64,000 nt of DNA. Origin: an uncultured Phycisphaeraceae bacterium. Lineage in GTDB: Bacteria; Planctomycetota; B15-G4; JADJEK01. How positions within the stretch are numbered: position 1 is the stretch's first letter; each line of letters opens with the position of its first letter. The notes under the pieces were generated by a model that was given only the letters and a program-made list of their open reading frames with translations, was not told where the DNA came from and did not search any database. The stretch is from NCBI GenBank assembly GCA_964649825.1, contig CAZYQW010000032.1, positions 7,877 to 71,876 on the forward strand, given 5' to 3'. Shown here piece after piece: positions 1 through 64,000 of this stretch. The position numbers were made by a program, and so were the translations under genes.

Positions 1-1114
1 GGCGCGCCGCGCGCACCAGCACGGGCACGGCGACGGCGGCGAGGGCGACGTCCGCGAGCACGCCGAGGTTCCAGACGCCGTCCTGCACGAGCGGCTGGAT
101 CTCGCCGACCGCGTGGTACCAGATCGGGCCGAGGAGCGGGTCGACGAGCCGAAACGGCGCGGTCCGAAGGTCGGAGATCGGCAGGACCGCCGCGCCGGCG
201 ACGAGCCCGACCCCGGCGAAGAGGACGAGCCGAGCCCGAACCCCGCGACCGCGCACGAACCGGGACCCGAGCACGAGCCCGACCGAGATCGCGGCCAGCG
301 CGAGGAGGAACGGGAGGTGCATCCGCGAGAGACGATCGAACTCCCACGTCGCGTGGCTCACGTGGCCGCGCTCGACGAGGATCTCGAACGACGTCACCCA
401 CGCCGCCGCGAGCCCGGCGATGAACGCCGGCCAGCGCGTGTCGCGCCGGCCGAGGATCCAGCCCGACCAGAGCGCGACCATCACCACGCCGATGACGAGC
501 AGGAACTCGAAGCTGATCCAGAGCCCGATCGCCAGGACGGAGCCGAGGATCACCGCCTCGTTGATCGGCTTGCCGTCGCCGCGCGCGATGCGAAGGGTGA
601 ACGCGATCGCCGCGCAGGCGCAGAGGAGCAGCGCGGCGTGGTGGTCGATCCGCGCCGCGAGCCCGTACGAGAGGATCGCCGGCTGCATGACGAAGAGGAA
701 CGCGAGGGCGCGGCGTCGCCCCGGGCTCCACGCCCCGCGAAGTCCCCACGCGAGGACGAGCGCGGCGAGGAGCATCGCCAGCGGATTCGACACGTGCGAC
801 CACAGGACGAGCGCGGCCCGCCGGTCGAGGAACGTGGCGAGCGGCGCCGCTCCGGCGAGGAGGAGCACGTCGACGGGTCGTGTCCAGTGGAGATCGAGCC
901 GGCCGCCGCCCGCGCGACCGAGCCCGCTCGACGCCCACCCATCGCCCGAGTCCCACCACTCGAGCACCCGCGCCAACCGCGTGTACGGATCCGGACCGAT
1001 CAGCGTGCCGAACGAATAGCCACGTTCGAAGAACGGCGGCACGACCGCGAGCAGGGCCGTCCAAACCACGAGGCCGGGCAGGAACCAGCGGGCGCGCTTG
1101 GGACGATCCTCCAT
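1..1114 (-). CDS. Integral multi-TM membrane protein, partial (continues beyond the window start). Begins MEDRPKRARWFLPGLVVWTALLAVVPPFF... Possibly a GT-C-type glycosyltransferase-like membrane protein. Absent from the ORF track because it has no stop inside the window.
   Basis: Reverse-complement translation of 1-1114 is an uninterrupted hydrophobic, TM-rich reading frame with an ATG at 1114-1112. The track ORFs 113..1195(+), 420..1019(+) and 550..942(-) are low-complexity alternate-frame readings of the same DNA. Confidence 0.55.
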   Translation of the reverse strand, partial: MEDRPKRARWFLPGLVVWTALLAVVPPFFERGYSFGTLIGPDPYTRLARVLEWWDSGDGWASSGLGRAGGGRLDLHWTRPVDVLLLAGAAPLATFLDRRAALVLWSHVSNPLAMLLAALVLAWGLRGAWSPGRRRALAFLFVMQPAILSYGLAARIDHHAALLLCACAAIAFTLRIARGDGKPINEAVILGSVLAIGLWISFEFLLVIGVVMVALWSGWILGRRDTRWPAFIAGLAAAWVTSFEILVERGHVSHATWEFDRLSRMHLPFLLALAAISVGLVLGSRFVRGRGVRARLVLFAGVGLVAGAAVLPISDLRTAPFRLVDPLLGPIWYHAVGEIQPLVQDGVWNLGVLADVALAAVAVPVLVRAAR

Positions 1115-1349
1115 CGGCGAGAGCGTACCTCTCGAGCAATCGGCGGCCGAGGGCCTTGCCTTCGATCGCGAGGCGACCCTGCTCGTCGTCGGTGAGGCGG
1201 ACGCGCTTCTTGCCGCCGTTGATCTCGAGGAAGACCAGGGCCGCGAAGAGGCCCGCGCGTTTGTTGCCGTCGACGAGCGGATGGTTCTTCACGATGGGGA
1301 ACAGGCAGGCCGCCGCCATCGCGAAGCCCATCCGCGGCTGACCGACCAC
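1107..1349 (-). pseudogene. doc: Doc/Fic-family (death-on-curing) toxin remnant. The Fic core ...AAACLFPIVKNHPLVDGNKRAGLFAALVFLEINGG... is present. The N-terminal ~50 aa expected for Doc are absent and there is no in-frame stop at the expected C-terminus.
   Basis: Minus-strand translation downstream of the antitoxin gives the HxFxDGNKR Fic/Doc signature. The only candidate starts are GTG (~1349) or ATG (~1331), ~14 codons before the motif. The frame then stays open through ~550, overlapping the neighbouring membrane-protein gene. A (GAGGGA)3 slippage-prone repeat lies between antitoxin and toxin. Confidence 0.45.
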
Positions 1350-1370
1350 CGAGTCGAGGAGGCCGAGGTC

Positions 1371-1391
1371 GGGAGAGGGAGAGGGAGAAGG
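1371..1391. repeat. GAGGGA x3 hexanucleotide tandem repeat (encodes PSPSPSP on the minus strand) between the antitoxin stop and the Doc remnant.
   Basis: Direct reading: gggagagggagagggagaagg. Confidence 0.6.
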
Positions 1392-1404
1392 ACTCGGCTA
1401 CGAA

Positions 1405-1650
1405 CTACTCGGCGAGGCGCTTGAACGTCCTTGCGTAGCGGGTGCGGACCTTCTGCCGCGCGTCCTGGAGCCTCTTGGCGCGCTTCGGATCCCGAACGGG
1501 ACGGACGAGGAGCACGTCGCCGCGGACCTCCAGCTCGAGAGGCTGGTCGGGCTCGATCTCGAGGAGGTCCAGGATGGCGCGGTCGAGAAACAGGGCGTAG
1601 CCGTTGCCGACCTTGCGGAGGGTCTTGATCATGATGGACCTCGCGTTCAT
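1405..1650 (-). CDS. AbrB/MazE/SpoVT-family DNA-binding protein, a type II antitoxin-like partner of the Doc remnant. An internal start MIKTLRKVGNGYAL (ATG ~1632) is more likely than the ORF-track start.
   Basis: The sequence MIKTLRKVGNGYALFLDRAILDLLEIEPDQPLELEVRGDVLLVRP matches the swapped-hairpin AbrB/MazE fold signature (KVGNSYAL-type). It lies immediately upstream of the Doc-like ORF on the same strand. Confidence 0.7.
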   Translation of the reverse strand: MNARSIMIKTLRKVGNGYALFLDRAILDLLEIEPDQPLELEVRGDVLLVRPVRDPKRAKRLQDARQKVRTRYARTFKRLAE

Positions 1651-1908
1651 CCGATGGTCCTACAGCCCCGCCGAGCGGGCTCGCCGCGAGGCTCGGGCCG
1701 GCGGGGCGCCGTCCCGACCGCGCGGAGGCGTGTCCTGCGCCCCGCTCGCGCCCGACGCGACCCACTCACCCTGGACCGATGATCACGCCCCGGTCTGGCG
1801 CTGGCTAAAGAGCCCGCGCCGGACCTTCGGCGCCGCGCCGGCGCGGTCGAGCGCGGCGCGCGACAACGCGATCCACCCGACCGCACCGGCGATCCGCGAC
1901 CGCCGTCG

Positions 1909-3207
1909 TCAGAGCGAATCGATCGTGAACGAGCAGCCCTCGGTCGCGTCGACCGCGACGAGGCTCGAGTTCAAGAACAGCCACTGCGTGAAGACGTTCA
2001 ACCCGGTCGGCACGGCGGCCGGGATCGGCAGCGGGATCGCCACGCACCCCGGCGCCGACGGCCCGAGCACGAGGATGAAGCCGGGCGGCGACGGATCGAC
2101 CCAGATCGACGTGCCGAGCCCGAACACGGGCCCGCAGAAGTAGCCGGGGCCGGGGACGCTCGTGTTCACGAGCAGCACCGTGAGCGTGCCCGCCGGCGCG
2201 CCCGAGTACTCGAGGCCGAACGTCGCGCTCGGCGTCGTCGACGCCCCGAACGTGCCGCAGCGCGCCGTCACGCGGTTCGTGCCGTACGTGATCCCGTGCG
2301 ACGCGAACGCGAGCCCGTTCAACGGCGCGGGCGTCGGTGAGCAGGTGATCGGCGAGTAGAACGTCGGCGCGGCGATGGCGCCGGCCACGTCGATCGCCTC
2401 GATGGCGAAGCCGTCCGTCACGAAGAGCGCGGGCCGCCCGGGCGAGAGGATGCGACCCGACCCGGTGTCGAACGCGATCCCCTGGAGCACCGTGCCGAGC
2501 CCGCAGGCGGGGACCGGGAACGACGCGCCGGCCACGCAGGTCGGCAGCGCGATGTTCGTCACGGTGCCGGAGTCGTCGCACGCCCACAGGCTCGCGCTGA
2601 GCGGATCGATGGTGAGGTCGGTCAAGAGGACGCCGGGTGGAACCGGTGCGAGGCACGGCCCGAACGCCAGCACCGCTCCGGCCGCGCTGCACGGCGGCGG
2701 CGGCGGGAGCAGCCCGGCGATGAGCCGGCCGTCGGTGATGTACAGCGTCGGAAAGCCGCCCGTGGCGAAGCCGAACTCGTCGAACCCCATGCCGGTGATC
2801 GGGCCGAAGCCGGCTCCGAGGAGGACGGTCGGAATGCTGAAGAGATCGAGCGGCGTGCATCCGGGTGGAACGCCGCACGGCGTGTCGCCGACGTACACGC
2901 CGATGAGCTTGCCGTCGGTGACGTACACCGCGTCCCGCATCGAGTCGTACGCGACGTCGCCGAGGATGCCGGGCGGCGGCGCGCCGGGCCCCGGCCCGAA
3001 GACGCCGCACATCGGCACGGTGAACGGGCACGCGGTCACGATCGGGTTCGGGGCCCCGCACGCCCCGCCGGGCGCGGCGGTGAACTCCCACAGGAGCCCG
3101 CCTCCCGCGTCGTTGCCGTAGAACGTCTGGCCGAAGAGCGGCGACGCGAACGTCGACGACAGCGCGAGAACGCCAAGGACCAGTCCACGCGAAGAGCACT
3201 GCGACAT
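1909..3207 (-). CDS. Secreted Gly/Pro/Cys-rich repeat protein. Signal peptide MSQCSSRGLVLGVLALSSTFASP. The C-terminus (...IPLPIPAAVPTGLNVFTQWLFLNSS...) is a divergent copy of the shared ~100-aa module described in the findings.
   Basis: The 649-aa track ORF contains an internal ATG at 3207 preceded by GGAGGAG, and the N-terminal signal peptide starts there. The ORF upstream of that ATG is Arg-rich junk. Confidence 0.7.
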   Translation of the reverse strand: MSQCSSRGLVLGVLALSSTFASPLFGQTFYGNDAGGGLLWEFTAAPGGACGAPNPIVTACPFTVPMCGVFGPGPGAPPPGILGDVAYDSMRDAVYVTDGKLIGVYVGDTPCGVPPGCTPLDLFSIPTVLLGAGFGPITGMGFDEFGFATGGFPTLYITDGRLIAGLLPPPPPCSAAGAVLAFGPCLAPVPPGVLLTDLTIDPLSASLWACDDSGTVTNIALPTCVAGASFPVPACGLGTVLQGIAFDTGSGRILSPGRPALFVTDGFAIEAIDVAGAIAAPTFYSPITCSPTPAPLNGLAFASHGITYGTNRVTARCGTFGASTTPSATFGLEYSGAPAGTLTVLLVNTSVPGPGYFCGPVFGLGTSIWVDPSPPGFILVLGPSAPGCVAIPLPIPAAVPTGLNVFTQWLFLNSSLVAVDATEGCSFTIDSL

Positions 3208-3415
3208 GATGATCTCCTCCATCCGGGATGGGTTCCGGAGGGGCCGAACGACGCCGCGTATTCTACCGTCGCCCCCGCGCGCAACAGGGTCGCGGCCGCG
3301 ATGGCCCGCCGCGCCGCGTTCGACGTAGTTCCCGGGAACGGGCCGGCCGGACGCCGCGACCGCCCGATCGGAACCCGGGGGACGACGATCCGAACCGGCG
3401 ACGCAACCCTCCAAC

Positions 3416-3505
3416 GGGGTGGGCCGGATGGCGGGGGTGGCCGGGGTGGCCCGCGTTGGCGGGGTGACCGGGGTGACCCGCGTCGCCGGGGTGACCCGCG
3501 TGGCC
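3416..3505. repeat. 9-bp tandem repeat array, ~10 units alternating GGGGTGRCC and CGCGTYGSC, in the 5' non-coding region of the 1909..3207 gene.
   Basis: Direct reading: ggggtggccggggtggcccgcgttggcggggtgaccggggtgacccgcgtcgccggggtgacccgcgtggcc. Confidence 0.6.
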
Positions 3506-4020
3506 GAGGACATGATCGACGCAACCGTCGCGTTTCCGGCCTTCCTCGCGTCACCGCGGATCCCGACGCCCTCGGCGGGGACCCTTGCGCCCGTGGCAGG
3601 TGCTCGAGCGTGCGAAGGCCGGTGTGGCTCGCGTCGAACCCCTCGTGGGACGGAGGTGCGGCAGGACGATCCGACGATCCGGAGCCCGAGCCCGAGCCCG
3701 AGGACGTCCACGACGTGCTTCCGTACGCCGCGGCGACGCGGAGCGATCACGTCGTGCCGCTCGAAGCTCGAAGCGCCGGTGCATGACGAGGCTCCGGCTC
3801 GCGATGGGGCATGGCGCCGTCGCCGTGATCGGCCATCGGGCTCGCTCGGGGAGCGCATCCTCGGCGACGTCCTCGATGCCCGCCGGCGAGCCGGTGGCGC
3901 CCGGGATGCGTCGAAGAACGGTCGCGTCGCGAACCCCCGCCGCGCCCGGGCTCCGCGACGGCGCTTCGCTCGTCCCTCGCGGCGCCGCGCTCCGCCGCCT
4001 GGAACCGGGAGTCCGGGGGC

Positions 4021-4893
4021 CTACCGGCCCACCGGACTGACCCGCCCCTGACCTCGGGCGAGGCGGAACCCGATGCACGAGTTGCGGTAGCCGGGGTCGA
4101 TCGCGAAGCGGAACGCCGACCGGCAGTACCTCGCGCGATCGAGCCACGAGCCGCCGCGAAGCACCCGTGACGAGCCTTCGAGCGAGAATCGCAGGTCCTT
4201 CCCTTCATCCAACACATCCACCCGATCCGAACACCACTCCCACACATTCCCATGCATCTCGCGCAACCCCCAATCGTTCGAGGGCAGCGTGCCAACGTCG
4301 ACCGTCGCTTCGCGGTACAGGCCCTTCTTGCCGCGCCCGTACGGGCGGTTCCCGTCGTAGTTCACCTGCTCCGTCGTGATCGTTCCGCCGAACGAGAACG
4401 GCGTCGTCGTGCCAGCGCGGCACGCGTATTCCCATTCCTCGTCGCTCGGCAGGCGGAGACTCAATCCGTCGACTTGCTCGTTCACGCGCTCGATGAACTG
4501 GACGGCGTCGTCCCAGCTCACGTTCTCGACCGGATGCTGCGGGCCACGAAACTCGCTCGGGTTCTCGCCCGTCACCGCCTCCCAAAGCGCCTGCGTGACC
4601 GTCGTCTCGCCGAGCCAGAGGCCTTCCGCGATCACGACGCGGCGCTGCACCTCGTCGGCGTATCGCCCCACCTCGTCCTCCGGCGATCCGATCGTGAAGA
4701 CGCCGGGCGGGATCCAGCGCAGCCGATGATCGACCCCCGCCACGCGGAACGCCGCGAAGATGCCGTGGCGATCCTGTCCCCACGCGCGCGCCCACGCGGG
4801 CGCATGGCCCGAGACCAGGGGATGGCGGACCCGCGTCTTCACGGCGGCGAAGGCACCGCGAAGAAGAGCGCCGGCGAGCGTTCGACCGGGCAT
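4021..4893 (-). CDS. Stand-alone FGE-sulfatase / SUMF1-family (formylglycine-generating-enzyme-like) domain protein, 290 aa.
   Basis: Motifs WIPPG.F.MGS, HPV..VSW.DA..F, EW.CRAGT.TPF..G, HGNVWEWC.D and [16 protein letters not shown]....PG.R....GFRLARGQ are present. Confidence 0.8.
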   Translation of the reverse strand: MPGRTLAGALLRGAFAAVKTRVRHPLVSGHAPAWARAWGQDRHGIFAAFRVAGVDHRLRWIPPGVFTIGSPEDEVGRYADEVQRRVVIAEGLWLGETTVTQALWEAVTGENPSEFRGPQHPVENVSWDDAVQFIERVNEQVDGLSLRLPSDEEWEYACRAGTTTPFSFGGTITTEQVNYDGNRPYGRGKKGLYREATVDVGTLPSNDWGLREMHGNVWEWCSDRVDVLDEGKDLRFSLEGSSRVLRGGSWLDRARYCRSAFRFAIDPGYRNSCIGFRLARGQGRVSPVGR

Positions 4894-4986
4894 CCGCTCA
4901 TCGGTCTACCCGCACGCCGGCGTCCGCTTTCTTTTCGTCGCACCGGCGAGCGGCGCGAGCCGGATGAGGGTCGGGTCAGGGGCGGG

Positions 4987-5130
4987 TCATCCAACCCTCT
5001 CCTGCGCTCGGGCGAGGCGGAACCCGATGTTCGAGTTGCGGTTGCCGGGGTCGTTCGCGTTGCGGTACGCCGACCGGCAGTTCCTCGCGTTCGCGTTCCA
5101 CGAGCCGCCGCGAAGCACCCGTTGCGAGCC
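4987..5130 (-). pseudogene. Orphan C-terminal fragment of an FGE-sulfatase domain (...[45 protein letters not shown]). It has no N-terminal catalytic part and is out of frame with the upstream small ORF.
   Basis: Only the last ~45 residues of the domain are encoded. The DNA is a near-copy of the 3' ends of the other FGE domains in the cluster. Confidence 0.5.
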
Positions 5131-5432
5131 TTCGTGACCCTCACCTTGCGCAGGTCGCGCAGCCGCGCGTAGACCGCGAACTCGGGCTCGCTCAGCTTCT
5201 CGCGGTAGTCGACCCTCGGCCTCCTCCCGGCCGCCCCGAACGACGGCGGCGCCGCCGCCGCCCTCGTCGTCGCGTCGACGGTCGTGACGGCGAGGAGCCA
5301 GTGGCTGCACTCGCCCTGCGCGACGAACTGGCGATCGACGGTCGAGACGCGATGGTTGGCGAGGAACGCGTTCAGCTCGGCCTCGGCCTCGGCCGGCTCG
5401 AACGCGGGGATGGTGAAGAAGCGGACGCGCAT
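5131..5432 (-). CDS. Small hypothetical protein ([51 protein letters not shown]...). The true C-terminus is unclear because the track ORF reads through the FGE fragment in an alternate frame.
   Basis: ATG at 5432, 5 nt downstream of the stop of the 1232-aa gene, with a codon-biased frame. The 3' part of track ORF 4839..5492 ([16 protein letters not shown]...) is the alternate-frame reading of the FGE repeat DNA. Confidence 0.35.
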
Positions 5433-5436
5433 CGGA

Positions 5437-8400
5437 TCACTTCCGGCGTTTGCGGCGGCGTGAAGAAGGCTTCGCGGGCGCCTCCGGCGCACGCCGGGAC
5501 TCCGCAGCGGCGCTCGCTCGTCCCTCGCGGCGCCGTGCTCCGTCCTGTTCTCGTTCTTGGCTGGATTCCTGACCCGCCCCCTGACCTCGGGCGAGGCGGA
5601 ACCCGATGCTCGAGTTGCGGGCGCCGGGGGCGTTCGCGAGGCGGGACGCCGACCGGCAGATCCTCGCGAGATCGTTCCACGAGCCGCCGCGAAGCACCCG
5701 CCTCGAGCCCTCGGTCGGATTGCGCACGATCTCTCTCCCCGTCCAGTCCACGCGATCCACGCACCACTCCCAGACGTTCCCGATCATGTCGTACAGGCCG
5801 AACCCGTTCGGAGCCTTCCGAGCCACGGGATGGGTTCCCGCGCGCTTGTGATCGTACTGCTTCTTCGGCCAACCCCGGGAGTCCTCTCCATCCTCGAGCT
5901 CGAAGTCGACCCCGCTGTTCCCGCCGTACCAGGCGATGTCGTCGAGCACCGGATCGTCGTTATCGCCGCGGATCTCGAGCTCGCCCGCATACGTGCTCGT
6001 CGTCGTCCCCGCCCGGCAGGCGTACTCCCAATCGCGCTCGGCCGGCAGATGGCAACGCAATCCCGATGCCTTCGCGACCTTCTCGAAGAACGCCTTCGTG
6101 TCGTCCCAGGTCACCTGTTCGACCGGTCGCGTCGCCGAACGGAAACGGCTCGGGTTCTTGCCCATCACCGCCTGCCAAAGCTCCTGCGTGCACGGCGTCT
6201 CGCCGAGCCAGAAACCGGAGGGAACGATCTCCTCGCGGTGGTGCTCCCAGTCGTACCGCCCCACCTCCCCCTCCGGCGACCCCATCCAGAACCGCCCCGG
6301 CGGGATCCAGCGCATGCGGAACGACACGTCGTTCACCTCGATCTCCACCCAGAGGCCGAACCGGTCGCGGCCGATCGCGCGCGCCCACTCGGGCTTCGTG
6401 ATCGTGCCGGCATGCCAGTCGCCTTGGTCGGTCGCGATCGTGAAGCGACGCGCGACCCGGATCTCGGCGACCGGCGCGGACTCCGCGACGGCGCTCGCTC
6501 GTCCCTCGCGGCGCCGTGCTCCGTCCGGGCCGGTCGCCGGATCCGGCTCCCGACCTGGACCGGACTGCCCCTGACCTCGGGCGAGGCGGAACCCGATGCT
6601 CGAGATGCGGTCGCCGGGGGCGCTCGCGCTGCGGTACGCCGACCGGCAGAACCACGCGGACGCGAACCACGAGCCGCCGCGAAGCACCCGCTCCGAGCCT
6701 CTGGACGGCCCGGTCGGATCGACGGCCCGACCCGGCCCGTACTCGCCGAACCAATCCTGGCACCACTCCCACACGTTCCCGTGCATCTCGAACAGTCCCC
6801 ACGCGTTCGGCGGCAGCGATCCCACGCCCACCGTATGTTCCCGATACCGCCCCTTCGGGCCGTTCGCGTACGGGAAGTTCCCGTCGTAGTTCACGTCGTC
6901 GGGAGTCACGTTCGCGCCGAACGAGAACGGCGTCGTCGTGCCGGCGCGGCAGGCGCGGCAGGCGAACTCCCACTCGGCCTCGGTCGGCAGCCGCAGCTCG
7001 AGATCGGGGATCTCGCAGTTCACGGTCTGCACGAGACGCTGCGCGTCGTCCCAGCTCACCGAGTCGACCGGGCGCTGCGGACCCTTGAAGCGGCTCGGGT
7101 TCTTGTCCATCACCACTTGCCACAGCTCCTGCGTGACCGCGGTGTCGGCGATCCAGTAGCCGCGCGTCAGCGTGACCTCGTGCTGCGTTTCGTCGTCCCA
7201 CCGTTCCGCTTCGTCCTCCGGCGATCCCATCAGGAACGTCCCCGGCTCGATCCAGCGCATGCGCATGCGTACCCCGCGGATCTCGCAATCGGCCCAGATG
7301 CCGAACTCGTCCGCGCCCGACGCTACCGCCCACGAGGGCGTCGTCGACTCCACCCCGCGGTCGTCGAGCTTCGGGAGGGCGAGCGCTCTCGCCGCGTCGA
7401 TCGCCAGGCGCTGCGACGGCGCGCCGGCATCGTGGAGCACGAGCTCCGCGCCCGCCGCGGTGACGATCGCCAGCGCCGAGTCCTGCTCCTCCTCCAACCC
7501 GGCGCGCGGCACGACGAGACGCGGCGTGATCGTCCCCCCGCGTTGCTCGAGACGCCACGCGCGCGGGGCGGCTCGTTCGGGAGGCGTTGGTCTCCATCCC
7601 GGCGGCGGCTCCGCCGTATCGTCGATCGAGCGTTCGTACTTCTCGAACAGGCGCACGAACACGGGGCCGAACTCGTCGTGCGTCTTCAGCGCGGCCGGAA
7701 CGCGCACGCCGACTCGCCGCGACCAGTCGCCGAGGCCGGAGAGTTGCGGTGCATCTCGGGCCGCGACCCGGTTCAGGAACTCCAGCGCGGCCCGCACGTG
7801 CTCGGGGCTCGCGACGTCGGGGTCGCAGGCGAAGAGCGACATCGCCTCTTCGTGCTCGATCTCGCGCGGCGCGGCGGCGTGCCACTCGCGCATCAGGTCG
7901 GCGACGGCGCGCCGCTGCGCGAGCGCTTCTGATTTCCGCTCGACGCGAGCGAGCTCCTGCCAGTCGCGGTCGAGCGAGAGCGCGACGGCCGAGCTGCCGC
8001 CGACGGCGTCGTGCTGCCACGCGTCCACTTCGGTCGACGCGTCCGCCTCGTGCACGGTCAGCCGCAGCCGCACGGACCGCAGGAGCCCGGGCTCGACGCG
8101 CACGGCCGGCGCGAGCAGCCGCAAGAGCCGCAACGCGCGCAACTCGCGCTCGTCGAACGAGATGTCGTCGCCGTCCGATCGATCCCAGACCTGCGCGTTC
8201 CAGAGGTCGCGCGCGAAGCCAGGCCAGCGCGGGGTCGGGGCGGGGATCAGCGCGTGCAGGCGATGCCCGCGGCGCGCGAGCTCTTCGCCCCGGCGCCGCC
8301 ACGCGGCCTGCACGATCGGGCCGGCGTACGCGCCGAGGTCGCCGAGGAGGAGGACGGGGACGTGCGGCGGGGGCGGCCGCGGCGCTCCGCCCTCAGCGCC

Positions 8401-9135
8401 GCGCCCGAGCGGCGCGCCCACCGCGCCGCGCCCGAGCGGCGCGCTCTCCGGGCCGGCGAGGTACGACCACTCGACGAGCGCGCGGTCGCCGAGGAGGCGC
8501 GCGAGCCGCGCGCGGAGGTCGTCCTGATCGTCGTAGAACGGAGTCAGCCGGGGATCGCGGTCGGCGAGGATCCAGACGCGCGGCGCGAGCCCGCGGTCCT
8601 TGCGGCGCGGGATGCGGCGGATCAGCTCGCCGCGGCTCCAGCGATCGACGAGCGCGAGGACGTCGATCTCGCTCTTGTCGCGCGTGCGCGACAGCGCTCG
8701 GCGCAGCCACGTCCAGAGGCGCGGCCACGCGAGGAGCGGCGGCGTAGCGGGCGGCCGCGCCGCGCGCGGCGTGCTGTCCGAGGCGCCGTAGATCGGCTCG
8801 GGCGGACGCGGCGCGGGGATCTCGCGCGGAGCGAAGCCGTAGACGACGTGGAACGGCAGCTCCTCGGGAACGTACTCCGGCTCGACGTCGGGAACGTCGC
8901 GCGCCTCGCGCTCGCCGCGCGGCGCGCCGGCCGGCACCGGCTTCCGATGTTCCGGGGGAGCCGGCCGCGCCTCGAACCCGAGCAAGCGCGCCGCGTCGCC
9001 GAACGCGTCGCCGGTGGCGTCGATCGATACGTCGCGGGACGGGTCCCTGGACGCGTCCGCGAGATCGAGCGCGCGCACGAGATCGGCCCGTCCGAGCGTG
9101 CCATGACCCGCGAAGCTCCGCCCGCGAACGGTCAT
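5437..9135 (-). CDS. 1232-aa protein. The N-terminal ~640 aa are unassigned (possible degenerate vWA-like or effector-associated region, not verifiable by eye). Two tandem FGE-sulfatase/SUMF1 domains follow (aa ~640-890 and ~930-1200). It is the third gene of the TIR-AAA operon.
   Basis: Two full sets of FGE motifs are present: WI.PG.F.MGSPE...W, ..VSW.DA, EWE.ACRAGTTT, HGNVWEWC and RVLRGGSW....CRSA.R....PG.R.SSIGFRLARGQG. The start ATG overlaps the AAA gene stop (ATGA at 9132-9135). Confidence 0.85.
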   Translation of the reverse strand: MTVRGRSFAGHGTLGRADLVRALDLADASRDPSRDVSIDATGDAFGDAARLLGFEARPAPPEHRKPVPAGAPRGEREARDVPDVEPEYVPEELPFHVVYGFAPREIPAPRPPEPIYGASDSTPRAARPPATPPLLAWPRLWTWLRRALSRTRDKSEIDVLALVDRWSRGELIRRIPRRKDRGLAPRVWILADRDPRLTPFYDDQDDLRARLARLLGDRALVEWSYLAGPESAPLGRGAVGAPLGRGAEGGAPRPPPPHVPVLLLGDLGAYAGPIVQAAWRRRGEELARRGHRLHALIPAPTPRWPGFARDLWNAQVWDRSDGDDISFDERELRALRLLRLLAPAVRVEPGLLRSVRLRLTVHEADASTEVDAWQHDAVGGSSAVALSLDRDWQELARVERKSEALAQRRAVADLMREWHAAAPREIEHEEAMSLFACDPDVASPEHVRAALEFLNRVAARDAPQLSGLGDWSRRVGVRVPAALKTHDEFGPVFVRLFEKYERSIDDTAEPPPGWRPTPPERAAPRAWRLEQRGGTITPRLVVPRAGLEEEQDSALAIVTAAGAELVLHDAGAPSQRLAIDAARALALPKLDDRGVESTTPSWAVASGADEFGIWADCEIRGVRMRMRWIEPGTFLMGSPEDEAERWDDETQHEVTLTRGYWIADTAVTQELWQVVMDKNPSRFKGPQRPVDSVSWDDAQRLVQTVNCEIPDLELRLPTEAEWEFACRACRAGTTTPFSFGANVTPDDVNYDGNFPYANGPKGRYREHTVGVGSLPPNAWGLFEMHGNVWEWCQDWFGEYGPGRAVDPTGPSRGSERVLRGGSWFASAWFCRSAYRSASAPGDRISSIGFRLARGQGQSGPGREPDPATGPDGARRREGRASAVAESAPVAEIRVARRFTIATDQGDWHAGTITKPEWARAIGRDRFGLWVEIEVNDVSFRMRWIPPGRFWMGSPEGEVGRYDWEHHREEIVPSGFWLGETPCTQELWQAVMGKNPSRFRSATRPVEQVTWDDTKAFFEKVAKASGLRCHLPAERDWEYACRAGTTTSTYAGELEIRGDNDDPVLDDIAWYGGNSGVDFELEDGEDSRGWPKKQYDHKRAGTHPVARKAPNGFGLYDMIGNVWEWCVDRVDWTGREIVRNPTEGSRRVLRGGSWNDLARICRSASRLANAPGARNSSIGFRLARGQGAGQESSQEREQDGARRREGRASAAAESRRAPEAPAKPSSRRRKRRK

Positions 9136-10094
9136 CGCACCTCGCCGTCCGGGTGCTTTCGGTAGGCGAACTTCGCGATCGTCGCGAGCGTCTCGAGCTG
9201 CTTCTTCTCCGACTTCTCCCGCTTGTCCAGCGCGCGCAGCAGGTCGAGGTACTCTGCCTGTCCGGGCGGCGAGAGACCGCGCTCGCGCACGCCGCGGCGG
9301 TCGTCGACGAGGAGCTCGGCCGCCCGCTCGAGAACCGTCGTCTTCATCTTCGCGAAGTGCGCGGCGCCGCGCTTCACGAGATGCTCGATCAGCTTGGCGT
9401 CGTCGTCCGGGAGCCCGAGCTGCAGCACGAGGCAGCGGCGCAGGAACGCGTCCGGCAGCGCGCGCTCCTCGTTCGTCGTGACCACCACGAGCGGATCGGT
9501 CATGGCCACGATCGGGTCGGCGCGGTCAGGGACGGGAAACGAGCCGTTGCCGAGCGCCTCGAGCAGCCCGTTCGGCACGTCGACGTCCGCCTTGTCGATC
9601 TCGTCGAGGAGGAGGACGACACCGTTCTTCGAATCGCACTCGGGATGCGGCGGCGCCGGCTCCCGCCCGAGCTTGTACTTCTTCGCCTCGTCCCAATCGA
9701 ACGCCCAGAAGAGCGGCCCGGGCCGCAGGAACTTCGCGTGGTCGAGCAGCTCGTGGACGCTCGCGTCGCCCGCCCGCAGCGCCCCGAGCACCTGCGCCTG
9801 CGCCAGCCGCTCGACCGTGTCGACGGTGTAGAGGAGGTCGCGCGCCTCGGTCCGCGCATCGATCACCTTCGCGACGAACGCACGTCGCATCGCGACGGCC
9901 GCCGCCCGCGCGAGCTGACTCTTGCCCGTGCCCGGCTCGCCGCGCAGCAACAGCGGCCGCCCCGCCGCGATCGCCGTGTTGACGGCGTGGACGTGGTCCG
10001 CCTCGAAGACGTGGACCTGGCGGTGGAGCCCGCCGCAGGCGGGGAGTTCTTCGACGTCGCCGGCGGCGCGGTCGAGGTACGGAGAATGGGTCAA
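9132..10094 (-). CDS. MoxR-like AAA+ ATPase (AAA_3/AAA_5 type), 320 aa.
   Basis: Walker A LLLRGEPGTGKSQLARA, Walker B VVLLLDEIDKA, sensor region PLVVVTTNEE...LPDAFLRRCLVLQL. A 3-nt gap to the upstream TIR gene and a 4-nt overlap with the downstream gene indicate an operon. Confidence 0.85.
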   Translation of the reverse strand: MTHSPYLDRAAGDVEELPACGGLHRQVHVFEADHVHAVNTAIAAGRPLLLRGEPGTGKSQLARAAAVAMRRAFVAKVIDARTEARDLLYTVDTVERLAQAQVLGALRAGDASVHELLDHAKFLRPGPLFWAFDWDEAKKYKLGREPAPPHPECDSKNGVVLLLDEIDKADVDVPNGLLEALGNGSFPVPDRADPIVAMTDPLVVVTTNEERALPDAFLRRCLVLQLGLPDDDAKLIEHLVKRGAAHFAKMKTTVLERAAELLVDDRRGVRERGLSPPGQAEYLDLLRALDKREKSEKKQLETLATIAKFAYRKHPDGEVR

Positions 10095-10097
10095 GGG

Positions 10098-11363
10098 TCA
10101 CTCCACGTCGTCGATGAGTTGCTTCAGAAGGTCGGCGACCCGATGGTCGTCCACCGACGAAGTGCCGCAAAGCTCGAGGATCGTCAGATCCTTGAGACGC
10201 GTTCGGATCGCGCTGATCTGCTCGAGGCAGTAGGATCGCGTCTTCTCGTCCATCGCTCCCGATTCGAAAACGATGTACCACGGTCGATCGGTGTCTGTGC
10301 GGTTCGCGATCGCCGCATTGATCTTGTCGAGGTTGGTTTCGCCCCCGAGCCCGATGGACTTGGCCAGGTGTTCGGTCACGTGATCGGCCAGGTTGTCGAT
10401 TCCGGACTCGACGCCGCGGAACGTCAAGTTCCACGGGCTCCTGTCGTAGCGCAGGTTGCCGTAATTCGTCTCACCAACGGGGAGTTTCCCGGGCAGCGCA
10501 CGGAGGGATGCGTCTTTCCCATGAGCAGCGGCGAGAAAGCCCTCCGCTACAGTCTCGGACGGGGTCGGAAGGGCGACCATCAGGTGTCCCCGCGCAATAT
10601 GTTGCCGCAGTTCGTCCACCCCGGCCTCGTCGCACTGGGTCGGGAGGAGCATCAACGCGATCGCCCTCAGGTTGCGACAACAGCGAACGATGTCTTCGCT
10701 CATGCTCGGGAGTCCGTTACGCACCTTGACCAGCGCGATCAGGCTTTCACGCAGCGACTGCCCGAGCAGGCTCTCTACGACCATCCGACAACGCTGGTCC
10801 CGGTTCGCCGCCTCGTACTTTGGCTCCCGGCGATCGAACGCGGTCCAGATCGCATCGTAGAGGTTGCTTGACATAACCAAGCCGATGAGACGCTGCCTGA
10901 CCCGTTCGAGCGCAGCGGCACGCTCGGGTGTACTCTCTTCGCCCTTTGGAGACGCACCTTTCGCACGCTGGGCCACGAGCTTCTTCACGGCTGACAGTAC
11001 GTCGGCTCCGATGTCGCCCTTGCGGTGCAGCGCGACTGCTGCGCGCAGGTATTGCGGCACGTTCCGCGGGGGTTTCTTCACCACGAAAACCGGCAACACG
11101 AACCCCGACGGATGAGGCCAGCGCGACTCAGCCTGGTCCAACTCGGACAGCGAGTAGTTTCCCGTGGCCACGGAGTGCTGGCTGATCAGGAACACGAATA
11201 CGTGGCACCGCTCGATCTCCGCACTGATGAGCGAGTCGTAGTCGAGTCCCGCGAGCAAGCTCGTACGGTCAAAGAAAGTCGTATATCCCGCGCCGGTCAG
11301 CGCGTAGTGAATCCGCTCAGCATCGGACTTGTCTTCGCTCGCATGGCAGATGAACACGTGCAC
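10098..11363 (-). CDS. TIR-domain protein, 421 aa. N-terminal TIR domain: MHVFICHASEDKSDAERIHYALTGAGYTTFFDRTSLLAGLDYDSLISAEIERCHVFVFLISQHS. The C-terminal ~280 aa are of unknown function.
   Basis: Classic bacterial TIR_2 start (VFISHASEDK-like) with conserved acidic/Ser positions. It is the first gene of the three-gene minus-strand operon. Confidence 0.85.
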   Translation of the reverse strand: MHVFICHASEDKSDAERIHYALTGAGYTTFFDRTSLLAGLDYDSLISAEIERCHVFVFLISQHSVATGNYSLSELDQAESRWPHPSGFVLPVFVVKKPPRNVPQYLRAAVALHRKGDIGADVLSAVKKLVAQRAKGASPKGEESTPERAAALERVRQRLIGLVMSSNLYDAIWTAFDRREPKYEAANRDQRCRMVVESLLGQSLRESLIALVKVRNGLPSMSEDIVRCCRNLRAIALMLLPTQCDEAGVDELRQHIARGHLMVALPTPSETVAEGFLAAAHGKDASLRALPGKLPVGETNYGNLRYDRSPWNLTFRGVESGIDNLADHVTEHLAKSIGLGGETNLDKINAAIANRTDTDRPWYIVFESGAMDEKTRSYCLEQISAIRTRLKDLTILELCGTSSVDDHRVADLLKQLIDDVE

Positions 11364-11496
11364 GCGCGGAGCCTACCCCGCCCCGACCCGCGCGATCCAG
11401 TCAGGAACCGCCGAACCCCTCCCGCTCCCGCGTCGAGAACCGTGCCGTGCCCCCCCAACCGGCGGGATCAACCCGTCTTCGGTCGAACGCGGTTCT

Positions 11497-12072
11497 TCAC
11501 GAAGACGACGCTCGGCGCCGTTCCCAACGCTCCAGTCGCACGAAGGCGAAGAACGCGATCACGGCGAGCAGCGCCATGTACCACCAAGGGGACAGTCCGC
11601 TCGCGGTGGCCCACGTCGCCTTGCCGAGGTCGCCGACTCCCATCACGTGCGCCTGGACCCACGCGTGCGACTCCGCGTAGAGCGCGGCGCCCACGAGCAT
11701 CCCGAGCACTCCGGGAATCGCGTGACGCGAGCCGTCGCCCATCGCGGCCACGCCCGTGCCGGGACAGTAGCCGAGCACGGCCATCCCGACTCCGAAGATG
11801 ATGCCGCCGGACGCATTCGCCAGCAGGTGGGCGGCCTTGACGTGGAGGGTCTCGAGCAGACCGACCTGCACCATTCCGTAGATGCCGACTCCGCCGACGA
11901 GGATCGCGGTGAGCATCACCTTTGCAACCGTGAAGTCCTCGAGGAGGAACTGCTCCACGATCACGCGAAAACGCGTCACGCCTCCTTTCTGCAGCAGGAA
12001 GCCGAACACGAAACCGGTCAGAGCGCCGAGGAGGAGGACCTGGGGAGCCGCGAAGAAATCGGAGTCAAACAT
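11497..12072 (-). CDS. YeeE/YedE-family membrane protein, half-size (thiosulfate/sulfur-compound transporter family).
   Basis: TM-rich MFDSDFFAAPQVLLLGALTGFVFGFLLQKGGVTRF... Tandem with a second half-size paralog; start at an internal ATG (12072) overlapping the upstream gene by 8 nt. Confidence 0.8.
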   Translation of the reverse strand: MFDSDFFAAPQVLLLGALTGFVFGFLLQKGGVTRFRVIVEQFLLEDFTVAKVMLTAILVGGVGIYGMVQVGLLETLHVKAAHLLANASGGIIFGVGMAVLGYCPGTGVAAMGDGSRHAIPGVLGMLVGAALYAESHAWVQAHVMGVGDLGKATWATASGLSPWWYMALLAVIAFFAFVRLERWERRRASSS

Positions 12073-12619
12073 GGCGACGACCTTTCGTCCCGCCCTTTGT
12101 CCCATAGATGAGGAACGCCGTCACGATCCCCGACGCGAACATGGACGCGAGGAACGTCCAGGACGAGATCGCGAGCTGGAGCGACCCCGAGATGCCGTGT
12201 CCGGACGTGCATCCGCCCGCGAGCCGGGCGCCGAACAACAGGATCGCTCCGCCCAGGAACGCGCCGGCGTACCGTTTCCCGCGGCTTGGGCCGAAGCGGG
12301 CCGCCCACAGATCGGGGACGTGCTCGCGATGCGACGAGCGCGCCAGCCGCGCGGCGACGAACGAGCCGAAGAACAGCATCACGACGAGCGCCGCCTGCCA
12401 ATCGAAGGCCGGATCCTTGGCCAGGTGCTGCGCGAAGTACGGGTTCGCTCGGACGTGGTCGGGCGCGACGACCGCCTCGATGACGCCCGCCGCGCGCACC
12501 ATGGTGGTCGAGGTGCCGAGCGTCTCGTCCATGAACAGGAACGTGATCCAGGAGAGAACGCCGATACCCGCCCCGACGAGGTAAGGCGACCAGCGAGGTT
12601 TCTCGAGCCATGTCGACAT
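12065..12619 (-). CDS. YeeE/YedE-family membrane protein, half-size, with the GGCTSGHG signature.
   Basis: Motif LAGGCTSGHGISG plus multiple TM segments. Confidence 0.8.
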   Translation of the reverse strand: MSTWLEKPRWSPYLVGAGIGVLSWITFLFMDETLGTSTTMVRAAGVIEAVVAPDHVRANPYFAQHLAKDPAFDWQAALVVMLFFGSFVAARLARSSHREHVPDLWAARFGPSRGKRYAGAFLGGAILLFGARLAGGCTSGHGISGSLQLAISSWTFLASMFASGIVTAFLIYGTKGGTKGRRHV

Positions 12620-12944
12620 TGGGCCTGCGTTTCCGAAATGGGTCGGCCGGACCGGACACGCCGGCGCAAAAGGCGTTCCCGGACGCGATCGGGACGACGG
12701 GGGCGACGCATCACCGGGGGCGTCGGTCCAGTGCGGTCCGAACGAGGCGACATCGTGGAAACGAGCCGGAACGATTCCGCAGTCGCCGCGAAAGGTTCAC
12801 CACTCGGGCCGCTCACGCGGCCGGTGGCGGCGCGGGCCCGGGCGGGTTCCCGCTTCTGGGTCGAGCGAGGTATGGAGTTTGCTTTCCGGTCCTGCGGCGC
12901 GCGACGAGCGCGAAGGAAACTCGAAGTACGAGGAGAACCAAACC

Positions 12945-13385
12945 ATGAAACTCATTCCCCGAAACGAACCTCAGTCGATGGCGAAGCTGCAGGACCGCAT
13001 GAACCGCCTGTTCGAGAACTTCTTCGACGGAGACCACTGGCCGGTGGCTCGCGAAGGATTCGTCCCGGCCGTGGACGTGGTGGATACCGACGAGAAGCTC
13101 GTCGTGAAGGTGGAGCTCCCCGGAGTGGACCCGAAGGACATCGATGTCTCGGTGCACGACAACGTGCTCACCATCCGGGGTGAAAAGAAGTCCGAGCGCG
13201 AGGAGAAGGAGAAGGCGTGGCACCTGCGGGAGTCGACCTACGGCAGCTTCAGTCGGTCGATGACGCTCCCGCCCTCCGTGAACGCGGACAAGATCGAAGC
13301 GACGTGCGCGGCGGGCGTGCTGACGTTGTCGCTGCCGAAGTCACCGACGACCAAGCCGCGCCAGATCTCCGTCAAGACGAAGTGA
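12945..13385 (+). CDS. hsp20: Hsp20/alpha-crystallin-family small heat-shock protein.
   Basis: MKLIPRNEPQS...FVPAVDVVDTDEKLVVKVELPGVDPKDIDVSVHDNVLTIRGEKK...GSFSRSMTLP is the canonical ACD. GGAG RBS 8 nt upstream. A hairpin (ccggggctc...gagccccgg) follows the stop. Confidence 0.9.
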   Translation: MKLIPRNEPQSMAKLQDRMNRLFENFFDGDHWPVAREGFVPAVDVVDTDEKLVVKVELPGVDPKDIDVSVHDNVLTIRGEKKSEREEKEKAWHLRESTYGSFSRSMTLPPSVNADKIEATCAAGVLTLSLPKSPTTKPRQISVKTK

Positions 13386-13532
13386 TCGGTCGGGATCGAA
13401 CCGGGGCTCCTCGAGGAGGAGAGCCCCGGAGGCGACCCCGTTGATCGACTCCCCGGACTTGCTGGATTCCTGGACGCGCGGGGCCGAACCGCTATCCTCG
13501 TTCCTGCCCCATTCCTCCAGCCCCCCGGACGC

Positions 13533-14894
13533 GTGAACCGGAAAGCCCACGCATTCTCGACGCTCCTGCTCCTCGCGGCCCTCTCGACGTGCTCCTCCCG
13601 CGACGACGCCACCGGTCCGAACCTGGTCATCGTGACGCTCGACACGTTTCGCGTCGATCGGGTCGGCACGTTCGGGAACGAGGACGGGCTCACGCCGAAC
13701 CTCGATCGAATCGCGGAGGAGGCGACGCGGTTCCCGCGGGCGCTGACGCCGATCGGGACGACGCATCCGGCGCACGCGAGCCTGTTCACGGGGCTCTATC
13801 CGGGCGAGCACGGGGTCCGCTTCAACGGCGACGTGCTGGACGACGACGTGACGACGCTGGCCGAGCTGCTCCGCGACGCCGGCTACCGGACCGCGGCGTT
13901 CGTCGCGAAGAAGAACATGATCGTGCGCGGGGGCCTGCAGCAGGGCTTCGACGTGCGCAGCGACGACGCGCCGGACGGCGGTCCGAGGATCCGGCCGGGC
14001 GACGCGGTCAACGAGCTGGCGCTCGACTGGCTCGACGCCGCCGGCGACGGGCCGTTCTTCCTGTGGGTGCATTACTTCGAGACGCACACGCCGCTGCGGA
14101 ACACGACGTACGCGCGCGAGCGGCTCGGCCGCTACGACGGTCCGCTCAAGAACGGCGCCCCGACCGAGCTCGTCTACGACCTCGGCACCGACCGGCTCCC
14201 TGACACGCCCGCGAACCGTCGCGCGCTCGCGATGCTCTACGACGGCGAGGTCCTCGAGGCGGATCGCCTCGTCGGCGACGTCTACGCGAAGCTCCGCGCG
14301 CTCGGCCGGCTCGACGACACGATCGTCGTCGTCGCGGCCGACCACGGTGAACTCCTCGGCGAGCACGGCGAGGTCGGACACGGCTTCCACGTGCTCGAGC
14401 CGGTGCTGCGGGTGCCGCTGATGATCCGCGAACCGAAGCAGACGGAACCGCGCGACGTCGAACGCCGGGTGTCCCTCGTCGACGTCCTCCCCACCCTCGC
14501 CGAGCTGCTCGGGCTTCCGCCCCCGGAGACATCGGGTCGCTCGCTCGTCCGGCTGCTCCGCGGTCACGTCGGGCCCCCCGTCCCCTACTTCGCGAGCGTG
14601 CGCGCTCCGAACGTGAAGCGCGGCGGCGCCGCTCGTGGTCAGGACGTCCAGACGGTCGCCGTCTACCGCGATCGCTTCAAGCTCGTCCTCACGAGCGAGC
14701 GCGCCGACCTCTTCGACCTCTCCGACGATCCCGGCGAGTTCACGCCATTGACCGGAGAAGCGGCGGCGGCGGTCCGCGAGAAGCTCCTCCCGCTCGCCCT
14801 GGAGCACCGCCGGCGCGAGCGACCGGACGCCTCGCCGATCGCCCTGCCGGCCGACGTCCTCGAGGAGCTGCGCGAGCAGGGGTACATTCGCTGA
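13533..14894 (+). CDS. Sulfatase-like hydrolase/transferase of the alkaline-phosphatase superfamily with an N-terminal signal peptide. At the nucleophile position it has Gly/Thr-Thr-His (PIGTTHPAHASLFTG) rather than the Cys/Ser-x-Pro-x-Arg formylglycine motif.
   Basis: LVIVTLDTFRVDRVG...TPNLDRIAEE...LFTGLYP...AADHGE... matches the sulfatase (PF00884-like) fold. GTG start. Confidence 0.8.
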   Translation: MNRKAHAFSTLLLLAALSTCSSRDDATGPNLVIVTLDTFRVDRVGTFGNEDGLTPNLDRIAEEATRFPRALTPIGTTHPAHASLFTGLYPGEHGVRFNGDVLDDDVTTLAELLRDAGYRTAAFVAKKNMIVRGGLQQGFDVRSDDAPDGGPRIRPGDAVNELALDWLDAAGDGPFFLWVHYFETHTPLRNTTYARERLGRYDGPLKNGAPTELVYDLGTDRLPDTPANRRALAMLYDGEVLEADRLVGDVYAKLRALGRLDDTIVVVAADHGELLGEHGEVGHGFHVLEPVLRVPLMIREPKQTEPRDVERRVSLVDVLPTLAELLGLPPPETSGRSLVRLLRGHVGPPVPYFASVRAPNVKRGGAARGQDVQTVAVYRDRFKLVLTSERADLFDLSDDPGEFTPLTGEAAAAVREKLLPLALEHRRRERPDASPIALPADVLEELREQGYIR

Positions 14895-15012
14895 CGCCTG
14901 TGGCGACCCATCTTACGACTCCTCCCGCCTGACCCGTTGTCGTGGGTCAGAATCTGGAATAGACTCGCACTGCCGTTCCAAGCCTTCTCCTCTCTCCCAG
15001 GTGGAGCTCCCT

Positions 15013-16911
15013 ATGCAGCGTTCTCTCCCGATCGCCGGGCTGGCGATCCTCTGTTTTTCGACGACGCCGGCCACGGCCCAGCAGTTCACGGTCGACGGGA
15101 CGGCGCTTCCCGCGCAGAACATCTGGACCGACGGCGTCGCCTTCTCCGACGTCGACATGGACGGCTTCGTCGACATCCTGTTTGCCAATGGACAGGGTTA
15201 CGGCTCGGGCGGCGCCCTCCAGCAGCACCTCTTCATGAACCACTCGGGAGGAGTTCCCGGGAAGTTCTCCGCCGCGCACGGCAACCTGAACGTCGCCAAC
15301 TTCAACGCGAAGATGGTGATCGCCGAGGACTTCGACAACGACGGCGACCCCGACCTGATGTACGCGCCCGAGGGCCAGTTCCCGAGCCCCAACCAGACCC
15401 CGCGCATGCTGATCAACGACGGCACGGGGATGTTCGCCGATCAATCGGCGGCGCGGCTGCCGGCGGCCGGAATGGCCTCGTTCTGCGTCTGCGCCGGTGA
15501 CACGGACGACGACGGCGACCTCGACGTGGTCTTCACCGACGGAGCGACGTTCGGCGGCGTCGCGACGCAGGCGCGCCTGTACCAGAACAACGGCTCCGGC
15601 GTGTTCAGCAACGTGACCACGACGGCCCTCCCGGCCGACACGTACAACGCGCAGGACGTCACGCTCATCGACTGGGACAAGGACTTCGACCTCGACATCG
15701 CCCTGTCGGGCAAGGGCGCCACCAACAAGCGCGCGCGTCTCTATCTGAACAACGGCGCGGGGGTCTTCAGCATCTCGAACGCGCTCAACGCCCTCGGCAG
15801 CGGCGGTACGTACGAGATCGACTCCGGCGACCTCGACGGCGACGGCGATCCGGACGCGCTCACGCAGTCGATCTCGGGCTCGAGCGAGGGCTGGGGACGC
15901 AACGACGGCCCGACGACGACCGTCCCCGAGTTCACCTTCCCGTCCCCGAACGGCGACGACGACAACGAGATGGCCGGCCTCGACTACGACAACGACGGCG
16001 ACGTCGACGTCTTCGTCGGCTCGCTCGGGAACCGCGAGAAGGCGTATCGCAACAACGGCGGTGGATCGTTCACGAACGTGAACTCGATCATCCAGGCGCA
16101 GGACGACTCGACCCTCGACTTCGGGTTCGCGGACCTCGACAACGACGGCGACTACGACATGGTCACCGGTCAGGGCGAGTCGGGGAACTTCACGAACAAG
16201 GTCTACAAGAACGCTGGTCCGCGCGACAGTCAGCCACCGCGGCTCCTGGCGCTGCAGACGGCGCCGCCGCTCGCCGCGCCGCGGACGCCGTTCCACGTCA
16301 CCCTCCAGGACGCGATCGTCGACGACGGCAAGAGCTACCTGACGGTCGAGTACATCTTCGCGACCGACGATGGCGCAAACAGCACGTCGGGCAGCGGAAC
16401 CGCGCGCCACTCGGGCGGCGGCACGTTCCGTGCGCAGGTCGACACGCAGCTCAGCGTCAACTCGATCTCGCTGGCGTGGATCGCGCGCGATCCGGGTGGC
16501 AACGCGTCGGCGTTCGGGTCGGTCTCGGCCGGCGCGCCGAGCGCGTACACCGACCTCGGCAACGGGCTCGAGGGTCAGCGCGGGGTGCCGGTGCTCCTCG
16601 GCGTCGGCGCGCTCAAGCCGAGCACGCCTGGAATCCTGAAGCTCACGAAGGCGCGAGCGAACTCCCCGGCGTTCCTGCTGGTCGGGACGGCGGCGGGCAA
16701 CGTTCCGTTCATGGGCGGCGTCCTGGTCCCGTTCCCGGTGATCCTGCAGGTCAACCTCGCGACGAACGCAGAGGGCGAGATCACGCTGCCGTTCGTCTGG
16801 CCGGCCGCCGTCCCCTCCGGCACGAACGTCTTCCTCCAGACGCTCATCAGCGACGCGGCCGCGGTGCAGGGGTTCGCGTTCTCGAACGGCCTGCAGATGA
16901 CGTCGCCCTGA
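15013..16911 (+). CDS. Secreted FG-GAP/VCBS-repeat (integrin-alpha-like beta-propeller) protein carrying the shared C-terminal module.
   Basis: Signal peptide MQRSLPIAGLAILCFSTTPATA. Repeated D.D.DGD.D and FG..G motifs. AGGTGGAG RBS. C-terminus ...PFMGGVLVPFPVILQ...NVFLQTLISDAAAVQGFAFSNGLQMTSP. Confidence 0.85.
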   Translation: MQRSLPIAGLAILCFSTTPATAQQFTVDGTALPAQNIWTDGVAFSDVDMDGFVDILFANGQGYGSGGALQQHLFMNHSGGVPGKFSAAHGNLNVANFNAKMVIAEDFDNDGDPDLMYAPEGQFPSPNQTPRMLINDGTGMFADQSAARLPAAGMASFCVCAGDTDDDGDLDVVFTDGATFGGVATQARLYQNNGSGVFSNVTTTALPADTYNAQDVTLIDWDKDFDLDIALSGKGATNKRARLYLNNGAGVFSISNALNALGSGGTYEIDSGDLDGDGDPDALTQSISGSSEGWGRNDGPTTTVPEFTFPSPNGDDDNEMAGLDYDNDGDVDVFVGSLGNREKAYRNNGGGSFTNVNSIIQAQDDSTLDFGFADLDNDGDYDMVTGQGESGNFTNKVYKNAGPRDSQPPRLLALQTAPPLAAPRTPFHVTLQDAIVDDGKSYLTVEYIFATDDGANSTSGSGTARHSGGGTFRAQVDTQLSVNSISLAWIARDPGGNASAFGSVSAGAPSAYTDLGNGLEGQRGVPVLLGVGALKPSTPGILKLTKARANSPAFLLVGTAAGNVPFMGGVLVPFPVILQVNLATNAEGEITLPFVWPAAVPSGTNVFLQTLISDAAAVQGFAFSNGLQMTSP

Positions 16912-16953
16912 CCCCTTTTCGGCCTTTCGGCATCACTGTCGAAGTTCCTCGAA

Positions 16954-16991
16954 GCGGCCGCCACTCCTCGCGGAGGGGCGGCCGTCTTTTT
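16954..16991 (+). terminator. Rho-independent terminator candidate: gcggccgcc-loop-ggcggccg stem followed by a TCTTTTT run.
   Basis: Direct reading ~40 nt after the stop of the FG-GAP gene. Confidence 0.55.
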
Positions 16992-17033
16992 GGGTCGAGC
17001 CCCATCCGCCGGTCCGACGGGCCGTAAGGGTTC

Positions 17034-17176
17034 GCGTAAGAATAACTTCGCATCCACGCGCAGCAATCGCCGCCGAGGGCAAGGCGCGACGACGAAGCGT
17101 ATTGGTGGATACGCTGAGGAGGAGCAACGCAGCCATCGGCGGCGAGGGCAAGCGAGATGCGAAGTTATTCTTGCGC
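17034..17176. repeat. Copy 1 of a ~150-nt structured inverted-repeat element. Outer 21-bp stem gcgtaagaataacttcgcatc / gatgcgaagttattcttgcgc. Inner 9-bp stem tcgccgccg / cggcggcga. Conserved core GGCAAGGCGCGACGACGA...GCGTATT-N-ATACG...GAGGAGGAGCAACGCAGCCA.
   Basis: Direct reading. The conserved core is shared with a second copy at 26963-27122, and the stems differ in sequence between copies while remaining complementary. Confidence 0.5.
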
Positions 17177-17219
17177 GGGCCCTAACGTGGTGGAGCTCGG
17201 ACGGACCAGGAGTCGGGTC

Positions 17220-19457
17220 ATGATCGCGACACGGTGGACGTTTCACGCCCTGGCGGCGCTCTGCGTCGCAGCCCCGCCGGACGACGGACTCGAGCCGAAG
17301 CAGGATCCTCTCCCGTGGGAAGTGCGCGCCCATCGCGTCCTGCCGTGGCATCACGCGGCCGAGGTGCCGAACACCGAGACGCTCCTGATGAAGCTCGTCG
17401 CAGCGCAGCGGCTCGCCGCGTACTCGGAGGAGTGGACGGCCGAGGCCGTGGCCGCCGCGCCGTCGTTCGACGATTGCCTTGCCGAGGCGCGTCGCACGGG
17501 GCGGCTCCTCCTCTGGTACGTGCCGCACGTGCCCGGGCAGCACATGATCCTCCCGCACCTGCTCGACCGCTACGCGACGATCGGGCTCTTCTGCGACCCG
17601 GAGCTCGTGACCTTGATCACGCGCCGGTTCGTGGCCGTGAAGCTGCCGGCGGCGGGCGCGTGGGCGAAGCGGAACGGGATCGCCGCGCCCGACTTCCTCG
17701 AGCCGGGGCTGCTCGTGCTCGACGGCGAGGGACGGCCGCGGCTGCGCATGGATCGAATCAACACGTTCGACGCCGGCTACTTCCACCACGTGTTGCGCGA
17801 GCTGGCCGAGCATCACGGGGCGCGCAGCGACGGCCAGCGACGGGCCGAGACGGCGTGGGCGGAACGAAGCGATCGCGCGAACGGGATGGCGCTCGCGCGC
17901 GAATCGCTGAACGACGGCGCGCACGCGGCGGCGCGAGCCGCGCTCGAGGGGCTCGGCGACGCGGCCGGCGCCGAAGGCGAGTACCTCCACGCGATCCTCG
18001 CGCGCCGCGAGCACGACGTCGGCCGCGCCCTCGCGCATCTCGACCGCGCGCTGGCCCTCGACCCCGATGCCGGGTTGCGCTTCGACGTCCTCGTCGAGCG
18101 CGCGCTCCTCCATCTCCGCACCGGCGGGATCGACCGGGCCGCCAAGACGCTCGACGCGCTGGCGACCCTCGAGCCCGCCGGCGCCCGCGCGGCCGAGGCC
18201 GGATTCCTGCGCGCCGCGGCCCGGTACGCGTCGAAGGACGAGGACGCGGCGGTGGCGGCGTGGCGCGCGACGGCGGAGCGGTTCCCCGACGCGGCGTTCG
18301 GCGTGACGTCGGCTGCGTACGCGAAGCGCGGCAGCGACGAGGAGCTCGGCGAAGGCCCGCTGACGCGCAGCATGGCCGACGTACGTTGGCTCGCGAAGGA
18401 CGCGTACGCGCTCGGTCCGGATACGCAGTGGCGGCGGACGCGCGACGACGCCGACGACGTCGTGCGTCGCGGCATGGAGTTCCTGCTGCTCGCGCAGCGC
18501 TCGAACGGCTCCTGGCGCGGCCCGCGCTGGGGCGGCGGGCCCGAAGAGGCGGCCGACTCCGCCGCAACGGAGGCGAAAACGCGCAACGAGAACCTGCAGA
18601 TCGCGATCTCGGCCGTGGCCTGCGCGGCGCTCCACGCGTGGCGCGAGCGGATGCCGGACGCGGTCGACGCGGCGCTCGCGCGCGGCGAGGAGTTCCTGCT
18701 GCAGGACGACACGATCGAGCGCGGGGCGGCGGTGGCGTGGGTGTACGCCGACGTGTTCCGCGTGTGGCACTTCGCGCGGCGGCTCGCGACGCTCGGGCCC
18801 GAACGCCGCGCCGAGGCGATGGACGCGATCGCGCGGTGGGTCGATCAGCTCGTGGCGCAGCAGGATGAGACCGGCGGCGCGTTCCAGCACTTCGTCTACC
18901 GCTCGACCTTCGTCACGGCGGCGGTGACGTGGTGCCTCGCCGACGCGCGCGAGCTCGGCGTCGACGTCCCCGAGCGCGTCTTTCCGCGCGCGGCCGCGCT
19001 GCTCGAGTCGTGCCGCGGCGGCGACGCCGGGCTCTACGGCTACCTCACCGATGATCCGGCGGTGACGCGCTCGTTCGTGGGAGCCGCGTCGCGCCAGCCG
19101 CTGTGCGAATGGACGCTGTTCCGCTGCGGAGAGCGGACGCCGGCGCACCTCGACGCCGCGGTCGACCTCTACTTGGAGCACTACCACGCGGGGACGGAGA
19201 CGGCGCGCAAGGCGAACTTCCACGTTCCGTCGCTCGACCACCACGCGGGCTACTACTTCTTCCACAACTTCTATCCGACCTGCCGCGCCGCGAAGGACGG
19301 CGCGGACGGCGTCGCCGATCGCGCCGGCGAGCTGCTCGATCGGCTCTGCGAGCTGCCGGAGATCGACGGAACGTTCATCGACTCGGGGTTCAGCTACGGG
19401 AAGAGCTACGGCACCGCGATGGCGCTCCTGTCGATGAAGGAGCTGATGACGCCATGA
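17220..19457 (+). CDS. Secreted hypothetical protein. N-terminal thioredoxin-like region. C-terminal part has QW-type motifs (QRSNGSW, QQDETGGAF) suggesting a terpenoid-cyclase/prenyltransferase-like alpha-alpha toroid.
   Basis: Internal ATG at 17220 gives the signal peptide MIATRWTFHALAALCVAAPP. The track start 17157 lies inside the IR element. Long codon-biased frame. Confidence 0.7.
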   Translation: MIATRWTFHALAALCVAAPPDDGLEPKQDPLPWEVRAHRVLPWHHAAEVPNTETLLMKLVAAQRLAAYSEEWTAEAVAAAPSFDDCLAEARRTGRLLLWYVPHVPGQHMILPHLLDRYATIGLFCDPELVTLITRRFVAVKLPAAGAWAKRNGIAAPDFLEPGLLVLDGEGRPRLRMDRINTFDAGYFHHVLRELAEHHGARSDGQRRAETAWAERSDRANGMALARESLNDGAHAAARAALEGLGDAAGAEGEYLHAILARREHDVGRALAHLDRALALDPDAGLRFDVLVERALLHLRTGGIDRAAKTLDALATLEPAGARAAEAGFLRAAARYASKDEDAAVAAWRATAERFPDAAFGVTSAAYAKRGSDEELGEGPLTRSMADVRWLAKDAYALGPDTQWRRTRDDADDVVRRGMEFLLLAQRSNGSWRGPRWGGGPEEAADSAATEAKTRNENLQIAISAVACAALHAWRERMPDAVDAALARGEEFLLQDDTIERGAAVAWVYADVFRVWHFARRLATLGPERRAEAMDAIARWVDQLVAQQDETGGAFQHFVYRSTFVTAAVTWCLADARELGVDVPERVFPRAAALLESCRGGDAGLYGYLTDDPAVTRSFVGAASRQPLCEWTLFRCGERTPAHLDAAVDLYLEHYHAGTETARKANFHVPSLDHHAGYYFFHNFYPTCRAAKDGADGVADRAGELLDRLCELPEIDGTFIDSGFSYGKSYGTAMALLSMKELMTP

Positions 19458-20086
19458 GCGCGCGGCCCGTCGCGGTGATCGACCACCTCGTCTACGGCGT
19501 GCCCGACCTCGACGAGGGGATCCGCGTGCTCGCGGACCGGGTCGGCGTCACCGCGATGCGCGGCGGACGGCACGTGGGGTTCGGGACCCACAACGCGCTC
19601 ATCGACCTGGGCGGGCGACGCTACTTGGAGCTGTTGGCGCTCGACCCGACCCAGACCGAACGCGCCGGGTTCGCGATCCTCCTGGAGACGCTGACGATGC
19701 CGGCGATCGTTGGCTGGTGCGCGAGCACCGATGACCTGGACGCGACGAACGGCGTCCTCGAGTCGCTGGGCATCGCGGCGACGACGATGCACGTCGGGCG
19801 CACGCGACCCGACGGCGTCGAGTTCCGCGGGCGCATCCTCTTCCCCGACTTGTCCGAGCACGGCGGGCTCGTTCCGTTCTTCATCGAGCGGCGGCGCGGA
19901 GATCACCCGAGCGTCAGCGCTCCGACCGGCGCGAGCCTGGTCGCGCTTCGGCTTCGATCCCCCGACGCCGCGCGGCTGTCCGATGCGCTGGGCGCGCTCA
20001 ACGTCGAAGGCGCCGTGGTCGAGCTCGACTCTGCCCCGGCGATCCGCGCGGAGCTCGGAACGCGCCGCGGCGTCGTCACGCTCTGA
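19454..20086 (+). CDS. VOC-family (glyoxalase/bleomycin-resistance/dioxygenase fold) protein, ~210 aa.
   Basis: MSARPVAVIDHLVYGVPDLDEGIRVLADRVGV... The ATG overlaps the upstream stop (ATGA at 19454-19457). Confidence 0.75.
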   Translation: MSARPVAVIDHLVYGVPDLDEGIRVLADRVGVTAMRGGRHVGFGTHNALIDLGGRRYLELLALDPTQTERAGFAILLETLTMPAIVGWCASTDDLDATNGVLESLGIAATTMHVGRTRPDGVEFRGRILFPDLSEHGGLVPFFIERRRGDHPSVSAPTGASLVALRLRSPDAARLSDALGALNVEGAVVELDSAPAIRAELGTRRGVVTL

Positions 20087-20106
20087 GGCGATGCGCGCGG
20101 AACGCG

Positions 20107-20583
20107 TCACCGACCGGACGCGTCGAACCCCTCGATCGTGCCTTCGCCCGACGGAGAGAGACGCACGGTGGCGACGCCGTCCGTGACGCCGTACGGGATC
20201 GACTCCACGTCGCAGTCGAGCCAGATCCACTCGTCGTCCAGTGCCATCACGCGACCGGCGACGAACGGGACGTCCGAGCTCGGATGCCGGCGTGACCAGC
20301 CCGCCGCCCGATGGATCCCTCCTTCGTCCGCGGCGAGCGTGACGTAGATCCGCGTCCCGGTCGTCGGCAGCGCGCCCGAGGAGTCGATCGCGGCCCCCGT
20401 CGCCACCCGCGCGACCTCGAGTCGAGGCATGCCGTACCAGGGGTCCTCCTCGAGCGTCGAGACCACGACGCGGAGCAGGACGCGCGGCGCGGAGCGGAGG
20501 CGCGCCTCCTCGCGGGCGATCAAGAACCCGAGCAGCAGCACCTGCGGGAGGAGCGCCAGCCAGAAGGCGACGCGCCGGCTCAT
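20107..20583 (-). CDS. Membrane-anchored hypothetical protein, 158 aa, co-operonic with the DUF2157 protein. Possibly GDYXXLXY-family.
   Basis: N-terminal TM MSRRVAFWLALLPQVLLLGFLIA. The ATG overlaps the stop of the upstream gene (ATGA at 20580-20583). Confidence 0.55.
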   Translation of the reverse strand: MSRRVAFWLALLPQVLLLGFLIAREEARLRSAPRVLLRVVVSTLEEDPWYGMPRLEVARVATGAAIDSSGALPTTGTRIYVTLAADEGGIHRAAGWSRRHPSSDVPFVAGRVMALDDEWIWLDCDVESIPYGVTDGVATVRLSPSGEGTIEGFDASGR

Positions 20584-21779
20584 CGCACGTCCTCGCGCAT
20601 CCGGGCCATCAGCGCGCGCCGCCGCCGCTCGAGGAAGAGGCCGACGCCGATCAGCAGCACGCCGGCACCGATGAAGACGAGGAACGCGTCGTCGAGCCGG
20701 TCGGCGAGGTACTCGAAGTAGCGCGTCATCACCGCCACGAGGAAGCCGAAGATGCCGTAGTTGACGTAGAGCGGCACGCCCAGCTCGATGCCGCGCCGGA
20801 TGATCCAGAGCAGCGTCGCGAAAAGGAGAGCGTTCGCGACGAACACGATCGACGCCGGCGCGACCCGCAGAAGCACGGCGAACAGGGCGGCGGCGGCGAG
20901 GACCGCGAGGGGATCGAAGACCTCGGCGCGAAGGTCCGGTCGGCGCGCCGATCGAAGGAGCATCAAGAACGCGATGCCCCCGAGGATCGCGGCGGGGACG
21001 AACGCGGCGAGCGCGACGAGCGGCCCGTCGCGGTCGTAGGTGAGGCCGCGGAACGAGAGCCCGTAGAGCGCGCCCAGCACCGCCGGTGCCGCGAACTGGC
21101 GGAACACCAGCTCGAGCGGCTCGAAGCGCGTGCCGCGAACGACGCCGACCCACGCGCGGAAGAACGCTCCGCCGGTCAGACCCAGCAGGCAGAACGCCGC
21201 GGCGATCGTCACGTTGGTGCCGTGCCCGCGCTGATCGAGCCACTGTCCGGCCTGCCAGAGCGACCACGTCGCGAACAGGCCGATCACGATCGCGAGGATC
21301 ACGCGCGACCGGGACAACAGGACGAACGGCACGTTGAGCGCCCACCAGAAGAGCATCGCGTGCGGTTCGTTGGAACGGATGCCGTACACGTCGGCGATCA
21401 GGAAGATCGCGGGTCCGAACGCCAGCACGCCGGCCGTGGTCAACGCGCGTCCCGTGCGCGGATAGCGACCCGGCCCCACCGCGAAGCGTTCGCCGAGGAC
21501 GTGAAGGAACGGCACCGCGAGGACGACGCCGGCGAGGCGCGCGCCGCGCGGGATCTGGTTCCAGTGCGACGCGACGAAGAACAACAGGCCCACCGCGACG
21601 AGGATCCCGCCGAGCATCGAGACGACGCCGATCAGGCTCAGCGAACGCCGCGACTCGGACAGCTCGGCGAGCTTCTCCTCGACTCGCCGGCGCTGCGCGA
21701 CGTCGAGCGTCCCTTCCTGCTCGAGCTCGAAGAGAGCCCGGGAGAGCACGGATCGTTTCATGGGCCGTGGTTCTACCAC
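20580..21779 (-). CDS. DUF2157-like polytopic membrane protein, 399 aa.
   Basis: More than 10 hydrophobic segments with a soluble N-terminal ~50 aa (VLSRALFELEQEGTLDVAQRRRVEEKLAEL). Confidence 0.7.
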   Translation of the reverse strand: MVEPRPMKRSVLSRALFELEQEGTLDVAQRRRVEEKLAELSESRRSLSLIGVVSMLGGILVAVGLLFFVASHWNQIPRGARLAGVVLAVPFLHVLGERFAVGPGRYPRTGRALTTAGVLAFGPAIFLIADVYGIRSNEPHAMLFWWALNVPFVLLSRSRVILAIVIGLFATWSLWQAGQWLDQRGHGTNVTIAAAFCLLGLTGGAFFRAWVGVVRGTRFEPLELVFRQFAAPAVLGALYGLSFRGLTYDRDGPLVALAAFVPAAILGGIAFLMLLRSARRPDLRAEVFDPLAVLAAAALFAVLLRVAPASIVFVANALLFATLLWIIRRGIELGVPLYVNYGIFGFLVAVMTRYFEYLADRLDDAFLVFIGAGVLLIGVGLFLERRRRALMARMREDVR

Positions 21780-21951
21780 AGCCGTTGCCCGGTTGACGAT
21801 CCGACTCTCTCGGGCACGACGGCGTGCCGACTCGAGCCGCGTCGTCGTTCGGCTGGAGATTCGCCGTCCGGGTTCCAGCTCTCATGGAACCCACGTCGTT
21901 CGTGTCGTGGGTCGACGAAGAGGCGTCGAGGAATCGCGGATTTCCGCGACG

Positions 21952-22134
21952 TCAGTCCTCGTCTTTCTCCCGCTCCCGATCCCGGTCTCGCTCGCCGCCG
22001 CGGGCCGTCGCGGCGCGACGGAGGATGAACTCGATCTGCGCGTTCACGCTTCGGAGCTCATCATCCGCCCAGCGCCGGAGCTCGTCGAAGAGCTTCTGGT
22101 CGATCCGGAGCAGAAACGACTTCCTCTTCGCCAT
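21952..22134 (-). CDS. Ribbon-helix-helix (Arc/CopG/MetJ-type) DNA-binding protein, 60 aa.
   Basis: MAKRKSFLLRIDQKLFDELRRWADDELRSVNAQIEFILRR. It lies 6 nt downstream of the SPFH gene. Confidence 0.75.
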   Translation of the reverse strand: MAKRKSFLLRIDQKLFDELRRWADDELRSVNAQIEFILRRAATARGGERDRDREREKDED

Positions 22135-22140
22135 CAGCCG

Positions 22141-23004
22141 TCAGGTGTAGAGCGAACCGACGTTCAAGACCGGCGCCGTTCGCTCGCTGCAGAGGACGGT
22201 CAGCAGATTCGACACCATTGCGGCGCGCCGTTCGTCGTCGAGCTCGACCATCTGGCGCGACCCCAGTTCCGCGAGCGCCATCTCGACCATTCCGACGGCT
22301 CCCTCCACGATCTTCTGTCGCGCCGCCACCACCGCCGACGCCTGCTGGCGTTGGAGCATCGCCTGCGCGATCTCCGGCGCGTACGCCAGGTGGGCGATCC
22401 GCGCCTCGAGCACGTGGATGCCGGCGCGGCTGAACCGTTCCTCGAGCTCGGTCCGCAGGTGCTCGTTCACCGCCTCCGTGTCGCCGCGCAGCGTGGTCGC
22501 CTCGTCGTCGCCGTCGTAGTGGTACGACGACGTGAGCTTGCGGACCGCGGACTCGCTCTGGGTCGTGACGTATTCGAGGTAGTCGTCCACGTCGAACTTC
22601 GCGGCGTAGGTGTCCTTCACCTGCCACACCACGACGGCGGCGATCTCGATCGGGTTTCCCCCGTTGTCGTTCACCTTCAGCTTCTCGCCGTTCAACGTGT
22701 GGGCACGCAGCGAGACCGTGTGCTTGATGGTGAACGGGTTGACCCAGAAGAAGCCGTTCGCCTTCACCGTGCCGGTGTAGCGGCCGAACAACACGAGCAC
22801 GCGCGACGTGTTCGGGTTCACCACGAAGAAGCCGCAGAGCAGGATGATGAAGAGCAAGATCCCGAGCAACCCACCGACGATCATCTGCCAGGTCTGGTTC
22901 CTGACTCCGTCCACGAGCGTCCAGATGCTCGCGCCGAGCTCGGCGAAGACCACGAGCAGCATGAAGAACCCTGAGACCCGTCGAACGACGTTTTCCTGTG
23001 ACAT
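22141..23004 (-). CDS. SPFH/band-7 (stomatin/prohibitin-like) membrane protein.
   Basis: N-terminal TM followed by an SPFH core (...[31 protein letters not shown]...). Confidence 0.85.
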
Positions 23005-23059
23005 CGCTACTTGTCCTCCTCGATCCGGGGACCCGTGAACTCGGACCCGGGGCTTTCAA

Positions 23060-23071
23060 AGTGATATCACT
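23060..23071. promoter_or_regulatory. Perfect 12-bp palindrome AGTGATATCACT in the divergent SPFH / 2-oxoglutarate dehydrogenase promoter region. Candidate operator.
   Basis: Direct reading. Confidence 0.3.
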
Positions 23072-23210
23072 CTGATACGTGGCCGGCAAGAGGCCATTCA
23101 CGCTGGTGTCGAACGTTTTTTGCACGGCTCGGCGCACATCGCGGCTCGAGCATGTCGGCGTGGCGAACGAGGGCTATCCTGTCCGAATCGATCAGAAGGA
23201 CCGAGGACCG

Positions 23211-26200
23211 ATGAGCCCGAGCCAAACGACGACGATCGACTTCGAGCGGGAGTTCGGCGTGAACGCCGCTTACGTCGAGACGCTCTACGAGCGCTGGCGG
23301 CAGGACCCGACGCGGGTCGAGCCCGAATGGCGGTCCTGGTTCGAACGATTGGCGAACGGATCGTCGAACGACGCGGCGGCGGCGGGCGCCACGGTTGCCC
23401 CGGTTGCCCCGGCGCAAGCCGCGCCCGACCGGACGGACTCGGCGCCGCCGCCGGCCGCGCCCGCGAAGCCGATCGCGCCCGCGATGGACGCCACGCGCGA
23501 GCGGCTGAAGGGGATCGCGAGGAAGATCGCCGAGAACATGATCGACAGCCTGACGGTGCCGACCGCCACTTCGGTGCGGACGGTGCCGGTGAAGGTGCTG
23601 ACCGAGAACCGGAGCATCCTGAACAACCACATGAAGGTGCGCGCGCTCGGCAAGGCGTCGTTCACCCATCTCATCGCGTTCGCGCTGGTCCGAGCCCTGA
23701 AGGCCCAGCCTCAGATGCAGGCGTTCTATGACGATGGGGACGATGGGGACGATGGGGACAAGGGAGCCGAGGGGCCCGAGCGGAAGGACGGCGGCGGACC
23801 GTTCAAGGTGACGCCGGCCCACGTGAATCTCGGGCTCGCGATCGACGTCGAGACAAGCTCGGGACGGACGCTCCTCGTGCCGAACGTCAAGCGCGCCGAG
23901 ACGCTCGGGTTCACGGAGTTCCGCGAGGCATACGAGGATCTCGTGCGCAGAGGCCGGGAGGGCAAGCTCGCGGCCTCGGACTTCGCGGGCACGACCGTCA
24001 CGCTCACCAACCCCGGCGGGCTCGGCACGCACATGAGCGTGCCGCGGTTGATGCGCGGCCAGGGCCTGATCATCGGCACCGGCTCGATCGGACTGCCGAC
24101 GCACGCGGCCGCGATGTCGCTGGCCACGCTCGGCGACCTCGCGATCGGGCCGGAGCTGACGATCACGAGCACCTACGATCACCGCGTCATCCAGGGCGCC
24201 GAGTCCGGGATCCTGCTGAAGCGCATCGATGACCTGCTCTGCGGCGAAGACGAGTTCTACGACGAGATCTTCCGTGCGATGCGCGTGCCGTGGCAACCGG
24301 TCCGCGCGGCCGTCGACACGCGTCCTGCACACGGGCGCGCGAGCGAAGAAGATCACGTCGCGAAGCAGGCGCGCGTCAACAAACTGATCAACGCGTACCG
24401 CAGCCGCGGCTGTCGGATCGCCGATCTCGATCCTCTCGAATACACGCCCGACCACCTGCCGTCGCTCGACCCGAGCGACTACGGCTTCACCATCTGGGAC
24501 CTCGATCGCGAGTTCGTCTGCGACGGGCTCGTCGGCAAGACGTCGATGCCGCTGCGCGACATCCTCTCGGTGCTGGCGAACACGTACTGCCGTCGCTGGA
24601 CGATCGAGTACATGCACATCACGAACCGCGAACGGAAGCACTGGATCCGCGATCGCGTCGAGCTGAAGCGCGACGACGAGGTGTTCGGCCTCGACGACCG
24701 GGAACGCATCCTGAAGCTGCTCTACCGCGCCGAGAACTTCGAGCGCTTCCTCCACACGCGCTACGTCGGCAACAAGCGCTTCTCGCTGGAGGGAGCGGAC
24801 ACGCTGATCCCGGCTCTGGCCGAGCTGATCGATCGCGCCGTTGGCGCGGGCGTCGAGAAGGTCGTGATCGGGATGGCGCATCGCGGTCGGCTGAACGTCC
24901 TCGCCAACATCTTGAACAAGTCGTACGACCGCATCTTCCGCGAGTTCGAGGGCGTGCTGCTGCCCATCTCGACGGAGGGTTCCGGGGACGTGAAGTACCA
25001 CCTCGGTCAGACCGGGGTCTTCACCACGCGCGGGGGCAAGCAGATCGACGTGATCCTCTCGGCGAACCCGAGCCACCTCGAGGCGGTCGATCCCGTCGTT
25101 TGCGGCATGACGCGCGGCTACCAGGACGCGCTCGGCGACGCCGACCGCACGCGAGTGCTCTCCGTCCTCATCCATGGCGACGCGGCGTTCGCCGGCCAGG
25201 GCGTGGTGGCGGAGACGCTGAACATGTCGAACCTGCCCGCGAACTTCTGCGGCGGCACGATCCACCTCGTCGTCAACAACCAGATCGGCTTCACGGCCGG
25301 GCCGCGCGACCTCCGTTCGACCTACTATTGCACCGACCTCGCGAAAGGGATCGAGGCGCCGATTCTTCACGCCAACGGCGACTACCCCGAGGCGGTGCTG
25401 AAGTCGGTGCACGTCGCGGTCGACTATCAGCGCGAGTTCCAGCGCGACGTGGTCATCGACATGGTCTGCTATCGGCGTTGGGGTCACAACGAGGGCGATG
25501 AGCCCGCGTACACGCAGCCCGTGCTCTACCGCCGCATCCAGAACCACCCGACCGTAACCGAGAACTACGTGCGCCTCCTCATCCGTCGCGGACAGCTCTC
25601 GCGCGAGCAGGCCGAGGAGATCGGCCAGCGCTTCAACGACGAGCTGAAGGACGCGCTCGATCGCTCCCGCGAGCCCGAGGAGAAGCAGAAGGAGCTTCCG
25701 CTCGAGGAGATCCTCGACGTCACCGACGACGACCCGCGCGATTACGCCGTCGAGCCGTCGCCCGAGACCGGCGTGGACGCTGAGCGGCTCATCGCGATCG
25801 TCGACGAGTGCAACACGATGCCCAAGGATCACACGGTGCACCCGAACCTGCTGCGTCAACTCCGCCGCCGCGAGCGGATGGTCCGCGGGGAGCAGGATCT
25901 CGATTGGGGCACGGCCGAGGCGATCGCGTTCGGCACGCTGCTGCAGGACGGCGTACCGATCCGCCTCAATGGACAGGACTCGGGCCGCGGCACGTTCAGC
26001 CAGCGCCATTCCGTCATCCGCGACCAGGCAAGCGGGGCCGACTACGTCCCGCTCGCCGACTTGAAGGACGCGAAGGCGACCTTCGAGGTGCATGACTCGT
26101 TCCTCTCCGAGGAGGCGGCCCTCGCGTTCGAGTTCGGCTACTCGGTCACGCGGCCTCGCGTGCTGACGATCTGGGAGGCGCAGTTCGGCGACTTCGCCAA

Positions 26201-26915
26201 CGGCGCGCAGATCCCGATCGATCAGTTCATCGTCTCGAGCGAGGCGAAGTGGCGGCAGCTCTCGGGCGTCGTGCTGCTCTTGCCGCACGGCTACGATGGT
26301 CAGGGGCCCGAGCACTCGAGCGGGCGGATCGAGCGCTTCCTGACCCAGTGCGCCGACGGCAACATGAGCGTCTGCAACTGCTCGACGGCCGCGCAATACT
26401 TCCACCTGCTGCGCCGCCAAGGGGTCGCCGATCCGAAGCGGCCCCTCGTCGTCTTCACACCGAAGAGCCTGCTGCGCGACCCGAGGGCCGCAAGCCCGAT
26501 CCACGAGCTGACCGAGGGTCGCTTCCGGGAGTTGATCGCCGACGCCGCGGCCGATCCAGCGACCACCAAGCGCCTGCTCCTCTGCTCCGGCAAGCTCTAC
26601 CACGAGCTCGCCCAGCATCGCGAGGAGCACGGCCACGACGACGTGGCGATCGCGCGGCTCGAGCAGCTCTATCCCTTCCCGCGCGATCAAGTCCGAGCGG
26701 AGATCGAACGGCTGTCGCCCGACCGAGTCGTCTGGTGCCAGGAGGAGCCGAAGAACATGGGCCCGTTCTCGTTCGTCCTCCAGCGCGGTCTGGACATGGG
26801 CGTCGACGTCGCATACGCCGGACGCCCCGTATCGGCGAGCCCCGCGACGGGGTCGTACAAGCGGCACAACGCGGAGCAGGAATACCTCGTGAAGAAAGCG
26901 TTCGCGGAGACGTGA
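23211..26915 (+). CDS. sucA: Multifunctional 2-oxoglutarate dehydrogenase E1 component of the Kgd/OdhA type, 1234 aa: an N-terminal E2-like acyltransferase domain (DHRVIQGAESG) fused to the E1 TPP-dependent dehydrogenase.
   Basis: Track ORF with an internal ATG at 23211 (MSPSQTTTIDFEREFGVNAAYVETLYERW). It contains the E2 catalytic DHR..G motif followed by E1 motifs (GMAHRGRLNVL, TGGK, HGDAAFAGQGVV, RRWGHNEGDEP). Confidence 0.9.
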   Translation: MSPSQTTTIDFEREFGVNAAYVETLYERWRQDPTRVEPEWRSWFERLANGSSNDAAAAGATVAPVAPAQAAPDRTDSAPPPAAPAKPIAPAMDATRERLKGIARKIAENMIDSLTVPTATSVRTVPVKVLTENRSILNNHMKVRALGKASFTHLIAFALVRALKAQPQMQAFYDDGDDGDDGDKGAEGPERKDGGGPFKVTPAHVNLGLAIDVETSSGRTLLVPNVKRAETLGFTEFREAYEDLVRRGREGKLAASDFAGTTVTLTNPGGLGTHMSVPRLMRGQGLIIGTGSIGLPTHAAAMSLATLGDLAIGPELTITSTYDHRVIQGAESGILLKRIDDLLCGEDEFYDEIFRAMRVPWQPVRAAVDTRPAHGRASEEDHVAKQARVNKLINAYRSRGCRIADLDPLEYTPDHLPSLDPSDYGFTIWDLDREFVCDGLVGKTSMPLRDILSVLANTYCRRWTIEYMHITNRERKHWIRDRVELKRDDEVFGLDDRERILKLLYRAENFERFLHTRYVGNKRFSLEGADTLIPALAELIDRAVGAGVEKVVIGMAHRGRLNVLANILNKSYDRIFREFEGVLLPISTEGSGDVKYHLGQTGVFTTRGGKQIDVILSANPSHLEAVDPVVCGMTRGYQDALGDADRTRVLSVLIHGDAAFAGQGVVAETLNMSNLPANFCGGTIHLVVNNQIGFTAGPRDLRSTYYCTDLAKGIEAPILHANGDYPEAVLKSVHVAVDYQREFQRDVVIDMVCYRRWGHNEGDEPAYTQPVLYRRIQNHPTVTENYVRLLIRRGQLSREQAEEIGQRFNDELKDALDRSREPEEKQKELPLEEILDVTDDDPRDYAVEPSPETGVDAERLIAIVDECNTMPKDHTVHPNLLRQLRRRERMVRGEQDLDWGTAEAIAFGTLLQDGVPIRLNGQDSGRGTFSQRHSVIRDQASGADYVPLADLKDAKATFEVHDSFLSEEAALAFEFGYSVTRPRVLTIWEAQFGDFANGAQIPIDQFIVSSEAKWRQLSGVVLLLPHGYDGQGPEHSSGRIERFLTQCADGNMSVCNCSTAAQYFHLLRRQGVADPKRPLVVFTPKSLLRDPRAASPIHELTEGRFRELIADAAADPATTKRLLLCSGKLYHELAQHREEHGHDDVAIARLEQLYPFPRDQVRAEIERLSPDRVVWCQEEPKNMGPFSFVLQRGLDMGVDVAYAGRPVSASPATGSYKRHNAEQEYLVKKAFAET

Positions 26916-26962
26916 TCGTTCGCGCGGCGAGCGAACGACGACCGAACCGGAAGGTCGGCGCT

Positions 26963-27122
26963 AGTGGTGTGATTCAGATTGTTGGTGGATGATCCGGAGG
27001 TCATCGTCGTCGCTGGCAAGGCGCGACGACGACCGCGTATTCGAGATACGTCGAGGAGGAGCAACGCAGCCAGCGACGACGAGGGCCCCGGAGAAACGTC
27101 AACAACTCTGAATCACACCACT
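26963..27122. repeat. Copy 2 of the structured inverted-repeat element. Outer stem agtggtgtgattcagattgttg / caacaactctgaatcacaccact. Inner stem tcgtcgtcg / cgacgacga. Same conserved core as copy 1. It sits between the 3' ends of convergent genes and overlaps the stop codon of the 27121..28293 gene.
   Basis: Direct reading. The core is ~85% identical to copy 1; the outer and inner stems differ from copy 1 but remain complementary. Confidence 0.5.
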
Positions 27123-28293
27123 ACATGCCGAAGCGGATCTCGAGGCCCCGCGACGAGGACACGCCTTGCGCGGCCCCGGGGTCGGACTGCAGACCTTGGA
27201 TGTACAACCTCGCGCCGCACAGGAGCGGATCGTTCGGAATCGTCGTGGAAATCACGAATCCGGAGCCGGGCAACGGGAGCGCCATCGCGACGATCGGGAC
27301 GAGAAGGAGGTCCCCGCCCCAGAAGCCGGGAATCGACGCCGGACTCGATCCCATGAGGAGCAGGACCTGAGTGGCCGTGCCCGACGAGTTCCCGACGCCG
27401 AGCGTCACGAGCGCATTGATGAGGGGTATGCCGTTCAAGACGAGGGACGGGACACCGGTCGTTCCGGGGACGCCGTCGCCGTAATGTCTCGACGTCGCCA
27501 CGCACGGGCTCACGAACTCGGCGCCCCGCAGCTCGGAGTACCCCGATCCCCCGATCAACGTCTGCGTGCCGGTCGTCGCGTCGATCGAGAACAACTTGTG
27601 ACGCCCGCCGATGATCGTGCCGTCCGAGCGCGCGGCGAGGAACTGGACGAGGCCGCCGCCGTCCGCGCCGACCGTGGGGTTGACGTCCGTCGCCGCGCCC
27701 GTGAAGAGGTCGATGGTCAAGAGGCCGTCGCCGAATGCACCGAGCCCGATGTCCCACGCGTAGAGCGTTCCGTCCGGCGCAAACGCGAGTCCCTGGATGC
27801 CGGGGAAGCCCGTGGCACCGACCTTCAGCAGCGCGTTCGTCGCGACGTCGTACGTCCATAGCTCGTCCGGGTCGCCGTCGACGACGAGATGGAAGAGCCC
27901 GTTCACATCGATCGCCATCGCGCGCACGTCCTTGGCGACCGTGACGACGGGAGTGCCGACTCCGGTCGACGGATCGACGGTGATGATCGTGAATCCGGCG
28001 CTGGCGTAGATCGTTCCCGTGACGTCGACCGCCATTGCGTTGATCGCGACGAAGCCGGTCGGTCCGATGAGCGCGCCCGCGCCGGTCGTCGAGTCGATCG
28101 CGAACGCTTGCCCGTTCCACGTGACGCCCACCATGTCCTGAGCCGACGCACGCGCGGCCACGAGCGCCGACAGCAAGACCAGGAACCGGCGCACCGGTGC
28201 TGCCGCCGCCCTCGCCGATCGGCGGGATCGACGACGTCGAGCTCGTTCGATTCTCGAGGCGCCGATGATCGGAGCGGCGTGCGACGAGATCAT
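27121..28293 (-). CDS. Secreted beta-propeller-like protein (~390 aa) carrying the shared C-terminal module (...CGARLYIQGLQSDPGAAQGVSSSRGLEIRFGM).
   Basis: Internal ATG at 28293 with a GGAGGGA RBS. Arg-rich n-region signal (MISSHAAPIIGASRIERARRRRSRRSARAAAAPVRRFLVLLSALVAARASA), possibly Tat-type. Confidence 0.8.
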   Translation of the reverse strand: MISSHAAPIIGASRIERARRRRSRRSARAAAAPVRRFLVLLSALVAARASAQDMVGVTWNGQAFAIDSTTGAGALIGPTGFVAINAMAVDVTGTIYASAGFTIITVDPSTGVGTPVVTVAKDVRAMAIDVNGLFHLVVDGDPDELWTYDVATNALLKVGATGFPGIQGLAFAPDGTLYAWDIGLGAFGDGLLTIDLFTGAATDVNPTVGADGGGLVQFLAARSDGTIIGGRHKLFSIDATTGTQTLIGGSGYSELRGAEFVSPCVATSRHYGDGVPGTTGVPSLVLNGIPLINALVTLGVGNSSGTATQVLLLMGSSPASIPGFWGGDLLLVPIVAMALPLPGSGFVISTTIPNDPLLCGARLYIQGLQSDPGAAQGVSSSRGLEIRFGM

Positions 28294-28568
28294 CTGGTCC
28301 CTCCGGGAACGACGGACATGATGAGCGGCCGCGAGGATACCCGACTCCCCCGTGGACCCCGTGGACGAGTCCCGACCCCTCGTGATCTTCGAGGCATGGT
28401 CGATCCCGCGGATCGGCCGGGCATTCGCGGTTCGATGGCCAGCGCGGGCCGGGGGGCGCCCGTTCGGAACGCGATCCCGGCCGAAAACAAGGTGACGCCC
28501 GCGCGGCGCTCCGGATGAGTCCCTGTGTACCCACTCCTCCATCGACTCCGCGTCAGGACACCTCGCTC

Positions 28569-30041
28569 ATGAAGATCGGCACTCGGGCCACCGCTCCGTT
28601 CAGGACCTCGTTCGTCACCGCCGCCGTGCGGACGTGCACCTTCCTTTCGCTCGCCGCCGCGGCCCCTGCGCAGACCGGCCCGTGGACCGATGGCGAGCTG
28701 CTCGTCCGCTGCCAGGTCCTGCCCTCAGGGCAGCCGGCCATCTTTCGCGTCGTTCCCGAGACCGGCGAGACGGCGGTGCTGACGACCACGCAAGGCTGGG
28801 GCGGCTGGGCCGGATCCCTGGTATTCGACTCCTATCGTGGCGGGGTGCTCTCCAACATGTCGCTGGCCCCGGACAGCGCCTTCCTCTTCCGATTGTGGCT
28901 CGTGTCGCACGACGGCACGGCAGCGGCGTTGCCCGGGTTCACGGGCAGCTTGCGCGCGCTGGCCTCCGCCGGCGACGGGCGGGTCTTCTTCGTGCGGCAC
29001 TCGGGCGCGACCCAGGGCCCCAAGGCCATCGAGTACTTCGACGCCAACGACGTCATTCAGAGCTTGATGCAGAGCGACGGCGTGACCCCGTTCCAGGCCG
29101 ACGTCGAGCATCTGTTGTACGACGCACCGAGCAACGCGCTCATCGGCAGCAGCTCGGCCCAGTGGGCGGCCACCCATTGCTCGGCCACCGGCTCCAGCTT
29201 GTACCGGTTCCCGCTGTCGGCAGACGGACTGCGCGTGACCGGACCAGTGACCTGCACTTCGGTGCCCACGACCCTGCTCTACGGCGACATCATGTCCCTC
29301 GATCACCTGCCGGACGGCAACGTGCTCGTGACCACCGCCACCGCCTTTCTCGGCGCCCCTCACTTCATGCTCTCACTGAATCCGGTCACGCTTGCGGTCG
29401 CGGCCTTTGCGGATCCCACGCAGGGCGACGTGAACGGTGGCATCTGGTCGGCGCGTCTCGGCAAGGCGATCGTCCACGCCAACAGCGGCTCGGCGTGGTG
29501 GGAGCCCAACGGATTGCGGTCGTTCGCTTCCGGTCAGAACGGCTTCGGGACGTTTCTCGCGACGAGCCTGCCGCTGCCCGTCGGAGGCGGCTTCAGCCCC
29601 AACGAGATCGTGGCCGAGGTGGACGTCAACGGCCCAGCCTGCGATGGCTTCCAGATCCCGTACGGCACGGGTCTCGCCGGTTCCGGCGCGATCGTGCCGC
29701 TGCTCGGCGCGGTCGGCTGCCCGGACATCGGGAATCCGTTCACGCTGTCGATCAACGGCGTGGTCGGTGGCGCCAATGGCGTGCTCTTCGCCGGCATCGC
29801 GCCCGGCGCCGTGCCGTTCATGGGCGGCACGTTCCTCCTCGGTGGTCCGATTCTCCTGGTGATCCCGATCGCCGTCGGCGGCCCCCCGGGCGTCGCGAAC
29901 GCGGGCTCGCTCGCCGTACCCGCAGTGATCGGGGATCCGGTCCTCTCGGGGGTCAGTATCTATCTGCAGGGCGGCTTCTTCGACGCGGCCGCCGTTCAGG
30001 GCGTATCGCTCAGCAACGGCATGCGCCTGCAAGCGAACTGA
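28569..30041 (+). CDS. Secreted hypothetical protein (~490 aa) carrying the shared C-terminal module (...GVSIYLQGGFFDAAAVQGVSLSNGMRLQAN).
   Basis: Internal ATG at 28569 gives the signal peptide MKIGTRATAPFRTSFVTAAVRTCTFLSLAAAAPAQT. It is divergent from the 27121..28293 gene. Confidence 0.8.
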   Translation: MKIGTRATAPFRTSFVTAAVRTCTFLSLAAAAPAQTGPWTDGELLVRCQVLPSGQPAIFRVVPETGETAVLTTTQGWGGWAGSLVFDSYRGGVLSNMSLAPDSAFLFRLWLVSHDGTAAALPGFTGSLRALASAGDGRVFFVRHSGATQGPKAIEYFDANDVIQSLMQSDGVTPFQADVEHLLYDAPSNALIGSSSAQWAATHCSATGSSLYRFPLSADGLRVTGPVTCTSVPTTLLYGDIMSLDHLPDGNVLVTTATAFLGAPHFMLSLNPVTLAVAAFADPTQGDVNGGIWSARLGKAIVHANSGSAWWEPNGLRSFASGQNGFGTFLATSLPLPVGGGFSPNEIVAEVDVNGPACDGFQIPYGTGLAGSGAIVPLLGAVGCPDIGNPFTLSINGVVGGANGVLFAGIAPGAVPFMGGTFLLGGPILLVIPIAVGGPPGVANAGSLAVPAVIGDPVLSGVSIYLQGGFFDAAAVQGVSLSNGMRLQAN

Positions 30042-30301
30042 GCGGCGGCCGGAACCGGGCGCGCGGTGGGGTACGACGAGAGTTCAGGTCATTGCCGAAC
30101 GCCCCTGCCGATGTCGACTCCATGAAGCGCGTGCCCGAATGCCCGCCGACCTTGGCGCGCGGAGACGATCTCCGGCCGAGTCCTGCGGACGGCCTGGAAT
30201 GAGTTCGGATGGGTATTGCATTGGATTCGCACTGGGCTGACCACTACCCTCGCTCCTATCCTCAAGACCCGTCCGACGAAACACTCGATAGCGAGACCAC
30301 G

Positions 30302-30727
30302 ATGCCGACCTCCAAGAGGAAGACCTCGAAGGCTGCCGCCGACAAGGCACCAAACCCGGCGTTCGCGTTCCTGATGAAGTTCATGAAGTCCAAGCCGAAG
30401 GCTGCGTATGCGGACGCCGCCGCCGCGGCCAAGAGAGCCGGGCACACCATTTACCCAATCATGTGGGGTCGGGCGCAGATGCTGCTCGGACGCGTCAAGG
30501 CGAAGCCTCGCGGCGACGGCAAGGTCGCCGGTGCCGCCAAGGTCGCGGCGGCTCCGAAAGTGCGCGCGCCGCGTGAGCGCGTTGCCGGTGTTCCCGGCAA
30601 TGGGGCGTCGATCACCATCGACGGCGCAGACGTCGAACGCTGGAGTCGGATCGTCGAGAAGCTGAACGGAGGCGGTACCGCGGCGCTCGTGTTTGATGGA
30701 TCGGAGTGGGCGGTGACCGTTCGGTAG
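30302..30727 (+). CDS. Small Lys/Ala-rich hypothetical protein (MPTSKRKTSKAAADKAPNPAFAFLMKFMKSKPKAAYADAAAAAKRAGHTIYPIMWGRAQ...).
   Basis: Codon-biased frame from an internal ATG; no recognisable domain. Confidence 0.45.
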   Translation: MPTSKRKTSKAAADKAPNPAFAFLMKFMKSKPKAAYADAAAAAKRAGHTIYPIMWGRAQMLLGRVKAKPRGDGKVAGAAKVAAAPKVRAPRERVAGVPGNGASITIDGADVERWSRIVEKLNGGGTAALVFDGSEWAVTVR

Positions 30728-31009
30728 AGTTCGGCGGGAAGCGAGCCGTCGTCGACTTCGTGCATCCGTGGATCGCCTACAAACGGACGTCACGGGCATC
30801 GTTCCACCCGCACCCGGCCGTTCCTGTCGACGCCGACGTGCCCCATGATCCCGGTGTCGCGAGCCTCGGTGGATCCCTCAGCCCGGACTGGCGACGGCGC
30901 ACGACCGCGTCCGCCCCGAGGCTCGGGGAACGGCTTGGACGGCGCGGGCGACGGCTGAATCCGCCCGAATCGACTATGATCGGTCCACCCGTGCATCGGA
31001 GGTGACAGG

Positions 31010-32209
31010 ATGCTTCATTGGGCTCTTATCCCCATGTTCGTCGGCGCGAGCACTTGGACGGTCGATGACGACGCGCCGGCGCACTTCTCATCGATCCAGG
31101 CCGCGGTGAGCAGCGCCAGCGTCGTCGCGGGCGACATCTTGCTCGTGGAGCCGGGTGTCTACGGCGCCGTGAACGTGACCAAGCCGCTCACCGTCCTCGG
31201 ACGCGCGGGATCCGGTGAAGTCCATGTGAACGTGCTCCTCCAGGCGACCGGAATCTCCACCTTGACCGTGTCCGGCCTCACGCTGGACGAGGTCGATTTC
31301 GCGGGCGTCACGGCTCGGGTGTTCCTCGACGACTGCGTCATCGGAGGGCCGTCGATCCATCCACCCGTTGGGCCGGGCACCGTCACGATCTCGCAATGCG
31401 CGGACGTCCATCTGTCGCGTTGCGTGATTCGCGCGACGTTCGACGCGAACGCCGTGACGATCTCCAACTCCTACGCGACGCTCGTCGATTGCGACGTCCT
31501 CGGTGGTCCGGGGTCCGCAGGGCTGAGCGACGGCTATCCGGGCGGGGATGGAGTAAGGATCGAGAACGCTACGCTCCTGATGACCGGAGGTCGAATCGAG
31601 GGAGGCGCGGAGGGAGGCGGGCAAGTCGATGGCCCCGCCGGCCACGGGATCCGCTCGACCGCGAGCACGCTGATCCTGCGGGGCATGTCGACGAGCGAGA
31701 TCACGGGCGGCTTCGTCGATGGAGCGTTCGGTGACACACCCGGCACGTCCGTGTTCATGCTGAGCGGCGGAATGGTGGTGTGGGGAGGACTATCGCTCCC
31801 GGACGGGATCATGAACGCCGGATCGGGAATCGTGAAGCACGCCGCGGTGCCCGAGCCTTTCCTGAGCTTTACCGGAAGCGACACCCCAGGGTCGCTGCGT
31901 CAGGTCCGGCTCCACGGCCCGCTTGGCGCCTCGGCGATTGTCGTGGCGTCGTGCGGTCCCGCGCATCTGGTGACGCCCGCGTACGACCTGCCGATCCTGC
32001 TCGATCCGAACAAGTTCGTCATCACCCTGGGCACGACGTCGCTCGGCAACGACACGCCGGCGACGATCCTCGCGTTCTTCGTGCCGGTCGGCGCTCCGTT
32101 CGCCGGGCTGGAGCTGCATCTCCAGGCGTACTTCCCGACGCTGACGAGCGTCACCCAGCCGGGGGCCGGTGTACTGACCAACTCGGTCGTCGCCGTCGGT
32201 AAGTTCTGA
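31010..32209 (+). CDS. Secreted right-handed parallel beta-helix (pectate-lyase-fold-like) protein carrying the shared C-terminal module (...GLELHLQAYFPTLTSVTQPGAGVLTNSVVAVGKF).
   Basis: GGAGGTGA RBS. Signal-like N-terminus. Repeated Gly/Thr/Ser-rich beta-helix rungs. Confidence 0.75.
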   Translation: MLHWALIPMFVGASTWTVDDDAPAHFSSIQAAVSSASVVAGDILLVEPGVYGAVNVTKPLTVLGRAGSGEVHVNVLLQATGISTLTVSGLTLDEVDFAGVTARVFLDDCVIGGPSIHPPVGPGTVTISQCADVHLSRCVIRATFDANAVTISNSYATLVDCDVLGGPGSAGLSDGYPGGDGVRIENATLLMTGGRIEGGAEGGGQVDGPAGHGIRSTASTLILRGMSTSEITGGFVDGAFGDTPGTSVFMLSGGMVVWGGLSLPDGIMNAGSGIVKHAAVPEPFLSFTGSDTPGSLRQVRLHGPLGASAIVVASCGPAHLVTPAYDLPILLDPNKFVITLGTTSLGNDTPATILAFFVPVGAPFAGLELHLQAYFPTLTSVTQPGAGVLTNSVVAVGKF

Positions 32210-32634
32210 ATCGCTTCACGCGCCGTTCGGTCGGCGGACCCGACCGCGATTCCGACGTGGAATGCTCCAAGGTGCGAGAGACCTGCCCGCGCTCTTCCAC
32301 GAGCCCCGAGGCATAAGGCGCATCCACGGGAAAGTGCATTCGCGGCTCTCGCCGGAGAAGAGGCAGAATCAGGAGGGGCCTTCAGGTTCTGGCGGGCAGA
32401 ACGGTCTGCCGCACAGACGGCACGCCCTCAGCTCGCGCCCTTGCGCACGATGGCGGAGATCTTGGCCTCGGTCGCGTCGTCCAGCGCAGCCCTCCTCGCG
32501 GGTGAAGTTCGCCTTTTCCGGTGAGGCCGGCCCGCCTGGATCGGGGCTCGCGACGCGAGGCGTGATTCTCGTCGATGTCGCTACGATCTTCGCCCGTGCT
32601 ACCGCGTCACAGGACCGAACGACTGGAGAGATCG

Positions 32635-32943
32635 ATGCACGACATGAAATACATGAAGCGGCTGTCGAAGCTGGGCGAGCTCGCGCCGGACGCCTGGAAG
32701 AAGTTCGTGGAGTTCGACCAGGCGGCGTTCGCGGACGGGGCGCTCCCGGTGAAGACGAAGGAGCTGCTCGCGATCGCCGTCGCGCTGACGACGCAGTGCT
32801 CGTACTGCATCGAGATCCACGCGCGCAAGGCGCGCAAGGCGGGAGCGACCGACGCCGAAATCGCGGAGACCGCCCTGGTCGCCGCGGCGATCCGAGCCGG
32901 CGGGGCGGTCACGCACGCCACCCACGTGCTGCCCGATCCGTAG
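32635..32943 (+). CDS. Carboxymuconolactone-decarboxylase / AhpD-like family protein, 102 aa.
   Basis: Motif LLAIAVALTTQCSYCIEIHARKARKAGATDAEIAE. GGAGAG RBS upstream of the ATG. Confidence 0.85.
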   Translation: MHDMKYMKRLSKLGELAPDAWKKFVEFDQAAFADGALPVKTKELLAIAVALTTQCSYCIEIHARKARKAGATDAEIAETALVAAAIRAGGAVTHATHVLPDP

Positions 32944-32967
32944 CCGCACGGAGGTCCGACATCCGGG

Positions 32968-34002
32968 TCACGCGTGCGCCCCGCGGCTGAGCCCGAGCGC
33001 GAGGATCTTCCCGATCAGCTCCGGATACGACAACCCGAACGCCTCGGCCGAAGCCGCAAGCTCCTCGTCCTTGCCGATGTCGGGGTTCGGGTTCGCCTCG
33101 AGGAAGTAGAGCTGTCCATCGGGGGTCAACCGGTAGTCGATGCGCGCGTAGCCGTCGAGCTCGAGCACCTTGTAGATGCGCTTCGTCGTCCGGACGATCT
33201 TCTCCTGCATCCCGTCGGGCAGCTCGCCGGCCGGTCCCTGCATGATCCCGACGCGCTGCTGATACTCCGGATCGTGCTTCACCTTCGCGGTGGCGATCGC
33301 CTCATGGCGCGCCGGGAGATTCTCGAAGAAGAGCTCCCACACCGGGAACACGGTCAGACGCTCGTTGCCGAGCACGCCGCAGTAGAGCTCGCGCCCCTCT
33401 ATGTACTGCTCCACGATCGCGTCCGTGCCGATGCTCTCATGGACGAAACGCACGCGCTCCGCGAGCGCCGCGTCGCCCTCGACCACCGACGCTTGCGAGA
33501 TGCCCTCGGACGAATCCGCGGTCAGGCTCTTCACGATGACCGGATAGGTCAGTCCCTTCGTTCGCCTCGGCTTATGGCGACGCGGCACCGTCATGAACGA
33601 GGGATACTGGATCCGGTGGTATCCGACCAGCTTCTTGCTCAGTCCCTTCCCTCGTGAGATCACCAGCCCCCGCGGGTTGCATCCGGTGTAGGGCACGCGC
33701 AGGAGCTCGAGGTAGCTGACCACGTGCTGGTCCATCTCGACCTGTCCGAAGAACTCCTCGAGCAGATTGAAGACGATGTGGGGCTTGAAGCCTCTGACCT
33801 CGTCGTGGATCGGGCGGAGCTCGTGCTGCACCCCGACGACCTTCACCACGTGGTGGAGCTCGCGCAGCGTCTGGATCACGTCGTACAGCGAAATCCACGT
33901 TTGCCGCTCCTTCGGCGTCGTCCCCTCGAGCGACTCCGGCGGCATGAGGTCCGGATGGAGCAGAACGACGACGCGGAGCCTCTTCCTCACAGCGCGATCC
34001 AA
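32968..34002 (-). CDS. ATP-grasp enzyme of the D-alanine--D-alanine ligase-like family.
   Basis: The N-terminal Ddl-like Rossmann region and C-terminal ATP-grasp motifs (...YPVIVKSLTADSSEGI..., EQYIEGRELYCGVLGN, FLEANPNPD) are present. Confidence 0.8.
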   Translation of the reverse strand: MDRAVRKRLRVVVLLHPDLMPPESLEGTTPKERQTWISLYDVIQTLRELHHVVKVVGVQHELRPIHDEVRGFKPHIVFNLLEEFFGQVEMDQHVVSYLELLRVPYTGCNPRGLVISRGKGLSKKLVGYHRIQYPSFMTVPRRHKPRRTKGLTYPVIVKSLTADSSEGISQASVVEGDAALAERVRFVHESIGTDAIVEQYIEGRELYCGVLGNERLTVFPVWELFFENLPARHEAIATAKVKHDPEYQQRVGIMQGPAGELPDGMQEKIVRTTKRIYKVLELDGYARIDYRLTPDGQLYFLEANPNPDIGKDEELAASAEAFGLSYPELIGKILALGLSRGAHA

Positions 34003-35033
34003 CTTCGCCGGCTGTAGTGGAAGTGCATCGTCTGAACCGTGAGCAGCACGGCAAAGTCCATGCAGAGCTTCCGTTCGGAACCGACCGCGCGCAGCTTGAG
34101 GTCTCGGCAGCGCTCGATCATGTCCTTCAGGACCTGGTCGAGAGTGTACTGATACTCCCCGGTCCAGCGAGCGACGAGCTTCCGAATCTCGGTTCGGTTG
34201 CGGCGCAGGAACGCGGACGCACGCTCACGGTTCGCGTGGCGCGGATCGTCGCTGAAGAGCTTGACGAGATGACGGTCGTAGACGTCGGGATAACCGACGG
34301 AGTACTGCTCGACCTTCTGCTCGTAGTACTCGCGCAGCGTCATCGTGAGCTGATCGACGTGATCGTCGCAGCGCCGCGTCCGCACGAGTGGAGCGCGACG
34401 CTTCACCTCCTCCATCAACTCGTCGACGTACTCGAGCTTCTGCAGCGCGGGCCAGCCCTCGTAGCGCTTGCGCCAGTGCGTCTTGGACTGCAGCCAGACC
34501 GCGAACGTCTCGGCGAAGTCCTCGTCGGGGTGGCTCTGCGCGTAGAACAGCCGCAAGTGCTGGACGTGGTTACGGCTGGTCGGGTTCGGCCGGTACGCGT
34601 CGGGATAACGTTGCGACGATCGACCGAAGAGCTGCTGCCAACGGCGCCGCCGGTGGAGGCGATACGCGTGCTGAAGCGCGTGCCCGCATTCGTGGCGCAG
34701 GATGCGCAGGCACTCCTTGCGATCCGCTCCCTCGCACTCGAGCATCTTGGAGCGCTCGAGGTTCATGAGTCGCCGGTGGCAGAGGTAGAAGGGGAGCGCG
34801 ATCCCTGGCACGTCCTTGGGGGAGAACCAGTCGGACGAGATCCAGACGTGCGGCCGGAACCGGATGCCGCGGCGCTTCATGTCCTCGAAGAGCTCCTCGA
34901 CGCGGTCCTCGAGCGGACTGGCCGCAAGCTCGAGACCGAGGTCGCAGAGCCGCATGTCGAGCAGCCGTTCGTTCGAGAAGCGAATCCACGGATGCGCCGT
35001 CGTGCGACGCCGCGACGGGCGGTCGCCCATCAC
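33987..35033 (-). CDS. HExxH-motif putative zinc metallopeptidase (LRHECGHALQHAY). Overlaps the ATP-grasp gene by 16 nt, indicating an operon.
   Basis: HECGH zinc-binding signature in a 348-aa codon-biased ORF. Confidence 0.7.
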   Translation of the reverse strand: MMGDRPSRRRTTAHPWIRFSNERLLDMRLCDLGLELAASPLEDRVEELFEDMKRRGIRFRPHVWISSDWFSPKDVPGIALPFYLCHRRLMNLERSKMLECEGADRKECLRILRHECGHALQHAYRLHRRRRWQQLFGRSSQRYPDAYRPNPTSRNHVQHLRLFYAQSHPDEDFAETFAVWLQSKTHWRKRYEGWPALQKLEYVDELMEEVKRRAPLVRTRRCDDHVDQLTMTLREYYEQKVEQYSVGYPDVYDRHLVKLFSDDPRHANRERASAFLRRNRTEIRKLVARWTGEYQYTLDQVLKDMIERCRDLKLRAVGSERKLCMDFAVLLTVQTMHFHYSRRSWIAL

Positions 35034-35258
35034 GGCCGCGCCTCATTGGAACTCGTGCCAAACATGGCGGCCGAACCTAGATGACAGATCACGATTCGGC
35101 AATGGTCCGAAGCCCGAGCCGAATCCGCTCCGGTCCCCGTACCCGTTCCGTCGGCGCGTGCCCGTGCCCGCGACCGCGCTATGATCTCCGCCGGTTTCGG
35201 TTGCGCGGCCGCAACTCCCCACCTGATCCACCTCGGCCGCAGCGGGAGGCACCATCCC

Positions 35259-35558
35259 ATGGCCGACGTTCACGCGCTGTCGTCCGACGAGATCGAGCGG
35301 CGCCTCTCCGAGCATCCGGAATGGAAGCTCGGCCAGGGCTGCATCGAGCGAAGCCTCCTGTTCGGCGACTTCGTCGAGGCGTTCGGCTTCATGACGAGCG
35401 TCGCGCTGGTCGCGGAGCAGGCGAACCACCACCCGGACTGGACGAACGTCTACAACCGGGTCGCGATCCGGCTCTCCACGCACGACGTCGGCGGGATCTC
35501 CGATCGGGACTTCGAGCTCGCGTCCCGGATCGACGTGATCGCCGCGCGTTGCGGCTGA
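35259..35558 (+). CDS. phhB: Pterin-4a-carbinolamine dehydratase (PCD/DCoH family).
   Basis: [24 protein letters not shown]...[42 protein letters not shown] matches the PCD signature. GGGAGG RBS. Confidence 0.9.
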
Positions 35559-35565
35559 CCGGGCG

Positions 35566-36396
35566 TCAGGGTCCGGTCTCCAGCCGGCCGCGGCACGCGG
35601 CGATCGCGGCGCCGAGGAAGTCGCGCGCCGCGCCGTCCACGTCGCGGCCCACGAGGAGCTCCGACGCGGGCAGAACGGCGGCGACGAAGTCCTCGACGTG
35701 CCACCGGCCGAGGCCCGGCAACGGGGGGAGCGTCGAAGGATCGGGGTAGGGCCAGGGCGTGACGTAGAGGTACGGCTCGTCGTAGCTGTCGTCCCCGGGC
35801 GACAGGCCGACGCCGATCGTGCTCGTCTCGGTCCGGTCGGAACGCAGCGTGATCAGCGTGGCCACGTCGAAGTGATGCGGCCAGACGAGCACGTCCGACG
35901 CCGACGGTTCGCGCCGTCGAACCTCCTCGAGCCAGCGGTCGGCCGCGACGAACCATCGAGTCAGCTCGACGCGGGCCGCCTTCCGCTCCGTGTCTCCCTC
36001 GCCAGAGAACGCCGCACCCGTTGCAACTGGATGGTCCGGCATGTCGTAGTCCCGCAGGCGGAGCTCCGTGCCGAACGACTTGGCCATCCAGGCCAGACCG
36101 TCGGAGAGCCGCCGCCCGGACAACGCGAACGCATCGATCGTTTCGGCGGACGGGCCGACGACCACGAGCGAGAGGTCCTCGAACCGCAGCCCGGCCGCGC
36201 GACCGTCGACCGAACGCGCCACCAGCCCTCCGAGGCTCGCGTCGACGTGGAAGCTCGACTGGCGGTCATCGTCCTCGTGCGGCAGCCGCGCGTCTGCGAC
36301 GGACATCGCGATCTGCGCGGCGTGGTGGAGTTCCACGCGGGCGTTCGCCAGGTCACGGGGGGCCGGGCGGCCCGTCGGAGTCAGCGAGGTTCTCAT
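35566..36396 (-). CDS. Hypothetical protein (~277 aa), no recognised domain.
   Basis: Codon-biased ORF. Start chosen at internal ATG MRTSLTP. Overlaps the 3' end of the upstream gene by ~44 nt, so the start is uncertain. Confidence 0.5.
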   Translation of the reverse strand: MRTSLTPTGRPAPRDLANARVELHHAAQIAMSVADARLPHEDDDRQSSFHVDASLGGLVARSVDGRAAGLRFEDLSLVVVGPSAETIDAFALSGRRLSDGLAWMAKSFGTELRLRDYDMPDHPVATGAAFSGEGDTERKAARVELTRWFVAADRWLEEVRRREPSASDVLVWPHHFDVATLITLRSDRTETSTIGVGLSPGDDSYDEPYLYVTPWPYPDPSTLPPLPGLGRWHVEDFVAAVLPASELLVGRDVDGAARDFLGAAIAACRGRLETGP

Positions 36397-37174
36397 CTGC
36401 GTCTCCCGAGTTCGGTGAGTGGGACGACCGGGGCCCACCGCGGTTCGATGCGCGACGCCCCGGCCCCGTTTCGACCGCGGCTCCGGCCACGACCCATTCC
36501 ATCGAGTCCGGCCGCGGGCCGCACGCGTTCACCTCCCGGACCGAGCGGACGAGCTGCACCCCGACGGAGACGCAAGCGACGATCGCGATGGCGCCGAGAA
36601 AGACGGCGAGAGCGCGCTCCGCCTCGACGCCGAACGGCTCGAACGTCGTCCACGCCGAGCCACCGATCCCGGCGAGCACGAGCAACGCCTTGAACTCGGT
36701 GGGACCGACGCTCGAGAGACGGAACTCCCCGACGATCTTCGCCCGGATGTTGGTCAGGAGGGCGGTCGCGTAGATCGCGATCACCCCAACGAGCGCGAGG
36801 TCGACCCGCCCGCACGCGTAGCCGATTCCTGCGATCCAGTACGAGAACGAGAGCGGATCGGTGAAATGATCGAGCAGCTCTCCACCGTTGCGGCATTGGC
36901 CGGTCCGGCGCGCGTGGGTCCCGTCGACCACGTCGGCGAGGTGGTTGCCGGCCACGCACGCCGCAGCGAGCCACCCCCCGAACGGGTGGCTCGCCGACGC
37001 CGCGAAGCCGACGGCGCCGGCGAGCGCGATCACGTGACCGGTGGCCACCACCGCCTCCGGCGGCACGCGGCGCGGGATGCGCAGCCAACCGTAGAGGCGC
37101 GGAACCGCCGGGGCGATGAGAGGATCGAGGAACGAGCGGGTGACGCGTCGAGCGGGAGTCCTGGTGGTGTTCAT
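36353..37174 (-). CDS. CDP-alcohol phosphatidyltransferase-family membrane protein.
   Basis: D-G-x2-A-R ... G-x3-D-x3-D type motif (ADVVDGTHARRTGQCRNGGELLDHFTDPLSFSY) and TM segments. Start at internal ATG MNTTRTP. Confidence 0.7.
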   Translation of the reverse strand: MNTTRTPARRVTRSFLDPLIAPAVPRLYGWLRIPRRVPPEAVVATGHVIALAGAVGFAASASHPFGGWLAAACVAGNHLADVVDGTHARRTGQCRNGGELLDHFTDPLSFSYWIAGIGYACGRVDLALVGVIAIYATALLTNIRAKIVGEFRLSSVGPTEFKALLVLAGIGGSAWTTFEPFGVEAERALAVFLGAIAIVACVSVGVQLVRSVREVNACGPRPDSMEWVVAGAAVETGPGRRASNRGGPRSSHSPNSGDADENLADSDGPPGPP

Positions 37175-37479
37175 GACCCGGGGGAAAAGCAAGCCGCGTG
37201 CCGCAACGCGGGGCGGGCTCGGCGCCCCGCTGCCGGTCTTTTCGAGCGGGGCGCGATCGATCACGGAACGGGCGTAGGTCTTGCCGGGAAGTACGTCCAA
37301 GGGCACTACTCGGCATCGGCGGCCGCACGAAACGCACCGCGCCAGACATGGACCGCGCCCGGGTGCGGCGAACCCAGATCGACCCCCACGTCGTTGGCCG
37401 TGGGCAGACCGTCGCCGAACCCGGCTCCACACACTTCGCCTCGACGACAGCGAGGGTATACCTGGACGGCCCCCGTGGT

Positions 37480-37960
37480 ACGCGGGAGCGGGGACGAAGA
37501 GTTCTCCAGAGCGATACGCGTGGAAGGGGGACGAACGGCCGCGGGAGCGCGAGCCGCGCGGCTCGAGGACAAGAAAGTCGAGGTTGTTCCACGCGGTGAC
37601 CCCGGCCCGACCACCCCACCCGAAGGCTTCCCCCCCTGACCCCTCCCCCCGTCCCCGTTCCACGCGGTATCACTCTGGAGAGCTCTCCGTCCCCCCTCCC
37701 GCGTACCACGTCGTTCCTCCTGTCCGCGTCGTCAGGAATCGACGCCCAGACTCGTGGCCGTCCCACGCGGCACCGGCTCGACCCACCACCACCGTCGAAT
37801 TCGCGCATCAAGTTCCTCCCCCTTCCCAAGAGCAAGTCCCGTCACCCCCATCACCCATCCTCGCCCGAACACGGCGACCGTCCGTCCCCGTTCCACTCGG
37901 TATCGTCCTCGCTCCCGCGGACGACGACGTTCCGCCTGTCCGCGTCGTCAGGAAGGGCCT
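37480..37960. repeat. Cluster of direct and inverted copies of a GTTCCACGCGGTATC-like box, a 12-bp palindrome GGAGAGCTCTCC, and two ~220-bp degenerate direct repeats. All lie inside a ~950-bp C-rich non-coding region.
   Basis: Direct reading; no plausible ORF on either strand. Confidence 0.5.
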
Positions 37961-38119
37961 GCGTCCGCTGTGGCCACTGGACCACCCGACGTGCTCCTCT
38001 TCATCGAGGGCATCCGCCACGTGGTACTGCCGATCCGACCCACTCCGCCGTTGATGCGCCTCCACCCGGAGAACCCAAGCGGGGGCCACCGACGTCGAGT
38101 TCGCGGAGGCCGCGCTCGA

Positions 38120-39769
38120 TCAGCGCCCGAGTCGGGCCAGGCCGCTCCGCGCGGCCGCGTAGTCGGGGTCGGCCTGCAGCGTGGTCTCGTACCAGCGCCT
38201 CGCCGCGGCCCTTCTTCCCTGACGTTCGGCGGACAGCCCCATGCTGAACGACGCCTCGACGTGGTCGGGCAGCCGGCGGAGGATGCGCGTCCAGTACGAC
38301 TCCGCCTCGGCGTACCGCCCGAGCCGCGCGTGGGCGGCGCCCGCGTCCTGCAGGTACTTCACGTTGTTCGGGTCGAGCTCCACGGCACGCTCGAACGATC
38401 CGATCGACTCATCGACCCGGCCTGCCTCGAGGAGCGCCCGCGCGAGGTTGTAGCGCGCGATCCCGGAGTCGGGCTGGACGCGGGCGCCGTGGGTCCACAG
38501 CGTGAGGTCGTTTCGCCAGACCCGGCACTGGCGCTCGGTCAGGAACGCCAGACCGGACACGACGATCACCGCCGCGACGACGGTCGCGCGCGCGTGAGTC
38601 CGCCGCCCGCGGCGCACCGCTGCGGCGACGAGCATGGCGAACGGGATCGTCGCTACGTACGTGTAGCGGTCCGCGGCGATCTGCGGCCCGGCCTGGGTGA
38701 ACCCGAGCACCGGCGCGACGACGACGACGAACGCAGCCGCCGCGACGGCGGGAACGGTCACGCCGCGCCGCGCGAGCCGCAGCAGCAAGGCGACGCCGAC
38801 GAGGCAAACCGCAATGCTCGCGAGGTAGCGAAGGCGCGTCGGATCGAGCCGCGCTTCGAGCGGGTACAGCGGCGCGAGGTCGAACGGCCACAGCGTCCTT
38901 CCGACGTAGGAGCAGAGACCGTACGCCGCCTGGAAGCAACGGGCCCACGCCGGGTGAACGTCGAGCGACACGGTCGCGCCCGCCGCCCGTTGCGCCGCCG
39001 CGGCGGTGACGACGAACGGCGCCGCGAACAGGAAGAACGGCAGCTTCTCGCGCACGAGGACGAGCGACCGTCGCGTGCCGCGCTCCAGCCGTCGAAGCGG
39101 CTCCACGTCGAGCAAGAGCAGCACGAACGGCAACGTGATCCCCCACGCCTTCGCGAGCAGCGACGCGACGAACGCAATGAGCGTGACGATGAGGAGTCGG
39201 CGGCGGGCGCGACCGGCCGGGAGGTCGACGACGCGCAGCCAGAGGATCACGGTGATCAGCAGAAAGAACGTCGCCAGCCCGTCGCGACGCTCGGTGATCC
39301 ACGCGACCGACTCGACCCGCAGCGGATGGACCGAGAAGAAGAGCGCCGCCGCCGCGGCCGCGATCGCGTCGTCACGTCGATGGCCGGCGCCCGGCGCCGC
39401 GCGGCGCCGCAGGAGGTCCCGCGCGAGCGCGAGGACGAGCAGGGCGTTCGCCACGTGCAAGAGCAGGTTCGTCCGATGGAACTGGCGCGGGTCGTCGCCG
39501 GCGATCGCGTGATCGACCGCGAAAGAGAGCCACGTCAACGGCTGGTAGTGGCCCATGTGGAAGGTCGTGAACATCCACTCGAGCTCGGCCCCGCCGAAGC
39601 CTCGCCAGCGCGACTCGGACGAGCGGAGCGTGGCGTCGTCGTCGAACGAGAGGATCGCTCCGTCCAACGCGGGGCGGAACGCGAGCCAGGTGACCAGACC
39701 GACGACGATCACCGACGCCCACGGTACGTCTCGCCAGCCGCGTGTCGCCTTCGGATCTGTCTCCCGCAT
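38120..39769 (-). CDS. Polytopic membrane protein of the PMT/GT39-like (TMTC-like) family with C-terminal TPR repeats.
   Basis: Internal start MRETDPKATRGWRDVPWASVIVVGLV. ~10 TM segments followed by TPR-like ...ARYNLARALLEAGRVDESIGSFERAVELDPNNV... Confidence 0.75.
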   Translation of the reverse strand: MRETDPKATRGWRDVPWASVIVVGLVTWLAFRPALDGAILSFDDDATLRSSESRWRGFGGAELEWMFTTFHMGHYQPLTWLSFAVDHAIAGDDPRQFHRTNLLLHVANALLVLALARDLLRRRAAPGAGHRRDDAIAAAAAALFFSVHPLRVESVAWITERRDGLATFFLLITVILWLRVVDLPAGRARRRLLIVTLIAFVASLLAKAWGITLPFVLLLLDVEPLRRLERGTRRSLVLVREKLPFFLFAAPFVVTAAAAQRAAGATVSLDVHPAWARCFQAAYGLCSYVGRTLWPFDLAPLYPLEARLDPTRLRYLASIAVCLVGVALLLRLARRGVTVPAVAAAAFVVVVAPVLGFTQAGPQIAADRYTYVATIPFAMLVAAAVRRGRRTHARATVVAAVIVVSGLAFLTERQCRVWRNDLTLWTHGARVQPDSGIARYNLARALLEAGRVDESIGSFERAVELDPNNVKYLQDAGAAHARLGRYAEAESYWTRILRRLPDHVEASFSMGLSAERQGRRAAARRWYETTLQADPDYAAARSGLARLGR

Positions 39770-39947
39770 GCGCCAAGAATAGCCCGCCGCGCCAACGGTG
39801 TGCGTCAGCCCGCGCGCAACCCGTCCTCGCGGAACGAACCACGTCGAGCCGGCTCGAACGACGCGGAGAAAAGTCGTTTTCGTGACAGATCGGCGCCGGT
39901 CACGGCCAACCGATGAGGACGCGTCCCATCTCCCCGGAGAACATCCC

Positions 39948-42419
39948 ATGAAGCCGTGGCTCATCGCCGTCCTTTCCGTCACGTCGACGTTCGCCGCTCC
40001 CCCCACTACCGCCAACACGACGTCGGACGCGACGGCGATGCGTCTGCCGATCCTGTTCGAGGCGAACGTCGGCCAGTTCGGCGCGGAGGTCGACTTCCTC
40101 GCCCGCGGCCGGGAGTACAACCTCTTCCTCTGCGGAACGGAGGCCGTGTACACGTTTCGCGGCGCGCCGCCGCTGCGCATGCGGCTCGCGGGGGCGTCGG
40201 CGAGCGCGCGGGTGACGGGCGGCGACGCCAGCGAGGCACGCGTTCATTCGTTCCACGGCGACGACCCGAACCGCTGGCGCGCCGACGTCCCGACGTTCGG
40301 CCGCGTGGAGTGCCGCGACGCGTACGTCGGGATCGACGTCGTCCATCACGCCCGCGGCGGCGCGGTCGCGTACGACTTCGTGCTCGCGCCGTTCGCGGAC
40401 CCGCGACAGATCATGATCGAGTTCGACGGCGCGCTGGAAGTGCGAATCGATGAGGAGGGGACGCTCCTCCTCCACACCGAGTCCGGCGTCCTCCGGCACG
40501 CGCCGCCCGTCGTCTGCCAGGAGGTGGACGGCGCGCGCCGCCCGGTCGACGGCCAGTTCGTTCTGCTCGACGACGCGCTGATCGGCTTCCGACTCGGAGG
40601 GTACGACCCGCGGGCGCCGCTCGTGATCGATCCGTACGTGTCGTACGCCACGTTCGTCGGCGGCGGCGCGGGTGACGTCGTGAGCGACGTCGCCGCGTCG
40701 CAGGGCTGCGCGCTCGTGACGGGGCGGACGTTCTCCGCCGACTTTCCGACGCTCGCCGCGATCCAGTCCAACCTGCTCGCGCCCGACGACGCGTTCGTTG
40801 CGAAGTTCGACACCAAGGGAAAGCTCGTGTTCGCGACGTTCATCGGCGGCAACGGACACGACAGCGGCAACGGCGTCACCGTCGCTCCCGACGGGACCAT
40901 CTGGATGGTCGGCGAGACCGACTCGGCCACGTTTCCGACGACGGGCAACGCGGCGCAGCCGGCGCACGCCGGGGCGCTGGACGGGTTCTACGCGCACCTG
41001 AGCGCGTCGGGGAGCTCGCTGCTAAGGTCCTCCTACATCGGTGGGAGCGGCAACGACACCGCGACGACGGTGGACGTAAACCAGGGGGGAAACACGTTCA
41101 CCGCCGGCACGACGGACGACGCGGGGAGCTTCCCCATCACCTATTCGCACGCCCTGACGACGACGGATACACTGGACACCTGGGCCGCCGAGATCGACCC
41201 GACGAAGGACGGATCGATCTCGATCGGCTACTCGGTCACCTACGGCGGCAGCGGCGACGACTTCGTGATCGACGGCGCGTGCGGAACGGAGCCATCGAGC
41301 GGCCAGCACGTTCAGGGGATCCTGATCGGCACGAACTCCACCGACTTGCCGGTGACCGCCAACGCACTGAACGCGAGTGCGCTCGGAGGTCGCGACGCCG
41401 CGGTCGCCGTCTTCGACCACACGGGGACACAACTCCGGTACGGCAGCTACCTCGGTGGGAGCGGCGACGAGGCGGCGAGTCCCGAGGGCGGACTCACGTT
41501 CGACGAGAACGGGAACCTCGTCGGCGCGGTCACGACGTCATCGACGGACGCCGCCACCACCGCGTCCGCGGCACAGCCGAGCTACGGCGGCGGCTTCTCG
41601 GACGCGTACTTCTTCGAGCTCGTCCGCGAGGCTTCGTCGAGCCACCTCGCCTACGCGACCTACGTCGGCGGAGACAATGCCGAGCTGGCCGGCGCCGTGC
41701 TCGCGTCGGGCGATCGCCGGGTCGTCGCCGGAGGGACGCGATCGGCGAACTTCCCGGTGGTCGATCCGGTCCAGGCACAGCACAGCGGCAACGGCCAGCA
41801 CGACGTGTTCCTCACGGTCTACGACCTCGGGCTCATCACGTTCTCGACGGTCTGGGGCGGCAACTTCGGACACGACTACGCGAACGGGATCGCGATGACC
41901 GACGACGGCACGATCCTCGCCGGCGGGGTCGCGGAGTCGTCCCAGTTCCCGACGACGCCCGGCGCGTTCGACACGAACGCGGACGGGTTCGTGGACGGCT
42001 TCCTCTTCGCGGTCGACCCGGACGCGACGCTGCCGAGCATCTACGGCGTCGGCCTGGCGGGCACGGGCGGCGCGACACCGAAGTGGATCGACCCGATGCT
42101 CGCGAAGCCAGTCTACAGCGGCGAGAGCGCCGCGTTCGGCCTGGAGAATCTGGCGCCGGGTTCGACCGGATTCTTGATCGCCGGCGTCGACGACGCGTCG
42201 CAGCCGATCGCCGGCGACGCGACGCTCCTCGTTGACGTCACCCAGCTCCACGTCATCGTGACGTTCCCGGTCCTGGTGCCGCAGTTCGCGCTGACCATCC
42301 CGGTGCCGAACCTCTCCGCCGAGGCCGAGGTGTTCGCGCAGGCGCTTTTCGCCGATCCCGGCGCCCCGAAGGGCGTGTCCGCGACGGCCGGGTTCTATAT
42401 GCCGATCCTGTTCAAGTAG
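39948..42419 (+). CDS. Secreted SBBP-repeat beta-propeller protein (DUF7948-like N-terminus followed by SBBP repeats) carrying the shared C-terminal module (...EVFAQALFADPGAPKGVSATAGFYMPILFK).
   Basis: Internal ATG MKPWLIAVLSVTSTFA signal. MRLPILFEANVGQFGAEVDFLARG, then repeated ...YSTFIGGNGHDSGNGVTV..G.IW..G.T.S..FPT... Confidence 0.85.
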   Translation: MKPWLIAVLSVTSTFAAPPTTANTTSDATAMRLPILFEANVGQFGAEVDFLARGREYNLFLCGTEAVYTFRGAPPLRMRLAGASASARVTGGDASEARVHSFHGDDPNRWRADVPTFGRVECRDAYVGIDVVHHARGGAVAYDFVLAPFADPRQIMIEFDGALEVRIDEEGTLLLHTESGVLRHAPPVVCQEVDGARRPVDGQFVLLDDALIGFRLGGYDPRAPLVIDPYVSYATFVGGGAGDVVSDVAASQGCALVTGRTFSADFPTLAAIQSNLLAPDDAFVAKFDTKGKLVFATFIGGNGHDSGNGVTVAPDGTIWMVGETDSATFPTTGNAAQPAHAGALDGFYAHLSASGSSLLRSSYIGGSGNDTATTVDVNQGGNTFTAGTTDDAGSFPITYSHALTTTDTLDTWAAEIDPTKDGSISIGYSVTYGGSGDDFVIDGACGTEPSSGQHVQGILIGTNSTDLPVTANALNASALGGRDAAVAVFDHTGTQLRYGSYLGGSGDEAASPEGGLTFDENGNLVGAVTTSSTDAATTASAAQPSYGGGFSDAYFFELVREASSSHLAYATYVGGDNAELAGAVLASGDRRVVAGGTRSANFPVVDPVQAQHSGNGQHDVFLTVYDLGLITFSTVWGGNFGHDYANGIAMTDDGTILAGGVAESSQFPTTPGAFDTNADGFVDGFLFAVDPDATLPSIYGVGLAGTGGATPKWIDPMLAKPVYSGESAAFGLENLAPGSTGFLIAGVDDASQPIAGDATLLVDVTQLHVIVTFPVLVPQFALTIPVPNLSAEAEVFAQALFADPGAPKGVSATAGFYMPILFK

Positions 42420-42428
42420 GAGGCCGTC

Positions 42429-43511
42429 ATGACCACGTCCGGCTCCCGTCTCCGGGCGAAGGCGTCGCTCGCCGCCGCCGCCGCGATCGTGGCCCTCATG
42501 GCGGGCGGCGCGGCATGGGAGATCGCGCTGCGCGTTCGACACGAAGGCCGAGTCGAGCGCATCACCGGCGTCGTTCCGTGGCGGGTCGCGACGTGGGGTG
42601 GCCTGACGTACCACTGGGACGCGTATCACCCCACGCTCGGCTGGACGAACCAACCCGGGTACCGAAGCGACGCCGAGGTCCCGTTCCACGTCTCGATCAA
42701 CGCGCAAGGGCTCCGCGCGACGCGGGAGTACGCACCGCGTCCCCCGGCGGGCACGCGGCGCGTCGCGGTCTTTGGCGATTCGTTCGTCTTCGGCGAGGAG
42801 GTCGACGACGACGAGACGTTGCCGGCCTGGCTGGAGCGATCTCTCGGAGGCTCGGAGGTGCTGAACTTCGGCGTCCACGGCTACGGACTCGGACAGACCG
42901 CGTTGCGGCTGATCGAGGACGTCCTGACGTTCCGTCCGGACCACGTCGTGCTGGTCGTGCTGCTCCCGCAGGACGTCGCCCGCCTCGCGATCGACCGATT
43001 CGTCCACGCCAAACCGGCGTTCGCCGTGCGCGAAGGACGGCTCGTGATCGAGAACTCACCGGTTCCGACGCAGGACGCGCAGCCGTGGATCCTCCGGCGC
43101 TGCTTCGTCGCCGCGCACCTCTTCGGCCGGCCCGTCGCCTCCGTCCGTCCGACGGACGTCCGCAGCCACGTCGAGGTCGTGCGAGCCGTGCTCGCGCTCG
43201 TCGCGCGACGTTGCGAAGCAGCGGTCTCGACGCTGACCGTCGTACCGTTCGCCGGGCCGGCAGACATCGTCCGGATGGAGTCCGACCCCTCGCTCCGCGC
43301 GACGGTCGACGCGATGCGCCGCGGCTTCGCCGGCGTCGGTGTCGACGTCCTCGACCTGTCCGACGACCTCGCCGCCGTACTGCAGCGTCACCGCGCAACG
43401 TTCGTGGCACCTCGCGGCCACTGGTCGGGCAACGCGAACCGGTGGCTCGCCGCTCGGATCGCCGCCCACCTCGAACACGTTCCGCCGCCCCCCCAGGAGC
43501 GCCCCGGCTGA
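42429..43511 (+). CDS. SGNH/GDSL-hydrolase-family protein with an N-terminal membrane anchor.
   Basis: VAVFGDSFVFG (GDS block) followed by downstream catalytic blocks. AGGAGG RBS. Confidence 0.75.
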   Translation: MTTSGSRLRAKASLAAAAAIVALMAGGAAWEIALRVRHEGRVERITGVVPWRVATWGGLTYHWDAYHPTLGWTNQPGYRSDAEVPFHVSINAQGLRATREYAPRPPAGTRRVAVFGDSFVFGEEVDDDETLPAWLERSLGGSEVLNFGVHGYGLGQTALRLIEDVLTFRPDHVVLVVLLPQDVARLAIDRFVHAKPAFAVREGRLVIENSPVPTQDAQPWILRRCFVAAHLFGRPVASVRPTDVRSHVEVVRAVLALVARRCEAAVSTLTVVPFAGPADIVRMESDPSLRATVDAMRRGFAGVGVDVLDLSDDLAAVLQRHRATFVAPRGHWSGNANRWLAARIAAHLEHVPPPPQERPG

Positions 43512-43657
43512 GCCTCCCGCGCGATCTTCTTGCTGGGCGAAACCATCCCGAACGCCTCCACCGACGCGCTCCTCGTTCCTCCCGGTGTGGTGTCGGGATT
43601 CGAGCCTCGAGGACTTGGAGCTGACCGCCGGGGGCCAGTCGGAAGTCGATGCGCACG

Positions 43658-43759
43658 TCACCGCTTGAGCTCGAGCACCTTGCAGATCTCGTCCTGCCCG
43701 CCGCGGAACCAGGAGAAGCCAAAGCGTCGCCGCAAAATCTCCCCGGCCGAGACTTCCAT
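43658..43759 (-). pseudogene. recQ: 33-codon remnant matching the RecQ-helicase N-terminus (MEVSAGEILRRRFGFSWFRGGQDEICKVLELKR), terminated prematurely.
   Basis: The F-G-F-x-x-F-R-x-x-Q-x-E-I motif-0 of RecQ-family helicases is directly readable. No continuation of the helicase is present. Confidence 0.45.
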
Positions 43760-44155
43760 GGTCGCGTCCGCGGACCGCGTTCTCCCGTCTCGGTCCGGAG
43801 GCCGCCCCGACGCGGCGCATCCCGTCGTTGCCCCGCGAGGAATGCCGGAAGTCCGCCGCGGCCCGCCCGCGCCTTGTTGTCGGCCAGCGCGGACGTGACC
43901 GTAGGGGACAAACAAGCCCCGCGAATCGACCCTCACAAGGGCACGAGACCCACGACTCCTCCTTCTATCCGGCGCCGCCCGCCGAACTTCATCGAGTCAC
44001 GTCGAGCGTGTCGATCGTCCTCCACCGAGCGCATCCAAACCAACAGACAACCGCCCCCACCCCTCGATCCCACGCACCCAACCATCCATCAGAGCGCGAA
44101 GCGCCACATCTTCCACCTCCCCCCGAACGCAGCCCCGCCGCAACCCCCCCGGCAG

Positions 44156-44260
44156 GGCGGAGCGTGTCGATCGTTCTCCGCCGAGCGAGTTGCGCGCCCG
44201 CGAGCGCAGCGAGCGAGCGTGCGTGTCTGAGCGAACGGAGAACGATCGACACGCTCCGCC
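44156..44260. repeat. Perfect 25-bp inverted repeat (ggcggagcgtgtcgatcgttctccg ... cggagaacgatcgacacgctccgcc) flanking a ~55-nt loop. A third partial direct copy of the arm lies at ~44003-44030.
   Basis: Direct reading. Confidence 0.6.
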
Positions 44261-44298
44261 CTCCCGTTACCAGCACCCCGGCCCCTCGAGCGCTCAAG

Positions 44299-44503
44299 CC
44301 CCGCGCAGCGGCAGCGAAGCGCCCCGCCGCGTAGCGGCAGCGAAGCGCCCCGCCGCGTAGCGGCAGCGAAGCGCCCCGCCGCGCAGCGGCGCCCCCAAGC
44401 CCCGCGCAGCGGCGCCCCCAAGCCCCGCGCAGCGGCGCCCCCAAGCCGCGCAGCGGCGCCCCCAAGCCCCGCGCAGCGGCGCCCCCAAGCCCCGCGCAGC
44501 GCC
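44299..44503. repeat. Minisatellite: a 26-bp unit (cggcagcgaagcgccccgccgcgtag) x3 followed by a 23-bp unit (gcgcagcggcgcccccaagcccc) x5, head-to-tail with no spacers.
   Basis: Direct reading. It lies downstream of the 3' end of the NHL-repeat gene. Confidence 0.65.
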
Positions 44504-44513
44504 CCCCGCCATT

Positions 44514-45824
44514 TCAATTCCCGATCACCTCGTGAAGCCCGTTCGACAACGACACCCCCGCGGGCGCGGCTGCGTCATTCCCTGCCGCCTGGAGATAGAC
44601 GCTCACCCCGACGAGGGCCGGGTTGTCCTTCACCGTAAACGGGATCCGCAGCTCTCCGGCCCCGGGCCCGGCACCGGGGAGCGGGAAGGAGATGAGGAGA
44701 AAGGGGAGCGACGGATCGATGAGGAGGGTGCCGCCCAGGAAGGGAAGCGATGCGTCCTTCAGACCGACCAAGAGCGTGCAGAGCGCGCCGCCGAGGAAAT
44801 CCTCGAACTCGAGCGCGATGTCGTGGCCGGGGCAGGGCGAGAAGATCGCCCCGAGTCGCGGCACGATGCCGCCGCTGCCGGCCGTGCCCGCGCCGTACTT
44901 CGTGAACGAGCCCGAGCAGAGCGTCGCGTCCTCGCGGACGCAGATCCCCACGATCTCGCCGTACGTCGGGTTCTTGTAGATCTCGGTCATCGTTCCGAGC
45001 GCGTCGATCCGGACCACGTTCGATGCCTTCGACGTCAGCAGGAGACCGCCGCTGCGAGCGAGCTTCAGGTCGTTCGGCTTCAGGGTCACGAGAGGGTCGC
45101 CGGCGAACACCTCCGCCTCGCCCGTGTCGAGCCGGAACCGGACGACGTTGTTCCCGCCGTACTGGCAGACGAACATGTTGCCGGAGTTGTCGATCGCGAT
45201 CCCGCCGGGCCAAAACAGCAGCGGGTCGTTCGAGAAGAGCGTCGCGTTGTTCTGGGGATCGACCTTGATGATCGTGTTGCCGACGTTGTTCGCGACGTAG
45301 AGGTTTCCGTCCGAGTCGAACGCGATCCCGCCGGGATCCGTGATCAGACCGCCCGAGGTCGAGCGGTCATGCACCAGCGTCTGATTCCCGTTCCAGTCGA
45401 CGAAGACGACCCGGCCCGCGAACAGGTCGGACGCGATCAGACCGGTGCCGTTCGGGTGCGGCGTCGTCGTGAACGGACGCGCCAGGAGCCCGCCCGCGGT
45501 CAGGATGGAGACGTTCCCCTGAGCATCGATCTCGAAGATCGCTCCCCACTCCTTGTCGGGCATGAACATCCGGCCATCGGCACGCCAAAAACCGTAGAAC
45601 GGGACGAGAAGACCCGTCACGAACGGGGTGGCGGCAAGCGTGTCCGCGTCCAGCCGAAGGATCGCGCTCTGGTTCGGGACCGAGAGGTAGTAGTCCCGGT
45701 CGCTCGCGCGCGACCCGGCGGGCGCCACCGCGACGATGGATGCAACGGCGATGGAGATCGAAAATCGGATCACGGTCGGCCTCCCGGTCGGGGATTCGTG
45801 GCGCTTGCGACGGATACGGTACAT
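44514..45824 (-). CDS. Secreted NHL-repeat beta-propeller protein carrying the shared C-terminal module (...VGVSVYLQAAGNDAAAPAGVSLSNGLHEVIGN).
   Basis: Internal ATG MYRIRRKRHESPTGRPTVIRFSISIAVASIVAVAPAGSRA. Repeated G.L..P.G.A.D..GN.YV.. blades. Confidence 0.8.
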   Translation of the reverse strand: MYRIRRKRHESPTGRPTVIRFSISIAVASIVAVAPAGSRASDRDYYLSVPNQSAILRLDADTLAATPFVTGLLVPFYGFWRADGRMFMPDKEWGAIFEIDAQGNVSILTAGGLLARPFTTTPHPNGTGLIASDLFAGRVVFVDWNGNQTLVHDRSTSGGLITDPGGIAFDSDGNLYVANNVGNTIIKVDPQNNATLFSNDPLLFWPGGIAIDNSGNMFVCQYGGNNVVRFRLDTGEAEVFAGDPLVTLKPNDLKLARSGGLLLTSKASNVVRIDALGTMTEIYKNPTYGEIVGICVREDATLCSGSFTKYGAGTAGSGGIVPRLGAIFSPCPGHDIALEFEDFLGGALCTLLVGLKDASLPFLGGTLLIDPSLPFLLISFPLPGAGPGAGELRIPFTVKDNPALVGVSVYLQAAGNDAAAPAGVSLSNGLHEVIGN

Positions 45825-45987
45825 CACCCCAAAGGAACGGGCGACGCGCCGATCGGGGGCCACGCATCGGCAAGCGGGACGCCGGACGGTGCCCACCCGG
45901 CGATCGCCGAATCCAGACCCGGAGGTGGATCCACCGGCGGTCGGGGTCCGGTTCGTTCATGTGGTTCGTTCACGTGGGCCGCGAAGG

Positions 45988-46761
45988 TCACGCGCGCGCC
46001 ACCCGGCCGAAGCGATAGGCGAAGCCGGGCGCCATCGACGCGTCGCCCTCGATTGCTTCGACCGCGACCGCGACGAGGCCGCGCTCGAAGCGGTCGCGAC
46101 ACTGCCGGGCCAGGTCGGCGAGCGCGGCGGCCGCGTTCGCGGCCGTCACCCGGGGCACGACGACGCGATCGACGAGCTCGGCGCGCACGCGCGACGCGGC
46201 GGGCCGCCACGTGACGTGCATGCGATCCGACGGCAGGTCGGTGCCGAGGCGTTTCATGGGGTCGAGCGGGCCCGTCATCGGACCGTAGCAGTCGAGCAGG
46301 TAGCCGTCCCCCACCGCGCCCAGCCGGTCGAGGTTGAACCGCGCGTTCGCCGCCATCAACGGGTCGAACGTCCACGTGATCCGGTCGATGCCGCGCGCGG
46401 TGCAGAATCGCGCCTGGAACCGCTTCAGCGCTTCGCCGACGCCGCTGCCGCGATACGGCCGGCGGACGCCGGTCGTGTGCGAGTGATGAAACGGACCGTT
46501 CTCGTCGAAGCCGGCCAGCCCCCACAACGCGCCGGCGATCGTCCCGTCGATCTCCGCGACGGCACAGAGGCCGCCCGCGAGCAGCGACGCGCGGACGTCC
46601 ACCACGGCCGGAACCGGCGCGCCGAAGACGTCGCGAAAGACGTCGCACACCGGCTCGAGGTCGCGTGCCGACTCCACGGAGCGGATGCGAGGGACGATCA
46701 ACCTTCGTCGACCTCCACCTGGAGTCGGATGCGACGGAGGATCGCGGCGACCTTCTGGCAT
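45988..46761 (-). CDS. GNAT-family N-acetyltransferase-like protein (start uncertain; may overlap clpS).
   Basis: Acetyl-CoA-binding motif RRPYRGSGVGEALKRF. Confidence 0.65.
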   Translation of the reverse strand: MPEGRRDPPSHPTPGGGRRRLIVPRIRSVESARDLEPVCDVFRDVFGAPVPAVVDVRASLLAGGLCAVAEIDGTIAGALWGLAGFDENGPFHHSHTTGVRRPYRGSGVGEALKRFQARFCTARGIDRITWTFDPLMAANARFNLDRLGAVGDGYLLDCYGPMTGPLDPMKRLGTDLPSDRMHVTWRPAASRVRAELVDRVVVPRVTAANAAAALADLARQCRDRFERGLVAVAVEAIEGDASMAPGFAYRFGRVARA

Positions 46762-46976
46762 TCGACGAGGGCGCCCGTGAACGCGACCGCCTTGCCCCGC
46801 GAATGCGCCTCGAGCGTGATCTGATACGCCTGCTCCAGCGCTTTGCCGGTCGCCTTCTGCACCTGCAGCACCACTTCGTCGAAGTCGTGAACGTCATCGT
46901 TGTAGAGCACGACGTTCCACGGACGTTGGGTGACCGCCTTCACCTTCTCCTTCGGCTCGACCTTCGTGGCCATCAT
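46698..46976 (-). CDS. clpS: ATP-dependent Clp protease adaptor ClpS.
   Basis: MMATKVEPKEKVKAVTQRPWNVVLYNDDVHDFDEVVLQVQKATGKALEQAYQITLEAHSRGKAV is the canonical ClpS sequence. Confidence 0.85.
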   Translation of the reverse strand: MMATKVEPKEKVKAVTQRPWNVVLYNDDVHDFDEVVLQVQKATGKALEQAYQITLEAHSRGKAVAFTGALVECQKVAAILRRIRLQVEVDEG

Positions 46977-47302
46977 CCGCTCGTTTGACCATCTTCGAGG
47001 TCCGAGTAGAATACTCGCACTCAAGCTACCGGCGCGGGGCCTGGAATGACGGCTCCCGGGCGACTTACGCGATTTGCCGATTCCCCGCTTCAGCGGGAGA
47101 GTCGTTCTGTCGGATGTACGAATGTTCGATCGGCCTGCGTCCGTGGCTTGCCACCCGGTAGCTCCCTACCACCGGCCTGTCCCGGGGGGCGCGGCTGATC
47201 GACTTTTTCGCTCCCGGTGAACGATAGCATCCCGGTCCCATCTCGCAACTTGCGTTCATCCGAGCCGCCTCGCCCGGCCCGCGGCAATGCTACGATCGAG
47301 CC

Positions 47303-48085
47303 GTGATGACGGGACACAACGAACAGGTCGTGGTCGTGACCGGTGGATCTCGCGGCATCGGGCGCGCAGTGGCGGTGGCGCTCGGCCGCGCCGGGTATCG
47401 GATCGCGGTCACGGGTCGCGACGAGAGCTCGTTGGCGGAGACGGTCCGCGAGGTCGAACGGTCCGGCGCGAGAGCGGCCGCGTTTGCCTGCGACGTCACC
47501 GAGGGCGCGGCGGTCGACGCGCTCCCGGCGCGCGTCTCCGCGGCGCTCGGCGGGGTCGCGATCCTCGTCAACAACGCCGGCGGCGCGGAGAGCGCTCCGT
47601 TCGTCCGAACCGCGCCCGAACTCTGGGATCGAATGATCGCGATCAACCTGACGTCGGTGTACCGCACCACGCGCGCGTTCCTTCCCGCCATGCTCGAACG
47701 CGGGTTCGGCCGGGTCGTGAACGTCGCGTCGACCGCGGGCAAGACCGGCTACCCGTACGTCACGGCATACTGCGCCGCGAAGCACGGCGTGATCGGGCTG
47801 ACGAAGTCGCTCGCGGCCGAAGTGGCAGCGAGAGGCATCACCGTGAACGCGGTCTGTCCGTCCTACGTCGATACGCCGATGACCGACGCGGCGATCCGGA
47901 ACATCGTCGCGAAGACCGGCATGACCGAGGACGAGGCGCTCGCGTCGCTCGTCCAACGAAACCCGCAGCGGCGCTTGGTGACGCCCGAGGAGGTCGCGGC
48001 CGCCGTCGTCTACCTCGCGTCGGACGACGCGCGCGGGGTCAACGGGCAGGCGATCAACCTGTGCGGAGGCGAGCTGCCACTCTGA
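47303..48085 (+). CDS. SDR-family oxidoreductase (FabG-like).
   Basis: TGGSRGIGRAVA cofactor-binding motif and YCAAK catalytic motif. Confidence 0.9.
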   Translation: MMTGHNEQVVVVTGGSRGIGRAVAVALGRAGYRIAVTGRDESSLAETVREVERSGARAAAFACDVTEGAAVDALPARVSAALGGVAILVNNAGGAESAPFVRTAPELWDRMIAINLTSVYRTTRAFLPAMLERGFGRVVNVASTAGKTGYPYVTAYCAAKHGVIGLTKSLAAEVAARGITVNAVCPSYVDTPMTDAAIRNIVAKTGMTEDEALASLVQRNPQRRLVTPEEVAAAVVYLASDDARGVNGQAINLCGGELPL

Positions 48086-48498
48086 TGCGCATCGAGACGA
48101 TCAACCCCGAGAGCCTCGGCGCGCCGAAGGGCTACTCGAACGGTATCCGCGTCAGCGGCTCGTACGACCTCCTGTTCGTGGCCGGACAGGTCGGATGGGA
48201 CGAGGAGCAGCGCCTCGCCGGCGACGACTTCGTGCGGCAGTTCGACCGAGCGCTCGCCAACGTCGTCACCGTCGTCGAGGCGGCGGGCGGCTCGGCAAGC
48301 AGCATCGCACGCCTCACCATCTACGTGACCGACAAGCAGGAGTACCTCGCCGCGGTTCGAGAGGTCGGCGCCTCGTACCGCGGGCGGATGGGTCGTCACT
48401 TCCCCGCGATGGCGCTCGTCGAGGTGAAGGACCTCCTCGAGGAAGGCGCGAAGATCGAGATCGAAGCGACCGCGGCGGTTCCGCCTCGCTCGCCCTGA
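48085..48498 (+). CDS. ridA: RidA/YjgF/TdcF-family protein.
   Basis: MRIETINPESLGAPKGYSNGIRVSG...LTIYVTD.... The start overlaps the SDR stop (TGATG). Confidence 0.85.
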   Translation: MRIETINPESLGAPKGYSNGIRVSGSYDLLFVAGQVGWDEEQRLAGDDFVRQFDRALANVVTVVEAAGGSASSIARLTIYVTDKQEYLAAVREVGASYRGRMGRHFPAMALVEVKDLLEEGAKIEIEATAAVPPRSP

Positions 48499-48520
48499 AC
48501 GCAAGAACGTCGGAGCCAGA

Positions 48521-49345
48521 ATGACGGACGCACCGAATCCCCGCTCGTTCCTGTACGAGGAGCGGGACGCCATCGCGACGATCACCCTCGACCGCGCCGA
48601 GAAGCGCAACGCCCTGACGTTCGAGACCTACGAGGAGCTGACCGGCGCGTTCACGAAGCTCGCGCGTCGCAAGGCGGTGCGGGTGATCGTGATCACCGGC
48701 AAGGACCCGGCGTTCTGCACCGGCGGCGACGTCAACGACATCATCGGCGCGCTGTTCGGACGCGACGCCGAGGGGTTGCTCGACTTCACCCGGCTCACCT
48801 GCGCGCTGATCCGCGCGATGCGCGAGTGCCCCACGCCGATCGTCGCGTCGTTGAACGGCACGGTAGCCGGCGCTGGTGCCGTCATCGCCCTCGCGTCCGA
48901 CTTCCGCGTCGCCGCCGAGGAGGCGCGCATCGCGTTCCTGTTCACGAAGGTCGGCCTCGCCGGCGCGGACATGGGCGCGGCCTACCTGCTCCCACGGGTG
49001 GTCGGCCTCGGGCGGGCCACCGAGATCCTGATGCTTGGCGACTTCGTCGACGCCAAGGAGGCCGAACGCATCGGTCTCTACCACCGCGTCGTTCCGAAGC
49101 CCGACCTCGCCGCGGCCACCGGCGAGCTCGCGAAACGGTTGCGCGACGGACCGGCGTTCGCGACGCGGATGACGAAGAGGATGCTCGAAGCCGAGGCCGC
49201 CATGTCGCTCGATCAGGCGCTCGAGGCCGAGGCCCAGGCGCAGTCGATCTGCATGCAGAGCCCGGACTACCGCGAGTACTTCGACGCGTTCACGGCCAAG
49301 CCGCGGCGCGCGGCCGTCTTCTATCGCGATCGGCAGGACTCGTGA
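48521..49345 (+). CDS. Enoyl-CoA hydratase/isomerase (crotonase) family protein.
   Basis: ITLDRAEKRNAL...ASLNGTVAGAGAVIALASDFRVAAEEARIAF crotonase signature. Confidence 0.9.
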   Translation: MTDAPNPRSFLYEERDAIATITLDRAEKRNALTFETYEELTGAFTKLARRKAVRVIVITGKDPAFCTGGDVNDIIGALFGRDAEGLLDFTRLTCALIRAMRECPTPIVASLNGTVAGAGAVIALASDFRVAAEEARIAFLFTKVGLAGADMGAAYLLPRVVGLGRATEILMLGDFVDAKEAERIGLYHRVVPKPDLAAATGELAKRLRDGPAFATRMTKRMLEAEAAMSLDQALEAEAQAQSICMQSPDYREYFDAFTAKPRRAAVFYRDRQDS

Positions 49346-50511
49346 GCATCGGTCGTCTCGAGGTCTCGTTCGACGAACGCCACCGGGAGCTGGCGGCGCG
49401 CGTCGCGGCCTTCGCGCGCGAGCGGATCGAGCCGATCGAGGCGGACCACGTCGACGGTGACGACGAGGACGAGGCCGCGCGCCGGTACGTGGAGGAGATG
49501 GCGTCGGTCGGGCTGCTCGATCACGCCGTCCCGCGAGGTGGCGCACGGTTCGACTCGCGCGCGCTCTGCCTGATCCGCGAGAACCTCGCGCGCGCGTCCG
49601 GCTTCGCGGACTGCATGTTCGCCATGCAGGGTCTCGGCTCGGCGCCGATCACCTTGGCCGGCGACGACGAGCAACGCGCGGCGTACCAGGACGGCGTGGC
49701 GTCCGGGGAGCGGATCTGCGCCTTTGCGCTGACCGAGCCGGAGGCAGGCTCCGACGTCGCGTCGATGACGACGCGCGCGATTCGCAGCGGCGACGAATAC
49801 GTCCTCGACGGCACCAAGACGTTCATCTCGAACGCCGGCGTCGCCAACCTGTACACGGTGTTCGCCAAGACCGATCCCGACGCGGGGCACCGCGGGATCA
49901 GCGCGTTCGTGGTCGACGGCGCAAACCCGGGGCTTCACGTGGTCGAACGCCAGCGCGTGATCGCGCCGCACCCGATCGGGACGATCCGCTTCGATGGGTG
50001 CCGCGTCCCCGCGTCGCGCCGCGTCGGCGGCGAGGGCGAGGGCTTTCGCGTCGCGATGCGGACGCTCGACGTCTTCCGCCCGACCGTCGGCGCCGCCGCG
50101 CTCGGGCTCGCGCGGCGCGCGCTTCACGAGGCTCGCGAACGAGCGCGGTCGCGCCGGCAGTTCGGACGCGCGATCGCGGACTTCCAATTGATCCAGGCGC
50201 ACCTCGCCGCGATGGCGACCGAGCTCGACGCCGCGCGCCTGCTCGTCTACCGCGCCGCCCACCTCGCCGACCGCGGCGACGACCGCACGACGCTCGAGGC
50301 CGCGATGGCGAAGCTGTTCGCCACGGAGACCGCGCAGCGCGTCGTCGATCGCGCCGTGCAGATCTTCGGTGGGTCGGGCGTGCTCCGCGGCAACGTGGTG
50401 GAGCGTCTCTACCGCGAGGTCCGTGCGCTCCGCATCTACGAGGGGACCTCCGAGGTCCAGCACCTCGTCATCGCTTCTCGATTGCTCAAGGAAGACGGTC
50501 CGGACTATTAG
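49342..50511 (+). CDS. Acyl-CoA dehydrogenase.
   Basis: GTG start overlapping the upstream stop (GTGA). Motifs [27 protein letters not shown] and [11 protein letters not shown]. Confidence 0.9.
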
Positions 50512-50512
50512 C

Positions 50513-50869
50513 ATGCCGAAGTTCGAACGACACATCTTCGTCTGCCAGAACGAACGCCCCGACGGACACCCGCGCGGCTGCTGCCTCGCGAAAGGGGCCG
50601 AGGCCGTGCGACTCAAGATGAAGGAGGAGATCTCGCGGCGGGGTCTGAAGGGATCCGTCCGCGCGAACGCCGCCGGCTGCCTGAACCAGTGCGCGCTCGG
50701 CGTTTCGGTCGTCGTCTACCCCGAGCAGGTGTGGTACCAGGGGGTCACCGTCGCCGACGTCGAGGAGATCTTCGACCGTCACATCGAGAAGGGCGAAATC
50801 GTGGAGCGCCTGCGCGTGCCGGACGATCTCGTGAACACGCCGGCCGCGATGGGCAAGAAGCCGGCGTAG
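50513..50869 (+). CDS. Thioredoxin-like [2Fe-2S] ferredoxin, 118 aa.
   Basis: HIFVCQNERPDGHPRGCC...AAGCLNQCALGVSVVVYP gives four Cys in the 2Fe-2S Fdx (NuoE-like) pattern. The start abuts the upstream stop (TAGCATG). Confidence 0.8.
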   Translation: MPKFERHIFVCQNERPDGHPRGCCLAKGAEAVRLKMKEEISRRGLKGSVRANAAGCLNQCALGVSVVVYPEQVWYQGVTVADVEEIFDRHIEKGEIVERLRVPDDLVNTPAAMGKKPA

Positions 50870-50879
50870 CGCAGCCTGC

Positions 50880-51956
50880 TCACGTCGATTCCTCGCCGTT
50901 CGACATGAGGATCGCGACCGGCCGCAATGACGGCAGGTTCCAGAAGACGAGCTGGACGGTTCGCGTGAGGGGCACGGCGAGGAACATCCCCGGCACGCCC
51001 CAAAGCGCGGCCCAGAACGCCACCGCCATCAGGATCACCAGCGGCGAGAGGTTGAGCTGCTTGCCCAGGACGCGCGGCTCGATCACGTTGCCGAGCACCA
51101 TGTTCACCACGCCGTACAGGACGATCACCGCCATCGGAACGCCGAACGAGTCGGTCTGCACCCAGGCGACCACCATGGGAAAGAGACCGGCGAGGATGCT
51201 GCCGAACGTGGGGATGTAGTTCAGCAGGAACGTCAGCAGCCCGAACAGGGCCGCATAGGGCACTCCCAACGCCCACAGCCCGAGCCCGCACAGCACGCCG
51301 GTGAGCAGCGAGATCGCGGTCTTCACGCTGAGGTAGCGATGGACGTCGCGAGCGATCGCGGACAACACCGCCTCGACTTCCTCCCGCCGCGCGCCGGCCG
51401 CGATGATGATCTTCCGCCGCGACACGTTCTGCTCCGCGAAGATGAAGAGCATGAAGAAGAGCACGAGGAGGATGTTGTTCATCACGCCGAACAAGGTCAG
51501 GGCGGCCGCGCCGAACAATCCCGCCAGCCGCGGCACGAACGACTTCAGCTCGGCAATGACGCGCCCGGCGTCGAGCTGGTTCCACGACCCCTGAAAGGTC
51601 TCGCCGAGCAGCTTCTCGAGCGACTCGAGGCTCAGGTCGAGCGGCTCGCCCGGGGTCGCTGTCTCGTCGCTTCCGGGCCCCGGGAGCGAGTTCAGGTAGG
51701 CGGAGCCGCTTTCGTACAGGTTGCCGCCGACCCAGACCAGGACGACGACCAACGCGAGCATCAGGCCGAGCACGGTAACGCTCCACGGCACACCGCGCCG
51801 TTGGAGCGTCCGCACGAGCGGCTGCGCGAGGCTGCAGAGCAGGAACGCGACGATCAGCGGCAGGAAGATCGCCTTTCCGATCAACAGGATGAACCCGGAG
51901 AGCACCAACGTCAGCAGCGTCGCCGACACCTTCTCCGCCGTCCGGTCGTCGTTCAC
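50880..51956 (-). CDS. AI-2E-family transporter (PerM/UPF0118). Start uncertain; a GTG at ~51956 with a GGAG RBS is the likeliest.
   Basis: Eight TM segments with the typical large cytoplasmic loop. The N-terminal 60 aa of the track ORF are low-complexity. Confidence 0.75.
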   Translation of the reverse strand: MNDDRTAEKVSATLLTLVLSGFILLIGKAIFLPLIVAFLLCSLAQPLVRTLQRRGVPWSVTVLGLMLALVVVLVWVGGNLYESGSAYLNSLPGPGSDETATPGEPLDLSLESLEKLLGETFQGSWNQLDAGRVIAELKSFVPRLAGLFGAAALTLFGVMNNILLVLFFMLFIFAEQNVSRRKIIIAAGARREEVEAVLSAIARDVHRYLSVKTAISLLTGVLCGLGLWALGVPYAALFGLLTFLLNYIPTFGSILAGLFPMVVAWVQTDSFGVPMAVIVLYGVVNMVLGNVIEPRVLGKQLNLSPLVILMAVAFWAALWGVPGMFLAVPLTRTVQLVFWNLPSLRPVAILMSNGEEST

Positions 51957-52303
51957 GATGTCTCCTCGGACGCGGTCGCCTCTCGTCCCATTCGAACCTC
52001 CTCCACGTTCACGTCGTTCACCTCCATATGGGTCGAGAGCATACCGGCGAACCCGGCGGGCCGGGCCAAGAGGGCCGCCTCGTTTGTCGCCCGCATCCCA
52101 CGAAAGCGGAGCCACGACGGCTTTCCGACGATCCAACCGGGCGGTCGCCGCCGCGCCGTCCTTTAGGGCCCGCGCGACGACAAATTCCTGTTCTTGGGCG
52201 AGGCATCTCGTCAGCGCCGCCGATCGCGGCCCTGGTCCGTGCCCGCGTGCCCGAGTAGGCTGGCCCCGACCCTCCTTCTCCGCGACCGACGTCGGAGTGC
52301 GCC

Positions 52304-53386
52304 ATGTCTACGAAGCTCCTTCTCGTCACGAGCCTCCTCCTCTCGACCGCGTACGCCGATGCGAACGCCGCGCCGGCCGAAACGGTCGAAGTCGCGCTCG
52401 ACGCCGGAGTGAAGCTCGGCGGTTGCGCGGTCGGCGACGTCCTCCCGGATCATCCGGGACTGGAGATCGTCGCCGTCGCGGTGGATGGTCGAGTCTTCCT
52501 CGCGTACGACGACGAAGGAACCTGGGTCTCCCGCGAGATCGGCCGCGCGGGCGGCGAGCTGATCCAATGCGCGATCGGCGACGTGCACCCCGATCGTCCC
52601 GGCAACGAAATCGTCGCCGTCGGCATGAAGAGCGGCAGCGAGGAAGACGACGGCCCCGGCGCGGCGGTCGTCTTCTGGGCTCAGAGGAACGGTGACGCCG
52701 ACGCCGGTGAAGTCGGTTTCGAGCACGAAGTCGTCACCGAGGACGCCGCGTTGCTCCACGGGGTCTGCATCGCGGACCTCGACCCCGCTCGCGACGGCGA
52801 CGAGGCGCTGCTCGTCGGGTTCTCGGAGAGCGCGATGCTGCTCGAGTACGAGGACGGCGGATTCACGACGCGGACGGTCGCCGACCTGCCGGGTGCGGGC
52901 AAGAACGCGGTCGGCTTCGACGGCGGCGCGGCGGTCGCCTGCATGGACGGCTCCGTCGTCCACGTGCGCGGAGACCGCGACGGCGGATTCACGACGACCG
53001 TGCTCGACGAGGCCGAGGCCGGGGCGGCGCGCATCGGAGCCGCCGGCAAGACGCTCGTCGTCGCCTACGACGACGGCACGCTCGCGCTCTTCGCGGACGG
53101 CCGGCGTGAGGAGATTCATCGCGACTCGGACAAGCTGCGCGGCGCCGTGCTCGCCGAGCTCGACCCGTCCGCCGCCGGCATGGAGGCGGCGACCGGCGGC
53201 TACTCGAAGCAGTTGGTGCGACTGACGCGCGACGGCGACGCATGGAAGGCGACCGTGGTGCACCAAGACGCGGCACGCATTCATCACGTGGCGGCGGGCG
53301 ACGTCACGCCGCGCGCTCCCGGCGCGGAGATCGTCGCGTGCGGCTACTCGGGACGCGTGATCGTGGTGCTGCGCCGCGACGGATGA
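52304..53386 (+). CDS. Secreted hypothetical repeat protein (beta-propeller-like; four G-D-V-x-P-D-x-P-G-x-E-I-V-A blades).
   Basis: Signal peptide MSTKLLLVTSLLLSTAYADANA plus internal ~70-aa repeats. Confidence 0.7.
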   Translation: MSTKLLLVTSLLLSTAYADANAAPAETVEVALDAGVKLGGCAVGDVLPDHPGLEIVAVAVDGRVFLAYDDEGTWVSREIGRAGGELIQCAIGDVHPDRPGNEIVAVGMKSGSEEDDGPGAAVVFWAQRNGDADAGEVGFEHEVVTEDAALLHGVCIADLDPARDGDEALLVGFSESAMLLEYEDGGFTTRTVADLPGAGKNAVGFDGGAAVACMDGSVVHVRGDRDGGFTTTVLDEAEAGAARIGAAGKTLVVAYDDGTLALFADGRREEIHRDSDKLRGAVLAELDPSAAGMEAATGGYSKQLVRLTRDGDAWKATVVHQDAARIHHVAAGDVTPRAPGAEIVACGYSGRVIVVLRRDG

Positions 53387-53407
53387 CGCGCCGGATTCGC
53401 GCCGCTC

Positions 53408-54814
53408 CTACTTCCGATCGACGGCGTCGCCCGCGAGCTCCTCGACGATCATCCGATTCTCCGGGCTGGCGTCGGGACCCGCGAGCACGTCCGCCAACGA
53501 GTCCACGTCGACGTGCTCCGAGAGCCCGCGCTGCGCGAGCCGCCGCACGAGGACGCGAACGAGGAACGCCCAGTTCCGTCGCGTGAGGTCGTGCGCGCTC
53601 GTGATCTCCGGATCGAGGCGCGCGCCCCGCGACCAGTGGAAGTCGATCTGTCCCGACTCGGCGTCGTCGTCGGCGCAGTGGAAGCAGCCCGCCTTGAAGA
53701 GCTGGAACGTCCCGTCGCGCACCTTGCGCTGCGCGTCGACCATCCCCTCCGCCTGGCAGATCTCGATCGCCTCGGCGAGCAGGTCCTGGTGGTGGATGAT
53801 CGGGCGGCCGGGCGTCCCTTCGGTCGCGACGCGGAACACCGCGCCCGCGATCGCCGTCCAGTCGGTGTAGGGGACGACGTAGCAGCGCGGGATCCCCTGG
53901 CGCAGGAGGTCGCGGTAGAGCACGTCGCGCGGGGCGTCGCCGTCGACGCGCTCGGGCACTCGCGGGATCGATCCGGACTCGTCGTTCGCTTCCGGTAACT
54001 CCTCCGACGCGTCGCTGAACGACTCGGTGCCGCGCGGCGCGATCTCCCAGTCGTGCTCGCCGCGCCGGACGCCGAGCTCCAGCTTGACGCAATAGCGACG
54101 GAGGAACTCTCCGGTCGTCTCGCAGTTGAACCGGGTCGGATCGAACGGACGACCCAGCTCGTCGCCGAGAAGCGGCTTGACCGCGGCGAACTTGATCGGC
54201 GTCCGACGCGCGAGCAGCCGCACGAGCGCCTCGCGGATCGGCTGGAGCTCGGACTCGTCTTCGCGCCGCAGCTCGCGGGCGGCGAGCAGGTCCTCGAAGT
54301 ACTCGAAGCGATCGCAGTAGCGCGCGAAGATCGACTTGGTGCAGCCGGTCACGCCGATGACGACCACCTCGGCGCCCCGCAGCTTCAGCTCGAGGACGAG
54401 CGGGATGAAATCGGAGTCGCCGGTGACGAGGATGAACTGGTCGATGTCCGTCGGGCCGTTCAAGAGCGAGGCCGCGTCCATCGCGAGCCGCATGTCCGCC
54501 GCGTTCTTGTTGCTCCCGCCGGGGAAGCGGAACACCTGCACGGGTTCGACCCCTTGCTCCATCAGGAACCGAGGAAGCGGCTGGAGGTAGTAGTCCCAGC
54601 GCCGATCGCCGTCGCCGGGGCGACGATCGTTGAAGTTCGCGTACGCGCGGCGCGCGACCAGACGCCGGCCCGCCGCGACGTCGCTCGCGAACGAGCAGAG
54701 CGAGTCGAGGTCGACCGCGAACTCATAGAGATCGTCCGCGTGCGTCCTTTGGTAGTTCCCCTCGCGTCCGATGAAGAAGTTCTCGAGATCGATGAGCAAC
54801 GCCGAGGCCATCAT
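53408..54814 (-). CDS. NYN-domain (LabA-like PIN-fold) protein with an extended C-terminal region.
   Basis: ALLIDLENFF ... FILVTGDSDFIPLVLELKLRGAEVVVIG carries the conserved NYN Asp residues. Confidence 0.8.
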   Translation of the reverse strand: MMASALLIDLENFFIGREGNYQRTHADDLYEFAVDLDSLCSFASDVAAGRRLVARRAYANFNDRRPGDGDRRWDYYLQPLPRFLMEQGVEPVQVFRFPGGSNKNAADMRLAMDAASLLNGPTDIDQFILVTGDSDFIPLVLELKLRGAEVVVIGVTGCTKSIFARYCDRFEYFEDLLAARELRREDESELQPIREALVRLLARRTPIKFAAVKPLLGDELGRPFDPTRFNCETTGEFLRRYCVKLELGVRRGEHDWEIAPRGTESFSDASEELPEANDESGSIPRVPERVDGDAPRDVLYRDLLRQGIPRCYVVPYTDWTAIAGAVFRVATEGTPGRPIIHHQDLLAEAIEICQAEGMVDAQRKVRDGTFQLFKAGCFHCADDDAESGQIDFHWSRGARLDPEITSAHDLTRRNWAFLVRVLVRRLAQRGLSEHVDVDSLADVLAGPDASPENRMIVEELAGDAVDRK

Positions 54815-54957
54815 TACGATTCTCCCGGGCGAATCGCCCGATAGGGGACGATCCGCTGCGACAGGGACACGAATCAGTCGAACCCGCCGCGCCCGACGGA
54901 TGAGCCGGCGCGGCGAGCGTCGATTCTACGTCTCCGCCGGCGGCGACCGAACCCGTC

Positions 54958-57369
54958 TCAGGGAAGGAGCAGGAGGTGTCCGAACAGCCCGACGTGCTGT
55001 CCGCCGGTCCCGAAGAGGTCGATCTCGTTCACCTGGAGGCCCAGCCCCTCGGCCTCGAGCGACGGCAGCGGGATCGCGCCGAGCGCGTCGATGATCTGCG
55101 GCAACGCGATGTCGAGCGCCGCGCCCAGGAACCCGACCTGCGATTCCATGGCGACCACGTTGCCGCCCGGGAAGACGCGGAGGACGCTCAGCGAGAGACT
55201 CGAGCTGACGAGCGAAACCTCGAGCATGCCTCCTGCTCCGCTGCCGACGTTCACGTCCGCCGACCCCGTCATCGAGACGAGGAGGAGCGGGACGGGCCCG
55301 TACGGCGTCGCCACCTCGAACTCGACCTCGAGGTTGCGCATGTGGATTCGGCCCATGCTCGCCGCCCCGGGCGTCGCCTCGAACGTCGGCGGGACGGTCC
55401 CGTGCGCGCGCAGCGTGACGTTGGTCCCGACCGGCCAGTGATCGAAGCCGGCGTCGGAGAACAGGATCGCGAGCTGGTCGGTGGCCAACGCGACGGGAGC
55501 CCCGCCGGTCGGGATGAGCGACGTCAGATCGCCGTCCATGAGCCCCGCCGCCGTCCCCGCCGCGAGGATCTGGTTGATGAAGTCGTCCGCGATCGAGAGG
55601 CCGGCGCCGTACGGAACTCCCTGCGGCGTCTGCGCGGCGAACGTCACCGGCAGCGTCGGCGTGCCGCGGTACGCCGTCACGGCAGGCGAGCCCGGCTCCG
55701 GCACGCCGACCGTCGTCTTCCCGTCGAGGTGGATCGTCACGCCGTGGTTCGCGTGGACGACCCCCGTGATCGGAGCGGCGAGGTTCAAGTCGACGTCGAG
55801 CGTCGACATCAACGAACCCTGGAGCACGAAGCCGTTCAGGATGTCCGCGATCGCCGGCCCGAGCTCGGCCTGCACCGTCGAGGCGATCGTCGCCTCGACC
55901 TGCGCCTTCACCGACGACTCGATGACGAACAGCTCGGCGACCGAGCCGATGAAACCGTTCAGGTTGAAGTTGAAGTTCTGCCGATCGACGACGACGTCGT
56001 CGACCGCGACCGCGAGCTGGCCGTTCTGCGACGATCCGACGAGCTTCGCATGGATGACGGTCGGGCTCGTCGTGATGTCGCCGTCGAGGTCGTATCCGAT
56101 CTCGAGCACCTCGCCGTAGACGCTGAAGGTGGCCTTGATGTTGAAGATCGTCACCGATCCCACGATCCCGGCCGCGGTCGCGTCGAGGTCGAGCACCATG
56201 TTCGCGGCGTACTTCAGGTCGTCGAAGTCGATCGTGGCCGAGAAGATCGTGAACCCGAACGGCCCCTCTTCGTTGGCCACCTGCTGCGGCGGCAGCGCGA
56301 GCAGCACGCTCTTGATGTCGGCCGCCTCGAGCACCGCCTCGCCCTCCGCCGCCACCATGTCGAGAGCGGCGTCGTTCAACTGCGCGGACAACGTCTTCAC
56401 CGACGGCGCGGCGAGGTTCGTCGCCGTCCCCTTGAAGAACGTCTTCCGCACGCTGGCGACCGTCCCGTCGGCGTGCGCGATCCGGAAGTGCTTCTCGTCG
56501 ATGATCTCGCCGGCGCCGAACTCGACGTTGACCGGTCCGAACGTGCCGTTCGGCTGAACCGCCGCCGGCTGCCCATCGATCAGGAACGACGCGTGCAGCG
56601 GCCCGACGAGCTTCCCGTTCAACGGGATCGGCGAGAACGGAAGGATCGCGCCGTCCCCCACCGGCGTCGTCTGGACGTCCCAGACGTGCACCGTCGTGGT
56701 CGTCTGGAACGAAGAGTTCGCGGTCTGCACGGTCGCGCGGACGAGATAGTCCCCCGCCACGTCCGGCGCCAACGTCGCGAACGGCCGCGTCGGATTCGCG
56801 ATCGACGCCGCGCTGCCCGCCGGCGCCTGGACGATCGTCCAGAGCACCGTGAGCCCCGGCTCGATGGTGCCGTCGGGCAGGGCCATCGAGCTGCCATCGA
56901 ACACGACCTTGCGACCGACCACGGTCGACTGCGAGGCGCCGGCGGTCGGCGGCGCGAGGACGTTCAACGTGGCGCCGTTGCTGAAATCGAGACCGAACGG
57001 GAACGAGTCGTCGAGCACGGCGGCGAGCAGGTAGATCGTTTCCGCGTCGATGCCCGCGAACGTCGGGATCACGCCGGGCAGCGTGAGAGTCCCGCCGCCC
57101 GGGATCGTTCCGATCGAGATGAAGGTCGCGAAGGGAGTGAACGAGATCGGCAGGCTCTGCCCGAACGCCAGCGTCGGTCCGGGCAGGACGTCGGCCACCA
57201 GGGTCACCGCCTTCCCGGGCGTGCCGGTCACCGTCAGGGTCACCGGTGTCCCCATGAACTTGTCGACGACGTCCTGGCCGTCGAGCTTCAGGGAGGAACC
57301 GACGACGGCCGGCGCCAGGATGGCGCAAGCGATCATGACCCGAACGGCGTTCGCGAACGTGACCCGCAT
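54958..57369 (-). CDS. Secreted 803-aa hypothetical protein. Its N-terminal region, immediately after the signal peptide, is a copy of the shared module (...GTLTLPGVIPTFAGIDAETIYLLAAVLDDSFPFGLDFSNGATLNV).
   Basis: Signal peptide MRVTFANAVRVMIACAILAPAVVG. Long codon-biased frame. No other recognisable domain. Confidence 0.75.
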   Translation of the reverse strand: MRVTFANAVRVMIACAILAPAVVGSSLKLDGQDVVDKFMGTPVTLTVTGTPGKAVTLVADVLPGPTLAFGQSLPISFTPFATFISIGTIPGGGTLTLPGVIPTFAGIDAETIYLLAAVLDDSFPFGLDFSNGATLNVLAPPTAGASQSTVVGRKVVFDGSSMALPDGTIEPGLTVLWTIVQAPAGSAASIANPTRPFATLAPDVAGDYLVRATVQTANSSFQTTTTVHVWDVQTTPVGDGAILPFSPIPLNGKLVGPLHASFLIDGQPAAVQPNGTFGPVNVEFGAGEIIDEKHFRIAHADGTVASVRKTFFKGTATNLAAPSVKTLSAQLNDAALDMVAAEGEAVLEAADIKSVLLALPPQQVANEEGPFGFTIFSATIDFDDLKYAANMVLDLDATAAGIVGSVTIFNIKATFSVYGEVLEIGYDLDGDITTSPTVIHAKLVGSSQNGQLAVAVDDVVVDRQNFNFNLNGFIGSVAELFVIESSVKAQVEATIASTVQAELGPAIADILNGFVLQGSLMSTLDVDLNLAAPITGVVHANHGVTIHLDGKTTVGVPEPGSPAVTAYRGTPTLPVTFAAQTPQGVPYGAGLSIADDFINQILAAGTAAGLMDGDLTSLIPTGGAPVALATDQLAILFSDAGFDHWPVGTNVTLRAHGTVPPTFEATPGAASMGRIHMRNLEVEFEVATPYGPVPLLLVSMTGSADVNVGSGAGGMLEVSLVSSSLSLSVLRVFPGGNVVAMESQVGFLGAALDIALPQIIDALGAIPLPSLEAEGLGLQVNEIDLFGTGGQHVGLFGHLLLLP

Positions 57370-57601
57370 GATGAGCTCCTGAACGTGGATTGACGCCTGA
57401 ACGGGTGGAGTCTATCAGCGCGGCGCCCGGCCGGGCTCGCCGGCGCCCGATCGCCACCGTTACCTGTTCCTCCCCGCTGGGTCGGGTCGTAACGTCCGAC
57501 CTCTGTTCCGTGCCGTTCGAATGCCCTCCAACGGCCGTTCGAGAGTTGGTCCGGTCGTTGCGTCGATCCCCCGCGACGACCTGCGAACCCCGGGAGGCGA
57601 A

Positions 57602-58996
57602 ATGCGTCCGACTCCTTTCCTTTGGCTCGTTCTCTTCCTCGTCCGCTCGCCCGCGGCCGAGGGCGCCGATGCGCTCGTTCGCCTCGAGTTCCTGCCGCAG
57701 GCGAAGAACCAGGCGCTCCGCCTCTACGTCCTCGCCGATGGAGACGCCGGGTTCGACAACAAGCTCGCCGCGAGCGACGTGAAGCTCCACCAGGCGGGCG
57801 GGACGACGCCGGTGCGATTCGCCTTCGGGGCGGACGAGGACGGCGACGGGGTCGATGAGCTCGTGGTCATCCGAGAGAAGACGAAGAAGGGTGGCCGCGC
57901 CGAGTTCCGGATCTATCGCACGCCGTCGAAGATCTGGGGCACGACCGGCAAGCCCGTCGCGAAGGTGACGCCGGAGGAGATCGTGTTCGGCGGAGCCGGT
58001 GGTCTCGTCGCAGCGACGGCGATCGACCGGTCGGGGCTTGGGGACGAGCTTGCACTCGTGATCGACGAAGCGGCCGGCCAACGGCTCGAGTTCCGCCCGC
58101 TTCCGAGCGGGAAGCATTGGAACGCGCCGGCGCTGACCGTCGACCTGGGCGACCCGAGCGAGCTCGGGTCGGTTCGAGCGATCGCGTCCGTAGCCCTCGA
58201 TGATGAGGATGGCGATGGCGGGGGCGGCGAGCGACTCCTCGTCCTGCGCGAGCAGACTGACTCGACGCGCACGCTCGCGATCCACGTGGTCCCAACATCG
58301 AGTGCGTCGAGCACGTCGACCGTGCTCGACGACCCCGTCGCTTCGTACGTCCTTCCCGCGACGGCGACCATCATCCGCCAGATCGACTCGTTCACCGCCG
58401 GCAGCCCGCCGGAGACCGAGGAGACGGCGCCGGAGCTCCTCGTCCTCTGGGACGACGGAGCCGGCCAATCGACCGCGCGATACCCCCTTCCCTCGGGCCT
58501 CGGTCTCGCGCTGCCGAGCCCCACCGACACGGTCGCCGGCTTCGCGGGACTCGCGACGCACGCGGCTTGCTCGCTCCGCCGGCCGATTCCTCCACCCGAC
58601 GGCTCATCGCCGATGAGCGTCGTCGGTGCGTATCGCGTGTACGTCAGCGCCGGGTTGTTCGGGGGCGATTCCGTCACGCTATTCGGACACCTCGCGAGCG
58701 GGACCGCGACGATCGCGATGAACGGCTCGGCCTACTCGCTCACGTTCCCGTCGGGGGAGGTGATGCCCATCACGGTGACCGGCGACGGCACTTCCGACCC
58801 ACGAATCGCCGGAGTGCCGGCGACCGTCTCGGTCATCGTCCCGAGCCTGGGGTTCGGGTCCACTCCGATCCCCGTGTCGCTCACCGGCACTTTCTGGTTC
58901 TACAACAAGGCCGACCTGGACCAGATCGCGCTCGGCGCCCCGTACTCGTTCCTCCCACCGTGGTTGATCGGTGGTCTGCTCCTCTCGAAGCTCTGA
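57602..58996 (+). CDS. Secreted hypothetical protein (~465 aa).
   Basis: Internal ATG gives the signal peptide MRPTPFLWLVLFLVRSPAAEGA. Codon-biased frame. Confidence 0.65.
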   Translation: MRPTPFLWLVLFLVRSPAAEGADALVRLEFLPQAKNQALRLYVLADGDAGFDNKLAASDVKLHQAGGTTPVRFAFGADEDGDGVDELVVIREKTKKGGRAEFRIYRTPSKIWGTTGKPVAKVTPEEIVFGGAGGLVAATAIDRSGLGDELALVIDEAAGQRLEFRPLPSGKHWNAPALTVDLGDPSELGSVRAIASVALDDEDGDGGGGERLLVLREQTDSTRTLAIHVVPTSSASSTSTVLDDPVASYVLPATATIIRQIDSFTAGSPPETEETAPELLVLWDDGAGQSTARYPLPSGLGLALPSPTDTVAGFAGLATHAACSLRRPIPPPDGSSPMSVVGAYRVYVSAGLFGGDSVTLFGHLASGTATIAMNGSAYSLTFPSGEVMPITVTGDGTSDPRIAGVPATVSVIVPSLGFGSTPIPVSLTGTFWFYNKADLDQIALGAPYSFLPPWLIGGLLLSKL

Positions 58997-59096
58997 TCGC
59001 GGTTCCCGCGTACCGACGTCGCGCCCACGGCGACGCGAACGTCGCCGTGGGCCCGCGATTCCGCCGATCCCGCCGCCGAATGCGGACGGAGGCCGA

Positions 59097-59465
59097 TCAC
59101 TGCCAGTACGGCGTGGCACCGTAGTGCTTGTAGACGGAGCTTCGCCACTTCGGATCGGCGGTGTCCGGCCAGTTGTCCTTGTCGAAGCTCGGGGCGTCCT
59201 TCAACCGCTCCTTGTCCACGTCGAGCACGTAACGCTCCTCGCCGTGGTCGTAGCGGAGGGACTCCCACGGAATCGCGAACAACTTGCTGCCGATTCCGAA
59301 AAGCCCACCGAACGAGAGGACCACGTACGCGATCCGCGAGTCGCCAACGTCGAGCATCACCTCCTCGACCTTGCCCAGGTCTTCGCCGCTCGGGTTCACC
59401 ACCGCGGTTCCGCACACCGTGCTCGCGGAGATCACCGCCGGGGCGCCGGTCACTTTGTTCGTCAT
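59097..59465 (-). CDS. PRC-barrel domain protein.
   Basis: NPSGEDLGKVEEVMLDVGDSRIAYVVLSFGG matches the PRC barrel signature. Confidence 0.8.
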   Translation of the reverse strand: MTNKVTGAPAVISASTVCGTAVVNPSGEDLGKVEEVMLDVGDSRIAYVVLSFGGLFGIGSKLFAIPWESLRYDHGEERYVLDVDKERLKDAPSFDKDNWPDTADPKWRSSVYKHYGATPYWQ

Positions 59466-59621
59466 CGTTCGTGCTCCTTACGTGATTGCAAGGCGAGATC
59501 GCCCACCGATCTCGCGGATCGCGACCGACCTGACGTTCGTCGACAGGGTCGCCGCACTCCGTAAGGGAGCAACTCGCGCGCCGTTCGCCACCGAGCCCGA
59601 ACCGGCCCGGCCGGGAGGGTT

Positions 59622-60062
59622 TCACATCGATGACGGTGGCGCGGGCCGATCGGTTGTAGAAACTTCTTTCACGGTTCCGGCCCGATGCACCGCGCCGACT
59701 CGGGCGAGATGCCGCTCGAGAAGCGCCAGGTTGCGGCGGTTCGCCCGGAACACGAGATCGAACAGGTCGCCGACGAGAGGGATCGAGCCGAGGAGGGCAT
59801 CCAACGCGAGGTTCCAGAGCATGCGCAGCTTCGTCCGCTTCGGAACCCCGAGCCGGTGCGCGCGATAGACGAGGTAGCCGGAGAGCCCGAGGCTCGTCGC
59901 GTCGCCGATTCCCGGCACGAGCCCGATCAGCGGATCGAGTCCGATCCGCACGCCGGTGCCGGGAATCGTCCACTTCGTGTCGAGCAGGTCCGCGAGCCGC
60001 CGTAAATGTTCGATGTCTCGACCTCCGTCGTCGCCGGTCGACGCTGGCTTCGATCCGGGCAT
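59622..60062 (-). CDS. DUF4112-like small membrane protein.
   Basis: Internal ATG MPGSKP...LLDTKWTIPGTGVRIGLDPLIGLVPGIGD. Confidence 0.65.
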   Translation of the reverse strand: MPGSKPASTGDDGGRDIEHLRRLADLLDTKWTIPGTGVRIGLDPLIGLVPGIGDATSLGLSGYLVYRAHRLGVPKRTKLRMLWNLALDALLGSIPLVGDLFDLVFRANRRNLALLERHLARVGAVHRAGTVKEVSTTDRPAPPSSM

Positions 60063-60085
60063 CGTGTCGTCTCCAGCCACGGGTC

Positions 60086-60526
60086 CTACTCCCTGGCTTC
60101 GTGATCGCGGCCGGCCGGCTTGAGCGCGGGAAGAAACCGGAAGGTGGCGAAGTTGATCGCGGCGAGGATCAACGCGATCTCCGCCCTCCCGAACGCGATC
60201 GCTGCGCCGATGGCTCCCGTGCACCAGATGCTCGTGGCAGTCGCGGTCCCGCGGACTCGGTCGCCTGACCGCACGATCGCGCCGCCGCCGATGAAGCCGA
60301 TCCCGGTGATCAGGCCCTCGAGGGCGCGCGCACGGCCTTCCGAAGAGTCCGGAAACGCGGACTCGGCGATCAACGCGAAGCCGCAGCTCGCGACCGCCAC
60401 GAGGGGGAAGGTCCGAAGCCCGGCGCTCCGCGTAGCGTGCTCCCGATCCCACGCCACGGGAAGGGCGAGCAGATACGCGCCACAAAGCTTGAGCGAATGA
60501 ACGGCGAGTTCGCTCCAGTCGAACAT
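60086..60526 (-). CDS. MgtC/SapB-family membrane protein.
   Basis: GLITGIGFIGGGAI motif and TM segments. Confidence 0.75.
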   Translation of the reverse strand: MFDWSELAVHSLKLCGAYLLALPVAWDREHATRSAGLRTFPLVAVASCGFALIAESAFPDSSEGRARALEGLITGIGFIGGGAIVRSGDRVRGTATATSIWCTGAIGAAIAFGRAEIALILAAINFATFRFLPALKPAGRDHEARE

Positions 60527-60652
60527 GAGTCCTCCAGCAGACACGGCAGCAGAAACGGCAGCAGACACCCGTCGGTCGAGACGGACGTCGGCGCGAGCTC
60601 CGCCCGAGCGGTTGCCGCGCCGAGAGTCACGTTCGTCGATCGAGCGAGCCGG

Positions 60653-61039
60653 TCACGGGTCGTTCTCGAGCTCGGCATCCAGCTCCTCGCCGAGCTCCTC
60701 GACCTTGTCCGAGACCTCGTCGCAGGTCTCGCTGATCTCCGCCTTCACCCGGTCCCACGCGTCCTCGCTCGCGTCGCCGAGGTTCTCGAGCCGTTGTCTC
60801 AACGCGACGCGTTGCTCCTCCAGCTCGGCCAACGCTTGGTGAAACGACGCCTCGACGTCATGGCCTTGGACACGCGCGCCGAGTTCATCGATGCGCTCGT
60901 CGAGCGCCGCGAACTTCTGCTCCAGTCGATCGGTCACCATGCTCCGGCGGGTCGAGTCGTCATCGTCGGCGCACCCCGACAACGAGCCGAGATACAACAG
61001 GCCCGCGACGCCAGCGATTCGGATCATGTTCGTGTTCAT
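60653..61039 (-). CDS. Small coiled-coil lipoprotein (signal peptide ending LSGC).
   Basis: MNTNMIRIAGVAGLLYLGSLSGCADDDD has a lipobox. The remainder is acidic and helical. Confidence 0.6.
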   Translation of the reverse strand: MNTNMIRIAGVAGLLYLGSLSGCADDDDSTRRSMVTDRLEQKFAALDERIDELGARVQGHDVEASFHQALAELEEQRVALRQRLENLGDASEDAWDRVKAEISETCDEVSDKVEELGEELDAELENDP

Positions 61040-61342
61040 CGTCGCCGCCTGTGGAAGGTGAACCCGCCCAACGGATTCGACGGAGGCCGGGTTCGATGGA
61101 CGCCGAGGGTTGGGTAGCGACCCGCGTGCCAAGTCCAGTGATGGAGGATCGAGGATCGCGCGCGCGGCCCCGGAGAACCCGATCGTCGAGACGACGCCGG
61201 GCGGCGGCATGCACTCTGTACAAACGCCACGTCCGCCGGCCGGGCCGGCGCGGGCGCCGAGAAGTCCGTAACGTGCTATCTCGGACGGATCGGAACGGCC
61301 GGCGTCGCGGCCACCCTCCCATCGAACGTTGGAGAAAGCGTA

Positions 61343-62092
61343 ATGACCCAGTCGCACGTCGTCCTCGTCACCGGTGCCACGTCAGGGATCGGCGCCGCCT
61401 CCGCCGTCGCGTTCGCGGCAGCGGGCTACCGAGTCGTCCTCGCCGGACGCCGCGCGGAGAAGGGACGGGCCGTCGCCGACGCGATCCGCGCCACGGGCGG
61501 GGACGCCACGTTCTTCAGGGCGGACGTCTCGAAGCCGGACGAGGTCGCGGGGCTGATCGCCAACGCGCTCGAGACGTACGGCCGGCTCGACGCGGCGTTC
61601 AACAACGCAGGGGTGGAAGGGGACACGTTCATCCCCGTCCACGAGCAGACGGCGGAGAACTTCCAGCACGTCTTCGAGGTGAACGTCCATGCCGTCCTGC
61701 AGTGCATGAAGGCCGAGATCCCCGCCATGCTGAAGTCGGGCGGTGGCTCGATCATCAACAACTCCTCGATCGCGGGAGTCGTCGGCTTCAACGGAATGAG
61801 CGTCTACTCCGCCAGCAAGCACGCGGTCATCGGGCTCACCCGAACGGCCGCCCTCGAGTACGCGCCGGTCGGAGTCCGAGTGAACGCGATCGCGCCCGGA
61901 CCGATCGAGACCGAGATGTTCGACCGATTCGCGGACGACCAGGTCCGCGAGCAGATCAACACGATGGTGCCGATGGGCCGCGCCGGCACCGCCGAGGAGA
62001 TCGCGACGGCGGTGCTGTGGCTCGCGGACCCGCGGAACAGCTACACGACCGGACAGGTGATCGCCGTCGACGGGGGCTTCACCGCGCAGTGA
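61343..62092 (+). CDS. SDR-family oxidoreductase.
   Basis: TGATSGIGAA cofactor-binding motif and YSASK catalytic motif. Confidence 0.9.
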   Translation: MTQSHVVLVTGATSGIGAASAVAFAAAGYRVVLAGRRAEKGRAVADAIRATGGDATFFRADVSKPDEVAGLIANALETYGRLDAAFNNAGVEGDTFIPVHEQTAENFQHVFEVNVHAVLQCMKAEIPAMLKSGGGSIINNSSIAGVVGFNGMSVYSASKHAVIGLTRTAALEYAPVGVRVNAIAPGPIETEMFDRFADDQVREQINTMVPMGRAGTAEEIATAVLWLADPRNSYTTGQVIAVDGGFTAQ

Positions 62093-62112
62093 CCGTCCGT
62101 CATCATGCGGGC

Positions 62113-64000
62113 ATGGAGTCGTTCTCCGCCGCCACCCGCTCCTGGTTTCGCGACGCCTTCGCCGGCCCGACCGACGTCCAACGACGGGGATGGGCGGCGA
62201 TCGCGGCGGGACACCACGCCTTGCTCGTGGCTCCGACCGGAAGCGGCAAGACCCTCGCGGCGTTCCTGTACGCGCTGGACCGCCTGACGTCCGCCCCGGC
62301 CGGCCGCGGCGCGGGGACGCGCGTGCTCTACGTCTCGCCGCTGAAGGCGCTCGTGTACGACGTCGAGCGGAACCTCCGCCTCCCGCTGGCGGGGATCGCC
62401 CGCCACGCCGGCGACGGAGCCGCCATGCCGACGATCGCGATGCGCACCGGAGACACGACGCCGCGGGACCGCCAGCGCCAATTGAGGGAGCCGGGCGACA
62501 TCCTGGTGACGACCCCCGAGTCGCTCTACCTGATGCTCGGCTCGCGTGCGCGGGAGACGCTGCGACGGATCGACACGGTCATCGTCGACGAGGTCCACGC
62601 CCTGGCGCCGACCAAGCGCGGAGCGCACCTCGCGCTCTCGCTCGAGCGGCTCGCCCGTATCACCCACGTCGACCCGCAACGCGTCGGGCTGTCGGCGACG
62701 GCCGAGCCGCTGGCGGAGGTCGCGCGCTTCCTCGGCGGCGACCGGACGGTCGAGGTGGTCGACGCTCGTGCGCGGCCCGTCCTCGACCTCCGCGTCGTCG
62801 TTCCGGTTCCCGACATGACGCGACCCGAGGCCGGACGCGACCAAGACGCTCCGGCCCGCGACGACGAGGACCCAGAGGAGGTCGACAAGCCCGAGGAAGT
62901 CGGGTTGTGGCCGACGATCTACCCGCGCCTCCTCGAACTGATCCGCGAGCATCGCTCGACGATCATCTTCGTGAACAGCCGCGGCCTCTGCGAGCGTCTG
63001 ACCCGCCGCCTGAACGACACGCTCGGCGAGGAGCTGGTCCGCTCGCACCACGGCAGCATGGCCCGCGACGAGCGCGAGCGGATCGAGATGCAGCTCAAGG
63101 CGGGCGAGATCCCGGCCATCGTCGCGACGAACTCTCTCGAGCTCGGCATCGACATGGGCGCCGTCGACCTCGTGGTGCTGGTCGAGTCGCCGGGCGCCGT
63201 CGCACGCGGGCTGCAGCGCGTCGGCCGCGCCGGGCACTCGGTCGGCGAGCAGAGCCGCGGCCGGCTCTTCCCGAAGCACCGGGGCGACCTGCTCGAAGCG
63301 GCCGTCGTCGCGCAGCGGATGCTCGCGGGCGAGATCGAGGCGCTGCACGTCCCGAGCAACCCGCTCGACGTGCTGGCCCAGCACGTCGTCGCGATCGTCG
63401 CCGTCGAGGAGACGAGCGTCGCCGACCTGTACGCGACCGTGCGGAGGGCGGCGAACTTCCGCGACCTGCCGAAGGACGGCCTCGCTGCCGTGCTCGACAT
63501 GCTGTCCGGACGCTTTCCGTCGCATGCGTTCGCCGACCTCGCGCCCCGCGTCACCTGGGACCGTGAGACCGACCGCCTCTCCCCGCGCCGAGGCGCGCGG
63601 CTGCTCGCGCTCGTGAACGGCGGGACGATCCCCGACCGCGGCACGTACGGCGTCTACCTCGGCGAGGAGGGACCGCGCGTCGGCGAGCTCGACGAGGAGA
63701 TGGTGAACGAGACCGTCGCCGGGCAGGTCTTCACGCTCGGCGCGTCGAGCTGGCGCGTCGCGCGGATCACGCGCGACCGCGTCATCGTCGCACCGGCGCC
63801 GGGCGAGACCGGCAAGCTGCCGTTCTGGCGCGGCGAAGGACCCGGGCGACCGATCGAGCTCGGCTTCGCGCTCGGCGCGTTCTCCCGCGAGATCGCGGCG
63901 CGCTCCGTCGAGGATGCGCGGCGCTGGCTCCTCGACGAGTTCCCGGTCGACGAGAACGCGGCCGCGAACCTCGTACGCTACGTCGACGAGCAGAAGCACG
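62113..64000 (+). CDS. lhr: ATP-dependent helicase Lhr (DEAD/DEAH box), partial; continues beyond the window end. Absent from the ORF track because it has no stop inside the window.
   Basis: MESFSAATRSWFRDAFAGPTDVQRRGWAAIAAGHHALLVAPTGSGKTLAAFLYALDRL..., DEVH motif at ~62590, SAT motif and downstream helicase C motifs. Confidence 0.8.
   Translation, partial: MESFSAATRSWFRDAFAGPTDVQRRGWAAIAAGHHALLVAPTGSGKTLAAFLYALDRLTSAPAGRGAGTRVLYVSPLKALVYDVERNLRLPLAGIARHAGDGAAMPTIAMRTGDTTPRDRQRQLREPGDILVTTPESLYLMLGSRARETLRRIDTVIVDEVHALAPTKRGAHLALSLERLARITHVDPQRVGLSATAEPLAEVARFLGGDRTVEVVDARARPVLDLRVVVPVPDMTRPEAGRDQDAPARDDEDPEEVDKPEEVGLWPTIYPRLLELIREHRSTIIFVNSRGLCERLTRRLNDTLGEELVRSHHGSMARDERERIEMQLKAGEIPAIVATNSLELGIDMGAVDLVVLVESPGAVARGLQRVGRAGHSVGEQSRGRLFPKHRGDLLEAAVVAQRMLAGEIEALHVPSNPLDVLAQHVVAIVAVEETSVADLYATVRRAANFRDLPKDGLAAVLDMLSGRFPSHAFADLAPRVTWDRETDRLSPRRGARLLALVNGGTIPDRGTYGVYLGEEGPRVGELDEEMVNETVAGQVFTLGASSWRVARITRDRVIVAPAPGETGKLPFWRGEGPGRPIELGFALGAFSREIAARSVEDARRWLLDEFPVDENAAANLVRYVDEQKH

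Follow-up and report, generated by a model that had tools for sequence, protein, structure and literature searches.

The four repeats between positions 4034 and 6700 are best explained as the template repeat (TR) and three variable regions (VRs) of an HRDC-type diversity-generating retroelement (DGR), in a locus which was most likely disabled recently and is now degenerate, leaving three sensor tips frozen; the probability of this reading is put at about 60%. The observations that carry it are the TR/VR identity, a pattern of differences specific to adenines, a gene order shared with loci that are intact, and the lack of a reverse transcriptase (RT) gene. Features of the locus are collected in Table 1.

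Table 1. Features of the DGR locus and its neighbours, with positions in the window.
Feature	Position	Strand	Remarks
GC-rich ~49-nt element downstream of VR_A	3949..3997	-	Hairpin-capable; candidate target-recognition element
Short FGE-only DGR target, 290 aa from first ATG	4021..4893	-	One FGE-sulfatase domain (Pfam)
VR_A, at the C-terminal end of the short target's FGE domain	4053..4176	-	13/16 mismatches at TR adenines; Fisher p 3.6e-9; non-A identity 97%
Structured element directly 3' of TR	4868..5006	-	Covarying stem 4870-4921, second hairpin upstream of the stem
TR 3' boundary, GCGCAGGAGA	4997..5006	-	Candidate IMH* versus IMH distinction
TR of DGR, non-coding	5007..5130	-	23 adenines among 124 positions, 8 AAC codons
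Deletion junction	5131..5146	-	~1.2 kb missing relative to L017 (L017 8282-~9483)
Truncated accessory gene	5146..5432	-	Homology of the first 96 codons to HRDC-domain proteins of ~160 aa
Long DGR target, 1232 aa	5437..9135	-	Two FGE-sulfatase domains (Pfam)
VR_B, second (C-terminal) FGE domain of the 1232-aa target	5586..5709	-	12/15 mismatches at TR adenines; p 2.9e-8; non-A identity 97%
VR_C, first FGE domain of the 1232-aa target	6576..6699	-	14/15 mismatches at TR adenines; p 1.0e-11; non-A identity 99%
MoxR-like AAA+ ATPase (AAA_5; weak bpMoxR match)	9132..10094	-	Immediately upstream of the long target
TIR-domain protein, putative effector	10098..11363	-	TIR_2, E 2.4e-15; PADLOC TIR models; directly upstream of the ATPase

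A repeat search of the 64-kb window, i.e. the whole stretch of DNA analysed, revealed four direct and co-oriented copies of ~124-144 nt each on the minus strand. Taken at 144 nt the copies are situated at 4034-4177, 4988-5131, 5567-5710 and 6557-6700 and show 83–85% identity to the reference copy, and in the 124-nt core (listed as TR and VRs in Table 1) the overall identity to the orphan copy at 5007-5130 is 87–88%. An invariant 24-mer and an invariant 22-mer are each present in exactly four copies in the 64 kb (chance expectation 0.00-0.01). The original prediction of four near-identical DNA repeats thus stands for their number and approximate location, but near-identity (97–99% between TR and the three VRs) is confined to positions where the orphan copy has no adenine. 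That the similarity lies at the DNA level and not merely in the protein was borne out, as identical residues use identical codons in 100% of cases inside the VRs versus 69–74% outside. The orphan copy is also, as had been proposed, out of frame with the preceding ORF (ATG at 5432, (5432-5130) mod 3 = 2) and has no FGE domain upstream, while the long alternate-frame ORFs that had been attributed to the repeats are a general consequence of the 72% G+C.

When the three VRs were pooled, adenines of the TR made up 19 of the 22 variable positions, at codon positions 1 and 2, and the AAC codons of the TR were found to be concentrated exactly at the variable sites. The differences remained tied to the TR adenines when this dependence was checked specifically, and those between VR_A and the orthologous VR of the closest relative, L101, likewise fall mainly at adenine-templated sites. 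Despite being non-coding the TR can be read as a peptide in the VR frame, substitution of its adenines never gives rise to a stop codon, and the theoretical diversity per VR is 7e13 DNA variants and 2.5e12 peptide variants. The orphan copy is a DGR template repeat and not a decayed domain, because the differences fall on its adenines, the signature of RNA-templated adenine-specific mutagenic retrohoming. One codon departs from the pattern at non-adenine positions, GCG in the TR versus GAT in VR_A and VR_B, and is not explained by the present TR.

All three VRs sit at the 3' end of FGE/C-type-lectin domains. In the long target an N-terminal extension of ~620 aa with no known domain is followed by two such domains in tandem, at 6568-7260 and 5578-6315, and homology to the long target of the intact relative L017 runs across both the extension and the FGE domain (32% identity, E 5e-61). 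For the short target the public record gives a 273-aa product starting from a GTG at 4842.

Comparison with syntenic metagenomic loci gave the order of the intact cassette as a MoxR-type AAA ATPase, the long target, an HRDC gene, a DGR RT, the TR and the short target. L017 follows this order (AAA_5, 957-aa FGE target, HRDC, RVT_1, TR, 314-aa FGE target), with its TR between the RT and the short target, the same place as the TR of the window. The L017 RT contains IGALTSQ and YMDD and is 35% identical to Brt of the Bordetella phage (E 3e-43), and adenine positions account for 14/15 and 15/17 of the differences between its VRs and TR. This order and A-specific TR/VR pairs recur in eight further metagenomic loci, one of which, L040, harbours two tandem VR-bearing FGE domains, as does the window. 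The segment best conserved between the window and L101 is the TR itself (95.7% identity, compared with 84.5% in the neighbouring coding sequence), and the 97–99% non-A identity between TR and VRs is as high as in the intact relatives; neither value shows the decay expected of a long-dead element. Other members of the family are degenerate (L044 has only an RT fragment and L024, L026, L027, L049 and L050 have no RT), and the MoxR/FGE operon is found both in intact relatives and in relatives entirely free of a DGR. The source of the window is a metagenome-assembled contig, and short-read assemblies of the region break at the repeats, where contig L002 ends at 6964 and L101 starts within the TR.

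The accessory ORF that precedes the TR loses its homology after ...LRDLRK, and the TR begins 15 nt further on. Its homologs are 124–168 aa long and contain PF00570 HRDC in 12 of 14 cases. The alignment with the L017 HRDC gene ends at window position 5146 (L017 8281), and a tblastn search of the window with the L017 HRDC protein recovered residues 1–94 only. Pfam finds no domain in the window ORF, the HRDC domain itself being deleted, and no Avd homolog was found in the window, which thus contains no intact accessory gene of either the Avd or the HRDC kind. Relative to L017 the deleted segment comprises the last ~60 HRDC codons (the C-terminal 40%) together with the whole 332-aa RT gene, and the junction joins two unique sequences, mid-HRDC and a TR-upstream motif, not two repeat copies. 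The orphan copy had been described as an orphan domain fragment; what the deletion took was the RT together with half of the accessory gene, and no upstream FGE domain.

A DGR-clade RT was found neither next to the TR nor elsewhere in the 64 kb, where tblastn gave a best E of 0.12 with Brt and of 2.3 with the L017 RT as query, and the YxDD motif is absent from every plausible reading frame; a second TR was likewise not found in the 64 kb. This search covers the window of a 94.7-kb source contig and begins just 4 kb beyond VR_A, and an RT could lie on the ~30 kb of the contig outside it or elsewhere in the genome. With the RT and the C-terminal part of HRDC deleted, the cassette is therefore unable to diversify on its own, and since the TR and its RNA structure have been kept, either the repertoire was frozen recently or an RT encoded elsewhere acts on the locus in trans.

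The structured element 3' of the TR is kept intact in the window and has conserved motifs across 10 related DGR loci. Its covarying stem consists of 16 pairs, with 94% of the cells paired and compensatory changes in eight of the pairs; none of 500 shuffles reached the score of the stem, slid controls were 38–49% paired, and no Rfam family matches the element. At the 3' boundary the three VRs share GGTCAGGGGC (4043-4052, 5576-5585 and 6566-6575) where the TR has GCGCAGGAGA, a change of CG to GT and of A to G in all three, and GGTCAGGGG is common to all VRs where the TR reads GCGCAGGAG. The same CG/GT difference marks the TR/VR boundary of L017, and from the BPP-1 model (PMC3240598) the boundary is a candidate for the IMH*/IMH distinction. 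The ~49-nt element downstream of VR_A recurs at 5497-5545 (downstream of VR_B) and 6478-6526 (downstream of VR_C), in each case 35–55 nt downstream of the VR. The copies at VR_B and VR_C are 96% identical, the one at VR_A is 69% identical, and an exact 28-mer is shared by two of the sites. This putative hairpin does not match the 4-nt GRNA-loop hairpins of phage DGRs, and the VR-downstream flanks are likewise conserved within the related loci.

The MoxR-like ATPase stands at the head of all related cassettes, with 39–59% identity. Of the features of a MoxR-associated, DGR-diversified conflict system, the locus has the ATPase, the long and short targets and the adjacent TIR gene and lacks vWA and VMAP, for which no Pfam match was obtained among the window proteins even at E<=1. 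Such an architecture was described by Dore et al. (2024, PMC10907252), who reported MoxR upstream of a long target whose N-terminal extension is unannotated, together with TIR effectors and a short target made up of CLec alone, with clade 5A likewise devoid of vWA or VMAP components, as well as degenerate loci without an RT in which TR and VRs are kept. The window resembles clade 5A (e.g. Thiohalocapsa PB-PSB1 DGR 8) in the position of the ATPase directly upstream of the long target, in the domainless extension, in the short CLec/FGE-only second target, in the adjacent TIR effector and, for some loci, in tandem VR-bearing CLec domains within one gene, a likeness judged by architecture. It differs from the loci of that study in its HRDC-type accessory gene and in that the RT was lost through a clean ~1.2 kb deletion also truncating this gene, with no transposon or MITE array at the site, and the host is probably outside the taxa covered there, as a housekeeping gene has its best named homologs in Planctomycetota. 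The ternary VMAP/MoxR conflict systems of Kaur et al. (2020, PMC7159879), whose FGS domains are diversified by a DGR, share with the window the MoxR ATPase, the TIR effector and a DGR-linked FGE/FGS protein, but the window proteins have no detectable vWA or VMAP domain.

According to Wu et al. (2018, PMC5758913), about 4% of DGRs are known to have an HRDC accessory gene. Like these "architecture C" DGRs, e.g. in Treponema denticola, the window has an HRDC accessory gene, multiple targets and VR domains of the FGE-sulfatase type, but here only the first 96 codons of the gene are left, and no HRDC domain can be detected in it. [quoted passage not shown] In contrast to BPP-1 the window locus is chromosomal and not phage-borne, it has HRDC instead of Avd and three VRs in two genes without an RT, the order is accessory-RT-TR in the family as compared with avd-TR-brt, and the targets are cytoplasmic-looking conflict-system proteins and not a tail fibre.

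Following the BPP-1 paradigm, the TR of an intact cassette would be transcribed and then copied by the DGR RT with misincorporation opposite template adenines, and the cDNA would take the place of the 3'-terminal VR in each FGE/C-type-lectin domain, so that ~14 codons of the ligand-binding surface would be randomised with the scaffold untouched. The targets would be the immune sensors of the MoxR-ATPase/TIR conflict system, a role suggested by comparative genomics in the literature and in line with the earlier proposal of diversifying sensor modules, which is supported in the sense of diversifying ligand-binding modules. In this genome a deletion of ~1.2 kb has removed the RT and the C-terminal 40% of the HRDC gene, with the TR, the 3' structured RNA element, the three VRs and the flanking candidate recognition sequences remaining.

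The repeats had originally been ascribed to recent duplication, gene conversion and deletion, i.e. to FGE paralogs kept alike by ordinary conversion between DNA copies, with the 45-codon orphan piece left over from an FGE gene since deleted. Such a history would fit two adjacent genes with three FGE domains between them, direct co-oriented repeats and a deletion at the locus, and the deletion does stand. Outside the VRs, though, the three domains share only 47–56% amino-acid and 63–68% nucleotide identity, because of which they are old paralogs and not recent duplicates, and the mismatches are directional and adenine-specific with respect to the orphan copy, a pattern not given by DNA gene conversion. 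The enrichment of AAC codons exactly at the variable sites, the location of the orphan copy at the TR position of intact DGR relatives together with their conserved 3' RNA structure, and the HRDC and not FGE gene fragment preceding it make this explanation highly improbable. Recent duplication with gene conversion was rejected, since high identity across the duplicated unit and undirected differences would be needed and neither is seen. That the RT is missing only through faulty assembly or binning, or because the contig represents a minority variant of a population whose dominant genome has the full HRDC-RT segment, is unlikely, if somewhat less so. This would fit a metagenome-derived contig in a region where the independent short-read contigs L002 and L101 break inside repeats, and variants with and without RT do coexist in one natural population (PMC10907252); against it, repeat collapse would not produce the junction because no two repeat copies are joined there, and other loci of the family have degenerated independently.

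Against the preferred reading of a disabled HRDC-type DGR stands the fact that two defining DGR components, the RT and an intact accessory gene, are missing from the locus as sequenced. The lack of decay in the TR and at the non-A positions, the unexplained GAT codon, the stretches of contig and genome beyond the window where an RT could lie, and the metagenomic origin of the contig also count against it. The strongest competitor, about half as probable, is that the locus is still active and that an intact DGR of the same class beyond the window supplies RT and HRDC in trans and goes on rewriting the three VRs, with this TR RNA or a near-identical TR of its own as template. In favour of this, the locus retains an intact TR, covarying RNA element, IMH-like boundary and set of VR-downstream elements; compared with L101 the TR has changed less than its flanking genes, and the non-A TR/VR identity matches that of intact loci. 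The GAT codon of VR_A and VR_B, where the local TR has GCG, would fit templating by a second TR allele. Trans action and remote targets >100 kb away have been documented (PMC5758913), and in Thiohalocapsa each class has one complete locus with extra degenerate ones that lack key machinery, eight of nine DGR loci being diversified in nature (PMC10907252). This has to be set against the finding of neither RT nor second TR in the 64 kb. Slightly more speculatively, an RT-less cassette with selectively maintained TR and RNA structure may not be dead but belong, as a satellite, to a distributed DGR network, with one remote RT/HRDC pair serving several TR-bearing sensor loci of a probably planctomycete genome. 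In that case the shared GAT codon would have been left by cross-templating from another TR allele.

The architecture, RT-less degenerate loci included, is already described (Dore et al. 2024, PMC10907252), and the current understanding of DGRs is unchanged by this locus. What looked like a pseudogene fragment and a paralog expansion is here reclassified as a system for targeted hypermutation of three putative sensor domains, and short AAC-rich FGE-like fragments adjoining FGE genes should in annotation be read as template repeats. The locus represents a clean intermediate in DGR decay, with the RT and half of the accessory gene gone and the TR, RNA structure and target signals untouched, and a family with intact, RT-less and DGR-free members can be used to ask whether RT-less loci are frozen or diversified in trans.

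The region has a G+C content of ~72% and its genuine genes lie on the minus strand. A repeat search revealed a single family with four direct copies, each 144 nt long and with 83-85% identity to the reference copy, and an invariant 24-mer and an invariant 22-mer inside the repeat are each present at exactly four sites of the 64 kb (0.00-0.01 expected). According to Pfam there is one FGE-sulfatase domain in a 290-aa protein (the short target) and two in a 1232-aa protein (the long target), and the C-terminal ends of these three domains are encoded by three of the repeat copies. The fourth copy has no upstream FGE domain and differs in frame from the preceding ORF. The original prediction had described the repeats in this way, four copies with three at FGE C-termini and one an out-of-frame orphan, and was correct in this. 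The 620-aa N-terminal extension of the long target showed no domain with Pfam (E<=1) or PADLOC.

When the 124-nt core of the copies was aligned in register they were found to differ non-randomly, since of the 22 positions at which any copy varies, 19 are adenine in the orphan copy, whose core has 23 adenines (see table). These adenines are situated almost exclusively at codon positions 1 and 2, eight AAC codons appear when the copy is read in the genic frame, and no adenine substitution in it can give a stop codon; by adenine substitution each copy has a coding capacity of 7e13 DNA variants and 2.5e12 peptide variants. Such an adenine-biased pattern is the signature of a diversity-generating retroelement (DGR), and we hold it about 95% probable that the orphan copy is the template repeat (TR) and the three genic copies its variable regions (VR_A, VR_B and VR_C).

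Features of the DGR locus in the window, with TR/VR statistics and DNA identity to the closest relative, contig L101
Feature	Position	Strand	144-nt copy	Mismatches at TR adenines	Fisher p	Non-adenine identity to TR	Identity to L101	Remarks
VR_A	4053-4176	minus	4034-4177	13/16	3.6e-9	97%	82.3%	
VR_B	5586-5709	minus	5567-5710	12/15	2.9e-8	97%		
VR_C	6576-6699	minus	6557-6700	14/15	1.0e-11	99%		
TR core	5007-5130	minus	4988-5131				95.7%	orphan copy
Structured element	4868-5006	minus					88.5%	directly 3' of TR; stem 4870-4921, second hairpin upstream of stem
GC-rich hairpin-capable elements (~49 nt)	3949-3997, 5497-5545, 6478-6526							35-55 nt downstream of each VR
Short target	4021-4893	minus					84.5%	identity for the part upstream of the VR
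HRDC fragment	5432-5146	minus						
Long target	5437-9135	minus						
AAA_5 ATPase	9132-10094	minus						
TIR protein	10098-11363	minus						

Recent paralog duplication together with gene conversion, proposed earlier to explain the repeats, was not borne out. Outside the VR the FGE domains share only 47-56% identity at the protein level and 63-68% at the DNA level, and they are, judging from these sequences, old paralogs. Codons are shared by 100% of the identical residues inside the VR compared to 69-74% outside, which confines the similarity at the DNA level to a segment overwritten by a common template. Gene conversion between paralogs was therefore rejected, as the mismatches fall at adenines of the orphan copy and codon identity is high only inside the VR, and on the same adenine pattern and codon comparison a reading of the orphan copy as a pseudogene fragment was rejected as well. 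In place of duplication and gene conversion, the repeats are now read as belonging to a DGR, with its TR and three VRs, from which the reverse transcriptase (RT) has been lost.

Intact relatives show what such a cassette contains. The first 96 codons of a small ORF in the window, starting at 5432, are homologous to ~160-aa HRDC-domain proteins, and in L017, a 22-kb metagenomic contig, the gene order is a cyclase-like gene, an AAA_5 ATPase, a 957-aa FGE protein, HRDC, RVT_1 and a 314-aa FGE protein. The RT of L017 is 35% identical to Brt, the RT of Bordetella phage BPP-1 (E 3e-43), and carries the motifs IGALTSQ and YMDD; an AAC-rich TR lies between it and the short FGE gene, and the two VRs differ from this TR at adenines in 14/15 and 15/17 cases. 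The window is syntenic with L017, in the order TIR, AAA_5, long target, HRDC fragment, TR and short target, and when metagenomes were scanned with the ATPase as seed, the same order with A-specific TR/VR pairs was seen in eight further loci (L025, L029, L033, L034, L040, L045, L048 and L061). The long target of L040 has, as in the window, two tandem VR-bearing FGE domains. L033 seems to hold two tandem copies of the entire FGE-HRDC-RT-TR unit (5782-11568), ~2.83 kb apart and with identical match statistics, which is either a true tandem duplication of the cassette or an assembly artefact.

A scan of a genome collection also found the invariant 24-mer, CGGGTGCTTCGCGGCGGCTCGTGG (RVLRGGSW), verbatim in FGE genes of 13 loci (L004-L016) from unrelated phyla, the carriers being Desulfobacteraceae, Acidobacteriota, Solirubrobacterales, Mycobacterium, Heliomicrobium and Chthonomonadaceae. 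These sequences are at most 73% identical to the window TR and no Brt-like RT was found in their fetched flanks; they were rejected as relatives of the cassette and are probably ordinary FGE domains. Elsewhere in the window a fused E2-E1 (Kgd/OdhA-type) 2-oxoglutarate dehydrogenase is encoded at 23076-26915, its best named homologs being from Planctomycetota (65-66% identity). This is a weak indication, and the sole taxonomic one obtained for the window, that its host is probably a planctomycete.

Homology to HRDC in the window stops at 5146, after ...LRDLRK, and the TR starts at 5130. The counterparts of these two points in L017, 8281 and ~9498, are separated by ~1.2 kb holding the final ~60 codons of HRDC and the entire RT gene. 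No RT was found in the 64 kb by tblastn, neither with Brt (best E 0.12, at 34962-35123, in an unrelated gene adjoining an ATP-grasp gene) nor with the much closer RT of L017 (best E 2.3); likewise, no Avd, the BPP-1 accessory protein, was found by tblastn in the 64 kb, nor a YxDD motif in a plausible reading frame. The source is a metagenome-derived contig, and short-read contigs break at these repeats: the 9-kb Logan contig L002, identical to window 6964-16010, ends at 6964 within the FGE paralog region, and position 1 of L101 falls exactly at the TR. The VR/TR repeats fragment assemblies, and cassettes of this kind can therefore be expected to be split frequently between contigs. A collapse of repeats is nevertheless unlikely at this junction, because it joins two unique sequences, and the deletion of the RT and the HRDC end is very probably genuine.

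All three VRs have GGTCAGGGG at their 3' boundary compared to GCGCAGGAG in the TR, a difference that resembles IMH/IMH* and is a candidate for such a pair; in phage BPP-1 this distinction makes homing unidirectional (PMC3240598). The GC-rich elements following VR_B and VR_C are 96% identical. A BPP-1-type hairpin with a 4-nt GRNA loop was found near VR_A only (GGTA loop) and was rejected as a family feature. Just downstream of the short target gene, at 3415-3504, lies a 9-nt periodic repeat with CGGGGTGAC / CGGGGTGGC units, within a long ORF (1909-3858) that appears non-coding in its N-terminal half.

Related DGR loci share a conserved segment of ~140 nt on the 3' side of the TR, with counterparts in L017 (9624-9752) and in an equivalent stretch of L029, L033, L034, L040, L045, L048 and L061. 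Its predicted stem-loop is supported by covariation and is kept in the window, with 16 pairs, 94% of cells paired and compensatory changes in 8 pairs; the observed score was reached by 0/500 shuffles, and slid controls were 38-49% paired. A search of 3800-7000 against Rfam (E<=1) gave no match for the structure flanking the TR, which is thus not a curated RNA family. The element may be the counterpart of the spacer region priming cDNA synthesis in BPP-1.

The closest relative, L101, shows 85% DNA identity and is collinear with window 5123-3940. The TR core is better conserved than the other parts compared (see table), which shows that the non-coding TR has been under constraint and that the VRs have diverged. 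At non-adenine positions TR/VR identity is as high as in intact relatives; the deletion is recent, or else the locus is served in trans. We favour, roughly 2:1, a locus that is frozen or of unknown state over one served in trans. The TR codon GCG (5091-5093) is GAT in VR_A (4137-4139) and VR_B (5670-5672), differences not at adenines; the corresponding codon in L101 is TCG in the TR versus AAC in the VR, and many relatives have AAC at this codon of their TR. On these sequences the GAT and AAC codons of the VRs are unexplained by the present TRs, which suggests that an older or different TR allele was the template when the VRs were last rewritten.

As in characterised DGRs, where this cycle is established, the TR RNA would be reverse-transcribed with adenine-specific misincorporation, and the VR would then be overwritten by the cDNA, with the 3' boundary, the structure downstream and homology on the 5' side as guides. 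Wu et al. (PMC5758913) have documented DGRs with HRDC accessory genes, DGRs with remote targets and DGRs acting in trans. The G+C content of the TIR gene region (10001-11500) is 63-65%, compared to 70-78% in its neighbours, which hints at a separately acquired effector module.

A MoxR-type ATPase and a TIR protein are encoded in the same operon as the targets, and in the literature such operons are read as conflict (immune) systems whose antigen sensor is the DGR-diversified C-type-lectin/FGE domain (PMC7159879; PMC10907252). Dore et al. (PMC10907252) report the same layout, where MoxR precedes a long target whose N-terminal extension is unannotated, the short target consists of CLec alone and TIR effectors lie close by, and these authors also describe 'degenerate' loci without RT. 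Among the loci compared, L044 has kept the TR and only an internal fragment of the RT, and in five others (L024, L026, L027, L049 and L050) the ATPase is accompanied by two FGE domains, without HRDC, RT or TR; L019 combines an FGE target with an intact HRDC gene and has no RT within 8 kb. The architecture is already known and the window locus adds a degenerate case to it, in a MoxR/FGE family where loss of the DGR appears to be recurrent.

Follow-up and report, generated by a model that had tools for sequence, protein, structure and literature searches.

A putative TIR-effector conflict locus with DGR-type lectin-fold sensors and a deleted reverse transcriptase

Extending the work of Kaur et al. 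2020, Doré et al. 2024 (PMC10907252) described a MoxR-like ternary variant linked to clade-5A DGRs. At DGR 8 / clade 5A, the gene of a MoxR-like ATPase directly precedes that of a target whose N-terminal extension is unannotated, accompanied by a second, short lectin-only target and by adjacent TIR, trypsin or caspase effectors, and a sensor-relay-effector model has been proposed for such an architecture (PMC10907252). In the VMAP-ternary systems of Kaur et al. 2020 (PMC7159879), the gene order is strictly third component, MoxR, partner. The third component has a variable N-terminal effector, TIR being one option, and the 3' component bears a C-terminally fused FGE-fold domain, which is often DGR-linked. 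A comparable scheme, in which an effector is joined to an NTPase switch and to a lectin sensor diversified by a DGR, is found in STAND/NLR-type FGE-fold sensors (nSTAND/NACHT-FGS; PMC8195603, Doré et al. 2024), with TIR again among the effectors.

The locus reported here lies in a 64-kb window (the whole stretch of DNA analysed; coordinates in Table 1) and, as far as its sequence allows one to judge, belongs to the already published MoxR-like DGR conflict class. As in the clade-5A type, the ATPase gene is directly 5' of the DGR target, the sensor has a domain-less N-terminal extension and C-terminal lectin-fold variable regions (VRs), a short lectin-only second target bearing VR3 is present, and an effector gene, here encoding a TIR protein, is adjacent to the ATPase gene. 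What the window lacks is the RT, together with that half of the accessory gene which encodes HRDC. Among the features of a DGR, adenine mismatches between template repeat (TR) and VRs and a lectin-fold target are found, but an intact accessory gene and an RT are not. DGR 8 of Thiohalocapsa PB-PSB1, unlike the window, has a helix-turn-helix gene in place of the effector. The original prediction presented the combination as new; this claim falls because the trio matches a system already described by Doré et al. 2024 (PMC10907252) within the ternary scheme set out by Kaur et al. 2020 (PMC7159879), an outcome that the prediction itself had named as counting against it. Nor is the doubling of the FGE domain unusual, as had been supposed: it is common in the family, many homologues of 1150-1250 aa having two modules. 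In PADLOC-DB v2, matches to named defence systems were limited to weak domain-level TIR or P-loop hits of at most 28 bits, and the sensor matched none of the models (Thoeris, CBASS, pAgo-TIR and others).

Table 1. Features of the locus, with positions in the window
Feature	Position	Strand	Remarks
Effector gene	10098-11363	-	421 aa, GTG start; TIR aa 1-~130, predicted adaptor aa ~188-418
MoxR-like AAA+ ATPase gene	9132-10094	-	320 aa, TTG start
Sensor gene	5437-9135	-	1232 aa, ATG start; N-terminal region and two FGE/C-type-lectin-fold modules
N-terminal partner module of sensor	8149-8763	-	aa 125-329; motifs DRSxRLxPF, VLVLGDLG
VR1	6557-6700	-	End of first lectin module; repeat family D1; Fisher p 9e-10
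VR2	5567-5710	-	End of second lectin module; repeat family D1
Truncated DGR accessory gene	5144-5432	-	First ~94 of 179 codons; HRDC domain lost
Deletion junction	5141-5143	-	~1284 bp of L003 missing: accessory 3' half and whole RT gene
Template repeat (TR)	4999-5132	-	8 AAC codons; 86% identical to L003 template
Short lectin-only second target	4021-4893	-	290 aa; Pfam FGE-sulfatase E 1e-42; intact gene
VR3	4034-4177	-	In short lectin-only gene; repeat family D1; Fisher p 6e-9

The three genes of the operon are translationally coupled on the minus strand, as both the ORFs and the sequence itself confirm: TIR and ATPase genes are separated by a 3-nt gap (TGA ccc TTG), and ATPase and sensor genes share an ATGA overlap. 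The TTG start assigned to the ATPase lines up with Met1 of 22 homologues. The predicted assignment of this protein as a MoxR-like AAA+ was borne out by Pfam (AAA_5, E 2e-13) and by the presence of Walker A GEPGTGKS and Walker B LLLDEIDKA. Its homologues number more than 6000 (about 55% identity), and relatives occur in at least 558 species; invariant among the homologues are K58 (Walker A), D164/E165 (Walker B), N208 and R219/R220. An AF2 model (pLDDT 90) gave NorQ, including the NorQ-NorD vWA complex, and CbbQ as best Foldseek matches (E ~1e-10, target-normalised TM 0.67-0.71); Pfam bpMoxR scored 19 bits, under its cutoff of 27. Walker A/B, sensor 1, Arg finger and a predicted NorQ/CbbQ-like fold together qualify the protein as a MoxR-class AAA+ ATPase. 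NorQ-NorD and CbbQ-CbbO, the closest solved ATPase folds, also have a dedicated partner encoded nearby. They remodel metabolic enzymes, however, whereas the partner in the window gives no vWA signal and bears hypervariable receptors.

In the sensor, Pfam assigns no family to aa 1-625 but finds FGE-sulfatase twice beyond them (E 8e-84), first at aa 626-853, which upholds the predicted tandem arrangement. The portion from aa ~125 to 615 is conserved yet unannotated. Pfam families were found in 0 of 57 sensor N-terminal regions of the family, and vWA was detected neither in these 57 members (Pfam, NCBIfam) nor by PDB profile searches; the single-sequence model of this region is unusable (pLDDT 37). 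For these two reasons, the analogy with NorQ/NorD is one drawn from the ATPase. Asp192 and Asp203 of the partner module are invariant and Asp266 nearly so, and the motifs DRSxR...LGDLG are presumably reminiscent of a degenerate MIDAS site. The module matches a stand-alone 318-aa Streptomyces protein, encoded after MoxR in a TIR-MoxR locus (hhalign probability 98.4%, E 4.7e-15). This locus, on a plasmid of Streptomyces sp. NBC_01176 (NZ_CP108601), has the order SLATT, TIR, MoxR, 318-aa protein, TPR-CHAT. Its ATPase is 40% identical to that of the window and its TIR gene is likewise upstream, but a gene of its own encodes the partner module, what lies downstream is TPR-CHAT and not an FGE-fold protein, and the C-terminus of its TIR protein has no significant match to the adaptor profile described below.

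Among solved structures, TvpA (2Y3C, E 3.5e-29) matches the FGE modules best, and the domains are most readily understood as DGR-type lectin-fold sensors. Treponema denticola TvpA and Bordetella phage Mtd share with them the FGE/C-type-lectin fold, the VR at the C-terminal tip and the AAC-rich template; they are surface or tail-fibre proteins, whereas the modules of the window are predicted to be intracellular, and are tandem, ATPase-coupled and tied to a TIR effector. Relative to its homologue in a related locus, L004, the sensor is 39% identical in the N-terminal region and 52% in the lectin module.

The VRs were compared with the template, whose counterpart in a second related locus, L003, sits directly after the reverse transcriptase gene. 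Mismatches fall at template adenines in 16/19 cases for VR1 and in 14/19 for each of VR2 and VR3; per VR, 14-16 of 27 template adenines are changed, compared with 3-5 positions elsewhere, among them the 3' boundary (Fisher p about 1e-9). Where an IMH/IMH* boundary would be expected, all three VRs end ...GAGGTCAGGGG, the counterpart in the template being ...GAGCGCAGGAG. VR1 and VR2 are each followed by a 49-nt repeat, which as a candidate DNA hairpin folds no better than shuffles (z -0.11). The adenine pattern identifies the locus as a DGR target, with three VRs that were written from the one local TR by adenine-specific mutagenic retrohoming, and the putative ligand-binding tips of the lectin modules as DGR variable regions. 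What had been taken for neighbouring FGE fragments is in reality the intact lectin-only gene and the non-coding template repeat. The original prediction had overlooked both the DGR nature of the locus and the RT deletion.

In intact relatives the sensor gene is followed by the HRDC accessory gene, then by RT, template and the short target, and both L003 and L004 carry RVT_1 and HRDC. In the 64-kb window, by contrast, there is no RT-like ORF. By tblastn, only aa 1-94 of the L003 and L004 accessory proteins match the window (E ~1e-18), and the HRDC domain of the L003 protein spans aa 83-149. In blastn alignments, window 5423-5144 corresponds to L003 5079-5352 and window 5140-5003 to L003 6637-6774. 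The small ORF after the large gene is thus the start of a DGR accessory gene, and the toxin-antitoxin remnant named in the original prediction was not found just past the sensor gene. A deletion of about 1.3 kb, later than the writing of the VRs, has therefore taken the RT gene along with half the accessory gene. With the RT deleted, the specificities of the sensors would be frozen, unless a paralogous DGR or another enzyme works in trans.

The effector begins with the TIR domain that had been predicted (Pfam TIR_2 aa 3-98, E 2.4e-15). Its Glu74, which aligns with the Glu of NWTEYEL in the solved bacterial TIR 7UXR and is kept in 14/14 aligned TIR effectors of the family, is a conserved candidate catalytic residue. 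The GC content of the gene is 0.618, against 0.71-0.73 in its partner genes. A wider survey covered 80 fetched ATPase loci, with 72 upstream proteins beside that of the window (73 with it). When the last 270 aa of all 72, irrespective of N-terminal effector type, were made into an HMM, it matched aa 188-418 of the window effector (E 1.3e-21); the upstream proteins share one C-terminal adaptor domain. This domain is other than Pfam VMAP-C: no VMAP family appears among the Pfam matches of the 73 upstream proteins (E <= 0.001), so that the window family differs here from the VMAP-ternary systems. It differs from them also in the 57 sensors without detectable vWA, and in its ATPase, which has no Trp in the 46 residues ahead of the Walker A strand and lacks the WxhapG / PsWRxa motifs of their MoxR.

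At the upstream position, Trypsin_2 was found in at least 26/72 loci, and TIR_2 in 16 proteins including that of the window; CHAT, SEFIR, SIR2, PNP_UDP, Metallophos and GT4-conflict occur in a few each. The sensor N-terminal domain directly follows the ATPase in 76/80 loci, in which effector gene, ATPase and large sensor thus stand in the order of the window. The expected co-occurrence of the trio across phyla was thus found, TIR, ATPase and sensor being together in 15/72 other loci. RT and template are both absent nearby in 34/57 family loci with enough flank, and DGR linkage is therefore not obligatory.

The original view of an NTPase-centred conflict-type operon, with non-catalytic FGE-fold sensors and a TIR effector, is supported by these findings, and the locus probably belongs, with TIR as its effector, to a widespread type of conflict system made up of three components, with a DGR-written sensor whose RT has since been lost and a signal running from ligand through ATPase to TIR. 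An invader-derived molecule would be bound by the lectin-fold tip, and the change would travel by way of the N-terminal partner module and reach the ATPase hexamer, on the model of the MoxR-type ATPases NorQ/CbbQ acting on their vWA partners NorD/CbbO. The ATPase might then remodel or assemble the effector held through its C-terminal adaptor domain; the TIR would be turned on and cleave NAD+, for depletion or signal production, and the infected cell would be arrested or killed. A defence role, NADase activity and this direction of signalling are what I infer for the family. In STAND/NLR-type sensors, the NTPase is a fused STAND module, whereas here it is a separate MoxR-like AAA+ subunit.

Signalling could also run in the opposite direction, with the TIR-adaptor protein sensing or signalling and the ATPase activating or freeing the large protein, whose hypervariable lectin modules would neutralise invader molecules. 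This is the model of Kaur et al. for VMAP ternary systems with an FGE-fold on the 3' component (PMC7159879), whose gene order of third component, MoxR and partner is shared here. I consider it unlikely, since the upstream slot is filled by modules well known for killing or signalling (TIR, trypsin-like proteases, CHAT, SIR2) that are swapped on a constant adaptor, which is an effector pattern. Hypermutable lectin tips, moreover, are known to act as receptors in every studied DGR. In sister loci, a Trypco2/Pepco gene lies just 5' of many of the trypsin-like protease genes, and the experimental demonstration that Pepco is a protease-activated pore (PMC12642450) supports the upstream genes as the killing arm.

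Equally improbable is that the loss of the RT reflects relaxed selection on a trio that is no longer functional. Degenerate DGR loci are documented (PMC10907252), the window has lost its RT as well as half the accessory gene, and a template without RT is rare (1/57 other loci). However, the four protein genes are full-length with conserved catalytic motifs, translational coupling is still present, and over half of the family loci keep the trio with no local DGR, from which it follows that the RT is unnecessary for the effector arm.

That the system serves self/non-self or developmental signalling in an aggregating bacterium, with receptors for kin or environmental ligands and a TIR nucleotide signal, is very unlikely. 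Multicellular or aggregating lineages are rich in such systems (PMC7159879, PMC10907252), the relatives in the present survey are Polyangiaceae, Magnetococcales, Competibacter and Methylococcaceae, and a related MoxR-vWA pathway passes threat signals to transcription (PMC13622651). Against this, no signal peptide or membrane-like segment is found in any protein of the locus, so that the receptors are predicted to be intracellular, and the exchangeable effectors are typical abortive-infection modules.

A role of the FGE domains as formylglycine-generating enzymes, which the original prediction had kept as an alternative and which the Pfam score of E 8e-84 and a PF00884 'Sulfatase' gene 4 kb off (13533-14894) might invite, is rejected on sequence grounds as next to impossible: the first Cys of the copper-binding pair is replaced, at a hypervariable position, leaving a single Cys as in TvpA, and the neighbouring 'sulfatase', on the opposite strand past three unrelated genes, has T-H-P-A-H and not the C/S-x-P-x-R of formylglycine sulfatases, so that a Cys-type client is missing.

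If the conflict-system reading is extended to the family (at least 558 species), one can tentatively see in it a separate MoxR-centred immune class, with its own partner module and effector-adaptor (neither of them recognisable as vWA or VMAP-C), a DGR-programmable intracellular receptor and exchangeable death effectors, the window being a case of 'germline fixation'; I regard this as possible but doubtful. Were it true, the diversifier would have been deleted once useful specificities were written, leaving an innate-type TIR sensor. The shared effector-adaptor domain and the separable ATPase-partner module, a stand-alone gene in the Streptomyces TIR-MoxR-CHAT locus, are both absent from Pfam and PADLOC, and both can be used for annotation. 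DGR-diversified lectin sensors combined with NTPases and death effectors are the closest proposed bacterial analogue of hypermutating immune receptors, and the locus offers one in compact form, with four genes whose products are all predicted to be soluble and a readily assayed TIR read-out. With three different written specificities and a known template, it could serve as a construct for testing whether the VRs set the trigger of the effector, and its clean RT deletion is a record of how such loci become fixed.

The three minus-strand genes of the operon, which encode a TIR-domain effector, a MoxR-like AAA+ ATPase and a large sensor protein, are present in the sequence as the original prediction described them, the first two being separated by a 3-nt gap (TGA-ccc-TTG) and the last two overlapping by ATGA. 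The predicted domains were likewise recovered using Pfam, which assigns TIR_2 to residues 3–98 of the effector (E 2.4e-15), AAA_5 to the ATPase (E 2e-13) and two FGE-sulfatase stretches to the sensor (E 8e-84); sensor residues 1–625 match no Pfam family. PADLOC gave weak, domain-level matches and none for the large protein, and no membrane-like segment was found in any of the four proteins.

Features of the operon and its surroundings (window positions)
Feature	Position	Strand	Description
Effector ORF (TIR)	10098-11363	-	421 aa, GTG start
ATPase ORF	9132-10094	-	320 aa, TTG start
Sensor ORF	5437-9135	-	1232 aa, ATG start
Polybasic tail	5437-5470		RRRKRRK, sensor C-terminus
144-nt repeat (VR1)	6557-6700	-	end of FGE module, sensor gene
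144-nt repeat (VR2)	5567-5710	-	end of FGE module, sensor gene
144-nt repeat (VR3)	4034-4177	-	end of FGE-only gene
144-nt repeat, template copy	4988-5131	-	spacer between sensor gene and FGE-only gene
49-nt repeats	6478-6526, 5497-5545, 3949-3997		just 3' of each variable region
Accessory gene remnant	5432-5144	-	codons 1-94
FGE-only gene (short target)	4021-4893		290 aa
ORF without Pfam family	1909-3858	-	649 aa
PF00884 Sulfatase gene	13533-14894	+	T-H-P-A-H site
FG-GAP/VCBS-repeat gene	15001-16911	+	FG-GAP_3, E 8e-35
51-nt repeats	15571-15783		inside FG-GAP/VCBS-repeat gene

Over 6000 homologues share about 55% identity with the ATPase, its best matches lying in Sorangium and Polyangiaceae; these matches and the GC content of about 70% of the window are no more than a hint of Polyangia-like ancestry. 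At least 558 stretches gave relatives when each species was represented by a single genome, and 80 loci were retained for the family survey; these span Polyangiaceae, Magnetococcales, Competibacter, Methylococcaceae, Acidobacteriota, Azospirillum, Planctomycetota and others. Plasmid and viral collections contain almost no members: two distant plasmid matches and one viral fragment. The sensor N-terminal region is encoded immediately downstream of the ATPase in 76 of the 80 loci, and a gene of 400–550 aa lies immediately upstream in nearly all of them. Around three ATPase homologues the order is Trypco2 with a trypsin-like protease, the ATPase, a 920–960-aa protein with a terminal FGE-sulfatase domain, an HRDC protein with a reverse transcriptase (RT), and a short FGE-sulfatase protein. 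In Sorangium sp. So ce1151 (locus L002), a small ORF and a PIN-domain gene, which look like a toxin-antitoxin pair, sit between the ATPase and sensor genes (11145-11785).

A model of the ATPase built from a 23-sequence alignment (pLDDT 90) is closest to the MoxR-type ATPases NorQ, including the NorQ–NorD vWA complex, and CbbQ, while the nearest solved relative by sequence profile is the midasin AAA domain. Identity with MadB and MadC was rejected, since NF047784 (MadB, AAA-type ATPase) requires 475 bits and the ATPase reaches 70, and a single sensor N-terminus matches NF047783 (MadC, VWA domain) at E 0.22; a literature search for the two names turned up no paper.

The TIR protein, whether searched whole or as its C-terminus alone, matches itself only among 5.8 billion proteins and 1.84 billion representatives, and its relatives were detected solely through gene neighbourhood and profiles. 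Pfam assignments of 72 other upstream proteins and the window's comprise Trypsin_2 (26), TIR_2 (16, including the window's), GT4-conflict, SEFIR and CHAT (3 each), PNP_UDP and Metallophos (2 each), and SIR2_2, TCAD9, EAD5 and bDLD3 (1 each). With an iterated TIR profile, the 15 other TIR loci are placed in at least five phyla; together with the near-constant position of the sensor region behind the ATPase, this upholds the conserved co-occurrence of the genes. All 14 aligned TIR sequences have the candidate catalytic Glu, which is E74 of the window's effector. A profile restricted to the C-terminal 270 residues of the upstream proteins, with the window's own left out (72 sequences), matches residues 188–418 of the window effector at E 1.3e-21, and no other window ORF below E about 1. 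By this profile evidence, the effectors have a common C-terminal adaptor domain that carries different N-terminal warheads. The TIR gene has a GC content of 0.618 (GC3 0.78), against 0.708 (0.93) for the ATPase and 0.727 (0.89) for the sensor, which suggests that it arrived later than its two partners, in a relatively recent effector exchange.

The sensor N-terminal region, roughly 490 aa long, is conserved, with D192, D203, R353 and E430 invariant and the motifs DRSxRLxPF and VLVLGDLG. Searches of 57 members against Pfam and NCBIfam assigned it to no family, profile searches of PDB sequences gave no significant match to a solved structure, and a single-sequence model, at pLDDT 37, was too poor to use. 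Its first ~175 profile residues align, at 98.4% probability, with a 318-aa protein from a Streptomyces sp. NBC_01176 plasmid (NZ_CP108601), whose operon (L087, 4819-12685) encodes SLATT, TIR, MoxR (40% identical), the 318-aa protein and TPR-CHAT. This homologue argues that the segment is a separable ATPase-partner module, the FGE modules being one of several possible C-terminal attachments, and that the effector–ATPase–partner core reaches beyond FGE-type sensors. The adaptor profile did not match the Streptomyces TIR protein significantly. In the closest relative (L003, 1570-5065) gene calling gives two overlapping ORFs of 586 and 590 aa for the sensor, either through a frameshift or through a genuine split of the N-terminal region from the lectin modules. 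The polybasic sensor tail has a counterpart in the related locus L004 (KKRKKKR, 13700-13734).

Among solved structures, the FGE modules are best matched by TvpA (2Y3C, E 3.5e-29), a variable protein of a diversity-generating retroelement (DGR). A 144-nt repeat occurs in four copies, three of them coding. Read on the coding strand, the spacer copy contains 8 AAC codons and 27 adenines; each coding copy differs from it at 14–16 of these adenines and at 3–5 other positions, an adenine bias with p values of 6e-9 and 9e-10 (Fisher tests on ungapped matches). Two of the non-adenine differences form a common 3' boundary, GAGCGCAGGAG in the template and GAGGTCAGGGG in the variable regions. By this adenine-mismatch signature, the set is a DGR template repeat with three variable regions, and the three sensor tips were rewritten at adenines in the past. 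The 49-nt repeat that follows each variable region may be a DGR target-recognition element; its two sensor-gene copies are 96% identical and encode DGARRREGRASA, the short-target copy is 69% identical, and no excess folding into a DGR hairpin was seen.

L003 and L004 are intact relatives in which the sensor gene is followed in order by an HRDC accessory gene, the RT, the template and the short target. All that is left of the accessory gene in the window is its first 94 codons, and the template begins 3 nt on. In blastn comparison, window 5423-5144 corresponds to L003 5079-5352 and window 5140-5003 to L003 6637-6774, so that about 1284 bp are gone, and with them the HRDC domain and the entire RT gene; no RT-like sequence occurs elsewhere within the 64-kb window. 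Of 57 family loci whose downstream sequence extends for at least 6 kb, 23 have an RT, 22 a template with adenine-specific mismatches and 21 both, and 34 have neither RT nor template. The sole other one with an adenine-mismatch template and no RT within 10 kb, L022 from a candidate division KSB1 MAG, may represent a second independent RT loss.

Of the remaining neighbours, the FG-GAP/VCBS protein appears unrelated to the operon, and the 649-aa ORF, which has a signal-peptide-like stretch inside it (MSQCSSRGLVLGVLALSSTFASPLFGQ), may be a secreted protein with its true start further in.

The favoured model, put forward for these loci by Doré et al. 2024 (PMC10907252), is that of a sensor, a relay and an effector. 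An invader molecule would be bound by the lectin tip, the N-terminal partner module and a MoxR-like hexamer would relay ligand binding in an ATP-dependent manner to the adaptor-bound effector, and the TIR domain would then cleave NAD+. Indirect support comes from sister loci, in which the small gene next to the protease encodes Trypco2/Pepco, a protease-activated pore (PMC12642450). The opposite polarity, as proposed by Kaur et al. 2020 (PMC7159879), is unlikely here, and I consider it improbable that the locus is decaying; a signalling role outside defence is very doubtful. Finally, catalytic FGE modules are effectively excluded, because the first member of the catalytic cysteine pair is substituted, at a hypervariable position, in the alignment to bacterial FGE, and because the neighbouring "sulfatase", rejected as a formylglycine client, is encoded on the other strand, its T-H-P-A-H standing at the C/S-x-P-x-R site of formylglycine sulfatases; it is probably a Thr-nucleophile enzyme of the alkaline-phosphatase superfamily.

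In the original prediction this combination of genes was not recognised as a named defence system; a reading of it as new does not stand. The closest description is the MoxR-like ternary variation (DGR 8 / clade 5A) of Doré et al. 2024, every architectural feature of which is found in the window save the deleted RT. The canonical VMAP-ternary system of Kaur et al. 2020 differs in that the window has no VMAP-C and its ATPase is devoid of the Trp-rich motifs described at the N-terminus of VMAP-type MoxR. For the vWA domain of that system, Pfam, NCBIfam and PDB-sequence profiles gave no significant match in the sensor N-terminal region. On its architecture, the locus is thus a new member of a computationally described, experimentally untested class, which a specialist would know, and not a new system. 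Specific to it are a TIR effector without close sequence relatives and a clean RT deletion that leaves the template and three written variable regions in place, and this compact locus is a candidate with which the class could first be tested functionally.

Follow-up and report, generated by a model that had tools for sequence, protein, structure and literature searches.

The window, a 64-kb stretch of DNA, harbors two hairpin elements of 155 and 158 nt that are without coding capacity and are almost certainly MITEs. Taken as a whole, the explanation that fits best, and which we regard as probable, is that of two MITEs with interchangeable ends around a shared inner module. Both copies would be moved only by a transposase encoded elsewhere that binds their TIRs: copy 1 would have inserted at TAA via ISAzo13-family ends, duplicating TAA, and copy 2 at TA via IS630-like ends, with duplication of TA. 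This would amount to trans-mobilization by DDE transposases that recognize the terminal repeats and insert the element at TWA or TA, a mechanism of movement that is well supported. The inner module of ~90–110 nt, common to both copies, would be the unit conserved across a superfamily that spans ~15 phyla.

Extent and ends of the two copies

Both inverted-repeat copies lie where a reading of the sequence alone had placed them and fold as stable hairpins (copy 1, a rod of −95.8 kcal/mol, z −11.2 against 200 shuffles; copy 2, −97.5 kcal/mol, z −10.9). For the whole elements, the RNA MFE is −102.4 kcal/mol on the plus strand versus −85.6 kcal/mol on the minus strand in copy 1, and −93.9 versus −85.5 kcal/mol in copy 2. 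Copy 1 forms a rod-like hairpin at positions 17028–17182 on the plus strand; its earlier delimitation to 17034–17176, with a 21-bp outer stem and one G-U position, proved too short, as the outer stem (GGGTTCGCGTAAGAATAACTTCGCATC) comprises 27 bp with three G-U positions. The left TIR, GGGTTCGCGTAAGAATAACTTCGCATC (17028–17054, plus strand), and the right TIR, GATGCGAAGTTATTCTTGCGCGGGCCC (17156–17182, plus strand), are flanked by identical TAA trinucleotides at 17025–17027 and 17183–17185, which form the TSD. Between the TIRs, all on the plus strand, lie the two sides of an inner stem (17067–17075 pairing with 17137–17145), the 5′ half of the core (17078–17095), an apical hairpin AGCGTAT-TGGTGG-ATACGCT (17096–17115) and the 3′ half of the core (17116–17135). 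The apical hairpin is also present in inspected relatives, varying in sequence and length, and that of copy 1 recurs in a 180/197-nt ISAzo13-type subfamily.

The surroundings of copy 1 contain two further features. The ATG at 17157 falls inside its right arm, as previously reported. Another in-frame ATG is located at 17220, outside copy 1, with AGGAG 7 nt upstream. Compared with ATG 17157, the one at 17220 is the more plausible start. Upstream of the element, a terminator-like hairpin with a T-run is visible by eye at 16957–16992. A Rho-independent terminator had been proposed here; its hairpin and T-run stand, with only weak matches to terminator parts of sRNA models and no call by a simple terminator scan. 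The elements themselves were rejected as intrinsic terminators, because a T-run is absent after either copy; the terminator scan called neither of them, and a promoter scan found no promoter-like site for the elements.

A metagenome scan with the terminal repeat of copy 1, GGGYYCGCGYAAGAAKWACTTC, a pattern that its left TIR fits, retrieved more than 120 loci. These include 66 distinct short elements of 147–239 nt, and perfect 3-bp TSDs are present in 39 of the 66 sister elements, with ~1 expected by chance (TTA in 21, TAA in 15, and TGA, TTG and AAA in one each). Repeats of the copy 1 type also bound a 1918-bp IS (locus L243), the second ORF of which matches Pfam DDE_Tnp_ISAZ013 (E 8e-108). 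The ends of copy 1 are identical to those of this ISAzo13-family IS at 18–22 of 24 bases (left TIR, 18–21; reverse complement of the right TIR, 19–22). Homologous transposases with 48–63% identity are encoded at six further loci from the same scan, and in the three of them that were checked (L215, L141 and L209) the repeat abuts the end of the transposase gene. L183 carries a 990-bp deletion derivative. Plasmid homologs of the transposase are labeled “ISAzo13 family transposase” in RefSeq, and annotated ISAzo13 members in Streptomyces and Nostoc display G-starting ends and TTA/TAA duplications. Copy 1 shows what defines an ISAzo13-type MITE: its ends start with G and contain the AAGAATAACTT motif, and its TSD is a 3-bp TWA. 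It shares with ISAzo13-family ISs the first base of its ends, a 3-bp TSD of the TTA/TAA kind and most end bases. Unlike copy 1, however, these ISs encode a transposase, and the inner 100 nt of copy 1 are unrelated to the IS interior. The elements are non-autonomous, and neither the window nor any of the 106 genome loci listed yielded a transposase homolog.

Copy 2 was correctly placed by the sequence-only reading (26963–27122), and its limits are corrected here to 26964–27121 on the plus strand, a 158-nt element flanked by TA on either side. Its ends read GTGGTGTGATTCAG.../...CTGAATCACACCAC, its terminal repeats span ~24 bp, and the entire element scores 90.6 bits with covariance model R1. The core, consisting of two halves with exact matches and an apical hairpin, covers 27015–27072 on the plus strand. 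The TA at 26962–26963, matched by that at 27122–27123, is a putative 2-bp TSD that cannot be separated from the inverted repeat in one copy, because TA is palindromic. The TA-type repeat CTAGTGTCCTGAGTCAGAAGTTCG corresponds to the termini of ISs annotated as IS630-family, and an IS630-family IS in a Mycobacterium plasmid reads C-TA-GTGTCCTGAGTCA...TGACTCAGGACAC-TA-G. Identity to IS630-family IS ends amounts to 11–13 of 24 bases for copy 2 and 17–18 of 24 for close relatives of copy 2 that harbor the same core. Judged by these comparisons, the ends of copy 2 appear IS630-like, a weaker match than that of copy 1 to ISAzo13. IS630-family ISs share with the copy 2 group the TA duplication, a CTAG-like target preference and GTG-starting ends. 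A MITE of the IS630 family is known in S. pneumoniae, the RUP element. The transposases of the ISAzo13 and IS630 families display weak similarity to each other in the DDE region (E 0.001). A predicted empty site of copy 2 gave 0 matches in the metagenome scan, and no autonomous partner was found via extra terminal-repeat copies within the 106 genome loci listed. When both copies were compared with plasmids by blastn, matches were absent or attributable to chance. At locus L014, a pair of inverted copies separated by 4.6 kb turned out to enclose housekeeping genes.

The elements had been described as atypical of MITEs. TIRs and TSDs are present, which is the very outcome that the same reading had named as speaking against its view, and we therefore abandon that description.

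The shared core and its distribution

The core halves GGCAAGGCGCGACGACGA (17078–17095 and 27015–27032) and GAGGAGGAGCAACGCAGCCA (17116–17135 and 27053–27072) are 100% identical between the two copies, and neither is present a third time in the 64-kb window. In copy 1 they can be written as GGC-AA-GGCG-CGACGACGA and GAGGAGGAG-CAA-CGCA-GCCA, with 0.01 chance matches expected for the 3′ half. A covariance model run with filters off found no third copy in the window. The inner stems, TCGCCGCCG/CGGCGGCGA in copy 1 and TCGTCGTCG/CGACGACGA in copy 2, are distinguished by two double compensatory changes, and the outer stems are unrelated sequences. A conserved core between differing yet complementary inner stems, as originally noticed, is hence confirmed; the ~85% identity ascribed to it is too high, since we measured 79% over the inner 91-nt module and a mean column identity of 77% over the whole alignment of the copies. 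The accompanying claim of covariation that keeps structure holds for the inner stems, the only place with true compensatory change. It fails for the outer stems, which are the inverted repeats of two transposon families; they constitute different transposase-binding ends and therefore do not reflect compensatory evolution of one helix.

A scan for the core pattern GCGCGACGACGA-N8-38-GAGGAGGAGCAACGC, using one genome per species, returned at least 106 loci. Among the matches listed, the core is carried by ~15 phyla, with several copies per genome; some of these phylum assignments may be binning errors, because most genome matches stem from metagenome-assembled genomes. Listed carriers comprise Acidobacteriota, Myxococcota, Thermodesulfobacteriota, Nitrospirota, Planctomycetota, Gemmatimonadota, Eisenbacteria, Binatia, Methylomirabilota, Acidimicrobiales, Beta- and Gammaproteobacteria, Spirochaetes, Elusimicrobia, Omnitrophota and CPR lineages, and include the cultured isolates Pelomonas, Roseateles and Paucibacter as well as closed chromosomes. 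Most listed matches are complete palindromic elements of 152–175 nt (median 164). Their TIRs were located by seed-based detection, as MFE folding of whole flanks over-extends hairpins in GC-rich DNA. The relatives end either in C-TA-GTG...CAC-TA-G or in 3-bp direct repeats (TCA, TGA or TTA, all non-palindromic) beside G-starting ends. The 5′ half of the core is invariant in all 101 aligned relatives, which were chosen by that pattern, and the exact conservation of the core in genome matches is in part a product of a search that required it. CAAGGCG is kept in elements chosen by their ends only. Rfam gave 0 matches at the gathering score for the window and eight loci, and only noise at E ≤10 for the region. 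In the literature covered, full-text searches found no paper with the core or terminal-repeat strings, and a scan of IMG/VR with the 17-mer of the 5′ half-core produced 14 chance matches in coding sequence and no elements.

Of 100 metagenome loci, 39 contain the core by covariance-model match, in every case within a short element, and the IS-bearing loci of this set gave no match. The core is not IS-derived. The inner 91 nt of copy 1 are 78–83% identical to those of IS630-type elements and 65–74% identical to those of other ISAzo13-type elements. Moreover, betaproteobacterial elements of ~240 nt contain the same module inside a further kind of end. Module and ends form a mosaic: the same module is combined with several kinds of ends, so the two have recombined.

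Structure of the core and its possible roles

The core is itself asymmetric. In the model that we favor, it would comprise, from the outside inwards, the outer stem, an AA bulge, a short GGCG:CGCN helix and, across from this strand, a CAA bulge; next would come a C-G pair with tandem G.A/A.G after it, a unit present three times, and lastly the variable apical hairpin. In the same reading, the 3′ half of the core would face CGACGACGA as C-G pairs split by tandem G.A/A.G mismatches. A variant core (e.g. L178, CGAGGAC / AAGGACGAG) keeps the G.A pairs and flips the middle Watson–Crick pair from C:G to G:C. Within the 101 core regions, the basal stem, whose columns include the inner stem of copy 1, is paired at 89.7%; shuffles give 66.9%, and slid registers do not exceed 53%. 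The covariation score reaches 0.54 versus 0.15 in shuffles. All 13 basal-stem pairs vary, 12 of them on both sides, and 420 cells are changed on both sides of the stem compared with 166 in shuffles. That structure is conserved beyond sequence, as had been proposed from the two copies, is thereby substantiated.

The arms are strand-specific as well. Folding of the arms with the core masked favors the core strand in 52 of 58 elements (mean −11.5 kcal/mol), and G-U pairs number 214 on the core strand versus 83 on the opposite one. The ends-only set likewise favors the core strand (32 of 33 elements; G-U pairs 143 versus 52), a weaker replication because its elements are closely related to each other. 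Composite elements with two modules, one per strand, exist in Omnitrophota, CPR lineages and Acidobacteriota, which fits a single-stranded function working on whichever strand is exposed. Strand-specific pairing points to a single-stranded form, RNA or DNA. Given the G-U-rich strand-specific pairing, the sequence-specific purine loops and the two-strand composites, we infer that the core probably functions as a single strand, RNA being the likeliest. The module would then work when the element is transcribed, forming a long rod, imperfectly paired and with non-canonical loops rich in purines, that may serve as a protein-binding or processing determinant; processing is suggested by analogy to RNase III, which acts on the hairpins of Correia elements of Neisseria. 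We consider a role of the core at the RNA level quite possible, if somewhat short of an even chance.

A credible alternative, though to our mind an unlikely one, places the function of the core in DNA architecture, as a flexible central hinge or cruciform nucleation site that would pair both TIRs for the transposase in an element of ~160 bp. The core is always central, the length is tightly held at 152–175 nt, and a single module serves two transposase families, which argues for a physical role independent of the transposase. Folds with DNA parameters likewise favor the core strand. Long Correia forms, furthermore, contain an 82-nt insert with an IHF site (PMC2649163) at the position that corresponds to the apical hairpin of the core, and this central IHF site has been proposed to bring the ends together. 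The excess of G-U (in DNA, G-T) pairs in both element sets, however, translates into A.C mismatches on the other strand and penalizes a two-armed cruciform, and sequence conservation in the purine loops exceeds what a hinge needs.

The recurrence of the same module within ISAzo13-type, IS630-type and other ends could also be explained if the module were a separate small mobile element nested in the centers of other palindromic MITEs. This is very unlikely: direct repeats or sharp shared module edges are missing and similarity fades gradually toward the ends, no “naked” module without outer arms occurs in ~1.2 Mb of loci, and the rod is continuous with a constant total length.

It is similarly hard to maintain that the element is a free-standing structured ncRNA or a cis-regulatory RNA of adjacent genes, a reading to which we assign little probability. 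The very stable fold, the covariation, the strand specificity and the position of copy 1 in front of a gene would suit it. Yet TSDs and the match of the TIRs to IS ends largely refute it, and many copies per genome lie beside unrelated genes. Using a crude gene caller, we counted 16 elements co-oriented and 19 anti-oriented to neighboring genes, in layouts that were convergent in 21 cases versus divergent in 8. Such apparently random orientation speaks against a regulatory RNA, and the lack of an orientation bias weakens a simple cis role on mRNA; nor did Rfam yield a family for the element, whether at the gathering score or with the cutoff relaxed to E ≤10. Among known RNA motifs, hammerhead or other small ribozymes and SRP domain IV were rejected by motif comparison, with no three-way junction present, and a k-turn because bulge and G.A pairs follow each other in the wrong order. 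Motif comparison also spoke against a ribosome-binding site serving an internal ORF, since no suitably spaced start codon accompanies GAGGAGGAG.

A site for single-stranded DNA recombination or transposition, of the REP/REPIN (RAYT) or integron attC kind, would share the strand-specific hairpin and the conservation of structure over sequence, but is extremely improbable in view of the non-palindromic 3-bp TSDs, the DDE-type IS-end match, the conserved sequence at the hairpin tip rather than at the base as in attC, the missing GTAG-type REP motif and the absence of a RAYT or integrase gene near the few loci with genes inspected. Motif comparison rejected attC sites and REPs as well.

Relation to Correia elements and other palindromic repeats

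Correia elements (CE/CREE/NEMIS) are rod-forming MITEs of ~105–157 bp with long TIRs and TA duplication. For comparison, we used Correia elements drawn from Neisseria-type prophage contigs and two covariance models built without Neisseria sequences, R1 and the broader R2. R1 matches 11 Correia elements, all on the same strand, with 15–23.5 bits, the best window background being 15.9 bits. R2 aligns a short Correia element colinearly with 32.6 bits (E 1.6e-6, a rough value as for all covariance-model E-values); for the others, the models give 15–24 bits. In the alignment, the left repeat stem is immediately followed by CAAGGCG and the right one immediately preceded by GCAACGC. The inner order of Correia elements is colinear with the core: stem, CAAGGCG, purine-rich strand, apical hairpin or insert, purine-rich strand, GCAACGC, stem. 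The core strand is slightly more stable in all nine Correia elements compared (9/9), and one relative of the window copies, L047, ends in TAGTGGATTGTAAC, close to the Correia sequence TAGTGGATTAAC. The Correia repeat strings were confirmed in published texts and also occur in a 1987 gonococcal paper.

Correia elements differ from the window copies in several respects. They are AT-rich and, in the literature consulted, discussed only for Neisseria, their 26-bp repeat TATAGTGGATTAA(C/A)... is fixed whereas the window copies have other ends, and their core is degenerate and without the triple CGA/GAG helix. The TSD of copy 1 has 3 bp compared with 2 bp in Correia elements. No transposase is encoded by Correia elements, and the mechanism that mobilizes them is not established (PMC2649163). 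RNase III acts on the transcribed Correia hairpin, and an IHF site and promoters are located in the element (PMC2649163; PMC10969869; PMC2229807). Only in Correia elements have RNase III cleavage, promoters and IHF binding been demonstrated. The REPIN paper checked contains no link between RAYT and Correia elements. Judged from the sequence comparisons, and as part of the overall explanation that we consider probable, the Neisseria Correia elements would be a degenerate member of the core superfamily.

A more far-reaching proposal, which we put forward as doubtful, is that the true unit of evolution is the ~90–110-nt rod, tandem G.A helix and bulge-helix-bulge-like motif included: a pan-bacterial structured “chassis” that acts single-stranded, probably as RNA, and endures by swapping TIRs so as to use any IS630- or ISAzo13-type transposase at hand, with Correia elements as a degenerate offshoot. 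If so, Correia elements would be moved by an IS630-like transposase and the core would bind a host factor common to most bacteria. MITEs are usually regarded as decayed ISs with a junk interior. Here, the interior is the most conserved part, nearly base for base over ~15 phyla, in a strand-specific rod combined with two transposase families. Were our interpretation true, it would define a candidate widespread structured RNA/DNA module carried by transposons, offer a route to annotating the unexplained hairpin repeats that number thousands in GC-rich genomes and metagenome-assembled genomes, make spurious start codons such as ATG 17157 recognizable via element annotation, and provide a testable lead on the origin of Correia elements and the enzyme that moves them.

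Other bacterial palindromic repeats, ERIC/IRU among them, are likewise intergenic, ~100–200 nt long and carry TA termini. Transcripts of ERIC/IRU form long hairpins with an effect on the fate of mRNA (PMC2229807). These families are confined to narrow taxa, and no sequence relationship to the window copies was seen. A formal parallel to the two kinds of ends is found in plants. Stowaway (TA) and Tourist (TAA/TTA) MITEs are distinguished by 2-bp versus 3-bp TWA duplications and rely on different DDE transposases acting in trans; we know of no conserved structured core common to both. Like the window copies, they represent two MITE classes split by TA versus TWA TSDs, but they are eukaryotic.

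Architecture of core-bearing elements and ISAzo13-type variants

The conserved inner hairpin module of copy 1 (the core) recurs in elements of different size and ends among the genome loci recovered by the exact-core scan (L001–L106). Composite elements of ~280 nt, bounded by TA|CTGAG...CTCAG|TA, were identified on the minus strand of L074 (3500-3777), as well as in L063, L078, L101, L038, L009, and L014, with hosts belonging to Omnitrophota, CPR lineages, and Elusimicrobia. Each composite element carries two core hairpins, one per strand, and the purine strands of the second hairpin are interchanged relative to the loop in L074 and L101. Betaproteobacterial elements of ~240 nt with the ends AACCTAGAAACGGCAGTTGG (L003, L033, L036, L043, L054, L061, L085, L087, L091, and L096) harbor the same core hairpin in their left half, together with an additional conserved hairpin, CTCACCC-AAT-GGGTGAG. 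In L102, whose core occupies 6617-6664 on the minus strand, a bare repeat-to-repeat palindrome, CTAGTGTCCTGACTCAGGACACTAG, is located ~70-100 nt upstream of that core. It immediately adjoins another element and could represent an element reduced to its minimum or the footprint of an excision.

Metagenome loci retrieved with the terminal repeat of copy 1 contain a 180/197-nt subfamily with ISAzo13-type ends (L149, L152, L161, L162, L167, L179, L187, and L199). These elements retain the apical hairpin of copy 1 (AAGCGTAT-TGGTCG-ATACGCT). In place of the CAAGG/ACGC core on either side of it, they have GCGAATCC/GGAATTCGC together with GATTGAG direct repeats. A further locus, L183, harbors a 990-bp ISAzo13-family element with an internal deletion (8-998), whose ORF fuses the orfA N-terminus to the final ~55 transposase residues. 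This element is an intermediate between a full IS and a MITE.

Position of the elements relative to coding sequences

In many of the genome loci L001–L106, a neighboring gene has an ORF whose end falls no more than a few bases from the terminus of the element, and core-to-ORF distances cluster at 53-58 nt, approximately one arm length. This pattern suggests insertion into or beside stop codons, from which most TA/TWA sites in GC-rich genomes derive.

In the window, the ATG at 17157, used as a start codon, indeed lies within the right arm of copy 1 (17156-17182), as the sequence-only reading had noted. An alternative ATG at 17220 is in the same frame, outside the MITE, and preceded by AGGAG 7 nt upstream; translation from it would yield an N-terminus resembling a signal peptide (MIATRWTFHALAALCVAAPP). 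The start at 17157 is probably an over-extension of the ORF caused by MITE insertion. Downstream of the FG-GAP-repeat gene (15001-16911), a GC-rich hairpin followed by TCTTTTT (16957-16992) has the appearance of an intrinsic terminator. It gives weak matches to the terminator portions of sRNA models, but was not called by a simple terminator scan. The window further encodes a 1278-aa protein (23079-26915) in which an E2 (2-oxoacid acyltransferase) domain is fused to the E1 domains of 2-oxoglutarate dehydrogenase, an architecture resembling actinobacterial OdhA/Kgd.

Possible relationship of the ISAzo13 and IS630 transposases

The transposase of the ISAzo13-family IS at L243 (1646-2539), whose ends resemble those of copy 1, is weakly similar to the IS630 transposase at L263 (1604-2686) across the catalytic region, with 23% identical residues in a 111-aa alignment (E 0.001), and the ISAzo13 ORF faintly matches a Tc3-type HTH. 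These similarities hint that the ISAzo13 and IS630 families are distant relatives.
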